From NCBI GenBank assembly GCA_030390025.1, contig CM059432.1:69380001-69444000 (forward strand): a stretch of 64,000 bases of DNA. Direction: 5' to 3'. Positions 1 through 64,000 of the stretch are shown piece by piece. How positions within the stretch are numbered: position 1 is the first letter of the stretch; the number at the start of each line of letters is the position of its first letter. This DNA comes from Squalus acanthias. Lineage: Eukaryota. The notes beneath the pieces are model-generated. The model ran no database searches, was not told the DNA's origin, and worked only from the letters and a program-made list of their open reading frames with translations. Position numbers and translations under genes: made by a program.

Positions 1-145
1 TTCACTTAGGAACCGCCCCCTTTTCAATTCACGAAGTGCCGGTTTCCCGCGCATGCGCAGTGCATGCAGGAAACCGGCAATTCGGGATCTAATACGCGAG
101 AGTACACAGTGCGTACTCTCGCGTATTAGGTTTAATTTTCGGGCC
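1..145. mobile_element. Right end of a Harbinger-type MITE (twin-hairpin family H), cut by the window edge
   Basis: Ends in aattttcgggcc (141-145 gggcc) and carries the same two hairpins as the end of the 657-1423 element (ccggtttcc..gcatgc gcagt gcatgc..ggaaaccgg, then ..gagtac acagtgc gtactc..). Confidence 0.7.
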
Positions 146-656
146 AATGATGCAAATTACAAATTGTGTTGAGTGAAAAAGGTGTCCAATCAGCATCACA
201 AAATAACTAATTTGTTTCTGAAAATACTCTTTAATTATACAATAAATTCATAGAATCAAAACCACCTGCAATCTATTCTCAAATAATTAATGTCAGACAT
301 CTTAATTAGCTTAATAATTTCCCCTTTGGTCACTTAAAATTTTCTAAATCCCTTCATTGCAATCATATGCAGAATTGTTCCATAAACACCACAAGATACA
401 AGCTTGTTACACCTTCCAGTGAATCACTAAACTATTCTGCAACAATGTAATATCTCTCAGAGCTTTTATTTAACATTTTGGTGAATTTTGTGAGAAATGG
501 AACTCTTTTTGTGTTAACATAGAGCATTCCCAGTGCTTTCAGAACCTTTCATTAATGTCATTTCACTGTTAACTGTGATAGCAATTGGCAATGGCACTGA
601 AGTTTGAAGCAAAATAACATTGAATAATGGCTGTTGAAAAGAAACAAGAAGCTAAT

Positions 657-1423
657 GGGCCAGAAATTTGGTTTTCCGGCTTCCTGCGGGTGCAAGCATC
701 GCGCACGTACTTACCTACCGAGCCTGCCGTTGTGTTTTGGGCCCATGAGAACTTCGGGTCCTGGGCCTCCTCCAGCTGCCGGCGCGCAGTGCTTGCGTGT
801 CCCAGGGGCGCAGTTAGTTCGAAGTGTCCCCTGGGATCACGTGGGCCATGCATGGAGAGCCAATCCTAGCAGGCCATTTTCATTCATCGATTTGACAGGA
901 AGACCTGTCAAATCTATGAATTGAAATCGGCCCCAAAACAACACCTAAACTTCAAATAAATTTAACAAAAAACATCACATTTTTAAAATAACTATAAGTT
1001 AAATAAATTAACTACTTTAAACAAAAATTTAAATTTTTGAAAAAATTGAAATACTTTTTAACGGTGCTAAAAATAAACTTACCTTTCTTTAAAGTATCTA
1101 AAAAAGATAAACCTGTTGAAAATTTTTTAAATTGTAATTAATTAACCACTTACCTTGTTAAAAACGGGTCTTGCGCCTTCTTTTTAAAAGCGCAGCTTCT
1201 TCCATACTTACCTTCCCGGAGAAATCTGAAAAAAAAATGAAGTTCGCTGCGTGCGCGCAGCCTCTCTCGCGCACGCGGTTCACCTCTGAACCCCTCCCTT
1301 CACGAGACCGGAAGTTCCGGTTTCCCGCGCATGCGCAGTGCATGCAGGAAACCGGCACTTCAAGTGGCCTTACGGGTGAGTACACAGCGCGTACTCACCC
1401 GACAAGCGCCAAATTTCTGGGCC
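657..1423. mobile_element. PIF/Harbinger-type MITE, family H
   Basis: TIRs gggccagaaatttgg (657-671) and ccaaatttctgggcc (1409-1423), 14/15 match. GC-rich arms around an AT-rich centre. Homologous in reverse orientation to 6444-7983 and 59548-60290. Confidence 0.8.
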
Positions 1424-2639
1424 ATATATGTGTTTACCATTTTAAGACCTGTTCCACAGTGTTCAACCTATTTAACCATAATGTTGATGAATTCATATTT
1501 TTTATTTCACATTTATACTTTATATGCATTATAAATCAGACGATGTGGAGTAGAATTTTAAAGTTATCTAATTAGAATGTTACAGCAATGAAACAACAAC
1601 AATTTGCATTTATATGACATCTTTAACGTAGTAAAAATGTCCCAAGGGTAGTTAAAATCAAGGCCAATAGCTTTAATCTTCTCAATGCTTAGGTAGAGGA
1701 AATCACTTGAATTAATTGAATACAAGCCTGTGTGTTTAAGAAATGGTAATAATATTACTTGATACTGCTACAGTCAGGAATGGATGGACAGCATGGCCCA
1801 GATTTAGGTCTGTTTTCATGATTTCTTGGCTGAAAGCGATCAGTTTGCTTCTCCAGGTGCAGCAATAATGCACAACCCCTTTCAAGAAAAGTACACCTCC
1901 TGCTGTCTAAACCACAGAACAGCCTCATCTTGTGGCTGTTGAAGGTTATTATAGAGATTAGCGTCTAGGCCTCATAGATGAATGAAATTGAGATATGGCA
2001 AAAATAGCGGCTTAGATTTTCTGCTCAGCTGTTAGGCCAGCAGAAGTGCAGCGAGACAGAAATTCTGCTGCTTGCAGGATGCATCAGTCCCCACTGATTT
2101 TATGGGGTCATTCAGTGTTATTTGAATAAGTTGGTGAGAACTAGGGAGTCCATCTGGAGGAGGGAGGAAAATGGCTACGTGTAGCAATGCCTTGTGTGCT
2201 GCCTGGAGAATTGGAAATATATTGTCACTTTTTTTGATGCACCTTTGCCTGTGCAATTGATTACATGGGCTTTTTGGCTTTTAAAATTTAAATGGCTCCT
2301 CTCCCACCAGTAGTAACCTGGGTGCCAGGGACCAAGAGGCCTCTCTTGTGCCCAGCACTAAGTCGCAAATGACAGGAAGTATGGTGTATAATATGCCCGC
2401 CCATATTTGGGTGGATGTAGTATCCACCCAATGTCATTCTGGTGAAAAATGTTGAAAGTGACACGGGTGAATGAGTTTCTGCTGGAGTTACGCTGGATTC
2501 TCAGCATAACTCCAGTGAAAATTTTTCATCTTTTCTATAAGAGAAAAGGTTGGATATTTGGAGCATTCACTATATTAGCTGATAAAATAAATCAGTTTTC
2601 ATGTTTTTCTCCTTTTCACACAATTTTCTCTCAGATTTC

Positions 2640-2940
2640 TTCCTTCCTCCCCTGCTGAAGGCACGGACTCCTTGATGGATGCAATTCCACAGGTACAAGT
2701 CAGCCTCTAATAGCTTGTCCATGTGACCATTCTTCATCAGAGCTATGACAGGGAGTTTGCACAGGCCATTCAACTGCTGGGAGCATCATAGCCAAGCCCA
2801 ATCATATCCACATGATGTTCACTCATTGGCACTTTCCAGCAGTGGTCAACTTTTGCCAATTTTCCCTTCTTAATCCAGGGGAGCTAAGATCAATTGTAGT
2901 GCCTCTACTCTTGTCCTGGCTGAGATCTGCTAATTCAGGT
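2640..2940 (-). mobile_element. Decayed AmnSINE2-like SINE fragment
   Basis: Shares the motifs ctgaaggca..actc, cattcttca and cctggctgagatc.gcta with the copy at 27895-28295. Family name is from memory of the consensus. Confidence 0.45.
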
Positions 2941-2984
2941 CCATTTTCCTTTTATTTTTGTTTAAATATACTATTGTTGTTTAT

Positions 2985-5706
2985 ACTTATTGCAGGGTAT
3001 AACATATTTAGAAAAGATAGAGTGGGGAAAAAGGGGAGGTGGAATAGCTGTACTTATTAGGGATAACATAATTGTAGTAGAAAAAAGTGATGCAGCTGTC
3101 AGCAAGGCAAAAATATGGATAGAGATAAAAGATAATAAAGGATCAATCAATCAATAGGTGCAGTCTACAGACCACCTAATCGTGGAAGGGAGGTGGAGGA
3201 AGAAATATGCAGACAAGTTAGGGAAATGAGTAAAAAACAGAGAATAATAATCATGGGGAATTTCAACCACCCCGATATTAATTGGACAGAAGCAATAGGT
3301 AAAGGGGATAAGGGAATGGAGTTCCTACAATGTGTACAGGACTCCTTTCTAACCCAACATGTAAAAAGCCCAACAAGGGAGAATTCACTATTGTATCTAG
3401 TAATGGGGAATGAACCAGAGCAGATAAGAGAAGTAAAAGTAGGGGAACATCTAGGCAATAGTGACCATAATATAATATGCTTTAAGATGATAAATGAGAA
3501 GGGCATAAGTATGATGAAAATCAGGTTAATAGATTGGAGTAAAGCAGATTTTTTAGAGGCTGAGAATAGAACTTGGGAAAATAAAATGGGCAATAATATT
3601 GGCAAACAACGATGTAGAACAGCAATGGAAAACATTTAAAACAGTGTTCAACAGAGTGCAGGAACAATATATTCAGCTAAAAGGAAAGAACAAACTAAAC
3701 ACCAATGAGACTCCATGGATGAATCAAGCCATAAGGGAACAATTGAGGGTAAGGAAAGAGGCATACATTAAGTACATGGACAGCAGGGGAGTACACGATA
3801 AGGGAGAACACGAAAGATTAGGAGAGAAGTCAAAAAACAATTAGGAAGGCAAAGAGGAACTATGAAATTAAATTATCAAGGAACATAAAACAAAATAGTA
3901 AAATATTTTACAGGCACATCAATAAAAAAAGGAAGGTTGGGATGGGAATAGGGCCATTAAGGGGTATACAGGATAATACCACAAGTAATGATAGAGAGAT
4001 GGCAGAAATATTAAATAGTTATTTTGCTTCAGTATTTACCAGGGAGATAGAACAGGTGGACAGGACATTGGATAATAAGATTAGCAATGAGATAAGTGCA
4101 TTTAAAATAAAAAGAGGATATATTAAATAAACTAATCAAACTCAAAGAGGATAAAGCCCCTGGTCTGGATGGATTACATCCACGCATTTTAAAAGAATCA
4201 AGGGAAGAGATAGCAGAGGCATTACTACGCATATTTAATAATTCATTAAAAAAAGGTGTAGTGCCAGAGGACTGGTGGATAGCTAACGTAATAACTATAT
4301 TCAAGAAGGGGGATAGAACATGTCCAGGGAATTATAGACCAGTCAGCTTAACATCAGTGGTAGGAAAAATAATGGAATCCCTACTAAAGGAGAAAATATA
4401 AGAACAAGTCAAAAACAAAAATGTAATAATGAATAGTCAGCATGGATTTCAAAAGGGAAAGTCTTGTTTGACCAATCTCATTGAATTCTTTGAAGAGGTA
4501 AAAAGAGAGTAGACAATGGTAATACAGTAGATGTAATTTATCTAGATTTTCAAAAGGCCTTCGATAACGTACCCCATAATAGACTGATGAACAAGGTCAG
4601 AGAATGCAGAGTCAGGGGACAAGTAGCAGAATGGATTGCTAGCTGGCTTCAAGACAGAAAGCAGAGAGTAGAGGTAAAGGGTAGCTATTCAGAGTGGCAG
4701 AAGGTGGGTAGTGGTGTTCCACAAGGATCAGTGCTGGGACCACTGTTGTTCACAATTTACATTAACGATTTAGACTTTGGAATCAAAAGCACAATTTCTA
4801 AATTTGCGGATGACACCAAATTGGAAGTGATAGTCAATACTGAGGAGGACTGCAACAAATTACAGGAGGACATTAATAAACTTGCAGAATGGGCATATAC
4901 TTCATAAATGTGAGGTATTACATTTTGGTAGGAAGAATAGGGAGGTCACTTCTTACTTGGAGTGTGTGAGTCTGGGTGAGGTAGAGGAACAAAGGGATCT
5001 CGGAGTACAAAAACACAAATCACTAAAAGTTGCGCCACAGGTTGGCAAGGCCATAAAAAAAGCAAACCAAGCACTAGGGGTTATTTCTAGAGGGATAGAA
5101 TTGAAAAGTAGGGAAGTTATGCTAAGCCTGTATTGAACCTTGGTTAGACCACTGCATAGTTCTGGTCGCCATATTATCAAAAGGATATAGAGGCACTAGA
5201 GAGGGGGCAGAGAAGATTTACAAGGATGATACCAGAAATGCGAGGGCATACATATCAGGAAAGGATGAACAGGCTGGGTCTCTTTTCTCTTGAAAAAAGG
5301 TTGAGGGATGACCTAATAGAGGTCTTTAAAATTATGAAAGGTTTTGATAGAGTGGATACAGAGAGAATGTTTCCACTTGTGGGGAAGAGCATAACTAGAG
5401 GCCATCAATATAAGATAGTCACCAAGAAATCCAATCGGGAATTCAGAAGAAACTTCTTTACCCAAAGAGTGGTGAGAATGTGGAACTCACTACCACAGGA
5501 AGTGGTTGAAGCGAATAGTATAGATGCATTTAAGGGGCTGTTAGACAAGCATATGAGGGAGAAGGGAATAGAGGGTTATGCTGACAGAGTTAGATGAGGA
5601 AAGACGGGAGGAGGCTCGAGTGGAGCATAAACGCCGGCATGGACTGGTTGGGCTGAATGGCCTGTTTCTGTGCTGTATATCCTATGTATGTAATCCTATG
5701 TATGTA
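2985..5706 (+). mobile_element. CR1 LINE, 5'-truncated; disrupted ORF2 (AP endonuclease plus reverse transcriptase)
   Basis: ORF fragments GYNIFRKDR, IMGNFNHPDINW, HLGNSDHNII, GVPQGSVLGPLLFTIYIND, SKFADDTK, RRNFFTQRVVRMWNSLP. Short tandem (cctatgta..) 3' tail at about 5680-5706. Confidence 0.95.
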
Positions 5707-6443
5707 CTTCCATGCTGTCATGCTTTTGCTGAACAAGCAGATTAGTCTCGGTTGTGACTGGAGAACGGCTGTGAAGAGTCTTTCTGGTGATTTTTCTTCC
5801 CCTCAAAATGAATCAGTCTGACCAGCATCCTGTCTGAGAATCAGCAAGAATATCCATAGAGGATAAGTATGTTTGAATGTCAGTTGAAGCTACAAATACA
5901 CAGTTTTTGTGATAATTTTTAGTCTGAAATATACATACAAATGAAGTGGCCTCAGGAGCAGTGTGATACCACTTTTTATAGCTCTCATTTTAATTGTCAT
6001 AAGGTGCACCACATGAGCACGTGATATCTTGCTAACAGCAGTCTTCTTCATTTAAATTTGAGAATTATGGAATTGACAAAAAAGGATCCTAAAACACAGA
6101 AGGTTAAATATGTGAAAATGCTGTGATAAAAATAATAATGAACGAAAACAATAATTTCATGTGCTGCATTTGAACACTCAATGCTACAAATATGTATAAA
6201 TTGATTCCGATGTGATTTCAAGCTGCTGTTACAATACCAACAATGCGAAAAAAGAATTATTCCCTGCACCATAATATTAGGAACAATTAAAGCGGAAGGG
6301 AAGTCTAGAGAAGTTGAGTTGATATTTCTCCAACCTTTATAAAAACTAATATCTATAATTAACCAAAGCTGCATGTGTGGATATGCATCCACCTATACCC
6401 CACCACACTCCACATACATATTTATACTTTTATATATACTATT

Positions 6444-7983
6444 GGTGCAGAAATTCCGATCCCTACGGGTGTGTATGCGCTGTGTACTCACCCGTAGGGA
6501 CATCGGAAATGACAGTTTCAGGCATGCACTGCGCATGCGCTGGAAACTGGCATTTCCGATCTGTCAAAAAAGCTCTTGACAGATCCTCCAGCTGCCCGGG
6601 AGAAGGGCCTCTGCGGGCAGAGAGTTCCGCTTTTTGGAGACCCTCTGCCCACAGAAAACACTTACAATTCTTGCGCCTGGTAAAAGCAGGCGTAAGGGCT
6701 GCTTTTACCAGGATAAGAGTTGATTTATCATTTAAAAATACTTTAAAGAAAGGTAAGTTTATTTTTAGCCCCGTTAAAAACTTTAATTATTCTTTTCAAA
6801 AAATAAATTTTTTGTTTAAAATACTGAGGGGGAAAAATTCAGTTGGTTGCACCTCCCGTTAGCGCCTTAAGAGGGCGCTAATGGGGCGCAAAGCATCTAG
6901 CGCCCAGGCGCGGCGAAGTTTGCGCCACTCGCGAAATTAACTAGACATTTTGCGGCGGCGCTAAACACTACCGCCACGATCTCCTGCTCCGGCAGATCAT
7001 GACATCACTCGAGTGCGCAACGCCCCGGTATCGCCCCGGAGCGGATATTGAGTGGCGCCCCCTGCCTTACCGCCTGACGCTAGCAACGACAGGTTGAGGG
7101 GAGCGTTCTGCAGTCATGAAGGGAAAGGGGGAGCGCTATTTAAAGGTGACCGCTTCCTGCCTTTTATTGTTGGTGCCATTTTTGAACTACGCATTCTGAG
7201 AGAGAGAGGGAGAGACTTCTGGAGAGATTCAACGTTGTGTGAAGGAGTTTTGGGTACTGAGCAGCACTTTGCAGGTTCATTTTGATTTGCCATTCCTTGT
7301 ATCGATTTAGCAGAGATTGTGGGGGCTTTACTCTGAGCTCTTTGCCTGGTACTCTCAATTGTTCTTTCCAGCACATTTGATGTGCAGGTCTCTCCAGGCC
7401 GAGATTCAAGGCTGCAATGAGCAGGATGTGGATGGAAAGCAAGATTAACCATCCCCTTTAAGAACTGGCCCGTGCCATTGTGTGTGTGTTCCATTGCTGA
7501 CTGACATTACATGAGCTTCGCCAGCGCTCTGAGGTAGCGCCTCGCTCCTCAGCCTTTGCGCCTTAAGACAGGTGTGAAGCGCCTGATATAGCGCTGCAAT
7601 CACCTCCAGGGGCGATAAAAGTCAAGTTTGCAGTCGGTGGCGATAATTAGCGCCAATCTTTGCGCCCGGCCGATAATTGCGCCCCAAATGGGGCGATACT
7701 GAATTTCTCCCCCCTAATTTATTGTAATTTAAAGTCATTTTAAAAATGTGATTTAAAAAAAAAAATTATTTAAAGTTTTACTATGTTTTGGGGGTGATCT
7801 CTATTAATATATTTGACAGGTCACCCGCCTGCGAACCGCCTGTGACTCTGGGATACGTGGGCACTGCGCACCGGCAGTTTGGAGAGGCCCAGCAGCGGAA
7901 CTCTGCGCCTCCGGTCTTGGCGCAGATTTTTCCAGATCGCAGCCCTCCGCCCGCGGGAGGCCTGCGATCGGAATATCTGGGCC
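6444..7983. mobile_element. Harbinger-type MITE family H, interrupted by a nested MITE
   Basis: Termini ggtgcagaaattcc and ggaatatctgggcc. Colinear with the uninterrupted copy 59548-60290 apart from the 6828-7713 insertion and a deletion near 7820. Flanks att/ata. Confidence 0.85.
6828..7713. mobile_element. Harbinger-type MITE family K (about 890 bp), nested in a family H element
   Basis: TIRs gggggaaaaattcag and ctgaatttctccccc. The empty site atac-tta-att is visible in the sister host copy near 59940-59949. Near-identical to 58474-59367. Confidence 0.9.
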
Positions 7984-9559
7984 ATAATATTTATTTGCCA
8001 AATATTGTAAAAGTATGATTGTATGGACATTCTTTCATAGCCAGCCAAAGAGATGACACATTTTCCTGTTTATAAGCAATGTCTGAATATTTTTAAAATT
8101 TCTAATATTGATTCAATCCAAACTGCCGCTAATACATGAGCCTGGCATTTCAAATGTATTATTATTTTTCACTATTAAGGCAATTTTCATTTATTTTCTC
8201 ATTTCAACTCAGTCTGTAGCAAAAATGTATTTACGAGCAGGCAAGTTATGAGATCTATGACATTTTTCTCTTGACAGTTATTTTATACAAAAAATGTGAA
8301 ACTTTTTAAAATTCCATAATGATATGGTATTCCAAAATGAACGGCATGAAATTTACTTACCCTTCACTGAAATATACTTAACCCTGGGAGACTGCCTATA
8401 ATGCAGGACAAAGCATGAAACATGTTATTTTCCTTATTATATTAAGCTTTTCTTCGCAGGTTTTATAATTAATTTTCGCTTTCCCAGCCTCGTGCCCTGT
8501 AGATGATATAAATGAACATAAAACAATTTCTAAAAACATTTTGCAATCATATCCGTGACGAAATGTATTTTTTTCTTCAGCAGGTAATCATACAAGATTA
8601 ACGGTTGGCAAAATGATGTTTATATTTATATTAATTTACCTGAAGGCATTTGTACCATAATAATGCTTTTGCAGTTGATTGGCAAACTGTGAATGAAGCG
8701 GAAATTGTCCATCCTCACAAATAGAGTTTGCAGGGTTTATCTGCTTCCTGTAGGTGCACAGCAGCACTGCATTTCCTCCAGCAGGTGGATCACCGGACCA
8801 TTTCTTTCCTGGCTGTAAGCTACTTCCCTTGTCACTTAAACATGTGTGGGTATGTCTGGCGATAGCACAAGCAGTCTTTCAGCCTCAGCCATAGTCTTTC
8901 AGCTCGATATCGTCACTTTGTAGGAAAGCCAAGGGTGCAGCAGCTTGCATGTATTACTGCTTATGTTTTGTGGTGTCTCACGTGGGAATTCAATCATTCT
9001 ATCTGCTACAATTCAAAACATTTGTATAGTTTGTAATATGAAATAAAAGTTAAAATTGTTCTTCCTTATGAATCAGGCTAAGCCAACGCATTAGATAATT
9101 TTCAGGCATTAATATTCAATAACTCAATAACTGGCTGTTTTAAAAACAAAGGAAAAATCAAGGTCTGATATCAACAAATATCCATCGCTGCCTCCATTTA
9201 GTCTGATATGCTTCAGTAAATGGACACAGGAAAACAGGTACAGTTCTGTCCTTACTCTACATATGGCATTTTAGCAATCAGTAACACAGTCATGAGCAAA
9301 TATGTGGGTCCAGCATCTGTTGTTTCAAAACTGTTTATCGTACCAACAAAGCAAAGAGAATGCGGCCGGGCCTTGAGTATTCCATTATTGGTCACTGAGG
9401 CACAAAGGAAGCATCCAGGCCCTGAAAACAGTGCAGACAAATGCCAAAAGGCTGATCCCTAATGACTGAGTAATGAGGAAAACTGAGAGAAGCTCAAATT
9501 ATTTAAGCTAAATAGAAGGGGAGTGAGACAGGACCTTATGGAGGTATATAAGATACGAA

Positions 9560-12500
9560 GGGGGAAAAATTGGGTTGCTTTGTGCCCTGTTAGCGCCCTG
9601 AGGGGGCGTTATCAGGGCGCAAAGCACCTAGCGCCCGGGCGCGGCGCCACTAACGCATCCTGCAAAATTCAGCAGGAGGTTAGCGGCGACGGTCATTGCC
9701 GTCATTGCCGTGCGCAGCGCCCCACTTGTGCCCCGGCCGCAAACTTCGCTTGCGCCCCCTGACCTACCGCCAGACGCTATGTCCAACAGGGTCAGGGTGC
9801 CATGTTTGCGGCCAGGGCGGCGCAAATTAAAGGGCTGGTGCCAGACGGAATTTGTTTTTGGGCCGCCTGCCAGCACCTGCCCGCTCTGGCATCCCCTGCG
9901 GGGTGCCGTCCGTGATCGGTCAGCCCGGCACTCCCCTTGAGTGCCGGGCTCTTTTGCCGGCACCCCGCTCCCCGGTGGTCCAGCAGGGCCCCGGTGCGTC
10001 TGCGCTAGGCCCCTCCCCTTTAATCATAGAGTCATAGAGTTATACAGCACAGAAAGAGGCCCTTCGGCCCATCATGTCCGCGCCGGCCATCAAGCCCTGT
10101 CTATTCTAATCCCATTTTCCAGCACTTGGTCCGTAGCCTTGTATGCTATGGCGTTTCAAGTGCTCATCTAAATGCTTCTTGAATGTTGTGAGGGTTCGTG
10201 CCTCTACCACCCTTTCAGGCAGTGAGTTCCAGATTTCAACCACCCTCTGGGTGAAAAAGTTTTTCCTCAAATCCCCTCTAAACCTTCTGCCCCTTACCTT
10301 GAAACTATGCCCCCTGGCTATTGACCCCTCTACTAAGGGGAAAAGTTCCTTTCTATCTACCCTATCTATGCCCTTCATAATTTTGTACACCTCAATCAGG
10401 TCCCCCCTCAGCCTTCTCTGCTCTAAGGAAAACAACCCCAGCCTGTCCAGTCTCTCTTCATAGCTGAAGCGCTCCAGCCCAGGTAACATCCTGGTGAATC
10501 TCCTCTGCACCCTCTCCAATGCAATCACATCCCTCCTATAGTGTGGTGACCAGAACTGCACACAGTATTCCAGCTGTGGCCTAACGAGCATTTTGTACAG
10601 CTCCATCATAACCTCCCTGCTCTTATATTCTATTCCTCTGCTAATGAAGGCAAGTATCCCATATGCCTTTTTAGCCACCTTATCTACCTGTCCTGCTGCC
10701 TTCAGGGATCTATGTACATGCACACCAAGATCCCTCTGATCCTCTGTCCTTCCTAGGGTCCTACCATTCATTCCCTTGCCTTGTTAGTCCTCCCAAAATG
10801 CATCACCTCACACTTTTCAGGGTTAAATTCCATTTGCCACTGTTCTGCCCATCTAACCAATCCGTCTATATCGTCCTGTAGCCTGAGGCTTCCTTCCTCG
10901 CTTTTTACCACTCCACCAATTTTCATGTCATCTGCGAACTTACTGATCATACCTCCTACATTCATATCTAAATCATTAATGTACACTACAAACAGCAAGG
11001 GACCCAGCACCGATCCCTGCGGTACACCACTGGACACAGGCTTCCAGTCACAAAAACAACCTTCGACCATCACCCTCTGCCTCCTGCCACTAAGCCAATT
11101 TTGGATCCAATGTGCCAAATTGCCCTGGATCCCATGGGCTCTTACCTTCTTGACCAGTCTCTCATGTGGGACTTTGTCAAAAGCCTTACTGAAGTCCATG
11201 TAGACTACATCAACTGCACTACCCTCATCCACACATTTAGTCACCCCCTCGAAAAATTCAATCAAATTGGTTAGACATGATCTCCCCCTGACAAAGCCAT
11301 GTTGACTATCCTTGATTAATCCTGGTGGAGACTAATTCTGTCCCTCAGAATTTTTTCCAATAATTTCCCTACCACTGATGTTAGGCTCACTGGCCTGTAA
11401 TTCCCTGGTTTATCCCTACTACCCTTCTCGAATAATGGTACTACGGTAGCTGTTCTCCAGTCCTCTGGCACCTCCCCTGTGGCCAGAGAGGTTCTGAAAA
11501 TTTGTGTCAGAGCCCCTGCAATCCCCTCCCTTGCCTCACACAGCAGCCTGGGATACATCTCGTCTGGGCCTGGGGATTTATCCACTTTTAAGCCCGCTAA
11601 AACCGTTAGTACCTCCTCCCTCTCAATACTAATTTGTTCAAGTATATCACAATCCCCCTGCCTGATTTCTATGCCTACATCGTCCTTCTCCATAGTGAAC
11701 ACAGATGCAAAATATTCATTTAAAACCTCACCTACATCTTTCGGTTCTACACACAGATTGCCACTTTGGTCCCTAATGGGCCCTACTCTTTCCCTGGTTA
11801 TCCTCTTGCCCTTAATATACTTATAAAACACCTTGAGATTTTCCTTTATTTTGCCCGCCAGTGTTTTTTCATGCCCCCTCTTCGCTCTCCTAATTTATTT
11901 TTTAAGTACCCCCCTGCACTTTCTATACTCCTCCAGGGCTTCCACTGTTTTTAGTCCTTTGTATCTGCCAAAAGCCTCCCTTTCTTTCCTAATCCATTCT
12001 TGTATATCCCTTGACATCCAGGGTTCCCTGGGCTTGTTGGTCCCACCCTTTACGGGAACATGTTGCCATTGTACTCTCTCTATTTCCTTTCTGAAAGACT
12101 CCCATTGCTCTGATGTGGACTTTCCTACAAGTAGCTGATCCCAGTCCACTTTGGCCAGATCCTGCCTTATCATATTAAAATCGGCCTTCCCCCAATTTAG
12201 AACCTTTATTTCCGGTCCATCTTTGTCCTTTTCCATGACTACCTTAAATCTCACCGAATTATGGTCACTGTCACCAAAATGCTCTCCTACTGACACATCT
12301 ACCACTTGCCCGGCTACATTCCCTAGAATTAGGTCCAGTACCGCCCCATCTCTTGTAGGACTTTCTACATGCTGGCTCAAAAAGCTTTCCTGGATGCACT
12401 TTAAGAATTCCGCACCCTCTAAGCCTTTCACACTCTGACTATCTCAGTTAATATTGGGGAAGTTGAAATCCCCTACTATTATTACCCTATTTTTTCTACA

Positions 12501-13938
12501 CTTCTCTGAGATTTGCCTACATATCTGTTCCTCTATCTCCCCCTGACTGTTTTGGGACCCATAGTACACTCCCAGCAAAGTGCTTGCCCCCTTTTTGTTT
12601 TTAAGTTCTACCCATATGGCCTCATTAGAGGAACCTGCTCAGATATCATCCCTCCTTACAGCAGCAATTGACTCCTTGATTAATATTGCGACACCCCCTC
12701 CTCTTTTACACCCCCCCTCTGTCTCACCTGAAGTTTCTATACCCCGGAATATTGAGCTGCCAGTCCTGCCCCTCCGTCAACCATGTCTCTGTGATAGCAA
12801 CAATATCATACTCTCATGTGTTCATCAACACCTTCAATTCATCTGCCTTACTCGCAAGACTCCTTGCATTAAAATAAATGCCATCCAGCCTTGCCATACT
12901 CCCTTGTGCCATTACATATTTGCTCTGCCTTCCAGGCTGACTTGTTTTTTCCTCTATATTTGGCTGTGCATCACCCCCTACTATAGCTCCACTCCGTATC
13001 CCATCCCCCTGCCACGTTAGTTTAAACCCCCCCCAACAGTACTAGCAAACCTCCCCGCAAGGATGTTGGTCCCGTTCCGGTTCAGGTGCAACCCGTCCGA
13101 CTTGTACAGGTCCCACCTTCCCCAGACACAGACCCAGTGATCCAGGAAACTAAAGCCCTCCCTCCTGCACCAACTCTTTAGCCACGCATTCATCTGCTCT
13201 ATCCTCACTAGCACGTGGCACCGGGAGTAATCCAGAGATTACAACCTTTGAGGTCCTGCTTTTTAATCTGCTACCTAGCTCCCTAAATTCTTGTTGCAGG
13301 ACCTCATCCCTCTTTCTACCCATGTCGTTGGTACCAATGCGAACCACGACCTCTGACTGTTCGCCCTCCCCCTTCAGAATGCCCTGCAGCCGTTCAGTGA
13401 CATCCTTGACCCTGGCACCAGGGAGGCAACATGCCATCCTGGAGCCACGTCTGCGGCCACAGAAACGTCTATCTGTTCCCCTTACGATAGAATCCCCTAT
13501 CACTATTGCTCTCCCACTCTTTTTCCTCCCCTCCTGTGCAGCTGAACCACTCGTAGTGCCACGAACTTGGCTCTTGCTGCATTCCCCTGAGAAACCATCT
13601 CCCCCAGCAGTATCCAAAATGGAAAATCTGTTGGAGAGGGAGATGGACCCAGGGGACTCCTGCACTACCTTCCTAGTTCTTTTACTCTGTCTGGCGGTCA
13701 CCCATTTCCTGTCTGCCTGTGCACTCTTTCAGGAGGGCGGCCTGTAGTACCGCGGCACGACGTACCGACGCGCCTGGCGCTGTTGCATGTAGCGTCGCGA
13801 TATTCAATGTGAGTGCCCCAAGAGGGAGGGGGAGCGCTTCCAGTAGCGCCCCGCCTCCTGCTTGAGGTGCTACTATTCAATTTCGGGCGCAGGGGTGCTA
13901 ACTTTTTCGGGGTGCTAAAAGTAGCCAATTTTTCCCCC
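9560..13938. mobile_element. Harbinger-type MITE family L, split by a CR1 insertion
   Basis: TIRs gggggaaaaattgg and ccaatttttccccc. Halves 9560-10026 and about 13729-13938 rejoin to match the intact copy at 44530-45276. It sits inside an older CR1 3' fragment (about 9470-9559 and 14094-14350). Confidence 0.85.
10024..13728 (-). mobile_element. CR1 LINE with partial ORF1 (SGNH/GDSL esterase) and ORF2 (APE-RT), frameshifted
   Basis: ORF1 motifs IVIGDSIVRG, LPGARVKD, RIGTND, DGLHLNRNG (13017-13701). ORF2 motifs GDSDHNSV, GNYRPVSLTS, MDFSKAFDKV, GVPQGSVLGP, FADD. (ctatgact)n tail at about 10024-10042. Confidence 0.95.
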
Positions 13939-13948
13939 TAAGGATGGA

Positions 13949-14091
13949 ACTTTCAACTTTGGACAGAACGTAGAACGGGTGATATCGGATCGGCTACCCA
14001 TTGAAATCAATGGAAAGGAAAATTGGGCAGGGTGTATAATGGGTGGTCAGTCCGATGCCGCTCATTTTATATCCCTGCCGAAGTTGAAAGT
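13949..14091. mobile_element. Short palindromic MITE remnant
   Basis: Inverted ends actttcaactt and aagttgaaagt, with a central palindrome ccattgaaatcaatgg also found in 29895-30018. Confidence 0.5.
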
Positions 14092-14573
14092 TTGTAAGTG
14101 GGATAGAAAAGGTTAATTATGACCACAACTGCAGTTCAAGGAGACTTAGGTACAAGCTGGTAAAAGGGCAGCATAAGACTTATGTCAAGAAGCACTTCTT
14201 CATGCAAAGAGTGGTTAATACCTGTAATGGTCTTCTGAGTAGGGTAGTGGAGATAAAACCTCTGGAATCATTGAAGAGGCAGTGATGGGGCATCATAGGT
14301 TTCTACAAAATGAGCTAGATGGAGTGAATGGCCTCCATCATTTATACTTACCTTTTGTGATATGTTTAATTTTCTCTGCTTAAACTTAATACCATCAATG
14401 TTTCTCTGTCTAGAGAACATTGTCTGCGAATATTCTTAACTGCAGATTTTTCAGTGAGTTTTAGTGATTGGCAGCCTTAGGATTCACCCAAATCAGGCTC
14501 ATACTTTTAAGCAATAGGCAGCCCTGGTACTATAACTTAATAGATATGATAAAAATAATTTGCAAGTTAAACT

Positions 14574-14832
14574 GTTGTAATGTAGGAAACGCAGCAACCA
14601 ATTTGTACACAGCAAGCTCCCATAAACAGCAATGAGATAATGACCAGATAATCTGTTTCAGTGATGTTGACTGAGGGATAAATATTGGCCAGGACACCAG
14701 GGAGAATTTCCCTGCTCTTCTTTGAAATCGTGCCATGGGATCTTTTACGTCCACTTGAGAGAGCGGACGGGGCTTCGGTTTAACATCTCACCTGCAAGAC
14801 GGCACCTCCAACAGTGCAGCACTCCCTCAGTT
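14574..14832 (-). mobile_element. Deu-domain SINE (SacSINE1/AmnSINE1-like) fragment
   Basis: Reverse complement reads aagatcccatggcacgatttcaaagaagagcagggaaattctccctggtgtcctggccaatatttatccctc...ttgctgtttatgggagcttgctgtg, matching the other copies in the window. Confidence 0.8.
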
Positions 14833-15944
14833 AAACATCGAACAACTCCGTGGAGTAGAGCAGTGGCAATCCTCCATACCATCCCACATATAAAATCCAC
14901 TTTAATGGTGTGAGTTTTCTGCCACCCAGTAACATCCAGACTATTATTACACGTTAGTGCTGAGTGTGCAGACATGTCTATTATAGTCTCTGTTAATGTC
15001 CATGTTACAGGAAGCGATAGTTTACATTATTTATCATGAATAACTTTAGTTACCAAGGTATTGTGACGGCAAGATATTATTTTATGAGGAAGTACATTGC
15101 GATTTACTGGCATTTTCTTGATTAGGTATAAACTGGGACACAGTATTATTGTAAACTTTCCCTCATAATAAACCGTTTCCCTTAACCCACAGATAAAGCG
15201 ATCTTCAGTAAACGGAGGAAGTCAAAACTCAGGAAGATCGGCCAAATGGCCTGTTTCTGTGATGCAAATTCTATGTAATGGATTTTTGATGAAAACTACT
15301 TTGTTTAATTGTATCAGACATGTTTCCCCTTTGCATGTGCTTATCAGCACCTCCAGTGGTGAAACTGTGTTATGTTATTGATCACAAGTGTTAAAAGCTT
15401 ACTGGGAGAACTTTCCCCTGTGTACTATGTGTAATAGTAAATCAATTTACCAAGGACTGATTTGTAATTTTGTTACATATAGCGCACAGAGGTTACCTTT
15501 AACCGTTAATCCACATTAATGGATGCTTATATAACAAGTACAATTTTTCACACTAAATGTTTTTTTTTGTCATTTTACTCCTCTCCTGAAGGCAGTGACT
15601 CGGGTAAACCTTCACAAGCACCATGAATCCTCTGTATCTATACCAAGTGGCTATTCTTTGTGTATGAGCTTAGACGATGGGATAGAATTAACTATCGGGT
15701 GGCTAACCGGTGGAGTGCGCTGGCCGCCCGCCCAATCCTGCTGACAGAAGGCCAGGTCCATTTTGAGGACCTGGCTTCATTACCATGCTGCTGGTGAGCT
15801 GCAGGTGCCAAATGGGCACCCCATAGTCACTCCCTCACTCTCACACGGGCATGTAATCTATTTTATTACATGTCCATGTAAGTAATATTTGAAGGAGTAT
15901 CATACATTCAGCATTCTAACATATGTTTCTCTTCTGTTTCGATA

Positions 15945-16870
15945 GGCATTACCTAAGTACCAAGTGCAGCTCTCAGTGCTGCAAAAGAAACTAGCACCAC
16001 TCACTCTACCTATCGGAAGCACCAACACAACACAGGTACATCACCCTGGGGAATTTAGATAGTCAGTTGAGGAGGGAGCATTGGGTAAATAAATGAGCAC
16101 AAGAGAAGGATGGTGGCAGTGCAGGAGCAGCTATTTGCTGGTAGGATGTCCTGCTTGCATCCTCCCTACGCTGCAGAGACAGCGATTCAGACCTCATGGG
16201 GTCTGCATAAGAAAGAAATTTGCGATATGTTGATGATCATCTTCTGAAATCATTTAGTACTGTGCACAATATCCTGTAATGTCTGCCAATGGATGTGGAG
16301 GAATCCACTAGCACATCTGTGCAGTTGTGCACGACTGCTTACTGGAGCTGCTGTCCACGATGGAATAATAACAAATCCATGGGCATCTGCAGCTGAAATC
16401 CTAAACTTGGTCAGAGTAACCCATGTGATTGCTCAGTGTGCTGCTACAGAGGCCTGGAGCACAAAATGCACAGGAGGATCTCTTCAACAGGCTGGATGAT
16501 CTGAGGGAGAAAGCCATTATGCAGGGCTTCACAAACCTTATTAGTGCCACAGGTCTGCTATCTTAGTGACAGTTCAGTGGGCTTGCTGAGGAAGTGCCCA
16601 GCATGTCTAGAGTAGAAACAGATAAGGCTGCTGTCTCTCATAGGGCGTGTTAGAACGAGTTGCAGGACCATCTTATTACCCAGATGACCCAGTCCAAGAA
16701 GGTACAGCACCATTTCAATCCCAGGGGATTTCCTCTAATTTCACTTCCACCTTCCATTGGGCAAACACCTAAAAGGACACTAGGGCAGATTCTAGTAAAC
16801 ACACACCAAGGGAAGAGCTTGGGTATAAGCCGCAAGGCACATACACAGATCACTTAGAGGGTAATAAATT
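15945..16870 (+). pseudogene. Highly decayed remnant, probably the 3' exon of a Harbinger Myb-like gene
   Basis: Acceptor-like ttctcttctgtttcgatag followed by sequence loosely resembling exon 3 at 50454-51430. No intact frame. Confidence 0.3.
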
Positions 16871-17010
16871 GGCAACATTTTATTTCAAGTTCATCCAGAG
16901 AATTTACCTCTGTTGGTGCAGATTAAAGAAGCAGCTGGGGTGTCGTGGGGGCGTTGTGCGAGTTTACAGCCTGTAGCACGTTAACTTTTTATTGAGAAGT
17001 ATATGCTCAC

Positions 17011-17145
17011 CAATGTTCCCTCTAACGGGCTGCACGGCCCATTCAAAATTCCGCGCATGCGGGGTTTTTCCATTTAAAAGCCGGTGAGCTGGCTGCGCGG
17101 GACCTCCAGAGTGCAGCGCGGCCGCGCAGCTTAAAGGGAGCATTG
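17011..17145. mobile_element. 135-bp hAT MITE
   Basis: TIRs caatgttccctctaa and ttaaagggagcattg. Perfect 8-bp TSD atgctcac (17003-17010 and 17146-17153). Confidence 0.9.
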
Positions 17146-17291
17146 ATGCTCACTTCTTGTGAGCTAAACAATGGCAGCGTACACGTGTCAAATGGAGCTC
17201 TGACTAGCAGCTTGCCCCGACCCGAGTCCGGTCACCTACTCAAGTCCTACTAGGACTTCAAACTGCCGCCATCACTGCTGTAAAAGCTAAA

Positions 17292-17983
17292 GGGGGCGAA
17301 ATTGGGTGCCTTTGCACCTCGGGGCACTAACGGGGCGCAAATGTCTTTGTAACCGGGCACGGCGCTGACATCAACTCCCACCATATTCGGCGGGAGTTTT
17401 GCGGTGGCACTACGGTGTTGCACCCCAATCTCCTTCGCCCGAGATCGTGACGTCATTGCCATGCGCATCGTCCCGGTAGCACACCAGACTCGAAATTGAC
17501 TTCCGCCCCCGGCAGCAGCGCTAGTCAAAAACACCGACAGCTGCAGGAGGCGTGCATCAAAAAAAAAACCGCACCTTTCTTGTTCCAGTTTTTTTCGCTG
17601 GTTCCTGCCTGCGATCGATCCGCCCGGCACTCTGCTTGAGAGCCGGGCTGATCGCGCGGGATCGCGGCTGCCTTGGTGGTCCAGGTAGGTACTTTTTAAA
17701 TTGCAGAGCCTGCAGCGATGGCCCTTCCCTTTAAGTGATGGGAAGGAGCCTTTGAACGCGGCAGCACTGCAGGGCCCAGTATGCAGCGCTGTTGTAGTCT
17801 CCGCCCCGCCTGCTTCCGATTGCGCTCCAAGAAGGAAGTGGAGTGCTTGATTTAGCGCGCCACTTTCTTCCTGGAGCGCAAAACCGAATTTTTTTAAAGT
17901 TTAGCAACATTAGTGCCTGCCGCTAATTTTCTCAACTTTTAAAATTTAGTACCCCAAACAGGGCTATAATGAATTTCTCCCCC
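17292..17983. mobile_element. Harbinger-type MITE
   Basis: TIRs gggggcgaaatt and aatttctccccc. Flanks aaa/aga. CpG-rich, with left-arm motifs shared with families K and L. Confidence 0.75.
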
Positions 17984-18084
17984 AGAGTGTCTGAAGGCAG
18001 CTGCATACTGTTGGCATGAATTCTTGCAAAATCTGAAATTTTTGCGCACAGTATGCGGCAGAATCAATCATTGAACCTGACCTG

Positions 18085-18366
18085 ATGGCCATTTAGGACT
18101 GAGATGAGAAGAAATTTCTTCATTCAAAGGGTTATGAATCTCCAGAATTCTCTACCCCAGAGGGCTGTGGATGCTCAGTCATTGAATATATTGAGATCGA
18201 TAGATTTTTGGATACTAAGGGAACCAAGGGATATGGGGATAGTGCGGGAAGGTGGAGTTGAGGTAGAAGATCAGCCATGATCTTATTGAATGGCAGAGCA
18301 GGCTTGAAGAGCCGAATAGCCTACTTCTGCTCCTATTTCTTAAGTTCTTATGTTCTTATATTCTTA
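18085..18366 (+). mobile_element. CR1 3'-end fragment with (ttcttatg)n tail
   Basis: ggccatttaggactgagatgagaagaaatttcttc...cctacttctgctcctatttcttaagttcttatgttctta. Same subfamily as 52509-54436. Confidence 0.85.
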
Positions 18367-18371
18367 CCTGA

Positions 18372-19878
18372 TGGAACTGGAACCTGGATCTGATGGCCTA
18401 CATCCTAGGGTTTTAAAAGAGGTGGCTACAGAGATAGTGGGTGTATTGATTTTGATCTTCCAGAATTCTCTAGATTCTAGAATGGATTGGAAGGTAGCAA
18501 ATATAACACCCCTGTTCAAGAAAGGAGGGAGAGAGAAAACAGGGAACTATAGGCTAGTTAGCCTGACATCAGTAGTGGGGAAAATGCTAGAATCTATTAT
18601 TAGAGATGTGGTAACAGGGCCCTTGGAAAATCACAATATGACTGGGCAGAGTCAACACGGATTTGTGAAAGGGAAATCTTGTTTTACAGATCTGTTAGAG
18701 TTTTTTGAGGTTGTAACTAGCAGGGTAGATAAGGGGGTAGCAGTGGATGTAGTGTATTTGGATTTTCAAAAAGCATGCGATAAGGTGCCACACAAGAGGA
18801 TTTACACAAAATTAGAGCTCATGGGATTGGGGGTAACATATTAGCATGGATTGAGGATTGGTTAACGGACAGAAAACAGAGAGTAGGAATAAATGGGTCA
18901 TTTTCGGGTTGGCAGGCTGCAACTAGTGGGGTACCACAAGGATCAGTGGTTGGGCCTCAGCTATTTACAATCTATATCAATGATTTAGATGAGGGGACCG
19001 AGTGTAATGTATCCAAGTTTGATGATGATACAGAGCTAGGTGGGAAATTAAGCTGTGAGGAGGACGCAAAGAGGCAGCAAAAGGATATAGACAGGTTAAG
19101 TGAGTGAGCAAGAACGTGGCAGATGGTCTATAATATGGAGAACTGTGAAGTTATCCACTTTGGTAGGAAAAATAGAAAATCAAAATATTTTTTAAAAGGT
19201 GAGAGATTGGGAAATGTTGGTATTCAGAGGGACCTGGGTGTCCTTGTACATGAATCACTTAAAGTTAACATGCAGGTACAGCAAGCAATTAGGAAAGCAA
19301 ATGGTATGTTAGCCTTTATTACAGAAGGAATGGAGTATAAGAGTAAAGACGTCTTACTGCAATTATATAGGGCTTTGGTGAGACCACTGTGTACAGTTTT
19401 GGTCTTCTTACCTAAGGAAGGATATACTTGCCATAGAGGGAGTGCAACAAAGGTTCACCAGACTAATTCCTGGGATGAGGGGATTGTCCTATGAGGAGAG
19501 ATGGCACAGACTAGGCTTATATTCCCTACAGTTTAGAAGAATGAAAGGTGATCTCATTGAAACATATAAAATTCTTAAGGGGCTTGACAAGGTAGATGCT
19601 GGAAGATGCTTCCCCTGGCTGGGACATCTAGAACTAGGGGTCACAGAATCAGAATAAGGGGTCGGCCATTTAAGACTGAGATGAGGAGAAATTTCTTCAC
19701 TCAGAGGGTCGTGAATCATTGGAATTCTCTAATCCAGAGGGCTGTGGATGCTCAGTCATTGAGTATATTCAAGACAGAGTTCGATAGATTTTTAGATACT
19801 AAGAGAACCAAGGGATATGGGGATAGTGCGTTAAAGTGGAATTGAGTAAAAAATTAGCGATGATCTTATTGAATGGTT
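18372..19878 (+). mobile_element. CR1 LINE RT fragment, disrupted
   Basis: PGSDGLHPRVLKE, GNYRLVSLTSVVGK, YLDFQKACDKVPH, RRNFFTQRVVNHWNSL. Confidence 0.92.
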
Positions 19879-20189
19879 GAGCTCTTTGGTAGGCTTGCCA
19901 TTGCACCTAGCATTTCTATGTGTATGGCCATCACCCTTCTTTTGAAGGCCGCCCTATCGAAGTCATCATCTGAGTGCTCTGCAGCAGAACCTGTGTGCAA
20001 ATTCACCCTCCAGGGAGCTGGCACCTGCACTACCCTTTCCCCCTGGCCTGGCTGCAGCCCATTCATGCCCGGTGACTCACCACGTGCAGATCCTGCTTCT
20101 AAACCACCCTCTAAAGTCCGTTCGTACCATTTTCTGAGCTGGTACCTGGGAGTGTTAGATCGAGTGACGGTGCCTCTTCTCCTTCACTC

Positions 20190-20645
20190 CCCTCCTCCAT
20201 AACATTGGGGACAGGCTGTGCTGGTGGCAGTTCTTGGGATTGTGGGGTATGAGTCGTGATTGCTAGAGTTTGTTGGTAGGTGAGTGATGGGGTGTGGTGC
20301 ATTGAGCAGTGTGTGAGGCTTGTGATGAAGATGGTGGGATATGACATTTGAAGCTGCATTCACTCATCTTGATGCGGAGATGCCGGTGTTGGACTGGGGT
20401 GGACAAAAATGAGAAGTTGCACAACACCAGGTTATAGTCCAACAGTTTTATTTAAAATTACGAGCTTTCGGAGCTGCTGCCCCTTCGTTAGGTAGAGGTA
20501 CAATCTACCTGACGAAGGGGCAGCAGCTCCGAAAGCTCGTAATTTTAAATAAAACTGTTAGACTATAACCTGGTGTTGTGCGACTTCTCATTTTTGTTCA
20601 CTCATCTTGACCACTCATGTGAGGTCATTAAACGTTTTGCAACTG
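20190..20645 (-). pseudogene. Remnant of a Harbinger Myb/SANT-like gene (end of exon 1 plus intron)
   Basis: Minus strand reads tgc aaa acg ttt aat gac ctc aca tga gtg gtc aag (CKTFNDLT*VVK). The intron gtgaatgcagcttcaaa...agcctcacacactgctcaatgcaccac is homologous to 32597-32670. Confidence 0.6.
20373..20596. mobile_element. Penelope-like retroelement-derived inverted repeat with hammerhead-ribozyme-like cores
   Basis: Arms of about 94 bp (20403-20496 and 20504-20597) with 3 mismatches and a 7-nt loop. 14-bp TSD ttcactcatcttga (20359-20372 and 20597-20610). Core ctgacga-a-ggggc agca gctcc-gaaa at 20509-20534. Confidence 0.8.
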
Positions 20646-22162
20646 GAGGGATCAGAGTGTCAGCTCGGACTGGAGGGGTCAGAGTGTCAGCTCGGATTGG
20701 GAGATCAGAGTGTCAGCTCGGATTGGGAGATCACAGTGTCAGCTCGGACTGGGAGATCAGAGTGTCAGCTCGGACTGGGAGATCAGAGTGTCAGCTCGGA
20801 TTGGGAGATCAGAGTGTCAGCTCGGATTGGGAGATCAGAGTGTCAGCACGGACTGGAGGGATCAGAGTGTCAGCTCGGATTGGGAGATCAGAGTGTCAGC
20901 CCGGACTGGGAGATCAGAGTGTCAGCACGGACTGGGAGATCAGAGTGTCAGCACGGATTGGGAGATCAGAGTGTCAGCTCGGATTGGGAGATCAGAGTTT
21001 CAGAATGGATTGGGAGATCAGAGCGTCAGCACGGATTGGGAGATCAGAGTGTCAGCACGGATTGGGAGATCAGAGCGTCAGCACGGATTGGGAGATCAGA
21101 GTGTCAGCACGGACTGGGAGATCAGAGTGTCAGCACGGATTGGGAGATCAGAGTGTCAGCTCGGATTGGGAGATCAGAGTTTCAGAATGGATTGGGAGAT
21201 CAGAGTGTCAGCTCGGATTGGGAGATCAGAGTTTCAGAATGGATTGGGAGATCAGAGTGTCAGCTCGGATTGGGAGATCAGAGTTTCAGAATGGATTGGG
21301 AGATCAGAGCGTCAGCACGGATTGGGAGATCAGAGTGTCAGCACGGACTGGGAGATCAGAGCGTCAGCTCGGATTGGGAGATCAGAGTGTCAGCTCGGAT
21401 TGGGAGATCAGAGTGTCAGCACGGATTGGGAGATCAGAGTGTCAGCTCGGATTGGGAGATCAGAGTGTCAGAATAGATTGGGAGATCAGAGTGTCAGCAC
21501 GGACTGGGAGATCAGAGTGTCAGCCCGGATTGGGAGATCAGAGTGTCAGCACGGACTGGGAGATCAGAGTGTCAGCACGGATTGGGAGATCAGAGTGTCA
21601 GCACGGACTGGGAGATCAGAGTGTCAGCACGGATTGGGAGATCAGAGTGTCAGCACGGACTGGGAGATCAGAGTGTCAGCACGGACTGGGAGATCAGAGT
21701 GTCAGCACGGATTGGGAGATCAGAGTGTCAGCACGGATTGGGAGATCAGAGTGTCAGCACGGACTGGGAGATCAGAGTGTCAGCACGGATTGGGAGATCA
21801 GAGTGTCAGCACGGACTGGGAGATCAGAGTGTCAGCACGGACTGGGAGATCAGAGTGTCAGCACGGATTGGGAGATCAGAGTGTCAGCACGGACTGGGAG
21901 ATCAGAGTGTCAGCACGGATTGGGAGATCAGAGTGTCAGCACGGATTGGGAGATCAGAGTGTCAGCACGGACTGGGAGATCAGAGTGTCAGCACGGATTG
22001 GAGATCAGAGTGTCAGCACGGATTGGAGATCAGAGTGTCAGAATGGATTGGGAGATCAGAGTGTCAGCACGGACTGGGAGATCAGAGTGTCAGCTCGGAT
22101 TGGAGATCAGAGTGTCAGCACGGATTGGAGATCAGAGTGTCAGAATGGATTGGGAGATCAGT
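20642..22162. repeat. 26-bp minisatellite, about 58 copies (gggagatcagagtgtcagcacggatt)
   Basis: Directly visible tandem array with variant units (ctcgg/cacgg, act/att, tttcagaatgg) and a few 25-bp units near the right end. Confidence 0.98.
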
Positions 22163-22323
22163 GCTATCATGAATGGGGGAACCAGAGTTCCAGCACACAC
22201 TAATTCTGGCAACTTCCCTACTGATTTTATACTAAAAAAATTTTTATACTACACATTTTGTGTTGGCGCAAAGCCAAAACCAATGCGTTTAAACAAAATG
22301 TACAGTATAACCAGTCCATAATA

Positions 22324-22618
22324 CAAGATTATCTGATCTAACTGAGGAAATTTATCTCTTTACAAGTCTCCTGCAGAATATCTTAACTAAAATAGATCTG
22401 TGAAATGTGACAGGTTTGTACTCAAATAAGCAAACAGTGTAGTTATCTCAGCTCTGATGGTGACAAGCAATTCATTTGTATGTCTGTCTGACAGCTATCA
22501 AGACACCAGCAAAAGGCAGGAATACACAGTTTTGCCCATTAACACCTAAGAACAGAATGTGACAGTAAAGTACTGGTGACTCCATCAAACTGAAAAAATA
22601 TTATGGTTAGAGTGTTAA
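22324..22618. repeat. Left copy of a long-range inverted duplication
   Basis: Reverse complement matches 28675-28837 plus 28984-29096. For example tgcccattaacacctaagaacagaatgtgacagtaaagtactggtga matches exactly. Confidence 0.9.
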
Positions 22619-23689
22619 ACTGCATGAGATTAAGTAACACGGCTTTGTCTGTGTTTTTTCATAATTAGTTTACTGCTGTGATTAACAGTTCTTTTCAGTG
22701 ACCGAAGTGTTTGTTAAAGAGGATGTGTTTTGTGTGCTTAATCCAGAGGTGCTAAAGTTTGTTTCTTTCAAACCAGCAGAGTGTAAAATTAATTCAAAGT
22801 AGATTTTCATTTTATTTACCCATGATGACTGAAAATAAAGGTTGTAGCTGTTGCTTTGGAGTTTGCAGAGACAAATAGTGCATGAGCTAGAACTACAAAA
22901 ACAGCTACTGTGCACGTACAACTGGGAATGGGCTCGACTGGAACATTACAATGGATAAAGAGATATAACTAAATAATACAATATTAAACATTAAATAGCA
23001 AATATTTAACACACACATTCAATAGTGTACAGAGCAGCTGTATTTCTAATTGAAACTTTTTAAAATAATTTTCTTGCTGCTGTAAGCTATTGGTGCATTT
23101 ATCCAATGCATATGTATTAGCGTGAGATAAAAAAGAGCTAAAGGAAAGTTTTTAAAAACCTGATAAAGATAAAATACAGATTTTTCCTTGCATGTTTCTG
23201 AGATTCAAAGTCTGAAAAGGCAACTAGGGAGAGTTTTCACTCTGATGAACTAGAGTTGCATGTACTTGCTGGGCCGGGGGTGTGTGTGCAAAACTGAAGT
23301 CAGAGTGGCAGCGCTATAAATTGGTCGTGGAGGGGGGCAACTGCCCATTATTTTCTGACCTGGCATCACTGGCACTGCAGGAGTGTGCAGATCCCATTAA
23401 CAACTCAAAATTATGTAGATAGAGGCGAGTTTCCCTCTGCTGCATTTTTCAATAGTTTTGCCTGAAATTGCTGTGCACCTGTATAAAACGGGTGCCTCTG
23501 TAACTTGGCTTATTGGCCCTGAGAACTTAAAGGTAATTTTGCAAGTGACAGTGAAGTTGTTTTTATTGGCCCTTATGGTTTAATTTAGTTGCCTTTTGTC
23601 ATTTTGCTGTTTACTGCTGATTTTTCTTTAGTTTGTCATCACCTACTGTTTAAGGGAGTTGCACATTGAATAAAAATAGTCCTTAATGG

Positions 23690-23900
23690 ATGGAATAGCA
23701 TTCTTCCGAGCATTCCTCTTGCCTTCAGGGAGCTTGATATGATGGAAAATTGCAGAGGAATGATCAGAGGGAGGTTTGCCTGCACCTGAGGTGAGATGCA
23801 CAGACCTGCTGGTCCCCAAGTAGGCAGGTCCACAGGCCTCACCAGAGCTACCTGGCATGTTGGAGATGTGCCTTCACTACCTATACTTTACTGTGCAGAC
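23690..23900 (+). pseudogene. Very old Harbinger transposase 5' remnant
   Basis: aggcctcaccagagctacctg..gagatgtgccttcactacctatacttt loosely matches the RxSYLxxSExQCxxRLRF block seen at 42850-42935 and 55430-55500. Confidence 0.3.
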
Positions 23901-25004
23901 TTTTCTGCAGGTTGGTACTGGGCCATTGTTGTGCCATTTTGTTGTACATGCAAAAGTAGTTTTGAGATGCTGTAAATCAAAGGAGAACATGCACAGTGAC
24001 AAATACGTGTACAACCTGCACACTGACCTGGGTGTCAGTAACTACGCAACATGCAGCTAGATTTTTTTCACAATGACTTGAGGTGTTATGGCATTGGAAG
24101 ATGTAAGTATTGCAAGGCTTGCAATTGTATGTTACATCTTGACAGTTTGCCCTACTCCAGCCAGCTTTGTGCCAGCAGCTAGGCAAAAAAAGCTTAAACT
24201 TAGCTTGCAGCTGAAAATCGAAGAGCCAATTTATGAATTACAATGAAAGAGCTAGAAGTTTGTGTGAGGGCTTGGCAAGGTTGAGCAGCAAACATGGAAC
24301 AGGTTGATAGACAACGCTCTTATGGGAAGCAGTCTTAAGCTGTTTAACCAGTGCATAGCACTGTTAGGTAGTCTTACCTTGCCAGATTCCTTAACACCCA
24401 TGCTGTCTTTTCTTACATCTATTCCCAGGTCTTGAAGGTAGTGTGCACAAAACTGAACCTGATCATCGCCTGCCCGAAGTTCCAAACAGAGCAACTGCCT
24501 CATACTCATGTTTCAAATTGCCCTCATGTAATTTACTGTACAGAACACTTCCTCATTAATATACTGTTTAGTGCAGATAATTTTCCTTTTGTTCTTTAAA
24601 TCTGCTGTGTTTAATATGTAGTAGAGTCAATTTTGTAAGGTTTCCTGCCGTAGGTGCTGGGTTTGGCAAAATTTATCCTATTATAATGTATTTTGCATTA
24701 TGACTATAAACGTCTGGACATTGTTTTTATGATCCTGCCTATGAGTGAAATAAAATTCTGTGCAAGTAAACAATTTGGAGGAACAAATTATTTTTTTAGT
24801 TTACTTAAGAAAACTAACAGGAGTTCTAATACAATCATTTACTGCTGTTACGTTAAAAATGTAGTTGTATTTATTTAGATAGGTGATACAAAATCTTACT
24901 CCATACAATACAAGCCAAAAAAGCTGGTTGACTGTGGAAACATGTGAAGGCATGTACCTGAATATGGCCCATTATCAGTTATATCAGTACTCAGTGCAGG
25001 ATTG

Positions 25005-27105
25005 AGGGAGTGATGTGGTGTCAGAGATGTCATACTTCAAATAAGTAATTCAAACCAATTTCCTACCTGTCTGTTCGGGTGGATTTTAAAGGTCCCTTAG
25101 CACTGCTCGAAGAAGAGCAGGAAGTTCTCTGTAAGGGGTGAGACCTGTGGCTCTGTGCTTAGCCTGGGTGCTAGTGCGGGGTTAGGCCTTGTTGCCTGTT
25201 CTGGTCTCCAGCCAGCCTGGTAACACTAGACACCTGTGAGTGGTTCGACCCACTCGCCCTTACGGTTCTGACACTGGACTTAGGTGCGAGAGCAATAATG
25301 CAGAGAAAACTCAGGTAGACCCGGTTGAATAGTGCGAAATGGAAAATCTTTATTGCATATTATTCAAGATTACGAAATACATGTCATAAGCACAGATTAA
25401 TGACAGTACAACCTTACACGCAGTTATGTAACTAATTTTAGGGAAACGAGGAGCGCACGACACATCGTAAAAGGGGGCACACATTACAATTATCCTTAAA
25501 GCTTAAACCCTCCCCTATCAATACCTGTCCTAAACTAGATTTGTAGGATCGAGACTCATGCTCACCACTCGTGATAACTCGGAGAATTCCGAAAACTCTG
25601 CTCGGATCTTTTTCCTGCAGCACCTGACCACCCACGTGTTGATCAGGGGTCTCTGTACCCCACTTGTTTACTCGTTTCTGCTCCGGCTAGCAGGCTGGAC
25701 CGTCTGCTGTCATGAAGATCTGTGTTGTCCTCGGAGTTCCGACACTACTCAAAAAAGAGTCTTCCTGTGCCCTTACACCGATGCGATAAAATTCAAAGAA
25801 TGGTCTTCCTGGGCAAGGAAAAGTGTTTATTCGACTTGCAGGCGCGGTCGGGGCTTACTGACCGTGGCGATACGTATTGTCGTCTTCTTCTCTTCTCATC
25901 TCATCTCATCTCATCTCATCTCATCTCGGGCCTTCGGTTCCAACACCGTTTACCGACTTCTCGGGATGGTGTGCCCGTTTCAAGGCCTCACAGCCCAGTT
26001 CTTCACAGATCTTCGCGGCAAGCCACGAGGTTGATCCTGGCGGATCAGAAAGTTCAATAGTCTTCCAGCAAGTCAAACAGCAAGAGCTGCGAGAGGCAGA
26101 GACATGAGGCAAGCGGCAAGGAGTCAAGAGGCAAGAGCAAGAGGCAAGAGCAAGAGACAGATGGACGGTTGTACCTTACAGTTATAGTGCTGTAATTCCT
26201 CTTTTCCTGCCCAATCTTAATGTCTTTCTTTTGTCAGGGTTTTGGCGCTCAAACTTCTTGTATAGGGTGATCTCCGTTTATAATGGGTTTCGGTGATACT
26301 TGTAACTGTCTGAGTACCTGTTAATACTTCTCCCATTGTGGAACCGGTCAGTATTCTCCCTGGAGGGGTTTTGGGGCTTCCAAATGTTTTCTGTAACTAC
26401 CCGCAAACGGCTCTCTCATCGTAGAGTCGTGGGGATTTTGCATATTAATGTCTTTGGATGGGTTCTTGATCGCTCGGTACAATAGCCCTTATTCGCACCT
26501 GGGAGACCGATTCCAGTATTTATGTGTAAAATGCAAACCCATTATGTCTTGTGAATTATCTCAAATGTGCTGAGTCTTGTCCGATCTCGCACAAATGTTT
26601 ATTGGAACGCCATCTTGTCTGCTCATTAAAAAGTCTAGAACGTTCTGCCACGAGGCGTGGCGGCCATTTTACAGGCTGTTTGTGTCCACTTTGAAAACCT
26701 GACAGCATTCTGCTGAAATAAAGCTGTTTGTACGAAACTATATGTCTCCTTCTTATTTTATAAAATCGTGATAATTTTGCGAATTCTACAGCTCCCTGTG
26801 TCCTGGCCGACATTCGTCTCTCAAGCAGATTAACTGGTCATTCACGTCACTGCTGTTTGTTAGACCTTGATGTGTACAAATGGCTGCCGCATTTAGCCAC
26901 ATAATAATAGGACTAATTCTGTGGTCAGGCACTGCTGACAAGGAGCTGCAAGTTCCTTGTGAGTGAGTGTTGCTCCTTGCTGGGAGTGCCTGATGATGCG
27001 ATCAGCCCCAGTTAACTGTACTTCAAATTAATGCATTGTGTGTGAAGTTCTTTGGGACATTTCTGAAAGACATGCATGATAAAATGGCATCTAAATGTAA
27101 GCTCT
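25005..27105 (+). mobile_element. Deu-domain SINE split by an LTR-like insertion (halves about 25005-25129 and 26791-27105)
   Basis: gaagagcaggaagttctc | cctgtgtcctggcc rejoin across the insertion. The SINE tail ctttgggacatttctg...aaatgtaag is at about 27050-27100. Confidence 0.7.
25130..26790 (-). mobile_element. Solo-LTR-like element, 1661 bp
   Basis: TGTA...TACA termini and an imperfect 4-bp TSD tctc/gctc. Interrupts a SINE cleanly. CpG-rich. Minus strand has TATA-like ctataa near 26185 and aataaa near 25350. Confidence 0.7.
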
Positions 27106-27894
27106 TTATATATATTGTGGCTATAAGACAAGTTCTGTATTGGAACAGCTCTGAATTTGATTGAGATCTGATACTATACCTAATTTGTTCTTTTCTTTTT
27201 TAATTTGCAGTATAATTACCGCAGTGCATTTCTAATTTGTACAGCACAGAATCAAATGACACCAGCAGAATGTGATAGCTTTACTCTCCAAGAATGTGAA
27301 TCCATGCTGTAGTATAACTGCAAACAGCACCATCTTCTGGATTACATATACTTTAATGTACATTATTATTTCATGACCTAAAATTTAATCTTTTGTACCA
27401 GCAGAAGAAATTATAACTGAGCTAAACATTGCAAATCTACTTATGCAGAAACAGAGGAAAATCAGTTGCCCCATTTACATTACCTCGCAAGGTAGTTTTG
27501 TTCCATTCGTTCAGAGGTAAAACACTGGGGCAAAGGTGTCAGAAACTGCTGCAGCTGCCATTTGGCATCAGGTATGTATTATGATGCTATTCTACCTTAT
27601 TTTCAAGCCACCTATACAAGCCAGCAATGCAATTTTCACACTGCTGGCCCGACATCAAGGATGATCCATAGCCAGAACAGGAAAGTCAGAAGGATGAATT
27701 GTAGTGACTACAAACTCAAGATAGCATAGTCATTTTATAGCCACATTTTCAACTTTTGAGCAATTGTATAGATGCGGTATAACTATGGCACAAACGTTAT
27801 TGGCACTGCATTGACACTATAACTATAGTAACAGCTGTAATTTGCTGACATACATGTTAGCTTTGCTCTTTTCTCTCCTGATTTGTCTTCTGAT

Positions 27895-28295
27895 TTTCTC
27901 CCTTCAACCTCCCTCTCCTGAAGGCAGTGGCTCATGCTATGATTGCATAAGTACTGACAGTCCTCCAATACTTCAACTCAATGGTAATTCTTCATGTGTG
28001 AGCCTTGACAATGAAAGTCGATAGTCTGTTTAACTGTGGGGCCATCACACCACACATAATCCCATCCTCACGTGATATCCACACAGGCTCACTCCAGCAG
28101 GGGTTATTGGATATCAATAAAGATCAAAAACTCCAACTGGTTTTTCTACTCCGTAGTCTGGCAAAACTGAGGCCAGTAGTTTAATGCTCAATTGCTGCCC
28201 TGGCTGAGATCAGCTATCACAGACGAGAGACTCTTTCTGGTCTATATGGCTCAGTGTCACATCACATGGCACATTTAAGCACTGAGCTATCAGAG
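27895..28295 (-). mobile_element. AmnSINE2-like tRNA-derived SINE
   Basis: Minus strand reads gatagctcagt...ctgagccatatagaccag...gctgatctcagccagggcagc...gctcacacatgaagaat...gccttcaggagagggagg. Family name is from memory. Confidence 0.6.
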
Positions 28296-28674
28296 TTATG
28301 CTCCTTTATTATTCCTTTTGAAGCTGCACAGCTCCACTGTTTTTACATCATTTTTCCACAATGTCTAGGCAAGACCTATATAAGACTTGTTAAAATGTTC
28401 TTTCTAATCTTATTTATATATTAAATAGATATAATCAAATGCATGTGGCAGAGATGAACTTCAGAAGGTATGCTTTGTGTAATTGGGCTGCTGATGTCAG
28501 GTCCTCGCTCCTGGGTTCTGCTTCTACGATTGACACCTGCAGATTAAGTAAATAAAATGCAGCCTTTTTAATAAACGCTTCAACCATGGGGGGAAAATGA
28601 TAATTACAGCAGTAAACTAATTATGAAAGACACAGTTGACACATTACTAAATCACAAATAGGAATTATGCAGAT

Positions 28675-29096
28675 TAACACTCTAACCATAATATTATTTC
28701 AGTTTGATGGAATCACCAGTACTTTACTGTCACATTCTGTTCTTAGGTGTTAATGGGCAAAACTGTGTATTCCTGCCTATAGTTGTCAGACAGACACACA
28801 AATGAATTGGTTGTCACCATCAGAGCTGAGATAACTAGCATGCATCACCCTCATTATAACCTTGAAGTTAATGCAAATAGATGTTAGTTGGTCCCACAAC
28901 TAACTCCCTGTTTTTTTTCCCCTGTCAACTCTCGGTGCATTGCATTCCTTTTTAAAGTAGACGCTTAGAGGTGAGACTGGAGGGTTTGTTTATCTGAGTA
29001 CAAACCTGTCATATTTTACAGATCTATTTTAGTTAAGATATTCTGCAGGAAACTTATAAAGAGATAAATTTCCTCAGCTAGATCAGCTGGTCTTGA
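28675..29096. repeat. Composite inverted duplication (copies of 22324-22618 and 29569-29712)
   Basis: 28675-28837 = RC(22440-22618); 28834-28984 = RC(29569-29713); 28984-29096 = RC(22324-22435). Confidence 0.9.
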
Positions 29097-29129
29097 TGAC
29101 AAGTAATTAATTTACCTTTGTTTAACTCT

Positions 29130-29586
29130 ATTCCTTCTGCATCCGTCCCTGGAAAAAGCTCTCCCCCAAGTCACTGATAACTGCGCTTTCAAACTCCCAG
29201 CCTTTGGCCCTCAGTTTGCCATGTTACTTCTGCAGCTGTCTATCTATCTGCTCAAACCACTCCCTCATATCCATCTTTAATGCCATGTCCCCAGTAAAAT
29301 TGTTACTCTCACCCACCCTGATTGTTGCTCTTAGTATGGACTCCATCATCGCGCCCTCAAATCCAAGGGGCGCAGCCTTGAACGTATCTGGTACACAACT
29401 GATTTAACAATCTATTGCCTTATCGGGCTGGATCACATCAAGCGCTATCAGGCCCAGTTCTCCTCTGCCAAAACTGTTCACTGCGTCAGGAACATCCTGG
29501 AATGCAAAGATAGCCCTCGGCTTCTTTTCTCCACCACCAACCATCTCCTTAAACCGCTCTCCCCTGCTCCCTCCAGCCTCACCTCT
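29130..29586 (+). mobile_element. Decayed L2 LINE internal fragment
   Basis: C-rich L2-type sequence, e.g. aggaacatcctggaatgcaaagatagccctcggcttcttttctccaccaccaaccatctccttaaacc (frame ILECKDSPRLLFSTTNHLLKP). Confidence 0.55.
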
Positions 29587-29894
29587 ACTTTAAAAAGTCA
29601 AGCAATGCACAGAGATTTGACAGGCAAACAAAAAGACAGGGAATTCATTGTGGGAGCAACTAACATCTATTTGCATTAACTTCAAGGTTATAATGAGGCC
29701 GATGCATGCTAGTAGTACGGCCTCATTAAATCTGTTAATTTCTTATGCTGCTAAGTCCGGCATGCAAGGCTGTCATTGCAGTGGTCTACCTGTCTGTTTC
29801 CACACTGCAGTGCTCTGCCTGCAGGGGGCTGCTCACCGAGTGTAAAATGAGGGAATCGATCAGCATTTACTTGTTCATGCTCATTAAATATGTG

Positions 29895-30018
29895 GGGGTA
29901 GATTTTTAACTTACTGTCCATTGAAATCAATGGAAATTTAAAACTGGGCAGTTTCTATGATGATTGACAAATCAGGAATGTCAGCTCTACACCCAGGCGG
30001 TAAGTCAAAAATCTACCC
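29895..30018. mobile_element. Short MITE with central palindrome
   Basis: TIRs gggtagatttttaactta and taagtcaaaaatctaccc. Internal ccattgaaatcaatgg. Confidence 0.65.
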
Positions 30019-30085
30019 TGTGGTCTTTCTCGCTGATGAAGTATTGCACAGTGCCCTCATGTGTCACATTATCTACTGCTCAACT

Positions 30086-30379
30086 TAGGTTTGCCAACTC
30101 TGGTTGGACATATTCCTGGAGGTTTCATCACACGACCTCGCATCTCCAACTACCCAAATAGCCTATTTTCCCATCTCCACTATTTATCTAACTAACTAAT
30201 AAATGAAAGTGTTCAAAGAAAATGAAAAAAAAAACACAATTTATTTAATGCCCCTAAATGCTGATTGATTCCCTCCTGTTACACTCGATTTTTCTCCTGG
30301 GTTGCTCACAACAGTGTCCAGGAGATTAATCTTTAATTCCTGGAGATGCCAGGACAATCCTGGAGGGTTGGCAACCCTA
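30086..30379. mobile_element. hAT (Blackjack-type) MITE
   Basis: TIRs taggtttgccaac and gttggcaacccta. 8-bp TSD gctcaact/gctcagct (7/8). Subterminal cctggag repeats. Confidence 0.85.
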
Positions 30380-31976
30380 GCTCAGCTTTCATAGCACCAT
30401 TCTCACTTAGCATCCAAAAATGAACTTGAATGTGTTTCTATGGCACTTACCACAATGTACAACCACTCGCACTGTTTGACATACGAATATTGCTCACTTA
30501 GCATGTCCAGTTTGTCCTAACATCAAGGACATATTTCAAGCCCCGATTTTTTTTTAAATGTTCATCTTTTACCTGCAAACCACTTTGCTCCAGTCTGAAT
30601 CAAGAACCAATCCTATTCCCATTCTTTGGCATGTATGAAAAACAAGCAAATTCTCTTGCTTGTATGTATTTATTCTTTAACTCCACACTCACTAATAAAC
30701 CATCACTTTTGATCACTACTGAACAGGCTTAGAGCCAATTTGTGCTGCTGCAGTCAACCTATTGTCATTGACAATAATGGAGCTAGCAAGTGGAGGGGTG
30801 GTGCACCTCATTTTCTCACCACCCTCATCATATCCACAAATTGCCAGCATAACAAGGAATATCTGTAGAAAAATAATGCTTATGAATCATTAGTGACACT
30901 CTCAAGATGTCTGTGAATTTATATCAGTTTATATGTAGGGTCTAGCAGCTTTGGTGTCACTAGGTGGATTATCTTAGCAACTTTCACTGTATTATTAATG
31001 CGCTTTTGCAACCAGTTCCCTTCAAACAAGACTATCTTTACCCTCCCTGCTGTTGGGATCAGTACATTACAGTATATTCCATGGTCTGTACCTATCATCC
31101 ATGTAGTTCAGCTTTCAGTCTTTATTTTTGGCATGTGGATGACAAGACCCCTATAAGATATATTTGTGTTTAATATTTAAATGATTGTAGCGCACAATAG
31201 CTGTTAATATGTCCCGTTGTTATAAACAAAACAGTAAACGTTGCCTTTATTGTGCAAATGAATATGCACAAATTATCTCTATGGCTTGGCTGAGTTGTGC
31301 AAACTAGTTACAGTTGCTAGATTCAAACCAGCACTGAAAAAACAAGACTGTCAGAGGTGGAAAGTGAAGAACAAGACAGTTACTGCTTGCCAGAATAATG
31401 TTCAGGAAGAAGGGGATTTCAAGACCAATTATATTTCAACAATTTTAGAATGCAGTAATTTGCTTTGCTATGGTTTCACATCTTGTGACCACTGAATACT
31501 GAGACAGAGAAGGTACTCTGATGCCCAGGTAATAAATACTCAATTACACAAAATGAAGAAGTATAAAACTACATATAATTAATTGATTTGCCTGTGTTTT
31601 GTGTCAATTTAAACATTAAGTTGAGTTGTACTTTTAAAATGTTAACGTTTTATTCTTTTATAATTTCCCAATATCATTTAGAGGTTTTCATCATTGCCTT
31701 TTTGATAATAATTTCAGTTTTTGACTATAGTAATCAGTTGATTTAAAAAAAAATCCATTAAAATGATTAATTTGTAATTTTGAACTATGTTTACTGCAAT
31801 AATATTCGGTTCTGTTATTTACACACTTTCTCTTTAATGCAGGAATTGTTCCTTAATGTAGTTAGTAAACTGATTAAAAAGAACAAAAAATCTCTTCAGG
31901 TTAAAATAAAGCCAAAATTGCATCTTTGACAATAAGTGAAATCCTCTCAACTTCGAAATTGTACACACAAATCTCA

Positions 31977-34236
31977 GGCCTAGAAATTGGATAGCGCAAG
32001 AAAACAGGCACGGGCAACGCAACGTGAGATACGCCTGTGCCCGTTCAAAAAGTGCAGGCAGCACGTCAACTTCATACTGCCAGCTAATTATCATGATTGT
32101 AGCGCACAGCCTAGCGCCGAACGTGCTGCTGACAGGCTGTGCGTCAGCAGGTGGCCGAAGTTCGCATTGCTCGAGCGAGGTTAGCTTTACTTAAAGCTAG
32201 CTTGCTCCTCTTAAAGGCAGTCTGCATCTCTTAAAACTGAGCTGCTGTCTGCAGATAAAAAAAATGTAAAGTGCTTCACCACCAGGCAGTCTGCACCTTC
32301 TAAAGGTGAGCTGCATTCTGCTGATGAAAAACAGTAAAAGTGGTTCAGCGCTAACACAAATGGCTCAACAGACCAGGGAAAAGGCACCCAGGGTCTCGGA
32401 TGCAGCATTCAAGCTTTGTGCAGGGGGTCAACACTGGAAGAGAGGTCCTCTACCCACAGGGGGCACTGAGGCCCTCCAGAAAGAATGATGTGGGACCAGA
32501 TCAACGAGGCCTGTCACGGCCAGCAGTGTCGCCCCCCCCAGGGCCTGGCTCCAGTGCCCAAAGAAGCTTCATGACCTCAGACAGTGGTCAAGGTCAGTGA
32601 ATGCATCTTCAAAAGCCGTCTCCTACCAACTGCACCACTAGCCTCACACACTGCTCAATGCACCACATCCCCATCACTCACCTACCAACAATCTCTACCA
32701 AACACGAGTAACACCTCACATTCCTAACTTCACCTCACCCCCTTGGAGGAGACAGTGCTGGCCATTCTTGGCAGGGGCATGGCTGAGCCCTTGGCTAGCC
32801 ATGGGGCTGAAAGAATACAAGATGCTGGTATCCTCATTCGTTATTCTCCTTCTCACATCTCACTTCCCCCTCATCCTACAATACCTTCTGATTTACAAGC
32901 TGCATAGTGTAAGCATGCACCTCTTGCTTAACCCCTCTCCCCTCATCACAACCTTACCCCTGTGCCTTACTCATTTCAGACACCCAAGAAATCCAGCTTG
33001 CCCAGCCAGTGGGTCAACAAGAAGGCGAGGAGAGTGAAGAAGAAGAAGAAGAAACACTGTCACTCGATTTCACACACCCAGCCACGAGCTCCTCAAGGTT
33101 GTCCTGCAAGGCCACCTGCAGTGTCCCCCACTGAAAGTCAACAGCCTTCACCAGCTATGCTGCAGCCACTGGGGTAGCACTGTGTAACAGCACTAGGATA
33201 GGCTAAGGCACATGCAAGGCACTCACTAAGGGAATGCACAAGAGTGGTTTAGTTGATTTTTTGATGTAATATTGGATGCATATATGGATAAAGTTGGATT
33301 GAAAAGTTTGCTTTGTGGTGGCTTTTATTTCAGCATTGTGGCCAAGAGGACGCTGTGATGGTCAGTAACAGAGTGAACAGTAAGGTGTGGGACAAATGTT
33401 GAAAGGAGAATTGGGGTAGTGGCTTGGTGCAATACATTAAAAAAATTATTAAAATGTACAGGGAGTGCAGTGAGTGCTGCTGGACATTGGGGTTGTGTTC
33501 ACTGGTACAGCAGATGGATGATTCGATCCCATATATCCCAGCCAGAAAGGGTTTGTCTGGGTTGCCTCATTCCTTCCGCTTCCTCCTCTTCTGCTTTTTC
33601 CTCTTCTGCTTCTTCGTCTTTCTCCTCCTCCTCCTTCTGCGAGCAGTTTGTCCCCTTTGCTGCCTCTGCTCCATATCTATGTCATGCTGCAGCCCAAGGG
33701 TGACTGCAACTAGAGCCCCCAGGACTGGGAGCAAGTGGTGTTCTTAGAGGCCTTCCTTTAAGAGCCAAAGCCTTGCAAATGTCCAGCAGCACTCATTGCA
33801 CTCCCTGCACATTTTAATAATTTTTTTAATGTATTGCACCAAGCCACTACTCCAATAAAATGTAAAGAAACCAGTACAAAAGCAAAAATTTAAACTTACC
33901 TGAAAGTTGTGTGTGTCCTTTTAAAAAACGCTGGCAGCGGGCCTGTCGTACTGCTGTACGTACGTTCTGCCATGCGTGGTTTGAAGAGGGTGTTCGTAAG
34001 AGCGGCAACGTCCAAAATCTCAGATCATGCATCAATTCAGCGTTGCACTCCGATTGACGTCATGATCTGTATCATTTAACTATGCGAAGCGAGCGCAGGC
34101 AATGGCAGCGCTGCCGAACTGCCCAAAATGGCGGCCGTCGCATTGCGCACTGGAAGTGGGCGGAAGTGAAGCAGCCGCCATTTTTTCTTCCAAACCGACC
34201 TTAACGTCCGGCACAAACGGCTCCAATTTCTGGGCT
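31977..34236 (+). mobile_element. Non-autonomous Harbinger with decayed Myb/SANT-like gene
   Basis: TIRs ggcctagaaattgg and ccaatttctgggct, flanks tca/tga. MAQQTREKAPRVSDAA start at 32360. WLQC..K.F.DL-like block near 32545-32595, followed by a gt donor. Confidence 0.7.
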
Positions 34237-34322
34237 TGAGTCTTTGTTTCTTGTCACACTAAAGAAGCTTTCTGTCAACTCATTTTTTTTGGATGTAGAA
34301 AGCACTCTTGCTCAAAGATTTA

Positions 34323-35216
34323 GGGGTAGAAATTAGGTCGCGCCCCATTTGGGGCGCAAATATCGTCCGGACGCAAATATTAGCGCCTGGCGCTAATTAT
34401 CGGCACTGACGGGAAACTTCACTTTTACCGCCCCGGGAGGTGAGTGGAGCGCTAAAGCAGGCGCTGCACACCTCTCTTAAGGCGCAAAGGCCGAGCAGTG
34501 AGGCGCTAACTCGGAGCGCTGGCGAAGCTCATGTAATGTCAGTCAGCAATGAAACACACACACAATGGCACGGGCCAGTTCTTAAAGGGGATGGTTAATC
34601 TTGCTTTCCATCCACATCCTGTTCATTGCTGCCTTGAATCTCGGCCTGGAGAGACTTGCACATCAAATGTGCTGGAAAGAACAATGGAGAGCACCAGGCA
34701 AAGAGCTCAGAGTGCAGCTCCCACGGTCTCTGCTAAATCGATACAAGGAATGGCAAATCAAAATGAACCTGCAAAGTGCTGCTCAGTACCCAAAACTCCT
34801 TCCCACAATGTTGAATCTCTCCAGAAGTCTCTCCCTCTCTCTCTCAGAATGCGTAGTTCAAAAATGCCACCAACAATAAAAGACAGGAAGAGGCCCCCTT
34901 TAAATAGCGCCCCCCCCCAGCCCCACAGCGATTGATAGCGTTCCAGTCTTCTGGTCGTTGGAAGCGCCAGGCGGTAAGGCAGGGGGCGCCACTCAATTTC
35001 CGCTACGGGGCGCCCCAAGGGCGTTGCACCATGGAATGACGTCACAATCTGCGCGCGCAGGTGGTCGCAGCGGTAAGTTTTAGCGCCGCCGCACAATCTC
35101 AAGTTAAGTTCTCGAGCGGCGCAAACATCGCTGCGCCCGGGCGTTAGCGGCTTTGCGCCCCATTAGCGCCCTCTTAAGGTGCTAACGGGTGGTGCAACCA
35201 AGTGAATTTTTACCCC
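34323..35216. mobile_element. Harbinger-type MITE family K, divergent subfamily, opposite orientation
   Basis: TIRs ggggtagaaatt and aatttttacccc. Perfect TTA TSD. Homologous to 6828-7713. Confidence 0.9.
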
Positions 35217-35550
35217 TTAAACTCCTAACTGTGACAGTTCATAGTTATAAATATGTGTTTTGCCCCACAATGTAAACTTCTCTTTTGCCCCTTTCTGGGT
35301 GAGGTGAGTGTGTGGAGGGCAACTCCTTTGCATTCCAAATGCAAATGCAATCTTCCCATTCCAGCACACTGATACAAAGCTATATTGTGTTGAGTGGTCT
35401 GGTTAAAAATTGTGACCACTACGTACAATAAAGAAGGAAACAAGAAAAAAAAAGATGCAAATTTATGCTTTGCTTTAATAAGCACTGTAACTTCATAAAG
35501 TTTTGTGTAAGGTTTGCAAACAGGATTTCAGAATGGTAGAATTAGTAATA

Positions 35551-35969
35551 CAGGAAACTCTTTATTAACCGGCACCGACGGGACCGGCGTGGTGCCGGTT
35601 TATCGAAAGTACCGGATAACGGAGAGTTAGATCTACCGAGGCTATTTTTAACAAAGAGACTCCAGGCAGCGCGGGAGAATCAACTCCTGCTACTGCAGTG
35701 TTTCGGACTTCCGACAGCGCCAGGAGGCCGAGTAGTGGCACTTTTGAAAACTACCCCTACTGACTAAATCGGCGTTCGCGGACTCAGACTTGGGATCGGC
35801 AACATTGCCGGTTATTTGAGAGGAGTTTTCAGAGTACTCGGCGTCCGCGGAGACTCGACTGCGACTCGGCAACATTGCCGGTTATTTGAGAGGAGTTTTC
35901 GGAGGATGATTTTTGCCGGTTAAGCGAGAATTCCGGATATTTGGGTGCCGGATAAATAAAAGTTTCCTG
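35551..35969. mobile_element. Tc1/mariner-pogo (Tigger-like) MITE
   Basis: 25-bp TIRs caggaaactctttattaaccggcac and gtgccggataaataaaagtttcctg, flanked by TA on both sides. Internal 35-bp direct repeat tcggcaacattgccggttatttgagaggagttttc occurs twice. Confidence 0.9.
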
Positions 35970-36059
35970 TAAAATGATTTCATTGTCATTGACTATTATT
36001 GCCACTGCAAATATTGAAATCAACAAAAAGATAGTATTTGCTGCAAGCACACAACATAA

Positions 36060-36163
36060 CAAAAGCAAAATACTGCAGATGCTGGAAATCTGAAATAAAA
36101 CAGAAAATGCTGGAATTACTCAGCAGGTCAGACAGCATCTGTGGAGAGAGTAACAGAGCTAAT
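36060..36163 (-). mobile_element. Short Penelope/SINE-type 3' fragment, continuing at 37154-37172
   Basis: aaaagcaaaatactgcagatgctggaaatctgaaataaaacagaaaatgctgga...ctcagcaggtc..cagcatctgtggagagag is a repeat end I recall from shark genomes. It is interrupted by the MITE at 36164. Confidence 0.5.
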
Positions 36164-37153
36164 GGCCGGAATTTTCTGCAGGTAGGCGGGGGCCTCCAAG
36201 GTGGGCGGAAAACCTAGGAGGCCGTTTCCTGCAGGCCCAGCCGACTTTAACAGCAGGGCCTGATTTGCATGTGAGGCCTCAGTTTCCCGCCTGCAGCCAG
36301 CCAGATTGAGAGGCTGGCTGGCTGCGGGCGGGTAGGCCTGCAGCTACAGAGAAGGAGCGATGGCTCGGTCCGGAGGAAGGATGGGTGGGGGGGAGGGGAT
36401 CGGCATGGACTCAGTCGGGGATTGCGGAGCTCGGTCGGGGATCGAGGGGGAGGGTTGGGGATTGGCGGTGGGGATGGTCGGAGGATCAGCGGTGGGGGAG
36501 GGTTTGGCTGGGAATCGGGGATTGGAGTCGGCCAGGGATCGGGGAGTCGCCCGGGGATCGGGGGGCTGGTGCGGGGTGGGGGTGGGGGTGGGGGTGGCTT
36601 GGCCGGGGATCGGGGAGTCGGCCAGGGAATGGGAGGGTTGGGGATCAGGGGGTCGGCAGGAGCATCGGGGGGAGGGGGTGGAGAGAGGATCAGGGCCAGC
36701 CACCAGAGGATTGTGGCTGGCCTCAGCATCATCGGTGGGGTGGCGGAGTAGGCCTCATGGTGGCGATTGGAGGCCTTCTGGTGGGGTCTCTGATCGCGGG
36801 GGGGTGGGTTAGGCAGGGACCCTGGATCCAGGTATAAAGCCACTTATCTCCTGGATGCAGCAGTCTCCGCCTCGTATTAACTGCCGGGTTTCACTAACTG
36901 TGTGAAACCCGTCCAAAAGCCGTTAAATTCAAAATGGAGGTGTAAAAAGAGGCTTCCAACCTCATTATCATATTAAATTGACGTACTGCCCCCTGGGAGC
37001 AGGTTGATTGCCCGCCCCCCGTCCCCACCCCGCCTCCGTTAGAATCGGAAGTGGGTGGGTTGGAGGTGGGATCAGGTCGGGAATCCCATTTTTAACAATT
37101 TAACTGCCCTCAGGTTCCAAACTCACCCCTTTTTTTAGGGGAAAATTCCAGCC
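36164..37153. mobile_element. Harbinger-type MITE with a G-rich core
   Basis: TIRs ggccggaattttc and gaaaattccagcc, flanks aat/att. Strongly G-skewed interior at 36360-36810. Confidence 0.75.
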
Positions 37154-38572
37154 ATTGTCTCAGGTCAATCATCGCACATAAGGCCACACAATATAAGTCT
37201 CTTTCTGTATCAAAATGCATTGTTAAACCTGGTGCACAAGCATAGAATGCTCATGTGCCGAATGTAGCCCAGACATTTTAATTCAGAATATGGTAGAAAA
37301 TAAAATGCTTTGGTTCAAAGGTACTCTCACTTTTTTATTCAATGTTTCACAAAATCTGATGTAGGTCATCGGGTTGCTCAGGAATAAATGGCGCTAAGTG
37401 CTGAAAAACCTTAGAAAATAATGAAAATCTCCCCATTTCTTGTCTTAAGGTTATATGAGTTTGCTTTGTATAATTTAATATGAATACTGAAACTGTTAGG
37501 AATTCTTCCACAAATAGCAAGGACATTTGTTTTTATTGACCTCTTTGAAAGGAGACTCATGTTTGCTGGGTACACATTTGTATATGCATGTCAAAATTGC
37601 AACAAATAATACCATTTGGGTTGTAATCTCAATTTCTTATTAAACATCAGTTCATAAAAACTGATCTCACAGTATCTTAGCATAACATATGTTGTCATAA
37701 GTACAAGTATATTCCAACAACATTAATCTATTACTGAGCTTTCTGACCAAAATCCTAGCCCTGTTACATTGGAAGACAAAGAATGTAATATGTTTATTTT
37801 CACTGGACAAAATTATTTTCAGTCTGTATATTGTTGTGTGGTAAACACTGTATTAAGCAACACAAGCACGGACTTGCCCTTCTTTGTAAGTGTAGTAGTT
37901 GGGGCATTTCCAACCTGTCACAGGCAAAAGTCAAAGGTAAATGAAAGCTATTAGCTTGGCCATTGGTCTGATAGCCTTCTGACTGTGGTTGGATTACTAC
38001 AGCCAAAAGGACCCCTGCCTGAAGATCTATAGAATCATAGAATCATAGAGCAGTGTAGCACAGAATGAGACCATTCGGCCCATCGAGTCTGTGCCTGCTC
38101 TTCCAAAGAGCAATCCAGTTAGTCCCACTACCCCGCTCTTTCCCCATATTCCTGCAATTTTTCTCCTTCAAGTATTTATCCAATTCCCTTTTGAAGGCGA
38201 CTATTGAATCTGTATCCACCATCCTATCAGGGAGTGCATTCTAAATCCTAACCACTCACTGCGTAAAAAAGTTTTTCCTCATTTCGCCTCTGGTTCTTTT
38301 GCCAATTACCTTAAATCTGTGACCTCTCATTATTAACACTTCAACCATTGGAAACAGTTTCTCTTTATTTACTCTATCTAAATCCTTCACGATTTTAAAT
38401 ACCTCTATCAAATCTCCTCTTAGCCTTCTCTACTGCAAGGAGAACAACCCCAGCTTCTCTAGTCTATCCACGTAACTGTAATCCCTCATCCCTGGAACTA
38501 TTATAGTAAATCTCTTCTGTACCCTCTCCAAAGTCTTCATATATTTCCTAAAGTGTGGTGCCCAGATTTGGA

Positions 38573-39101
38573 CACCATATTATAAAATGGATACAGAGGC
38601 ACTGGAGAGGGTGCAAAAAAGATTTACAAGGATGATACCAGAAATGCGAGGTTATACCTATTAAGAAAGGATGAACAGTCTGGGTCTCTTTTCTCTTGAA
38701 AAGAAAAGGCTGAGGGGTGACCTAATAGAGGTCTTTAAAATTATGAAAGGTTTTGATAAAGTAGACACAGTGTTTCCATTTGTGGGGAAAAGCAAAACTA
38801 GGGGCCATCAATATAAGATAGTCACCAGGAAATCCAATAGGGAATTCAGAAGAAACTTCTTTACCCAGAGAGTGGTGAGAATGTGGATCTCGCTACCACA
38901 GGGAGTGGTTGAAGTGGATAGTATCGACGCATTTAAGGGGAGGCGAGATAAGCATATGAGGGAGAAGGGAATAGAGGGTTATGCTGATAGATTTAGATGA
39001 GGAAAGACGGGAGGAGGCTCGAGTGGCGCATAAATGCCAGCATGGAATGGTTGGGCCGAATGGCCTGTTTCTGTGCTGTATATCCTATGTAATCCTATGT
39101 A
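38573..39101 (+). mobile_element. CR1 3' fragment inserted antisense into the above CR1
   Basis: Near-identical to 5168-5700 (LGLFSLEKKRLRGDLIEVFK...). Tail cctatgtaatcctatgtaa. Confidence 0.9.
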
Positions 39102-40147
39102 ATACTTCAGCTGGGGCAGAACTAGTGTTTTATATAGGTTTAGCAAAACTTCCTGGCTTTTGTACTCTGTGCCTCTATTTATAAAGCCCAGGATCTCATA
39201 TGCTTTATTAACTGCTTTGTTAACCTGTCCTGTCACCTTCACAGATTTGTGCATAAACACCCCCAGGTCCCTCTGTTTTTGCACCCCCTTTAAAATTGTA
39301 CCATTTAGGGTGTATGGTCTCTCCTCATTCTTCCTACCAAAATGTATCACCTCACACTTCTCTGCATTGAATTTCATCTGCCATGTGTCCGCCCATTCCA
39401 CCAGCCTGTCTATGTTTTTTTGAAATTTATTACTATCTTTCTCACTGTTTACTACACTTCCAAGTTTCGTGTCATCTGTAAATTTCAAAATTGTGACCTG
39501 TACCCCCAAGTCCAAGTCATTAATGTATATCAAAAACAGCAGTGGTCCTAGTACTGAAGCTTGGGGAACGCCTCTGTATACCTCCCTCCAGTCTAAAAAC
39601 AAGCCATTCACCACAACTCTCTGTTTTCTATCCCTTAGCCAATTTTGTATCCATGCTGCTACTGCCCCGTTTATCACTGCCCCGTTTATCCCATGGGCTT
39701 CAATTTTTCTAACAAGCCGAGTATGTGGTACTTTATCAAATGCATTTTGAAAGTCCATATAAACAACATCAACTACACTGCCCTCATCCACCCTCTCTGT
39801 TACCTCATCAAAAAACTCAATCAAGTTAGTCAAACACAATTTGCCCTTAACAAATCCGTGCTGGCTCTCCTTTATTAGTCCATTCTTGTCCAAGTGGCTG
39901 TTAATTTCCTCCCGGATTATTGTTTCTTAAAGCTTCTCCACCACCGACGTTAAACTGACTGGCCTGTAATTGCTGGGTTTATCCTTCTCCCCTTTTTTGA
40001 ACAAGAGTGAAAGATTTCCAATCCTCCAGTCCTCTCGCACCACTCCTGTATCTAAGGAGGATTGGAAAATTGTGGCCAGCACCTCTGCAATTTCTACCCT
40101 TACTTCCCTCAGCAACCTAGAATGCATCCCATCTGGACTGGGTGACA

Positions 40148-40468
40148 TTTTTTTATTCATTCACGGGATGTGGGCATCGCTGGCAAGGCCAGCATTTATT
40201 GGCCATCCCTAATTACCCTTGAGAAGGTGGTGGTGAGCTGCCTTTTTGAACCGCTGCAGTCCGTGAGGTGAAGGTACTGCCACAGCGCTGTTAGGGAGGG
40301 TGTTCCAGGGTTTTGACCCAAAGACGATGAAGGAACAGCGATATATTTCATAGTCAGGATGGTGTGTGATTGGAGGGGAAATTTCAGGTGGTGGTGTTCC
40401 CATGCGCCTGCTGCCCTTGTCCTTCTAGGTGGTAGAGGTCGCAGGTTTGGGAGGTGCTGTTGGAAGAA
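40148..40468 (-). mobile_element. 3' fragment of a different non-LTR family inserted in the CR1
   Basis: Starts ttttttattcattcacgggatgtgggcatcgctggcaaggccagc. Encodes KPWNTLPNS..GLQRFKKAAHHHLLKGN. A decayed homolog lies at about 62905-63045 (+). Confidence 0.7.
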
Positions 40469-42094
40469 AATTTACCCACTTTAATTACTGCCAGTTCGTA
40501 GTACCTCATCTTTATCTATTTTTATCTCATCCAATATCCCAGCAACCTCCTCGTTTACCATAGCTTTGGCAAAGTCCTCTTCCTTGGTAAACACCAATGG
40601 AAAGTACTCATTTAATACCTCAGCCATGCCTTCTGCCTTCACCAATAGTTCTCCATTTTGGTCCCTAATCAGCCCCACTGCTCCTCTGACTACCCTTTTA
40701 CTGTTAATGTGCCTAAAGAAGACTTTTGGATTCCCTTTTATGTTTGCCACCAATCTATTTTCGTACTGTCTCTTTGCCCCTCTTATTTCATTTTTCACTT
40801 CTCCTCTGTACTTTTTATATTCAGCCTGATTCTCCCTTGTATTATCAAGCTGACTACTCTCCAACTCCTGCGTCATCCAGGGAGCTCTGGCTTTGGTTGC
40901 CCTCCCTTTCCCCCTTGTAGGAATGTACCTAGACTGTACCCGAACCATCTCCTCTTTAAAGGCTGCCCATTGGTCCATTACATTTTTGCCTGCCAGTCTT
41001 TGACTCTAGTTTACCCAGGCCTCAATTCACTGAAATGTTAAGTATTTTTATTCTAGATTGCTCCTTGTCCTTCTCCATAACTAATCTAAATCTTACGATA
41101 CTATGATCACTATTCCTGAGATGCTCTCCAACTGTGATATTCTCAACTTGACCCAGTTCATTTCCCAAGACTAGATCCAGCAATGCCATCTTCCTTGTTG
41201 GGCAGGAAACATAATGATCAAGAAAATTCTCCGGAACTCACTTTAGAAATTCCTCCCCTTCTCTGCCCTTAACACAATCACTACCCCATTCAATATTGGG
41301 GTAGTTAAAGTCTCCCATTATCACTACTCTATAGTTCTTGCACCTCTCAGTAATTTCTTTGCAAATTTGCCTCTCTTTCTCCTTCCCACTATTTGGTGGT
41401 CTATAAAATATACCAAGTAGCGTAATAGCTCCTTTATTGTTTCTCAACTCCAACCAAATAGATTCTGTCTTTGATCCCTCAAGGACATTCTCTCTTTCTA
41501 GCACTGTAATATTTTCCTTAATCAAAACTGCTACCCCCTCCTCCTTTTTTCCTTCCCTATCTTTCCTGAATACCTTGTACTCAGGAATATTAAGCAACCA
41601 ATCCTCCCCTTTTTTGAGCCAGGTCTCCGTTATCACCACAACATTATATTCCCATGTGGCTATTTGCATCTGCAGCTCACCAACCTCATTAACCACACTT
41701 CATGCATTTACACACAGGCACTCCAAACCTAACTTAGACCTCTTTGTAATTTCTATGATCCCACCTAACTCTGTACTATTTCTAACTGGAGCTGTCTCTC
41801 CCAGTCCTCTGTGCACCTTGTTTCTACCTTTTAATACTACATCCTGGTGCCTAACCCCCTGCCGAATTAGTTTAACCCCACCACCACAGCACTAGTTAAT
41901 CTGCCCGTGAGGATATTGGTCCCAGCTCTGTTCAGGTGCAACCCCATCCATCTTGAACAGGTCCCTCCTGCCACAGAACTGGCCCCAGGAATCTGAAGCC
42001 CTCCCTTCTGCACCATGTCTCTAGCCATGCATTAACCTGCCATATCCTCCTATTTCTATGGAGCTGTTGGAAGAGAAAGGTAAAGAATGAAAGA

Positions 42095-42500
42095 AATCAT
42101 TTTCATTTATATACTGTTTTCACCATGTCACAGCTTTACATCCAATGAAGTACTTTTGAAGTGTAGTTACTGTTGTAATGTAGGAACACGTGACAACCAA
42201 TTTGTGCACCATAAACTCCTATGAACAACAATGAGATAAATGACAGGAAAATCTGTTTTTGTGATGTTGGTTGAGGGCTAAATATTTGCCAGAACTCCCC
42301 CGCTCTTCTTTGAATTGTCATCCATGATCTTTTACATCCACCTTAGAAGGTTTAGCATCTCATCCAAAAGACAGCACCTGAGACATTGTAGCACTCCCTC
42401 AGCACTTCACTGAAGTATCAGCGTAGGTTATATGCTCAAGTCCCTGGAGTGGGGCTTGAACCCACTTCTGACTCACAGGTGACAACTGAGTCAAGGCTGA
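42095..42500 (-). mobile_element. Deu-domain SINE
   Basis: Matches 14574-14832 and carries the SINE tail (acagctttacatccaatgaagtacttttgaagtgtag) and a tRNA-like head (ggggcttgaaccca). Confidence 0.8.
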
Positions 42501-42848
42501 AATCTAGAAAGTAGACTTTACTTGTCAGGCCCTCTTTGCCTTAGCTGAATACCCCCCACCACGCTCTCCCCACCCCCTAAATCATCTGATCTGCGAGAAG
42601 TTCCAGTTGCAAAGCCCAACACGAGCTTCTTCAGGTGCCCCTGTATCTGGTCACCCTTCAAGTGAACCTTGAGGAAAATGAGGTGGGAGGACTATGAACT
42701 TCCCCCTCTATATCATTCGAATGGTTGGGCTTTACCTCTATTTGTTGTAGGCATGGACCGTTTGCCTACAACCAGACCACATAGGACTGGATCTGCAGCT
42801 ATAGAAGACCACAGAGGAGAAAAGCTTGCAAACTTCCTAACCCTCCCA

Positions 42849-43800
42849 GTACCGTGTATAAGCCTGGAGTTACATACCTGCCCTTCTCAGAGGATCAGTG
42901 CATAAAGAGGCTGTGCTTCTCCAGGGAGACTGTCTCAGACACGTGTCAGCTCCTGTAATAAGAGCTGCAACAAACTGCCACAGCTGGCACTGCATGTTCT
43001 TATGTTATCATCAACATCAGTCAGTCTGCAGTTCATGCTTGTATTAAGCAGATGACTGATACCATTTTCGATAGAGCAAACATTTTCATTACATTCCTCA
43101 TCGACAACTGGAAACAGCAGGATAGGGCTCTGGGATTCGCAAAAATTGCAGGCTTTCCCAAAGGCCAGGGTATCCCTGCCTGCTCATGCATTGCCATGTG
43201 GGCTCCTGCAAACGAGTTTGCTACATTCATGAATCAGAGGGCTTCCATTCCATTATTGCACAACTGGTGTGTGCTGACCAGCAGCGCATCATGCAGGTCT
43301 GCTCACTTTCCTGGCAGTTGCCATGATGCGTTTATATTGTGGAAATCCTCCATCCCCCCATTCTTTGATCCAGCACAGCAAATGAGAGGCTGGCTGCGCG
43401 GGGGCAAGGACTATCCCCTGTATACTTGGCTCATGACTCCCCTCAGAAACACGCGCTTGCCGGCTGTATTTTGCTGCAACCAGGTGCATTAGTCAACTAG
43501 AGCCCTCATCGGGTAGACCATTGCAGTCCTCAAACAGTGATTCAGGTGCCTGCACAAGTCTGGCAGCTTCCTCCAATACTGCCCAGAAAGTGTGTCCAGT
43601 ATCATAGTGGTTAGCTGCAGGCTCGGCAACTTTGCTTAGCAATGGAGACAACACATGGAGCCAATATTGGATGAGGACCTTCAACCAGATGACGAAGACG
43701 ACACTGATAACATCAAAGATGGCAAAGAAGCAGGAGAGCGTCAACACCAGTCTCCAGCCAGAACTCTTCGGCTGCATCTCATTGAACAGCGCTTCAGCTG
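42849..43800 (+). pseudogene. Decayed Harbinger DDE transposase (HARBI1-like)
   Basis: YKPGVTYLPFSEDQCIKRLCFSRETV, ALGFAKIAGFPK, HFPGSCHDAFIL, GWLRGGKDYPLYTWLMTPLR. Multiple stops and frameshifts. Confidence 0.85.
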
Positions 43801-44529
43801 AACAGTCCCTATTCCTCCCCGCATTAGCACTCATGTCCAACATCTCCTTCCACCTTTCAATAAACTACTTTTGCCTAAAGACCAACATTGATATACATGC
43901 TACTTGACATTGCAGTGTCATCAGTTACTACAGGAAAACTCTGCACATAAAGACAAATTGTTAAACAAATGCATACATGCCTAAGTATGAAGGCACCAGC
44001 TGATTCAGCATGATATTTGAGGCACAGGTGCTTGTGATGCATATTATGGGAATGGATGTAACGTGAGGTGTCAAACTGTGGGCAGCCTTACTTTGGTATT
44101 ATTCCTTAAGGCCTGAAAATTTCTTCCTCATCTGTTCTCACGATCTATGGACATAAAAGGCAGCATTCACCCAATCCTAGAATCTCCTCCCTTACTTGAC
44201 TTGCAGGAGACCCTGGGGTTGGTAGCAGGGTTAGGTTGTATTTCTATATTTGCGTGCAGAGTGACGGTCAGGTGGGCTTTGGTTGTGCCACAATAGTTTT
44301 ATAGTTACTATATTTGGGTGGTTGGTTGGGTGTGAACCTTTTGCATGGTACATATTTTGTGTAAAAGACATTGCTAATGCCTCAGCATCTTTACTTGACA
44401 TTTCTTAATTGATAAAATTCATTTTAAACAATTGGAGTTCACACCTTATGAAATGTATTCGGGAAGAGGGATTCTGGAATTTAAGTCTGAAATCTGGTTT
44501 TGAATTCAGCTCAGATTGATAGGTTTATA

Positions 44530-45276
44530 GGGGGAAAAATTCGGTTGCTTTGCGCCGCCCATTAGCGCCCCAAGGTGGCGCTAACGGGGTGCAAATCCCC
44601 TAACGCCTGGGTGCAGCGCTGCTAATGACTCCCATAAAATTCAGCGGGTGGTTAGCGGCGGTGGTAGCAGGTAGCGCCCCGCAGCACTGCGCCTCCGGCG
44701 ATGATGTCATCGCCGTGTGCAACGCCCCGCTCGCGCCCCGGCCACAAGCTTGGCTCACGCCCCCTGACCTACCACTGGACGCTATGTCCGACGGGGTCAG
44801 GGGGGCGTTTTTGCGGCCGGGGCGGCGCAAATTAAAGGGCAGGTGCCGGGCGACCATTTTTTTTGGGCCGCCTGCCAGTACCTGCCCCTTCTGGCTTCCT
44901 CCTGCGGGGTGCCGGCCGCGATTGGTCAGCCCGGCACTCCTCTTGAGTGCTGGGCTCTTTTGCCGGCACCCCACTCCCTGGTGGCCCAGCAGGGCCCCGG
45001 CGCGCTGCGCTGACCCCTCCCCTTTAATCAGGGTAGGAAGGCCTGCAGTACCGTGGCGCTACGTGCCGACATGCGTGGCGCTGTTGCACATAGTGCCGCG
45101 ATATTCAATGGGAGCGCCCCAAGAGGGAGGGGGAGCGCTTCCAGTAGCGCCCCGCCTCCTGCTTGGGGCGCCACCATTCAATTTCGGGAGCGGGGGTGCT
45201 AACTTTTTCGGGGCGCTAAATGTATCACCCCGGCGAAGTTAACGCCCCAATGGGGGCGCAAGCTCATTTTTCCCCC
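44530..45276. mobile_element. Harbinger-type MITE family L, intact
   Basis: TIRs gggggaaaaat and atttttccccc, flanks ata/tta. Colinear with the 9560-13938 halves. Confidence 0.88.
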
Positions 45277-45396
45277 TTAGTCTTTCTTTCTTTGTTGGTT
45301 ATAATGATCACCTGTGAAAGTGCAGTCTAGTTCCTAGTGAAAGTTCTTGGAACAAAATTGTACCTCATTCTGAATTAAGTGGCACTAAGGAACCAA

Positions 45397-45802
45397 GGGC
45401 TAGAAATTTGTTATAGCCAAAAAATGGGCAGTGTTTAAACTAAAAATGGTTAAGTAGCGTCAGCTTAAAAATGTCTAGGTTACACACAAAATTCGTCCTC
45501 ACTCCTCATTAAAATGATTTCAGTCATAATTCTAGTCTAAAAACCCAAGCTCATTGGCATTACACTGAAAAGATGGACCAATTTCGAGTGTAGTCTAAAC
45601 ACAAGCATTGCACACTCACTGACGTCACGATCTCCGTGATGGTGAGGTCTCCGGCGATCGCGTTCAGTGGCAGCAGTACTGGCAACACCGATTTGGCGTG
45701 CGGCGCTGGAACCAGCATCAGGTGGCGTTGAAGCGCTCAACAGTGTTTTAGCGCTATCTTGTGGCACTAACGGGTGACATAAACCACACGAATTTCTCCC
45801 CC
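45397..45802. mobile_element. Older Harbinger-type MITE
   Basis: Termini gggctagaaatt and gaatttctccccc. The right arm resembles the reverse complement of the left arm of 17292-17983. Confidence 0.45.
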
Positions 45803-47247
45803 AAAATGTTTGCTGGGGGCACAGCGTCATTGGTGGAGGAAAACGGGCACTAGCAGATCAGCATTGACTTCAATGGAAAGGGAAATCAGGCCAGGTGTGT
45901 TATGGGGGGCCAATCCACTACTGCCGATTTCCGCCACCACTGAAAATTAAAATAAACCCTAAGGAAACAAAAATAAATGGATAAATTAAACTGCAATGCA
46001 ACAAGAAAACTAATGCAATTAGATTAATGAAACCGAAGCAACACAAAAATAGTATGAAAATTGAGTCAAATAAGTCAACCAGCATTGCTTTAAGGAAGCT
46101 AGGAAGTGCCTTCTGCTGGCTGTGCAACTGTTGTGGGGTGATGTGTACCTGTGTCTGGGTGTATGTCCCTGCGAAGAAGTGTTGCTGTGCCGGGGGTACA
46201 TCAGCCAATGCAAATCATCTGAATCTTGAATATGGCCAGTTTCCATTCAATTCAGGTCGAGGGGAGGCACGGAGCAAAAATCCCCTCGAAAACTCCAGAA
46301 AGTTGGGCAAATCACAGTTTTTTTTTTAGCAGTACCAGCCTGCTTTGGAAACCACTAACTGTCTACTGGGGGTACTGAGCCTGATGCTCCACTGTGGTAA
46401 CACTACTGTTCATCATATCTCAAGTTTATTTTATAAACACAAGTTTAGCAGAATTCTAACTGACTGGTCCGGTAAATGAGGGAAGGCAATTTTAGTTTCC
46501 CAAAATCATCTTGAGAAAATAACCCAAAGAATCATTCTTTCATCACTAATATTAGGGAAAACCCATTAATTATCCAAATATAGGATGCAGATATGTAATG
46601 TAACAAGCTATTATTTTTAATTTAGCTGATTGCTTTGCTGTGAATGATGCTCCTAATTGCAAAGGGCTTGTCCCAGTGTGGCCAGCGTCTTGACCATAGT
46701 CGGATGAATCATTCATCACCTCCGCTCATATCAGTAGAAAACATAGCAGCTGAGATGATGCACAGACCTCATTTTCCGTTTATTCTGTCCAAAGTTAACA
46801 AGGGCAGGAGAAGAAAATGCATTTGACATAAGGAAGAGCCTTGTGAGCTGGGACAGAGCCATGTCTAACTGAAAGGTCAATCAGTCAGGAGCGATCAATT
46901 TCCCCTAAGTACGTGAGCACTTTTCATAACGAATCCAAAAATCTTCTCCCTGTGAAATATGGTAATGTTTTCAGGTTTTGTACAGATCTCCATTTGAACT
47001 CAAATGCGCAGCCATAATGAACCAGACCCAACCCCAGACAAAATTAGAGCATATGAAACAAAAATGCAGAATTGAAAAGAACAAGATCATTTTTCATACT
47101 GTGGTCTATGCATCATAGCACTATGTAAGCAGTTTGTTTCTGTGGCAGGTTGTTATAATGTTGCCATATGAAAGAAGGATTTATTTTGTGGTTTTCTCTT
47201 CACTATAAAACCTTTGTCTTAAAACTGTACTGAACTGCAGCTTATAT

Positions 47248-47350
47248 TTCCCAACATTACAACAGTGACTACACTTCAAAAGCACTTCATTGGCTGTAAA
47301 GCACTTTGGGGCGTCCTGGAGTTGTGAAAGGCGCTATATAAATGCAAGTG
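47248..47350 (+). mobile_element. Deu-SINE 3' tail
   Basis: acattacaacagtgactacacttcaaaagcacttcattggctgtaaagcactttggg...gaaaggcgctatataaatgcaagt. Confidence 0.75.
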
Positions 47351-49555
47351 TTTTGTTATTCTTTCTTTCTATATGTTTTCTGTATTCCATTGCTTATTGG
47401 ACTATATCCCTAAACAGGGTGAATAGCTCCTCCACAGAAAGTTACCACCACAGGCTTTCGACACAGCCAGTGTTTATTGATATAAACCAAAGTGAACTTT
47501 AATCTGTCAAGTGTTCTTATTCACATTAGATTCTCCTGACAAATCCTAATAGTACATGAGTAACACAGGAACTATTATCCACAAATAAGAACCTCGGGGT
47601 AAATGGTCCAGGTTAAAACTGTTGATTGATAATATAATTAGTACTGTCTTGTTTTACAAGTTTCCCTCCTTCCCAAACACAGCCAAAGGCATATAAATAA
47701 TGTTAAAGCCACCGAGAGAAAACACAGGGAAGTGATTTATCTTCAGTTTGGAGGATGCTGATTTTCCAGTTCTGGGACGGAAAGACATGGTTTTCATTTT
47801 GTCGATAAAATTCTGACACCCGTAAACTGAGTTAATTCACAGAGAGCGACATGACCAATATGTACTCGCTGGCCTCAAAATTGCAGTGTGTGATATTAGT
47901 GTATAATACCTAATGCATTTTATATGAAATTCCTTTCTCTGCTTTTAATGGAGGCATTCATCCTTTTATTTGAAGTGGATTAGTGCCTCCTTTTAAAATA
48001 ACAGCCAATTGAATTTCACATGAAACCATTAAGTGTTTCTTCACTAATATTACACAGATAAATTTCAAGGGATTAATAGGGGTAAAAAATCAGCTTCTGT
48101 GTTCCTAGAGTGCTCCAGAACTGCATCACAAAATTGCACACCACCTGAACTGCGAGACTGACTGTTGAAATAACTTTTGGGAAAATGATGGTCTGGTTGG
48201 TCTGCTGAAAAATATAAATGTCAATGAGTTTTTCCATTTTGTTAATGGACAAATTTAATATTGTCCCAGGACATAATTCTAGTTCTGGCCTCCAAGAAAG
48301 AAGGGAGACATTCAAGTGCTGGAGGCAGTGCAAAGAAGAGTCATGTGGCTAATCCCTACTTTCAGGAGTCTGAATTATGAGGAAAGACTGGGGCCGCGAT
48401 TTGGCCAGCCGTGGCGAGTCCGGTGCGGCCAGATTAGGCAGCGGCCTCAAACCCCGCTCCCATCTTCATCCCGCCTCCTCCAAGTGATTTTGCCCTGATT
48501 GGGCTTGTTAAGCCCGCCGTGTGAGGTTCCCGGCCAATTAAAAGGAAGCGGGTCTGATGACATCATCTGATGACACGTCATCAGCCGGTTTCCTTTAAGG
48601 GACCATGTCCACATTCATTTTCACAGTTGTGCTGTCAGTGTTCTACAGCATTGAGGTGCTGCAAACACTGACAAGCACTGCACAGAGGTGCATGGCTGCA
48701 CCTAGGCTCTCCCATGACTCCCTCCATATGCTTATAGAGGGAGTCACAGCATGCAGGGAGATTCTCTTCCCTTCCAATGGGCGGAAGAGACCTCCTCAGG
48801 ACACCAACTCAGCCTGGTTACACATTGCACAGGAGGGCACAAGCAGGGATGTTGTCAGGAGGACCTGGTTGCAGTGGCGCAAACCTTTCAATGATCTCAG
48901 TAGTTCACAAAACGTTACTGCAAAGCCACACTCAACCTCATCCTCCTGTGCCACTCATCACATCCCCATCACTCTGCCTTCCCTACCCTACTCCTGCACA
49001 TCCTTACTCACACCAACTTACCTTGCACCTCCACCATCGCTCTCTATGTTATCAATTCCCCATCTCACTAGCCACCCCTCACACTCACCCTCTTCCTTGT
49101 CCAATCATTCAAACTAACACACAAGGGTAGGTACTTGTGTGTTTTAGCCAATGTTCGTGTAAAGTTCCTGTTAATGTGTTGTCAAGCATTGAAATCCTTA
49201 TTTTCACTACTTTTCCTTTTTGGACAGATTTGTGTGTACCTTTGAAAGTGTCTTAGTGAGTTCCAGTGAATGATGAGACATAACGGCCGCGATTTTCCGA
49301 GTGGAGGCGGGTTGGAGGCGGCTTTGATGTTCGGCGGGTTCCGGTCCCGCTGCCAGTTTAATCCGCCCTGAAATAACGATTTTTGCTTAAGTGGGCTGAA
49401 TAAGCCCGTCGTGCACGATACCCGGCCGAATCAGTGGGTTCGGGTCTGCTGCTCGCCTCTGCTGACGTCTTTCAGCCAGCTGCATTTAAGGGGCCCATGC
49501 AGCCTTGTTTTTGATCAATCCTATTCTGCTGCTTCTCGGTGTGGCACATATTGAA

Positions 49556-51430
49556 ATGACTGCTTCAAGACCAAAGGCATCTCCCAGATTTGATGACGAC
49601 TCCCTCCATGCTCTTGTGGAGGGAGTGAGAGGGCGCCAAGAGTTACTGTTCCCCTCAAATGGACGGAGGAAGCCTCCTCAGCAAACCAAAGCAACCTGGC
49701 TGCAAATTACTGAGGGTGTGAGCGGCAGGTCTTTGTGTGGTCGCACCTGGGTTCAGTGCAGGAATGGTTCAATGACCTGCTACGCACAGCAAAAGTGAGT
49801 ATAACATCACACTTACCTTCAATCTGCTCCCCATCTCCTCTCATCACCAGAACTCTGCATTGTTAACCTACTCCTGCACATCCCACTTTACCCTTACATC
49901 CCTTGCACCCTTAACCATCACTCCCTCTCTATGTACAGAATCACTTCACTATTCTACTATGCACCCCTCACACTCGCTATTACTGTTATGCGATGACAAC
50001 AACTAACAACGCACAGGGAGGGCCCTTGGTATTGGCACCTCACTCCATCTTTGTCTCCCTCTAAGCATCTATGCAATGAATTCTCTACACGCACTCCAAC
50101 ATTCTCGCTCAAACTCCACTTGTGTCCCTCATTGCAGGAAAAGAGAGCCCACAATAAGAGGGAGAGGGGCAGGACAGGAGGAGGGCCACCTTCAATTGCC
50201 CACCTGACCACCGCTGAGGAGGCTGCTCTCGACATCATCGGAGGTGCTGAGGATCTGGAAGTGGGGGACAGTCAGACGGGTGCAGTAGAGCAAGCTGGTG
50301 ACAGAATAGATTTGCAGCCCTCTCAATTAGATTGCATGAGTGACTGATATGGCATCTGATCTTCATACAGATTGAGTTCTGATCATCTGTACAATTCGAT
50401 GTGCCTGCTACGTTAATATCACATGTCTAACTCATGCCTTTACGCCCCCACAGGACCATCGAGAGCCCCCCTCCCCACTGTCCAGGAGGAAGAGCCGGAA
50501 GACACCTCAGAGGAAGCTGCAACCTCTGAGGGCGCAGGGTCAGCAGAATTGAGCACACCCAGCACCAGCGCAGAGACACACACCTCAGTGGGTCATTCGC
50601 GAGACAGATTAGTGTTGTCACCTGGTGTATCACAGCTCACAAGTGAGCATCAGCAGATGGTGGAGACAGGGACAGCAGTGGAGAGTCCTCGTCGGAGGCC
50701 GTAGGGCACTCCTAGCTCTGTTCAGCTGCATGTGGACCCTGTGCCTCTGGGGCCATCCAGAAAGAGAAAACTTCAGCAACAAGTGCAGGAGTCTCTGACA
50801 GGTTTTGTATCCACGGTAACTGTGAGTGTGCAGAGAATGGAAGAGTCCATCTCAAACATAAGCAATGCCATGTTGGAGGCAATGGCACATGAATGTGCCA
50901 CCATGGAGAGGGTGGCAACCTCCTTGGAGGACATAACTCGCCAGACTCAACAGATCATGGTGACTCTTCTAAATAGATGATCTGCTATGCAGAATAGATG
51001 GGCATCTATTGAGGAGAGACACTAGAGGTACATGGACGTCCCCATTATGAGGACTGTCAGTACAGAGATGGGTCCTCATGGCCCCACTGATGTGCAGCAA
51101 GGTGCTCTCCAGCTACTTGCTAGCAGTGAAGTGCGGGTGACCCATGAGAGGGATGTTGGTGGTCGACAACCAGGAAGTGTGGGCTCCTCTCCAAGCGCTC
51201 ACACTCCCATGCCACTGCGGAGCCCTCGGTCAGAGCCCCAGATTCCTCACCCAACTGAGATGGCCGTCTCAGCCCTGCACAGCCGCAGGATGAGCGGACT
51301 GTTGCTGAGCCCTCCCAGACTCCCAAACCCAGAGGACGCCCGCCAAAGGTGTCGAAGCAGGAGCAGCATGAAAGTGAGCAAGGTGCCTCCACATCTGCTG
51401 AAGCCACAGGGGAAGAACCACGTAGTAGAG
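49556..51430 (+). pseudogene. Harbinger Myb/SANT-like DNA-binding protein gene, 3 exons (about 49556-49794, 50138-50297, 50454 onward)
   Basis: Exon 1 MTASRPKASPRFDDDSLHALVEGV...W.QI...RTWVQCR[fs]FNDLLRTAK|gtgagt. Exon 2 cag|EKRAHNKRERGRTGGGPP...AG|gt. Exon 3 cag|GPSRAPLPT. Contains a frameshift and stops. Confidence 0.85.
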
Positions 51431-51476
51431 AAAGTTAACACACAAATAGTCACAAGGGTAGTCACTTGGGTGTTTT

Positions 51477-52341
51477 GATGTAATTTTCTCCAATTAAATA
51501 TTGGGAAGACCGAAGCCATTGTTTTTGGTTCTCGCCACAAACTCCATTCCTTAGCCACTGACTCCATCCCTCTCCCTAACATCTGTCTGTGGCTGAACCA
51601 CACTGTTCACAACCTTGGTGTCATCTTTGACCGTGAAATGAGCTTCCTACCAGATATCCACAGCATAACAAAGACCGCCTACTTCCAACTCCGTAACATC
51701 GCCTGTCTCCGCCCTTGTCTCAGCTCATCCGCTGCTGAAACCCTCATCCATGCCTTTGTTACCTCTAGACTTGACTATTCCAATGCACTCCTGGCTGGCC
51801 TCCCACATTCCACCCTACGTAAACTTGAGGTCATCCAAAACTCAGCTGCCCATGTCCTAACCCGTACCAAGTCCCGTTTGCCCATCACCCCTGTGCTTGC
51901 TGACCTACATTAGGCCCGGTTAAGCAGCACCTCGATTTCAAAATTCTCATCCTTGTTTTCAAAACCCTCCATGGCCTCGCCCCTTCCTATCTCTGTAATC
52001 TCCTTCAGCCCCACAACCCCCCGAGATATCTGCGCTCCTCTAATTCTGCCCTCTTGAGCATCCCTGATTATAATCGCTCAACCTTTGGTGGTCGTGTCTT
52101 CTGTTGCCTCGGCCTTAAGCTCTGGAATTCCCTCCCTAAATCTCTCCGCCTCTCTACCTCTCTTTCCTCCTTTAAGACGCTCCTTAAAACCTACCTCTTT
52201 CACCAAGCTTTTGGTCACCTGCCCTAATTTATCCTTATGTGGATCAGTGTCAAATTTGTTGTCTTAAAATACTCCTGTGCAGCGCGTTGGGACATTTTAC
52301 TACATTAAAGGCGCTATATACATACAAGTTGTTGTTGTTGT
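51477..52341 (+). mobile_element. L2 LINE 3' fragment
   Basis: FLQLNIGKTEAI, AETLIHAFVTSRLDYSNALLAGLP, HITPVL-like motifs. Ends aaaggcgctatatacatacaa(gtt)n. Confidence 0.9.
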
Positions 52342-52508
52342 AATACAAATTGAAGATTACCATCGCCATTTCAATTGTAATAAAGAAATGAGATGGCAAA
52401 CATTCAAAGAGTTGGCCTATGTGTGCCCAGAAATGGAAATGTCACGGTGAGGTGTCAGGGCGCCTTTCATCTGTAATGATGGTGGTGAGAGTAATAGGAA
52501 CCCACAGT

Positions 52509-54436
52509 TGGGGACCAAGAAATTGAAAAAGAAAGGGAAAATGGAATATGAGCACAAACTAGCAAAAAATATAAAGACAGATTGTAAAAGCTTCTATAGG
52601 TATGTGAAAAGGAAAAGACTGGCGAAGGTAAATGTAGGTCCTTTACAGTCCGAGACGGGAGAATTTATAATGGGGAATGAGGAAATGGCAGTGAAATTAA
52701 ATAAATACTTTGTTTCTGTCTTCATGGAGGAAGACACAAAAAACCTCCCAGAAATACGAGAAAACCAAGGGTGTGACAAGAATGAGGAACTTAAAAAAAT
52801 TATTATTAGTAAAAAAACAGTACTAGTTAAATTAATGGGACTAAAAGTCGATAAATCCCAAGGACCGGATGACCTACATCCTAGGGTTTTGAAAGAGGTG
52901 GCCATTGGAATAGTGGACGCATTGGTTGTCATCTTCCAAAATTTTATAGATTCTGGAACGGTTCCTGCAGATTGGAGGACAGCAAATGTAACCCCGCTAT
53001 TTAAGAAAGGAGGGAGAGAGAAAACGGGGAACTACAGACCTGTTAGCCTCACATCAGTAGTTGGGAAAATGCTGGAATCTATTATAAAGGATGCAATAAC
53101 TGGGCACTTAGAAACTAATAGCAAGATTGGGCAGAGTCAACATGGATTTATGAAAGGGAAATCCTGTTTAACAAACCTATTGGAGTTCTTTGAGGATGTA
53201 ACTAGTGGAGTAGACAAAGGGGAACCGGTAGATGTGGTGTATCTGGATTTTCAGAAGGCCTTTGATAAGGTCCCACACAAGAGGTTGGTGAACAAAATTA
53301 GGGCACATGGAATTGGGGGTAATATACTAGCATGGATTGAGAATTGGTTAACAGTCAGAAAACAAAGAGTAGGGATAGACGGGTCTTTTTCAGGATGGCA
53401 GGCTGTGACTAGTGGGGTACCGCAAGGATCGGTTCTTGGGCCCCAGCTATTCACAATCTATATCAATGATTTGGATGAGGGGACTAAATGTAACATTTCC
53501 AAATTTGCCGATGATACAAAGCTAGGTGGCAGTGTCAGTTGCGAAGAGGATGTGAAGAGGCTTCAAGGGGATCTCGATAGGCTCAGTGAGTGGGCGAGAA
53601 CACGGCAGATGGAATATAATGTAGATAAATGTGAAGTTATCTACTTTGGTAGGAAAAACTGAAAGGCAGAATATTTCCTAAATGGTGAAAGATTGGGGAA
53701 TGCAGATGCTCAAAGGGACCTGGGTGTCCTTGTACATGAGTCACTGAAAGTGAATGTGCAGGTGCAGCAAGCCATTAGGAAGGCAAATGGTATGCTGGCC
53801 TTCATTACAAGAGGATTTGAGTACAGGAGTAAAGAAGTCTTACTCCAATTATATAGGGCCTTGATGAGACCACACCTGGAGTACTGTGTACAATTTTGGT
53901 CTCCTTACCTAAGGAAGGATATACATGCCATAGAGGGAGTGCAACGAAGGTTCACGAGATTGATTCGTGGGATGAACGGACTGTCGGATGAGAAGAGATT
54001 GAGTAAACTAGGCCTGTATTCTCTTGAATTCAGAAGAATGAGAGGGGACCTCATTGAAGCATACAAAATTGTTACAGGGCTTGATAGGATGGATGCTGGA
54101 AGAATGTTTTCCTTGGCTGGGGGGTCTAGAACCAGGGGCCACAGCCTCAAGATAAAGGGTAGGCCATTCAGGACTGAGATGAGAAGAAATTTCTTCACAC
54201 AGAGGGTGGTGAATCTTTGGAATTCTCTACCCCAGAGGGCTGTGGAGGCTTAGTCATTGGGTAGATTCAAAACAGAAGTCGATAGATTTCTGACTAGTAA
54301 GGGCATCAAGGGATATGGCAATAGGGCCGGTGAATGGAGTTGAGGCAGAAGATCAGCCATGATCTCATTGAATGGCGGAGCAGGCTCGAAGGGCCGAATG
54401 GCCTACTCCTGCTCCTATTTCTTATGTTCTTATGTT
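52509..54436 (+). mobile_element. CR1 LINE RT fragment, well preserved
   Basis: 384-aa ORF 52508-53662 with a complete RT core (YLDFQKAFDKVPH, GVPQGSVLGP, KFADDTK) and a 186-aa continuation. (ttcttatg)n tail. Confidence 0.95.
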
Positions 54437-54499
54437 TATTGTACAGATGGTGTATGGAGTGTTAAGAAGGTGGCAGCCACATGTGTTTGCTTCATAAAC

Positions 54500-55703
54500 T
54501 TAAGTGAATCTGGCATGGATTAGTGCATCCCTTGCATCACGGCCAGCAATGTGCTTGCGTGCTGGTGGAGCTAGCACATCTGCCTCCGCAAGGTCTTCCT
54601 CCTCCGAGGAGGCTGTGTGCTGAGCCACTTGTTCCTCAGGCAGCGGTAAGCCACGATGCTGTGCGATGTTGTGCAGTGCACAGCAGACCACGATGATTCT
54701 GGAGACCCTGGCTGGTGAGTAATGTAGGGCTCCACCAGATCTGTCGAGGCATCTGAATCGCATTTTGAGTAAGGCGATGGTTTGCTCGATGATGGCTCTG
54801 GTGGAAATGTGGCTCGCATTGTAGCGCTCCTCAGCTTCATTTGATGGCCTCCTCAATGATGTCATTAGCCACGTCTACAGGGGATAGCCCTTGTCTCCAA
54901 GTAGCCATCCAGAAAGTTGGGTTGGTGGACTGAAGAGCTGAGGCACAGTAGACTGCCGCAGGATGAATGAGTCATGGCAACTGCCAGGGAACTTGGCGCA
55001 AACATGCATAATGTTCTTCCTGTGGTTACACACCAGCTGGACATTAAGGGAGTGGAAGCCCTTGCGGTTCACAAATATAGCTGGGTTGTGATGGGGTGCC
55101 CTAATGGCCACATGTGTGCAGTCTACTACGCCCTACACCCTTGGCAAGCCTGCCATATTTGCAAAGCCAACCGCACGTGCGGTTACACTTGCTTCATCCG
55201 TGGAGAATTGGATGTAATTGTGCCTTTGCAAAGAGGGCATCGGTAACCTGCGTGATACAAGTGTGTGTGGCCGACTGTGAGATGTCGCTGATGTCTGCTG
55301 ATGATCCCTGGAAGGACCCTGAAGCAAAAAAATTGAGGGCGGTGATGAATTTGACAGCCACTGGTAAGGAGTGTCCACCCGCTCCTCTGGGCTCCAGGTG
55401 TTGATGCAGCATTGCGCTGATGTCAGCGACTGCTTCTCGCGAAAGTCTCAGCCTGCTTTGGCACTGCTACTCACTCATGTTGAGGAAACTCATCCTCTGC
55501 CTGTAAACCCTGTGTTGTGGGTATCTCCTGCGGTGAGGTGCAGCCCTGCGCTGACGCCCTCTGCACTGTGCAGCATCAGGTGGGTGAGGAGGAGATTGGC
55601 GCTCCTGTTGTTGCTGCTGCTGTTGTGCCTGGTTCTGCTGCTGCCGCGACTGCTCTTCCTCCGATTCTGAGGACCAGGATGAGAGGATATAAATGGTTCC
55701 CAT
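54500..55703 (-). pseudogene. Harbinger DDE transposase (HARBI1-like), full length with stops and one frameshift
   Basis: [97 protein letters not shown]. Confidence 0.95.
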
Positions 55704-58473
55704 TCCACTGGTATATATGTCAGTTGAGGAAGAGATGTTATAAGCGCTCAGGCAATGTGTGGAGAGGGTTTTCCAAGGCGGTCACAGTGAATATGGATCT
55801 CAGATTAACCACTTACAAGCTCAATAGACCTGCAAAAAGTGTTCCAACACCTGAAAAAACAAAGTTCTGTCATCTGAAAGTCAGCCATGTTACAGGTCAG
55901 CTTTTATGCTGCAGGTGCAGCTGTCAAGAATTCGCGTAGTTGCTGAACCCGGCACAATCAGCTGGCGTGTTTTGCGAATGGCGTGGAACACGCTGAAAAT
56001 GTCCTAAAATGGGAAGAGCCTGGTAAAATGGGATTATGTAGGCAGTTAACAAGCTGCTAACTGCCTTAAGTGCCTCTCCCGCCGCTTGGTGGCAGGTCTG
56101 ATCGGGACTCCCAGAGCCAACACTTGGCAAAGTTGCGTGGAGGCGAGTTGACGGCGGGTTCGGAACCTGCCGTCAATCAAAATGAATTTAACCTCTGACC
56201 CGCCTCCAAACCCGCCCTCTGAGCACTGGCAAAATCGCGGCCAACGTGTCCCCCCCCCTTCCCCCCCCCCCCCAATGGTGATGAGTGTGAAAGGAATGGC
56301 TTGGACATTGTAGGGATGCTTTAGGGTGTTGGTGTGGGGTGGTGCCAACCTGGTGCATCATGTGACAGCCAGGGCGTACAGTGTTAAATGAAGCAAATCT
56401 GGACATGGTGAGGCCATCACTAGTGTCCCAGGCAGCAATGGGCACGGGTGATGATGCCCTATGTCCAGTGCAGCATCAGTTGATTGCAGAGAAGGTTGGT
56501 GTGGATGTTGGTGTGGCTGGTGTGCCCGGTGATGCTGGTGTTGGGGCTGATCTTGTTGGGATTCTGAGGACCAAGGTGAGATTTTTTCAAGGGCACTGAT
56601 GTTGATGGAATAGATGGCAGGTGACGTTGAGATGACAGAAGCGATCTGTCAATGTTGAGAGAGGTTGTTCCAATGAGGTGACAGTGGATAGAGAGTTTGC
56701 TCCAAACACTTGCTAGCTGCATAAAGCTCAACCTGTCTTCTAAATGCAGTAAGCAACAGCTTCTAACCTTGGAAAGTGAAGACCTGTGAAATGGGAGCTT
56801 TCATAGACCACAGTAAATTATTCCATGCTGACACAACACTCGACCTATTTAACTAACGTGATCCCCGGGCTCCAGGAAACTCGTGGAAAAGCTGGTAAAA
56901 TGGTAAGTACATGGTAAAATGGTGCTTAACTACCCTTTTAAGTATCTCAATTGGCTGATCCGCCACTTGGTGTCGGGTCTGTTCAGGGATGACAGACCCG
57001 ACACTTGGGAAACTGACAAGGAGGCGGGTTTACAGCGGGATACCGATTCCCTGTTAATCTTTTTTGATTTTGACAACGGACCTGCCTCCAAACCCACACT
57101 CTGAGCGCTGGCAAAATTCCGGCCTCAAACTTGGGCTTTACATTCTGGAAAGGAGCTGTCTGAGAGGTGATCTTATAGAGATATATGCAATAGTGAGTGG
57201 TATGGAAAAGATTAATTCAGAATATAGTTTAATTAAACTGTGGGAGTAGCCCAAGAGGACACAGGTTAAAACTGGTAAAAGCTACCTTTAGGACTAATAT
57301 CAGGAAGTTCTTCACACAGAGCCTGATTAACACGTGGAATGGACTTCTAAGCAAAGTGATGGAGTCAAAAACCCGAACATCATTTAAAAAATAATTTGTT
57401 ACAGCAATGGTTGGAGTATAGGATTGTTCTGGATAGATAAGATAGGCCAAATGGCCTTCCTCATCTGTAAGTATTTTGTGATCTTGTGTTGATGTACACG
57501 AGTGAGAGGTGTGGCACTGAGGTCTGAGAGCAGAAGTTACTCAGGTCCAGGAATGGTTAGTCCAGTACTGAGATCTTGAAGCTAGTGGTCTGGGAGAATG
57601 AACAGAAGATGGGAACAGACAAACATGAAAACAGTGACTACAACTGTGGCCACTCGGAGTAGTTATTAGGAACTTTATAAGGGGGGAATAATAGGCACAT
57701 GAAGTGCCCAAAAAAAGGATAGATCTCTTTAGCGAAACAGTCTCAGAGCATAGTCCAACACAGCAGAGCTAATAACTGAGTCATCAGTGTTAATGTAATC
57801 ATTATGCAATGAATAATCTTAATTTTATGTCTTTATCAGCTCTGAAAAAAGCCCATCTTAGACATATGTCCTAGGCTCGGTGAGAAACCAAGATGTGTAT
57901 CAAAATCATTTTGAAGAACTATTTTGGGTGGTTTCATTGGTTTGTTCTGTACTAATTGCTGATACCTCATTGGTAGCTTTGTGGCGCTTGCAGCTTGGTA
58001 TTTGGTATGTTTTTCTACTGCTTGCTAGTTGTTCATTATTTGTTAAGCTATCTGTATCGTCATATTCAGCATGGTTCAGTTAATACAGGATTATTTGGCC
58101 CACAGATGCCGTCCATGTGTGACAGATACTTTGCCAGTGTGATGCTGTGTAAGATTATCCGTGTAGCACACACATGTCAAATGCATGATGTTTAAATATA
58201 TTGATATATGTTACATTCTTCTGGGATGTAAAATAAAGTACTTATAATTCGAAATCAACCGAACTGTGCCTTACTAATACTTACTATCATGCTACACGTA
58301 TTTTTCCATGGAAAACTTCAAACAATACTATGAGTGTATTCAAGTCACAACTACCTTTTAATTTAGAGTATATTTATCTTCAGACTTGAGGGGCCGAATT
58401 TTTGTGGCGGTTGCACCCCACGTACAGCAATTCATGAGGCATAATGAACTAGAAAAAGGGGAGAAGACCCATA

Positions 58474-59367
58474 GGGGGAAAAATTCAGTTGGTTGCGCCT
58501 CCCGTTAGCACCTTAAGAGGGCGCTAATGGGGCGCAAAGCATCTAGCGCCCAGGCGCGGCGAAGTTTGCGCCGCTCGCGAAATTAACTAGACATTTTTGC
58601 GGCGGCGCTAAACACTACCGCCACGATCTCCTGCGCCGGCAGATCGTGACGTCAGTCGAGTGCGCAACGCCCCGGTAACGCCCCGGAGTGGAAATTCAGT
58701 GGCGCCCCCTGCCTTACCGCCTGACGCTAGCAACGACAGGTTGAGGGGAGCGTTCTGCAGTCATGAAGGGAAAGGGGGAGCGCTATTTAAAGGTGACCGC
58801 TTCCTGCCTTTTATTGTTGGTGCCATTTTTGAACTACGCATTCTGAGAGAGAGAGAGAGAGACTTCTGGAGAGATTCAACGTTGTGTGAAGGAGTTTTGG
58901 GTACTGAGCAGCACTTTGCAGGTTCATTTTGATCTGCCATTCCTTGTATCGATTTAGAAGAGTCTGTGGGGGCTGCACTCTGAGCTCTTTGCCTGGTACT
59001 CTCCATTGTTCTTTCCAGCAGATTTGATGTGCAGGTCTCTCCAGGCCGAGATTCAAGGCTGCAATGAGCAGGATGTGGATGGAAAGCAAGATTAACCATC
59101 CCCTTTAAGAACTGGCCCGGGCGATTGTGTGTGTGTTCCATTGCTGACTGACATCACATGAGCTTCGCCAGCGCTCTGAGGTAGCGCCTCGCTCCTCGGC
59201 CTTTGCGCCTTAAGACAGGTGTGAAGCGCCTGATTTAGCGCTCCAATCACCTCCAGGGGCGATAAAAGTCAAGTTTGCAGTCGGTGGCGATAATTAGCGC
59301 CAGGCGCTAATCTTTGCGCCCGGCCGATAATTGCGCCCCAAATGGGGCGATACTGAATTTCTCCCCC
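58474..59367. mobile_element. Harbinger-type MITE family K
   Basis: TIRs gggggaaaaattcag and ctgaatttctccccc. Perfect ATA TSD. Confidence 0.92.
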
Positions 59368-59547
59368 ATAATGCTAGGTGTCCATGCCTTTTGCATATCT
59401 ACCTGAAATTCCTGAGAATTGGGGGTAAGGTTGGAGCAGAAGCCACACAAAAGGAGTGAATGGGCCTAAATTTGGAGCAGGACCTGTTTCTCTTGCACTT
59501 TTTTTTAATGTTTCGAAATTGCACCGGATTTGGGGTGGGCGCTTATT

Positions 59548-60290
59548 GGTGCAGAAATTCCGATCCCTACGGGTGTGTACGCGCTGTGTACTCACCCGTA
59601 GGGACATTGGAAATGCCGGTTTCAGGCATGCACTGTGCATGCGCTGGAAACCGGCATTTCCGCTCTGTCAAGAAAGCTCTTGACAGATCCTCCGGCTGCC
59701 CTGGAGCAGGTCCTCTGCGGGCGGAGAGTTCCGCTTTTTGGAGACCCTCCGCCCGCAGAAAACACTTACAACACTTACAGTAAGGCCTGCTTTTACCAGG
59801 ATAAGAGTTGAAAAAAAGTTTTAAAAAAATGTTTCCACTGATTTATCATTTAAAAATACTTTAAAGAAAGGTAAGTTTATTTTTAGCCCCGTTAAAAACT
59901 TTAATTATTTTTTTCAAAAAAAAATAATTTTTGTTTAAAATACTTAATTTATTGTAATTTAAAGTCATTTAAAAAATGTGATTTAAAAAAAAAATTATTT
60001 AAAGTTTTACTATGTTTTGGGGGTGATCTCTATTAATATATTTGACAGGTCTTCCTGTCAAATGTATGAAGGGAGATTCCCTTCTCTGATTGGCTCCCCA
60101 TGGCCCACATGATCCCAGGGACGCTGCGATCCGCCTGCGCCTCTGGGATACGTGGGCCCTGCGCACCGGCAGTTTGGAGAGGCCCAGCAGCGGAACTCTG
60201 CGCCTCCTGGGAGCCCTCCGGTCTTGGCGCAGATTTTTCCAGATCGCAGCCCTCCGCCTGCGGGAGGCCTGCGATCGGAATATCTGGGCC
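59548..60290. mobile_element. Harbinger-type MITE family H, intact
   Basis: Termini ggtgcagaaattcc and ggaatatctgggcc. Perfect ATT TSD (59545-59547, 60291-60293). Confidence 0.9.
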
Positions 60291-63200
60291 ATTGTCTTTC
60301 CCACCCCCATGTGAACATCACTAGAAGAGACAGGGCTGGTGGAATGATACCACCCATTAGAAGTTCTGTCAGTTCTGCCTCATGTGCACCCTACTGCTAG
60401 AATCAAATCTTGGTGGAAATGGGGCCTACAGCTGCCTAAAATGCTAGTTTCCAACTCCAATCAATCACAGAGCAATCAATTTTCATTTGTAAAGAGGCAA
60501 CTTATAATTTCTGCATTTTTCTGTATCTGACGTTTTCTTTGGCTGGAAAGACTTGCCCTTTAATATAGCCTGCAAATTCCTGGCCACCTGTGGGTCAGAC
60601 ACCTGTTATGTTGGACATTGTGTGGGCACCTGCCTCAATCTAAATGACCCAAACCCTAAGATTTGGGTTCGGGTCAGAGCCACAACAAACTGACAGCCAC
60701 AAGACACACTCCATTAAACTTCTGGTGGTGGATTGAGGCTCAATCTGGCCCAATCTTTCTATGAAAGTGTGGGGAGTTGGATGGTGTCCCTGTGAAGTGG
60801 AGGAGATTGAGTGCCTTTGTGAACTGGAGCATTAGGGCACTGAATGTGGGAGAGTGACTGTTGACGTAACGTTTGGGCAAGTGATAGTCTGGTTAGTTTG
60901 TTCAAAATCCAAATGTCATTTTTCCTCTTTTTAATAATAAAAATTCTATTAATTGTGATGTATAATTAATTATGTTTTATATATAATTTGAATGCAACAA
61001 TTCAACATTTTCCAGGGAAACATGCCTCCCAAGCACCCCCCATCCACAACACTCTTAGAAATGTACCATCAATCTTGCACATTCAACAGTTGGATTTCCC
61101 CTTCAGGCTTTCATTTACTCAATGTTTTTTTCCCTTTCAATACAAGTGAAGGAACAGTGTGTTTACTTACTGCTTCAGTTAGAAAGCCCATGTAACTATT
61201 TGTTTTCACATGTCAGGACCATTTTTGAGTTGTCAGCATTTTGGGAGCTGTGTCAGTTTTTTTAAGCTGTTGTTCAGCTTTGCTGGTTTTCTAGGTTGGT
61301 ATGTATGGACATTATGAAAGTCCGTGCTCAATCACCAGGCAAATATCTTCATTTTAAGGCCCGTCATCAATATTTGAGCCAAAAAGGCAAGTCTCAGCAT
61401 GGCTCCAGTTTAATTAAAACTATTCTTTGCAGCTTTGGCTCATGATATCTCTGCAGTATCCCAGGACATTAACTGAACACAAGTATAATGAGGTGCATAC
61501 ATTCACACAGGTAATTATTAAGCACACCACTAGCTAAGGTTTCAGATTTTGCTGGAATGCTGCACACTGTACAACTTATCCCTACAAAGAGGCATCATCA
61601 TGGAGGTCCCAGAAGGATAAAGTACCCAAGTGCAGCCAGAGACCTGCTAGAGAACTAGGAGCAGCCTGAAGAGGTTGTGAAAAGAACCTGGTGCCGGCTG
61701 TTACAGAAATTTATGCAGCTTTCATAAGGAACTTTCTCTTAACTTGGAAATGTGCCCACTGCATTGAATGTTCTGTCTTCTCCATGCCTGGCATACATAA
61801 GAATTTGCCTACATTACCTTCCATTTGCAACACAACTCATAAATTTGCTATTCATGCTACCAGATGAAACCTGCTCCCAAATGGTGCTTCCCATTGGTGG
61901 CATTAGGTGTTCTTAAGCTTAGTCAGGTGCTTCTTCTAGATGCCACCTGGGGGGCAGGAGTGCATGAGCTGATTACTGTTGTGTGCTAATAGGAGCCCTT
62001 TGGGATTAATGTGGCGACAACTACCAGCAGCTGAAGCCTGATATGGACCTGCTGCAGACTGCACCGCTTGTGCAATTGCTTGAGCAACTTGGCCCTCTGT
62101 GTTTCTGCTAGCTGTGCATGTATCAAAAGAAATCTGCAGGGGCTGGCATCCTGAAAGACAGCACCATGAATAGTTCTCATTCCTGCCATACTGCTGCCAC
62201 TGGGCACTGTATCACATTAGCCACTGATCTGCTTGAAAGCAGATTTATTGGTCCCACTAGATCAGTAAAGCCCTCTCTCAGGGTTCTCTCTAACTGTATC
62301 CCAATCCAATGGAGGACAGAATAGATAACCACTTCCAATTAGGCCTCTAAGGCTGAAATCTGAACATCTGTGAGAATAACTCAACTGCACTTAGAGCCAT
62401 TGGAATTTGCATGAAAAAGAGGTTGAGTAGGATCAGGTGGGATGCAAGGATCCTAGGTTATATAACAGGAGGAGGACGCTTGCCTGTTGTGACCCTTCCA
62501 ATGGCATCTATTGTAAGTGGCAAACTCATATGGACTTGTCTGAAGAACATGACATGAAGAATTAGATTCACCAGAGAAATGGTGACAGAGTAGTGCAACT
62601 CTGCTTCAGTTGACCTTCAAACACGAGGGCAGCCATGGCAAGGTGAGTGACTGTTAAAGACACCTCAGCTGTGAAATTTGTCACCTCAGGCTCTTTCCAG
62701 TCTGGCACAGGGGATGTCAACAACAATAGTCAGTCATTTTTCCGATTAACAGCCAACAAAAACGTGAGAGAGCCCTAAGGTTTTTCCAAATCTCTGGATC
62801 CCTAAAGTTCAGGTTATCACTGACTGGATACATTTAGCCCTACATGCTTCTGCACACAATAATGGAATATCCATAAACTGAGAGGGCTATCACTCTGTCA
62901 ATGTGCAGGTAGTCTGCAACCATGTCATGGGAACACCATCACTTACAAGTTAATCTCCAAGTCACACACCATCCATATGTAGACATGTATTGCCATTTGA
63001 TCTTCATTGCTAGGTCAAAATCCTAGAACTTCTTCCAAACATTGGGTTCCCAACCCTTCAGCTTTGAGCAGGGGTCTACTGGAATGGGCGATTGGTCTCC
63101 CGAGTGCTGCTGCTGGCCACTCGGGAGAAATGGTGCGGTTCACGCACACACGGTAACTGGACTCTCGTGGCTTGTAACCAAACCGTGTTATCTGAGCCTT

Positions 63201-63335
63201 GCTGGAGTGCACTGCTTCATTGCTGGTGGTGAGGATGACGCATAAGGACCAACGAAAATCACCTGGAAACTCCGTGAGTCCTGAGAGAGCAACTGGGGGA
63301 GCGAGAGAGAGAAACACACACTGTGGGAGGGGGAG

Positions 63336-64000
63336 AGAGTCATAGAGTTATACAGCACAGAAAGAGGACCTTCGGCCCATCGTGTCTGCGCCGGCCATCA
63401 AGCCCTGTCTATTCTAATCCCATTTTCCAGCACTTGGTCCGTAGCCTTGTATGCTATGGCATTTCAAGTGCTCATCTAAATGCTTCTTGAATGTTGTGAG
63501 GGTTCCTGCCTCTACCACCCTTTCAGGCAGTGAGTTCCAGATTCCAATCACCCTCTGGGTGAAAAAGTTTTTCCTCAAATCCCCTCTAAACCTCCTGCCC
63601 CTTAACTTGAAACTATGCCCCCCTTGTTATTGACCCCTCTACTAGGGGAAAAGTTCCTTTCTATCTACCCTATCTATGCCCCTCATACTTTTGTACACCT
63701 CAATCAGGTCCCCCCTCAGCCTTCTCTGCTCTAAGGAAAACAACCCCAGTCTCTCTTCATAGCTGAAGCACTGCAGCCCAGGTAACATCCTGGTGAATCT
63801 CCTCTGCACCCTCTCCAATGCAATCACATCCTTCCTATAGTGTGGCGACCAGAACTGCACACAGTATTCCAGCTGTGGCCTAACTAGCATTTTGTACAGC
63901 TCCATCATAACCTCCCTGCTCTTATATTCTATGCCTCGGCTAATGAAGGCAAGTATCCCATATGCCTTTTTAACCACCTTATCCACCTGTCCTGCTGCCT
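63336..64000 (-). mobile_element. CR1 LINE 3' end, continuing past the window
   Basis: Near-identical to 10027-10700 (LVRPQLEYCVQFWSPHY). Tail gagtcatagagttatac. Confidence 0.93.

Follow-up and report, generated by a model that had tools for sequence, protein, structure and literature searches.

Family H elements and their genomic surroundings

The window analyzed here, a stretch of 64,000 bp of Squalus acanthias DNA, contains four copies of family H, non-autonomous PHIS (PIF/Harbinger-type) elements of ~750 bp with terminal inverted repeats (TIRs) of 15-18 bp that start with GG (Table 1). The TIR and flank anatomy bears out the PIF/Harbinger MITE label given by a first-pass annotation of this DNA; as TIRs and 3-bp flanks are present, the elements do not belong to the Helitrons/Helentrons or the IS200/IS605-like elements. 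The 3-bp target-site duplication is perfect in one of the three full copies (ATT/ATT), the other two being flanked by ATT/ATA and AAT/ATA. It is probably AWT, and the flanks AAT, ATT and ATA are consistent, over three full copies only, with the ANT duplication of the Pangu group. The elements are non-coding (743-767 bp), and the three stop-to-stop frames of at least 120 aa that overlap copies 2-4 each cross an element end.

Family H is dispersed in many copies and is carried in contigs of at least four organisms. Words of copy 2 are present in 20 sequencing runs, from organisms coded A-G, and contigs of four of these runs (organisms A, B, D and F) were aligned on region 1235-1435 of copy 2 at a likeness setting of 80%, giving 6089, 1663, 834 and 184 contigs, the first of these numbers being that of run X1, across 201 bp of copy 2. 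The aligned runs are contigs, presumed to be DNA, from which strand, level and arm-to-arm linkage are unreadable. The four window copies align gaplessly from hairpin 1 to the element end and represent three subfamilies (copy 1; copy 2; copies 3 and 4). Copy 2 looks mosaic, with hairpin 1 and the stretch inward of it like copy 1, and hairpin 2 like copies 3 and 4, which suggests exchange between subfamilies. Its minus strand has five splice-donor-like GGTRAG words at 710-1200, inward from the hairpin end, and a GGTRAG near 1080 lies inside a 32-bp block identical in copy 4.

A second Harbinger-type group in the window has several hairpins in each member, with one copy split by a LINE and one nested in copy 3. 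Two of the five frames scanned match Pfam, as relics of a DDE_Tnp_4 transposase and of a Myb/SANT gene. The regions 54440-57124 and 48560-50100 look like degenerate Harbinger-type coding relics with internal TIR-like ends, and two Myb/SANT-like stretches share a small palindrome, at 48715 and 49599. Self-BLAST of the window gave no link between family H and the DDE or Myb/SANT relics, which may belong to other families. Another Harbinger-type element, at 36164-37153, has AAT/ATT flanks, four short hairpins and a G-rich internal tract, and unclassified elements with long inverted ends (84, 79 and 33 bp) lie at 28834-29713, 33410-33856 and 29837-30287. A 203-bp near-perfect palindrome at 20399-20601 (98-bp arms, 96% complementary, 7-nt loop) is directly followed by a tandem array at ~20640-22200.

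A scan of the whole window yielded 42 hairpins of score at least 9, compared to 4, 3 and 9 in three block shuffles. The TIR elements, 8,090 bp or 13% of the DNA, hold 26 of the 42 hairpins (p about 1e-13). When the bounds are relaxed to take in relics and fragments, 13,858 bp hold 34 of the 42. In the second Harbinger-type family, homologous subterminal hairpins of 28 bp lie at 17820, 45112 and 13811; 3 of the 28 pairs are compensated and several are uncompensated. The word TTGAC(A/G)G recurs at 892-911, 6561-6582, 59664-59687, 60042-60061 and 56148-56176, both in arms of unrelated hairpins within these elements and in the flank of the transposase relic. A scan of the window for bacterial promoters and terminators, irrelevant to this genome, gave nothing.

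Table 1. Family H copies, their hairpins and other Harbinger-type features in the window
Feature	Position	Strand	Description
Copy 1	1..145	+	Terminal part only, remainder before the window; TIR about 131-145, flank AAT
Copy 1 hairpin 1	33..83	+	15-position outer stem, 3x1 interior loop, 6-bp inner stem; motif 53-67
Copy 1 hairpin 2	89..129	+	Perfect 17-bp arms, 7-nt loop; motif 102-116
Copy 2	657..1423	+	Full, 767 bp; TIRs 14/15 identical; flanks AAT/ATA
Copy 2 internal hairpin	882..921	.	18-bp arms; copy 4 homologue at 60026-60077
Copy 2 third small hairpin	1277..1292	+	6 bp
Copy 2 hairpin 1	1311..1361	+	Motif 1331-1345
Copy 2 hairpin 2 core	1373..1401	+	11-bp arms; motif 1380-1394
Copy 3	6444..7983	-	Full; TIRs 15/18; flanks ATT/ATA; nested element 6828-7713 inside
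Copy 3 hairpin 2	6460..6500	-	Motif 6473-6487
Copy 3 hairpin 1	6506..6556	-	Motif 6522-6536
Copy 3 third hairpin	6558..6585	-	10 bp; not alignable to copy 2 third hairpin
Copy 4	59548..60290	-	Full, 743 bp; TIRs 15/18; perfect ATT/ATT target duplication
Copy 4 hairpin 2	59564..59604	-	17 positions, one A.A mismatch, 7-nt loop; motif 59577-59591
Copy 4 hairpin 1	59610..59660	-	Motif 59626-59640
Copy 4 third hairpin	59664..59687	-	10 bp
Hairpin just inside opposite TIR	60242..60276 (copy 4), 7935-7969 (copy 3)	.	Hairpin scan
Second Harbinger-type group	17292-17983, 44530-45279, 9560-10026 + 13729-13938, 6828-7713, 34323-35216, 58474-59367		TIRs starting GGGGG, TTA/ATA flanks
Harbinger-type DDE transposase relic	54503..54874	-	Pfam DDE_Tnp_4, E 7e-13
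Context feature	48599..49114	+	Inside relic region 48560-50100

Twin hairpins share an apex motif at a fixed distance from the element end

On either strand, each family H copy forms two adjacent hairpins, with folding z-scores of -4.3 to -12.6 for RNA and -5.9 to -12.0 for DNA (four copies, two strands, 60 shuffles each). The twin hairpins reported just inside one TIR of all four copies are thus present, with the sequences and coordinates originally given. A third hairpin just inward of hairpin 1, absent from the first-pass annotation, is poorly conserved: certain subfamilies have it in broken form, copies 3 and 4 carry a replacement, and in copy 2 the variants 1286A/1287G break it in about a quarter of the depth of run X1. 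The hairpin just inside the opposite TIR of copies 3 and 4 was not found in copy 2.

The apices of both hairpins carry the 15-nt motif RTRCRCAGYGCRTRC, which starts exactly 93 and 44 bp from the element end in all four copies. The cagYgc apex motif described previously holds and extends to 15 nt, with an invariant distance to the end. The motif is exact at 8 of 8 apices and absent elsewhere on both strands of the 64 kb; allowing one mismatch, 12 matches were found against 0.18 expected, a comparison that is partly circular in that the pattern was derived from these copies. At the opposite end there are only look-alikes with two mismatches (782; 7871). Aligned directly, the two apices of copy 2 agree at 10 of 15 positions, with A/G differences at the other five. 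As each apex is near-palindromic, a homology in inverted orientation fits equally well (also 10 of 15 in copy 2); the direct alignment was kept, its differences being all A/G.

A pattern scan for both apices together gave no match in viral contigs, metagenome contigs or prokaryote genomes. The hairpin-1 apex alone occurs at no fewer than 111 metagenome loci, and all of those listed have only 4-8 of the 15 outer-arm pairs. These loci were rejected as homologues, the second motif being present in 0 of the 111 listed. Among the metagenome matches listed, 78 of 111 are one unrelated repeat family, at loci below 50% GC (for example L002, L004 and L006).

Hairpin arms covary across subfamilies

Comparison of hairpin 2 between copies 1 and 4 confirmed differences at positions 1, 2, 3, 4, 9 and 11 of the 5' arm, all six of which are compensated in the 3' arm. 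A seventh difference in the 3' arm, at the partner of position 13, is unmatched and creates an A.A mismatch common to copies 3 and 4, which is visible in the letters quoted by the first-pass annotation though unremarked there. The swaps follow an outward gradient, four of the six being the four outermost pairs. Coincidence may account for some of the outer hairpin-2 pairs in copy 2, whose end is decayed or rare (the aligned depth falls after 1402). In the outer stem of hairpin 1, for which covariation was also claimed, one pair is G.A in copy 1 and hence no clean swap; copy 2 has G-C here, and copies 3 and 4 have A-T. In every one of the four copies, 13-14 of the 15 outer-arm positions of hairpin 1 are paired.

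Over 42 pairs in four copies, 90.5% of the 168 cells are paired, and 11 of the 42 pairs changed on both sides, with no pair altered on a single side. None of 500 shuffles reached either value and slid registers yielded 0-3 both-sided pairs, a control that ignores relatedness among four related sequences (three subfamilies) from which the structure itself was drawn. The core stems of copies 3 and 4 differ at 4 of 64 positions, of which one pair is compensated (1319:1353, both CpG) and two changes are uncompensated; the compensated pair is compatible with chance.

The contigs add further states of the arms. The pair 1324:1348 has complementary variants in all four runs (1324T at 7, 29, 9 and 10%; 1348A at 10, 47, 23 and 22%), with linkage unreadable and 1348A in excess of its partner in every run. 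In every one of the four runs, clipped contig ends contain hairpin 2 of the copy-1 type, which therefore is a subfamily and no one-off event, and also further hairpin-2 5' arms whose 3' partners are not visible. For hairpin 1 of the copy-1 subfamily, unlinked contig ends give a hint, and only a hint, of an extra C-G/G-C swap beside the retained G.A mismatch.

Pairing is maintained across subfamilies, with support at the level of single columns from the contigs of the four organisms, though not strictly. Among the contigs on copy 2, T.C is the majority state at 1316, where the pairing G makes up only 24-48% of depth. The A.A at 1395 of copies 3 and 4 (3-8% of depth, 47 contigs of run X1) and the G.A at 1358 (3-8% of depth) are markers of amplified subfamilies, and a subfamily at about 31% of the X1 depth has 1303-1308 changed without matching partners. 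High-copy subfamilies without pairing, which the first-pass annotation had named as evidence against its view, were not seen, but successful subfamilies with single mismatches exist.

Stems, loops and spacing change slowly

Between subfamilies in the window, the core stems are identical at 52-59 of 64 positions, compared to only 16-28 of 51 in the linkers and outer arms. For copies 2 and 4, identity is 59/64 in the stems and 420/661 in the rest. Variable positions in the contigs (at least 4% in any run, 1291-1401) number 6 of 64 in stems, 1 of 12 in loops and 22 of 35 in linkers (Fisher p 3e-8), a count that under-reads the stems, as divergent hairpin-2 arms are clipped at 80% likeness and contigs drop rare variants. 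No indel reached 4% in the 6089, 1663, 834 and 184 aligned contigs. Of the earlier proposal that pairing rather than sequence is maintained, the first half survives, as pairing is kept; the second does not, for the sequence (the 15-nt motif and the slow stems and loops) and the spacing are kept too.

The hairpins might be wholly neutral, that is, palindromes that arose by chance and are kept going by template switching or by conversion within the element, in the absence of selection, which we consider highly improbable. Template switching can create and maintain perfect stems (PMC8794818), and hairpins are scattered through many Harbinger-type elements of the window. However, neutral concerted evolution predicts background rates and unprotected loops and spacing, whereas stems, loops and spacing are all conserved here. 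As neutral correction of the arms should leave a background rate and spare neither loops nor spacing, some selection presumably acts on this end. Moreover, most private stem changes in copies 3 and 4 have gone uncorrected.

The pattern of change favors a DNA-level process

It is conceivable, though very unlikely, that the hairpins are an RNA structure (a small-RNA precursor, a 5' UTR element or a guide-like RNA) selected in transcripts. The predicted folds are strong, and in all four copies the RNA energy is lower for the strand that reads inward, which gains G-U wobbles at the apices; the excess of 1348A could be a wobble as well. However, on the forward strand, as read in the first-pass annotation, the four sequences contain no one-sided G-U change. 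Transversions, for which there is no wobble route, make up four of the six swaps between copies 1 and 4, and 7 of the 11 covarying columns include a transversion. On the reverse strand, G-U would account for only 4 of the 16 unpaired cells, and at least one of the four reflects private decay (G makes up 96-99% of depth at 1363). In addition, Rfam gave no match at the gathering score in the 64 kb, and a fixed distance to a DNA end has no obvious RNA rationale. Given the lack of one-sided G-U changes, the transversions and the non-wobble mismatches in amplified subfamilies, an RNA fold is unlikely, and on balance a DNA-level process is favored. The lack of wobble is not general, since two of the four shared mismatches in the second Harbinger-type family are G.T or A.C. 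The single-stranded DNA, cruciform or RNA function suggested at first is accordingly narrowed: RNA is disfavored by the pattern of change, and a function of a DNA hairpin or cruciform is putative.

Some mismatches are poorly seen by mismatch repair. The idea that the surviving mismatches are of this kind fits family H (T.C, G.A, A.A and C.T) and fails in the second family, and was rejected. RNA stems usually change via G-U (PMC8794818), and the same paper describes template switching as a process that makes multi-base compensatory changes in one step, fixing stems and keeping loops. Covariation alone is thus no proof of a functional structure, because template switching makes compensatory changes of several bases at once (PMC8794818).

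A putative spacing-locked binding cassette

The reading that we favor, tentatively and at somewhat less than an even chance, is a putative spacing-locked protein-binding cassette whose arms are matched by template switching. The last ~115 bp of the hairpin end would be a cis-acting module of a non-autonomous PHIS/Harbinger-type element. This module holds two 15-bp quasi-palindromic motifs at fixed distances from the TIR and changes slowly. The motifs and the inner arms would be symmetric binding sites in double-stranded DNA, the most likely binder being the Myb/SANT partner of the element, as Myb/SANT proteins are known to bind Harbinger ends, and only lineages with the motifs in register with the TIR would be amplified. 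During replication or gap repair the nascent strand may fold back, one arm being copied from the other, which is possible because each site is a near-palindrome. Such fold-back copying would produce both-sided changes in single steps and keep the freer outer arms matched. The covariation would then mostly be a footprint of mutation, superimposed on selection for sequence and spacing, with no need for an extruded hairpin. The single-step signature supports this account: the lack of forward one-sided G-U changes, the transversions among the swaps (4/6) and the tolerated mismatches at 1316, 1395 and 1358. Against the binding-site view, partner sites would be expected at both ends, and the opposite end has only the two-mismatch look-alike; in addition, the slow stems fit selection on pairing equally well. 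So few of the differences between copies 3 and 4 are compensated that correction is not fast in inserted copies and would need to occur in the amplifying lineage. The data in hand fit selection on arm sequence and selection on pairing alike, and cannot separate them.

Alternatively, the arms may extrude as DNA hairpins, a cruciform or a single-stranded fold, with transposition proteins recognizing the stem and the loop motif; pairing itself would be selected, and template switching would merely supply variants. We regard this as rather unlikely, though it accommodates much of the pattern: the 13-14 of 15 paired outer-arm positions of hairpin 1 in the four copies, the 11 of 42 pairs swapped on both sides, the slow stems with their conserved loop motif, 3x1 interior loop and spacing, the 3 of 28 compensated pairs in the subterminal hairpin of the second family, and the concentration of 26 of the 42 strong hairpins in the 8,090 bp of Harbinger-type elements. 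It is at odds with the mid-stem mismatches (1316, 1358, 1395) of amplified subfamilies, the unpartnered changes at 1303-1308 and the loss or replacement of the third hairpin. To our knowledge, PHIS transposition is cut-and-paste on duplex DNA with no single-stranded step, which also counts against extrusion. That a eukaryotic DDE cut-and-paste (PHIS) end is read partly as folded DNA, with two extruded hairpins displaying one loop motif at fixed distances from the TIR, much as single-strand transposons and integron sites are recognized, is unlikely.

A quite unlikely alternative, which also invokes matching of the arms by conversion, is that the module is a promoter from the autonomous parent, with hairpin 1 as a symmetric array of host-factor sites, kept as transcription or open chromatin helps the element. 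The stretch 1327-1337 at the apex resembles an NRF1 site and 1308-1315 in the arms an ETS/GABP site, and in copy 2 the donor-like GGTRAG words number five on the inward-reading strand versus one on the other. However, copies 3 and 4 have only one versus one, the outer GGAA core is gone from both arms in the copy-1 subfamily, whose pairing was kept, and hairpin 2 is without NRF1- or ETS-like sites. Furthermore, the hairpin-1 apex word stands without the arms or the second motif at all 111 metagenome loci listed, and is thus a common word.

The pattern itself is real, well supported and more sequence-constrained than the first-pass annotation held, and a function of the fold itself is putative and unproven.

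Comparison with known systems

End hairpins with covarying arms and conserved loops or bulges are known from the subterminal hairpins of IS200/IS605, the 3' hairpins of Helitrons and integron attC sites. These systems move as single-stranded DNA by means of HUH or tyrosine enzymes, and have no TIRs flanked by 3-bp duplications. As family H has TIR/TSD anatomy, the likeness is at most one of working, and only if the ends are extruded. The zebrafish element Harbinger3_DR has a CWG target duplication, unlike family H. No requirement for hairpin pairing is reported for it or for Harbinger3N_DR in what is available of the accounts (Sinzelle et al. 2008, via PMC2836001 and PMC13668399).

A likeness in anatomy is seen in Harbinger-N12A_XT, a Harbinger MITE of Xenopus tropicalis with internal palindromic repeats (PMC12676858). 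Like family H, it is a non-coding vertebrate Harbinger element with TIRs starting GGG and palindromic internal repeats, which form hairpins near both ends as read from the printed consensus. Unlike family H, it is 342 bp long and largely symmetric, the comparison being by description and printed consensus, and the available text describes no covariation, shared apex motif or fixed spacing (PMC12676858). The first-pass annotation knew of no such feature in PIF/Harbinger MITEs; internal palindromes of a vertebrate Harbinger MITE were already in print, but no account of their covariation was found. In the open literature, as far as its texts are accessible, we found no paper on covarying subterminal hairpins in Harbinger MITEs, and within the same scope nothing on shark-type Harbinger MITE ends or the motif RTRCRCAGYGCRTRC.

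The ANT target duplication defines the Pangu group of PHIS (Han et al. 2015, PMC4482050). Family H flanks are consistent with this duplication, and Pangu TIRs, of 11-40 bp, likewise begin with GG. Membership is decided by the transposase, and the family H copies have none. The same paper reports a Myb/SANT gene for NuwaI/II, not for Pangu, and the relics in the window include Myb/SANT (PMC4482050). For mPing, mobility is tuned by internal sequences, yet these revealed no shared sequence-specific enhancer (PMC9921582), which counts against the binding-cassette reading. Coral MITEs have conserved internal regions, with hairpins unmentioned in the available text (PMC2872659). Compensatory mutation by template switching (Monttinen and Loytynoja 2022, PMC8794818) explains both-sided multi-base changes with the loop kept. 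The case made in that paper concerns RNA genes, not transposon ends, and by itself leaves slow change and fixed spacing unexplained.

Implications for Harbinger-type elements

Little has been mapped of the cis-requirements at animal Harbinger ends, and why some MITE lineages amplify is an open question. Family H offers a concrete module, in which two 15-bp motifs lie 49 bp apart and 44 bp from the end, within covarying arms. It is also a natural setting in which to tell selection on structure from template-switch mutation as the source of covariation in a non-coding repeat, and the difference bears on every case in which covariation is taken to prove a functional fold. If the folded form is indeed recognized, this would be new for PHIS-class transposons, and such a folded-end rule would explain the covarying hairpins in several Harbinger-type families of this genome.
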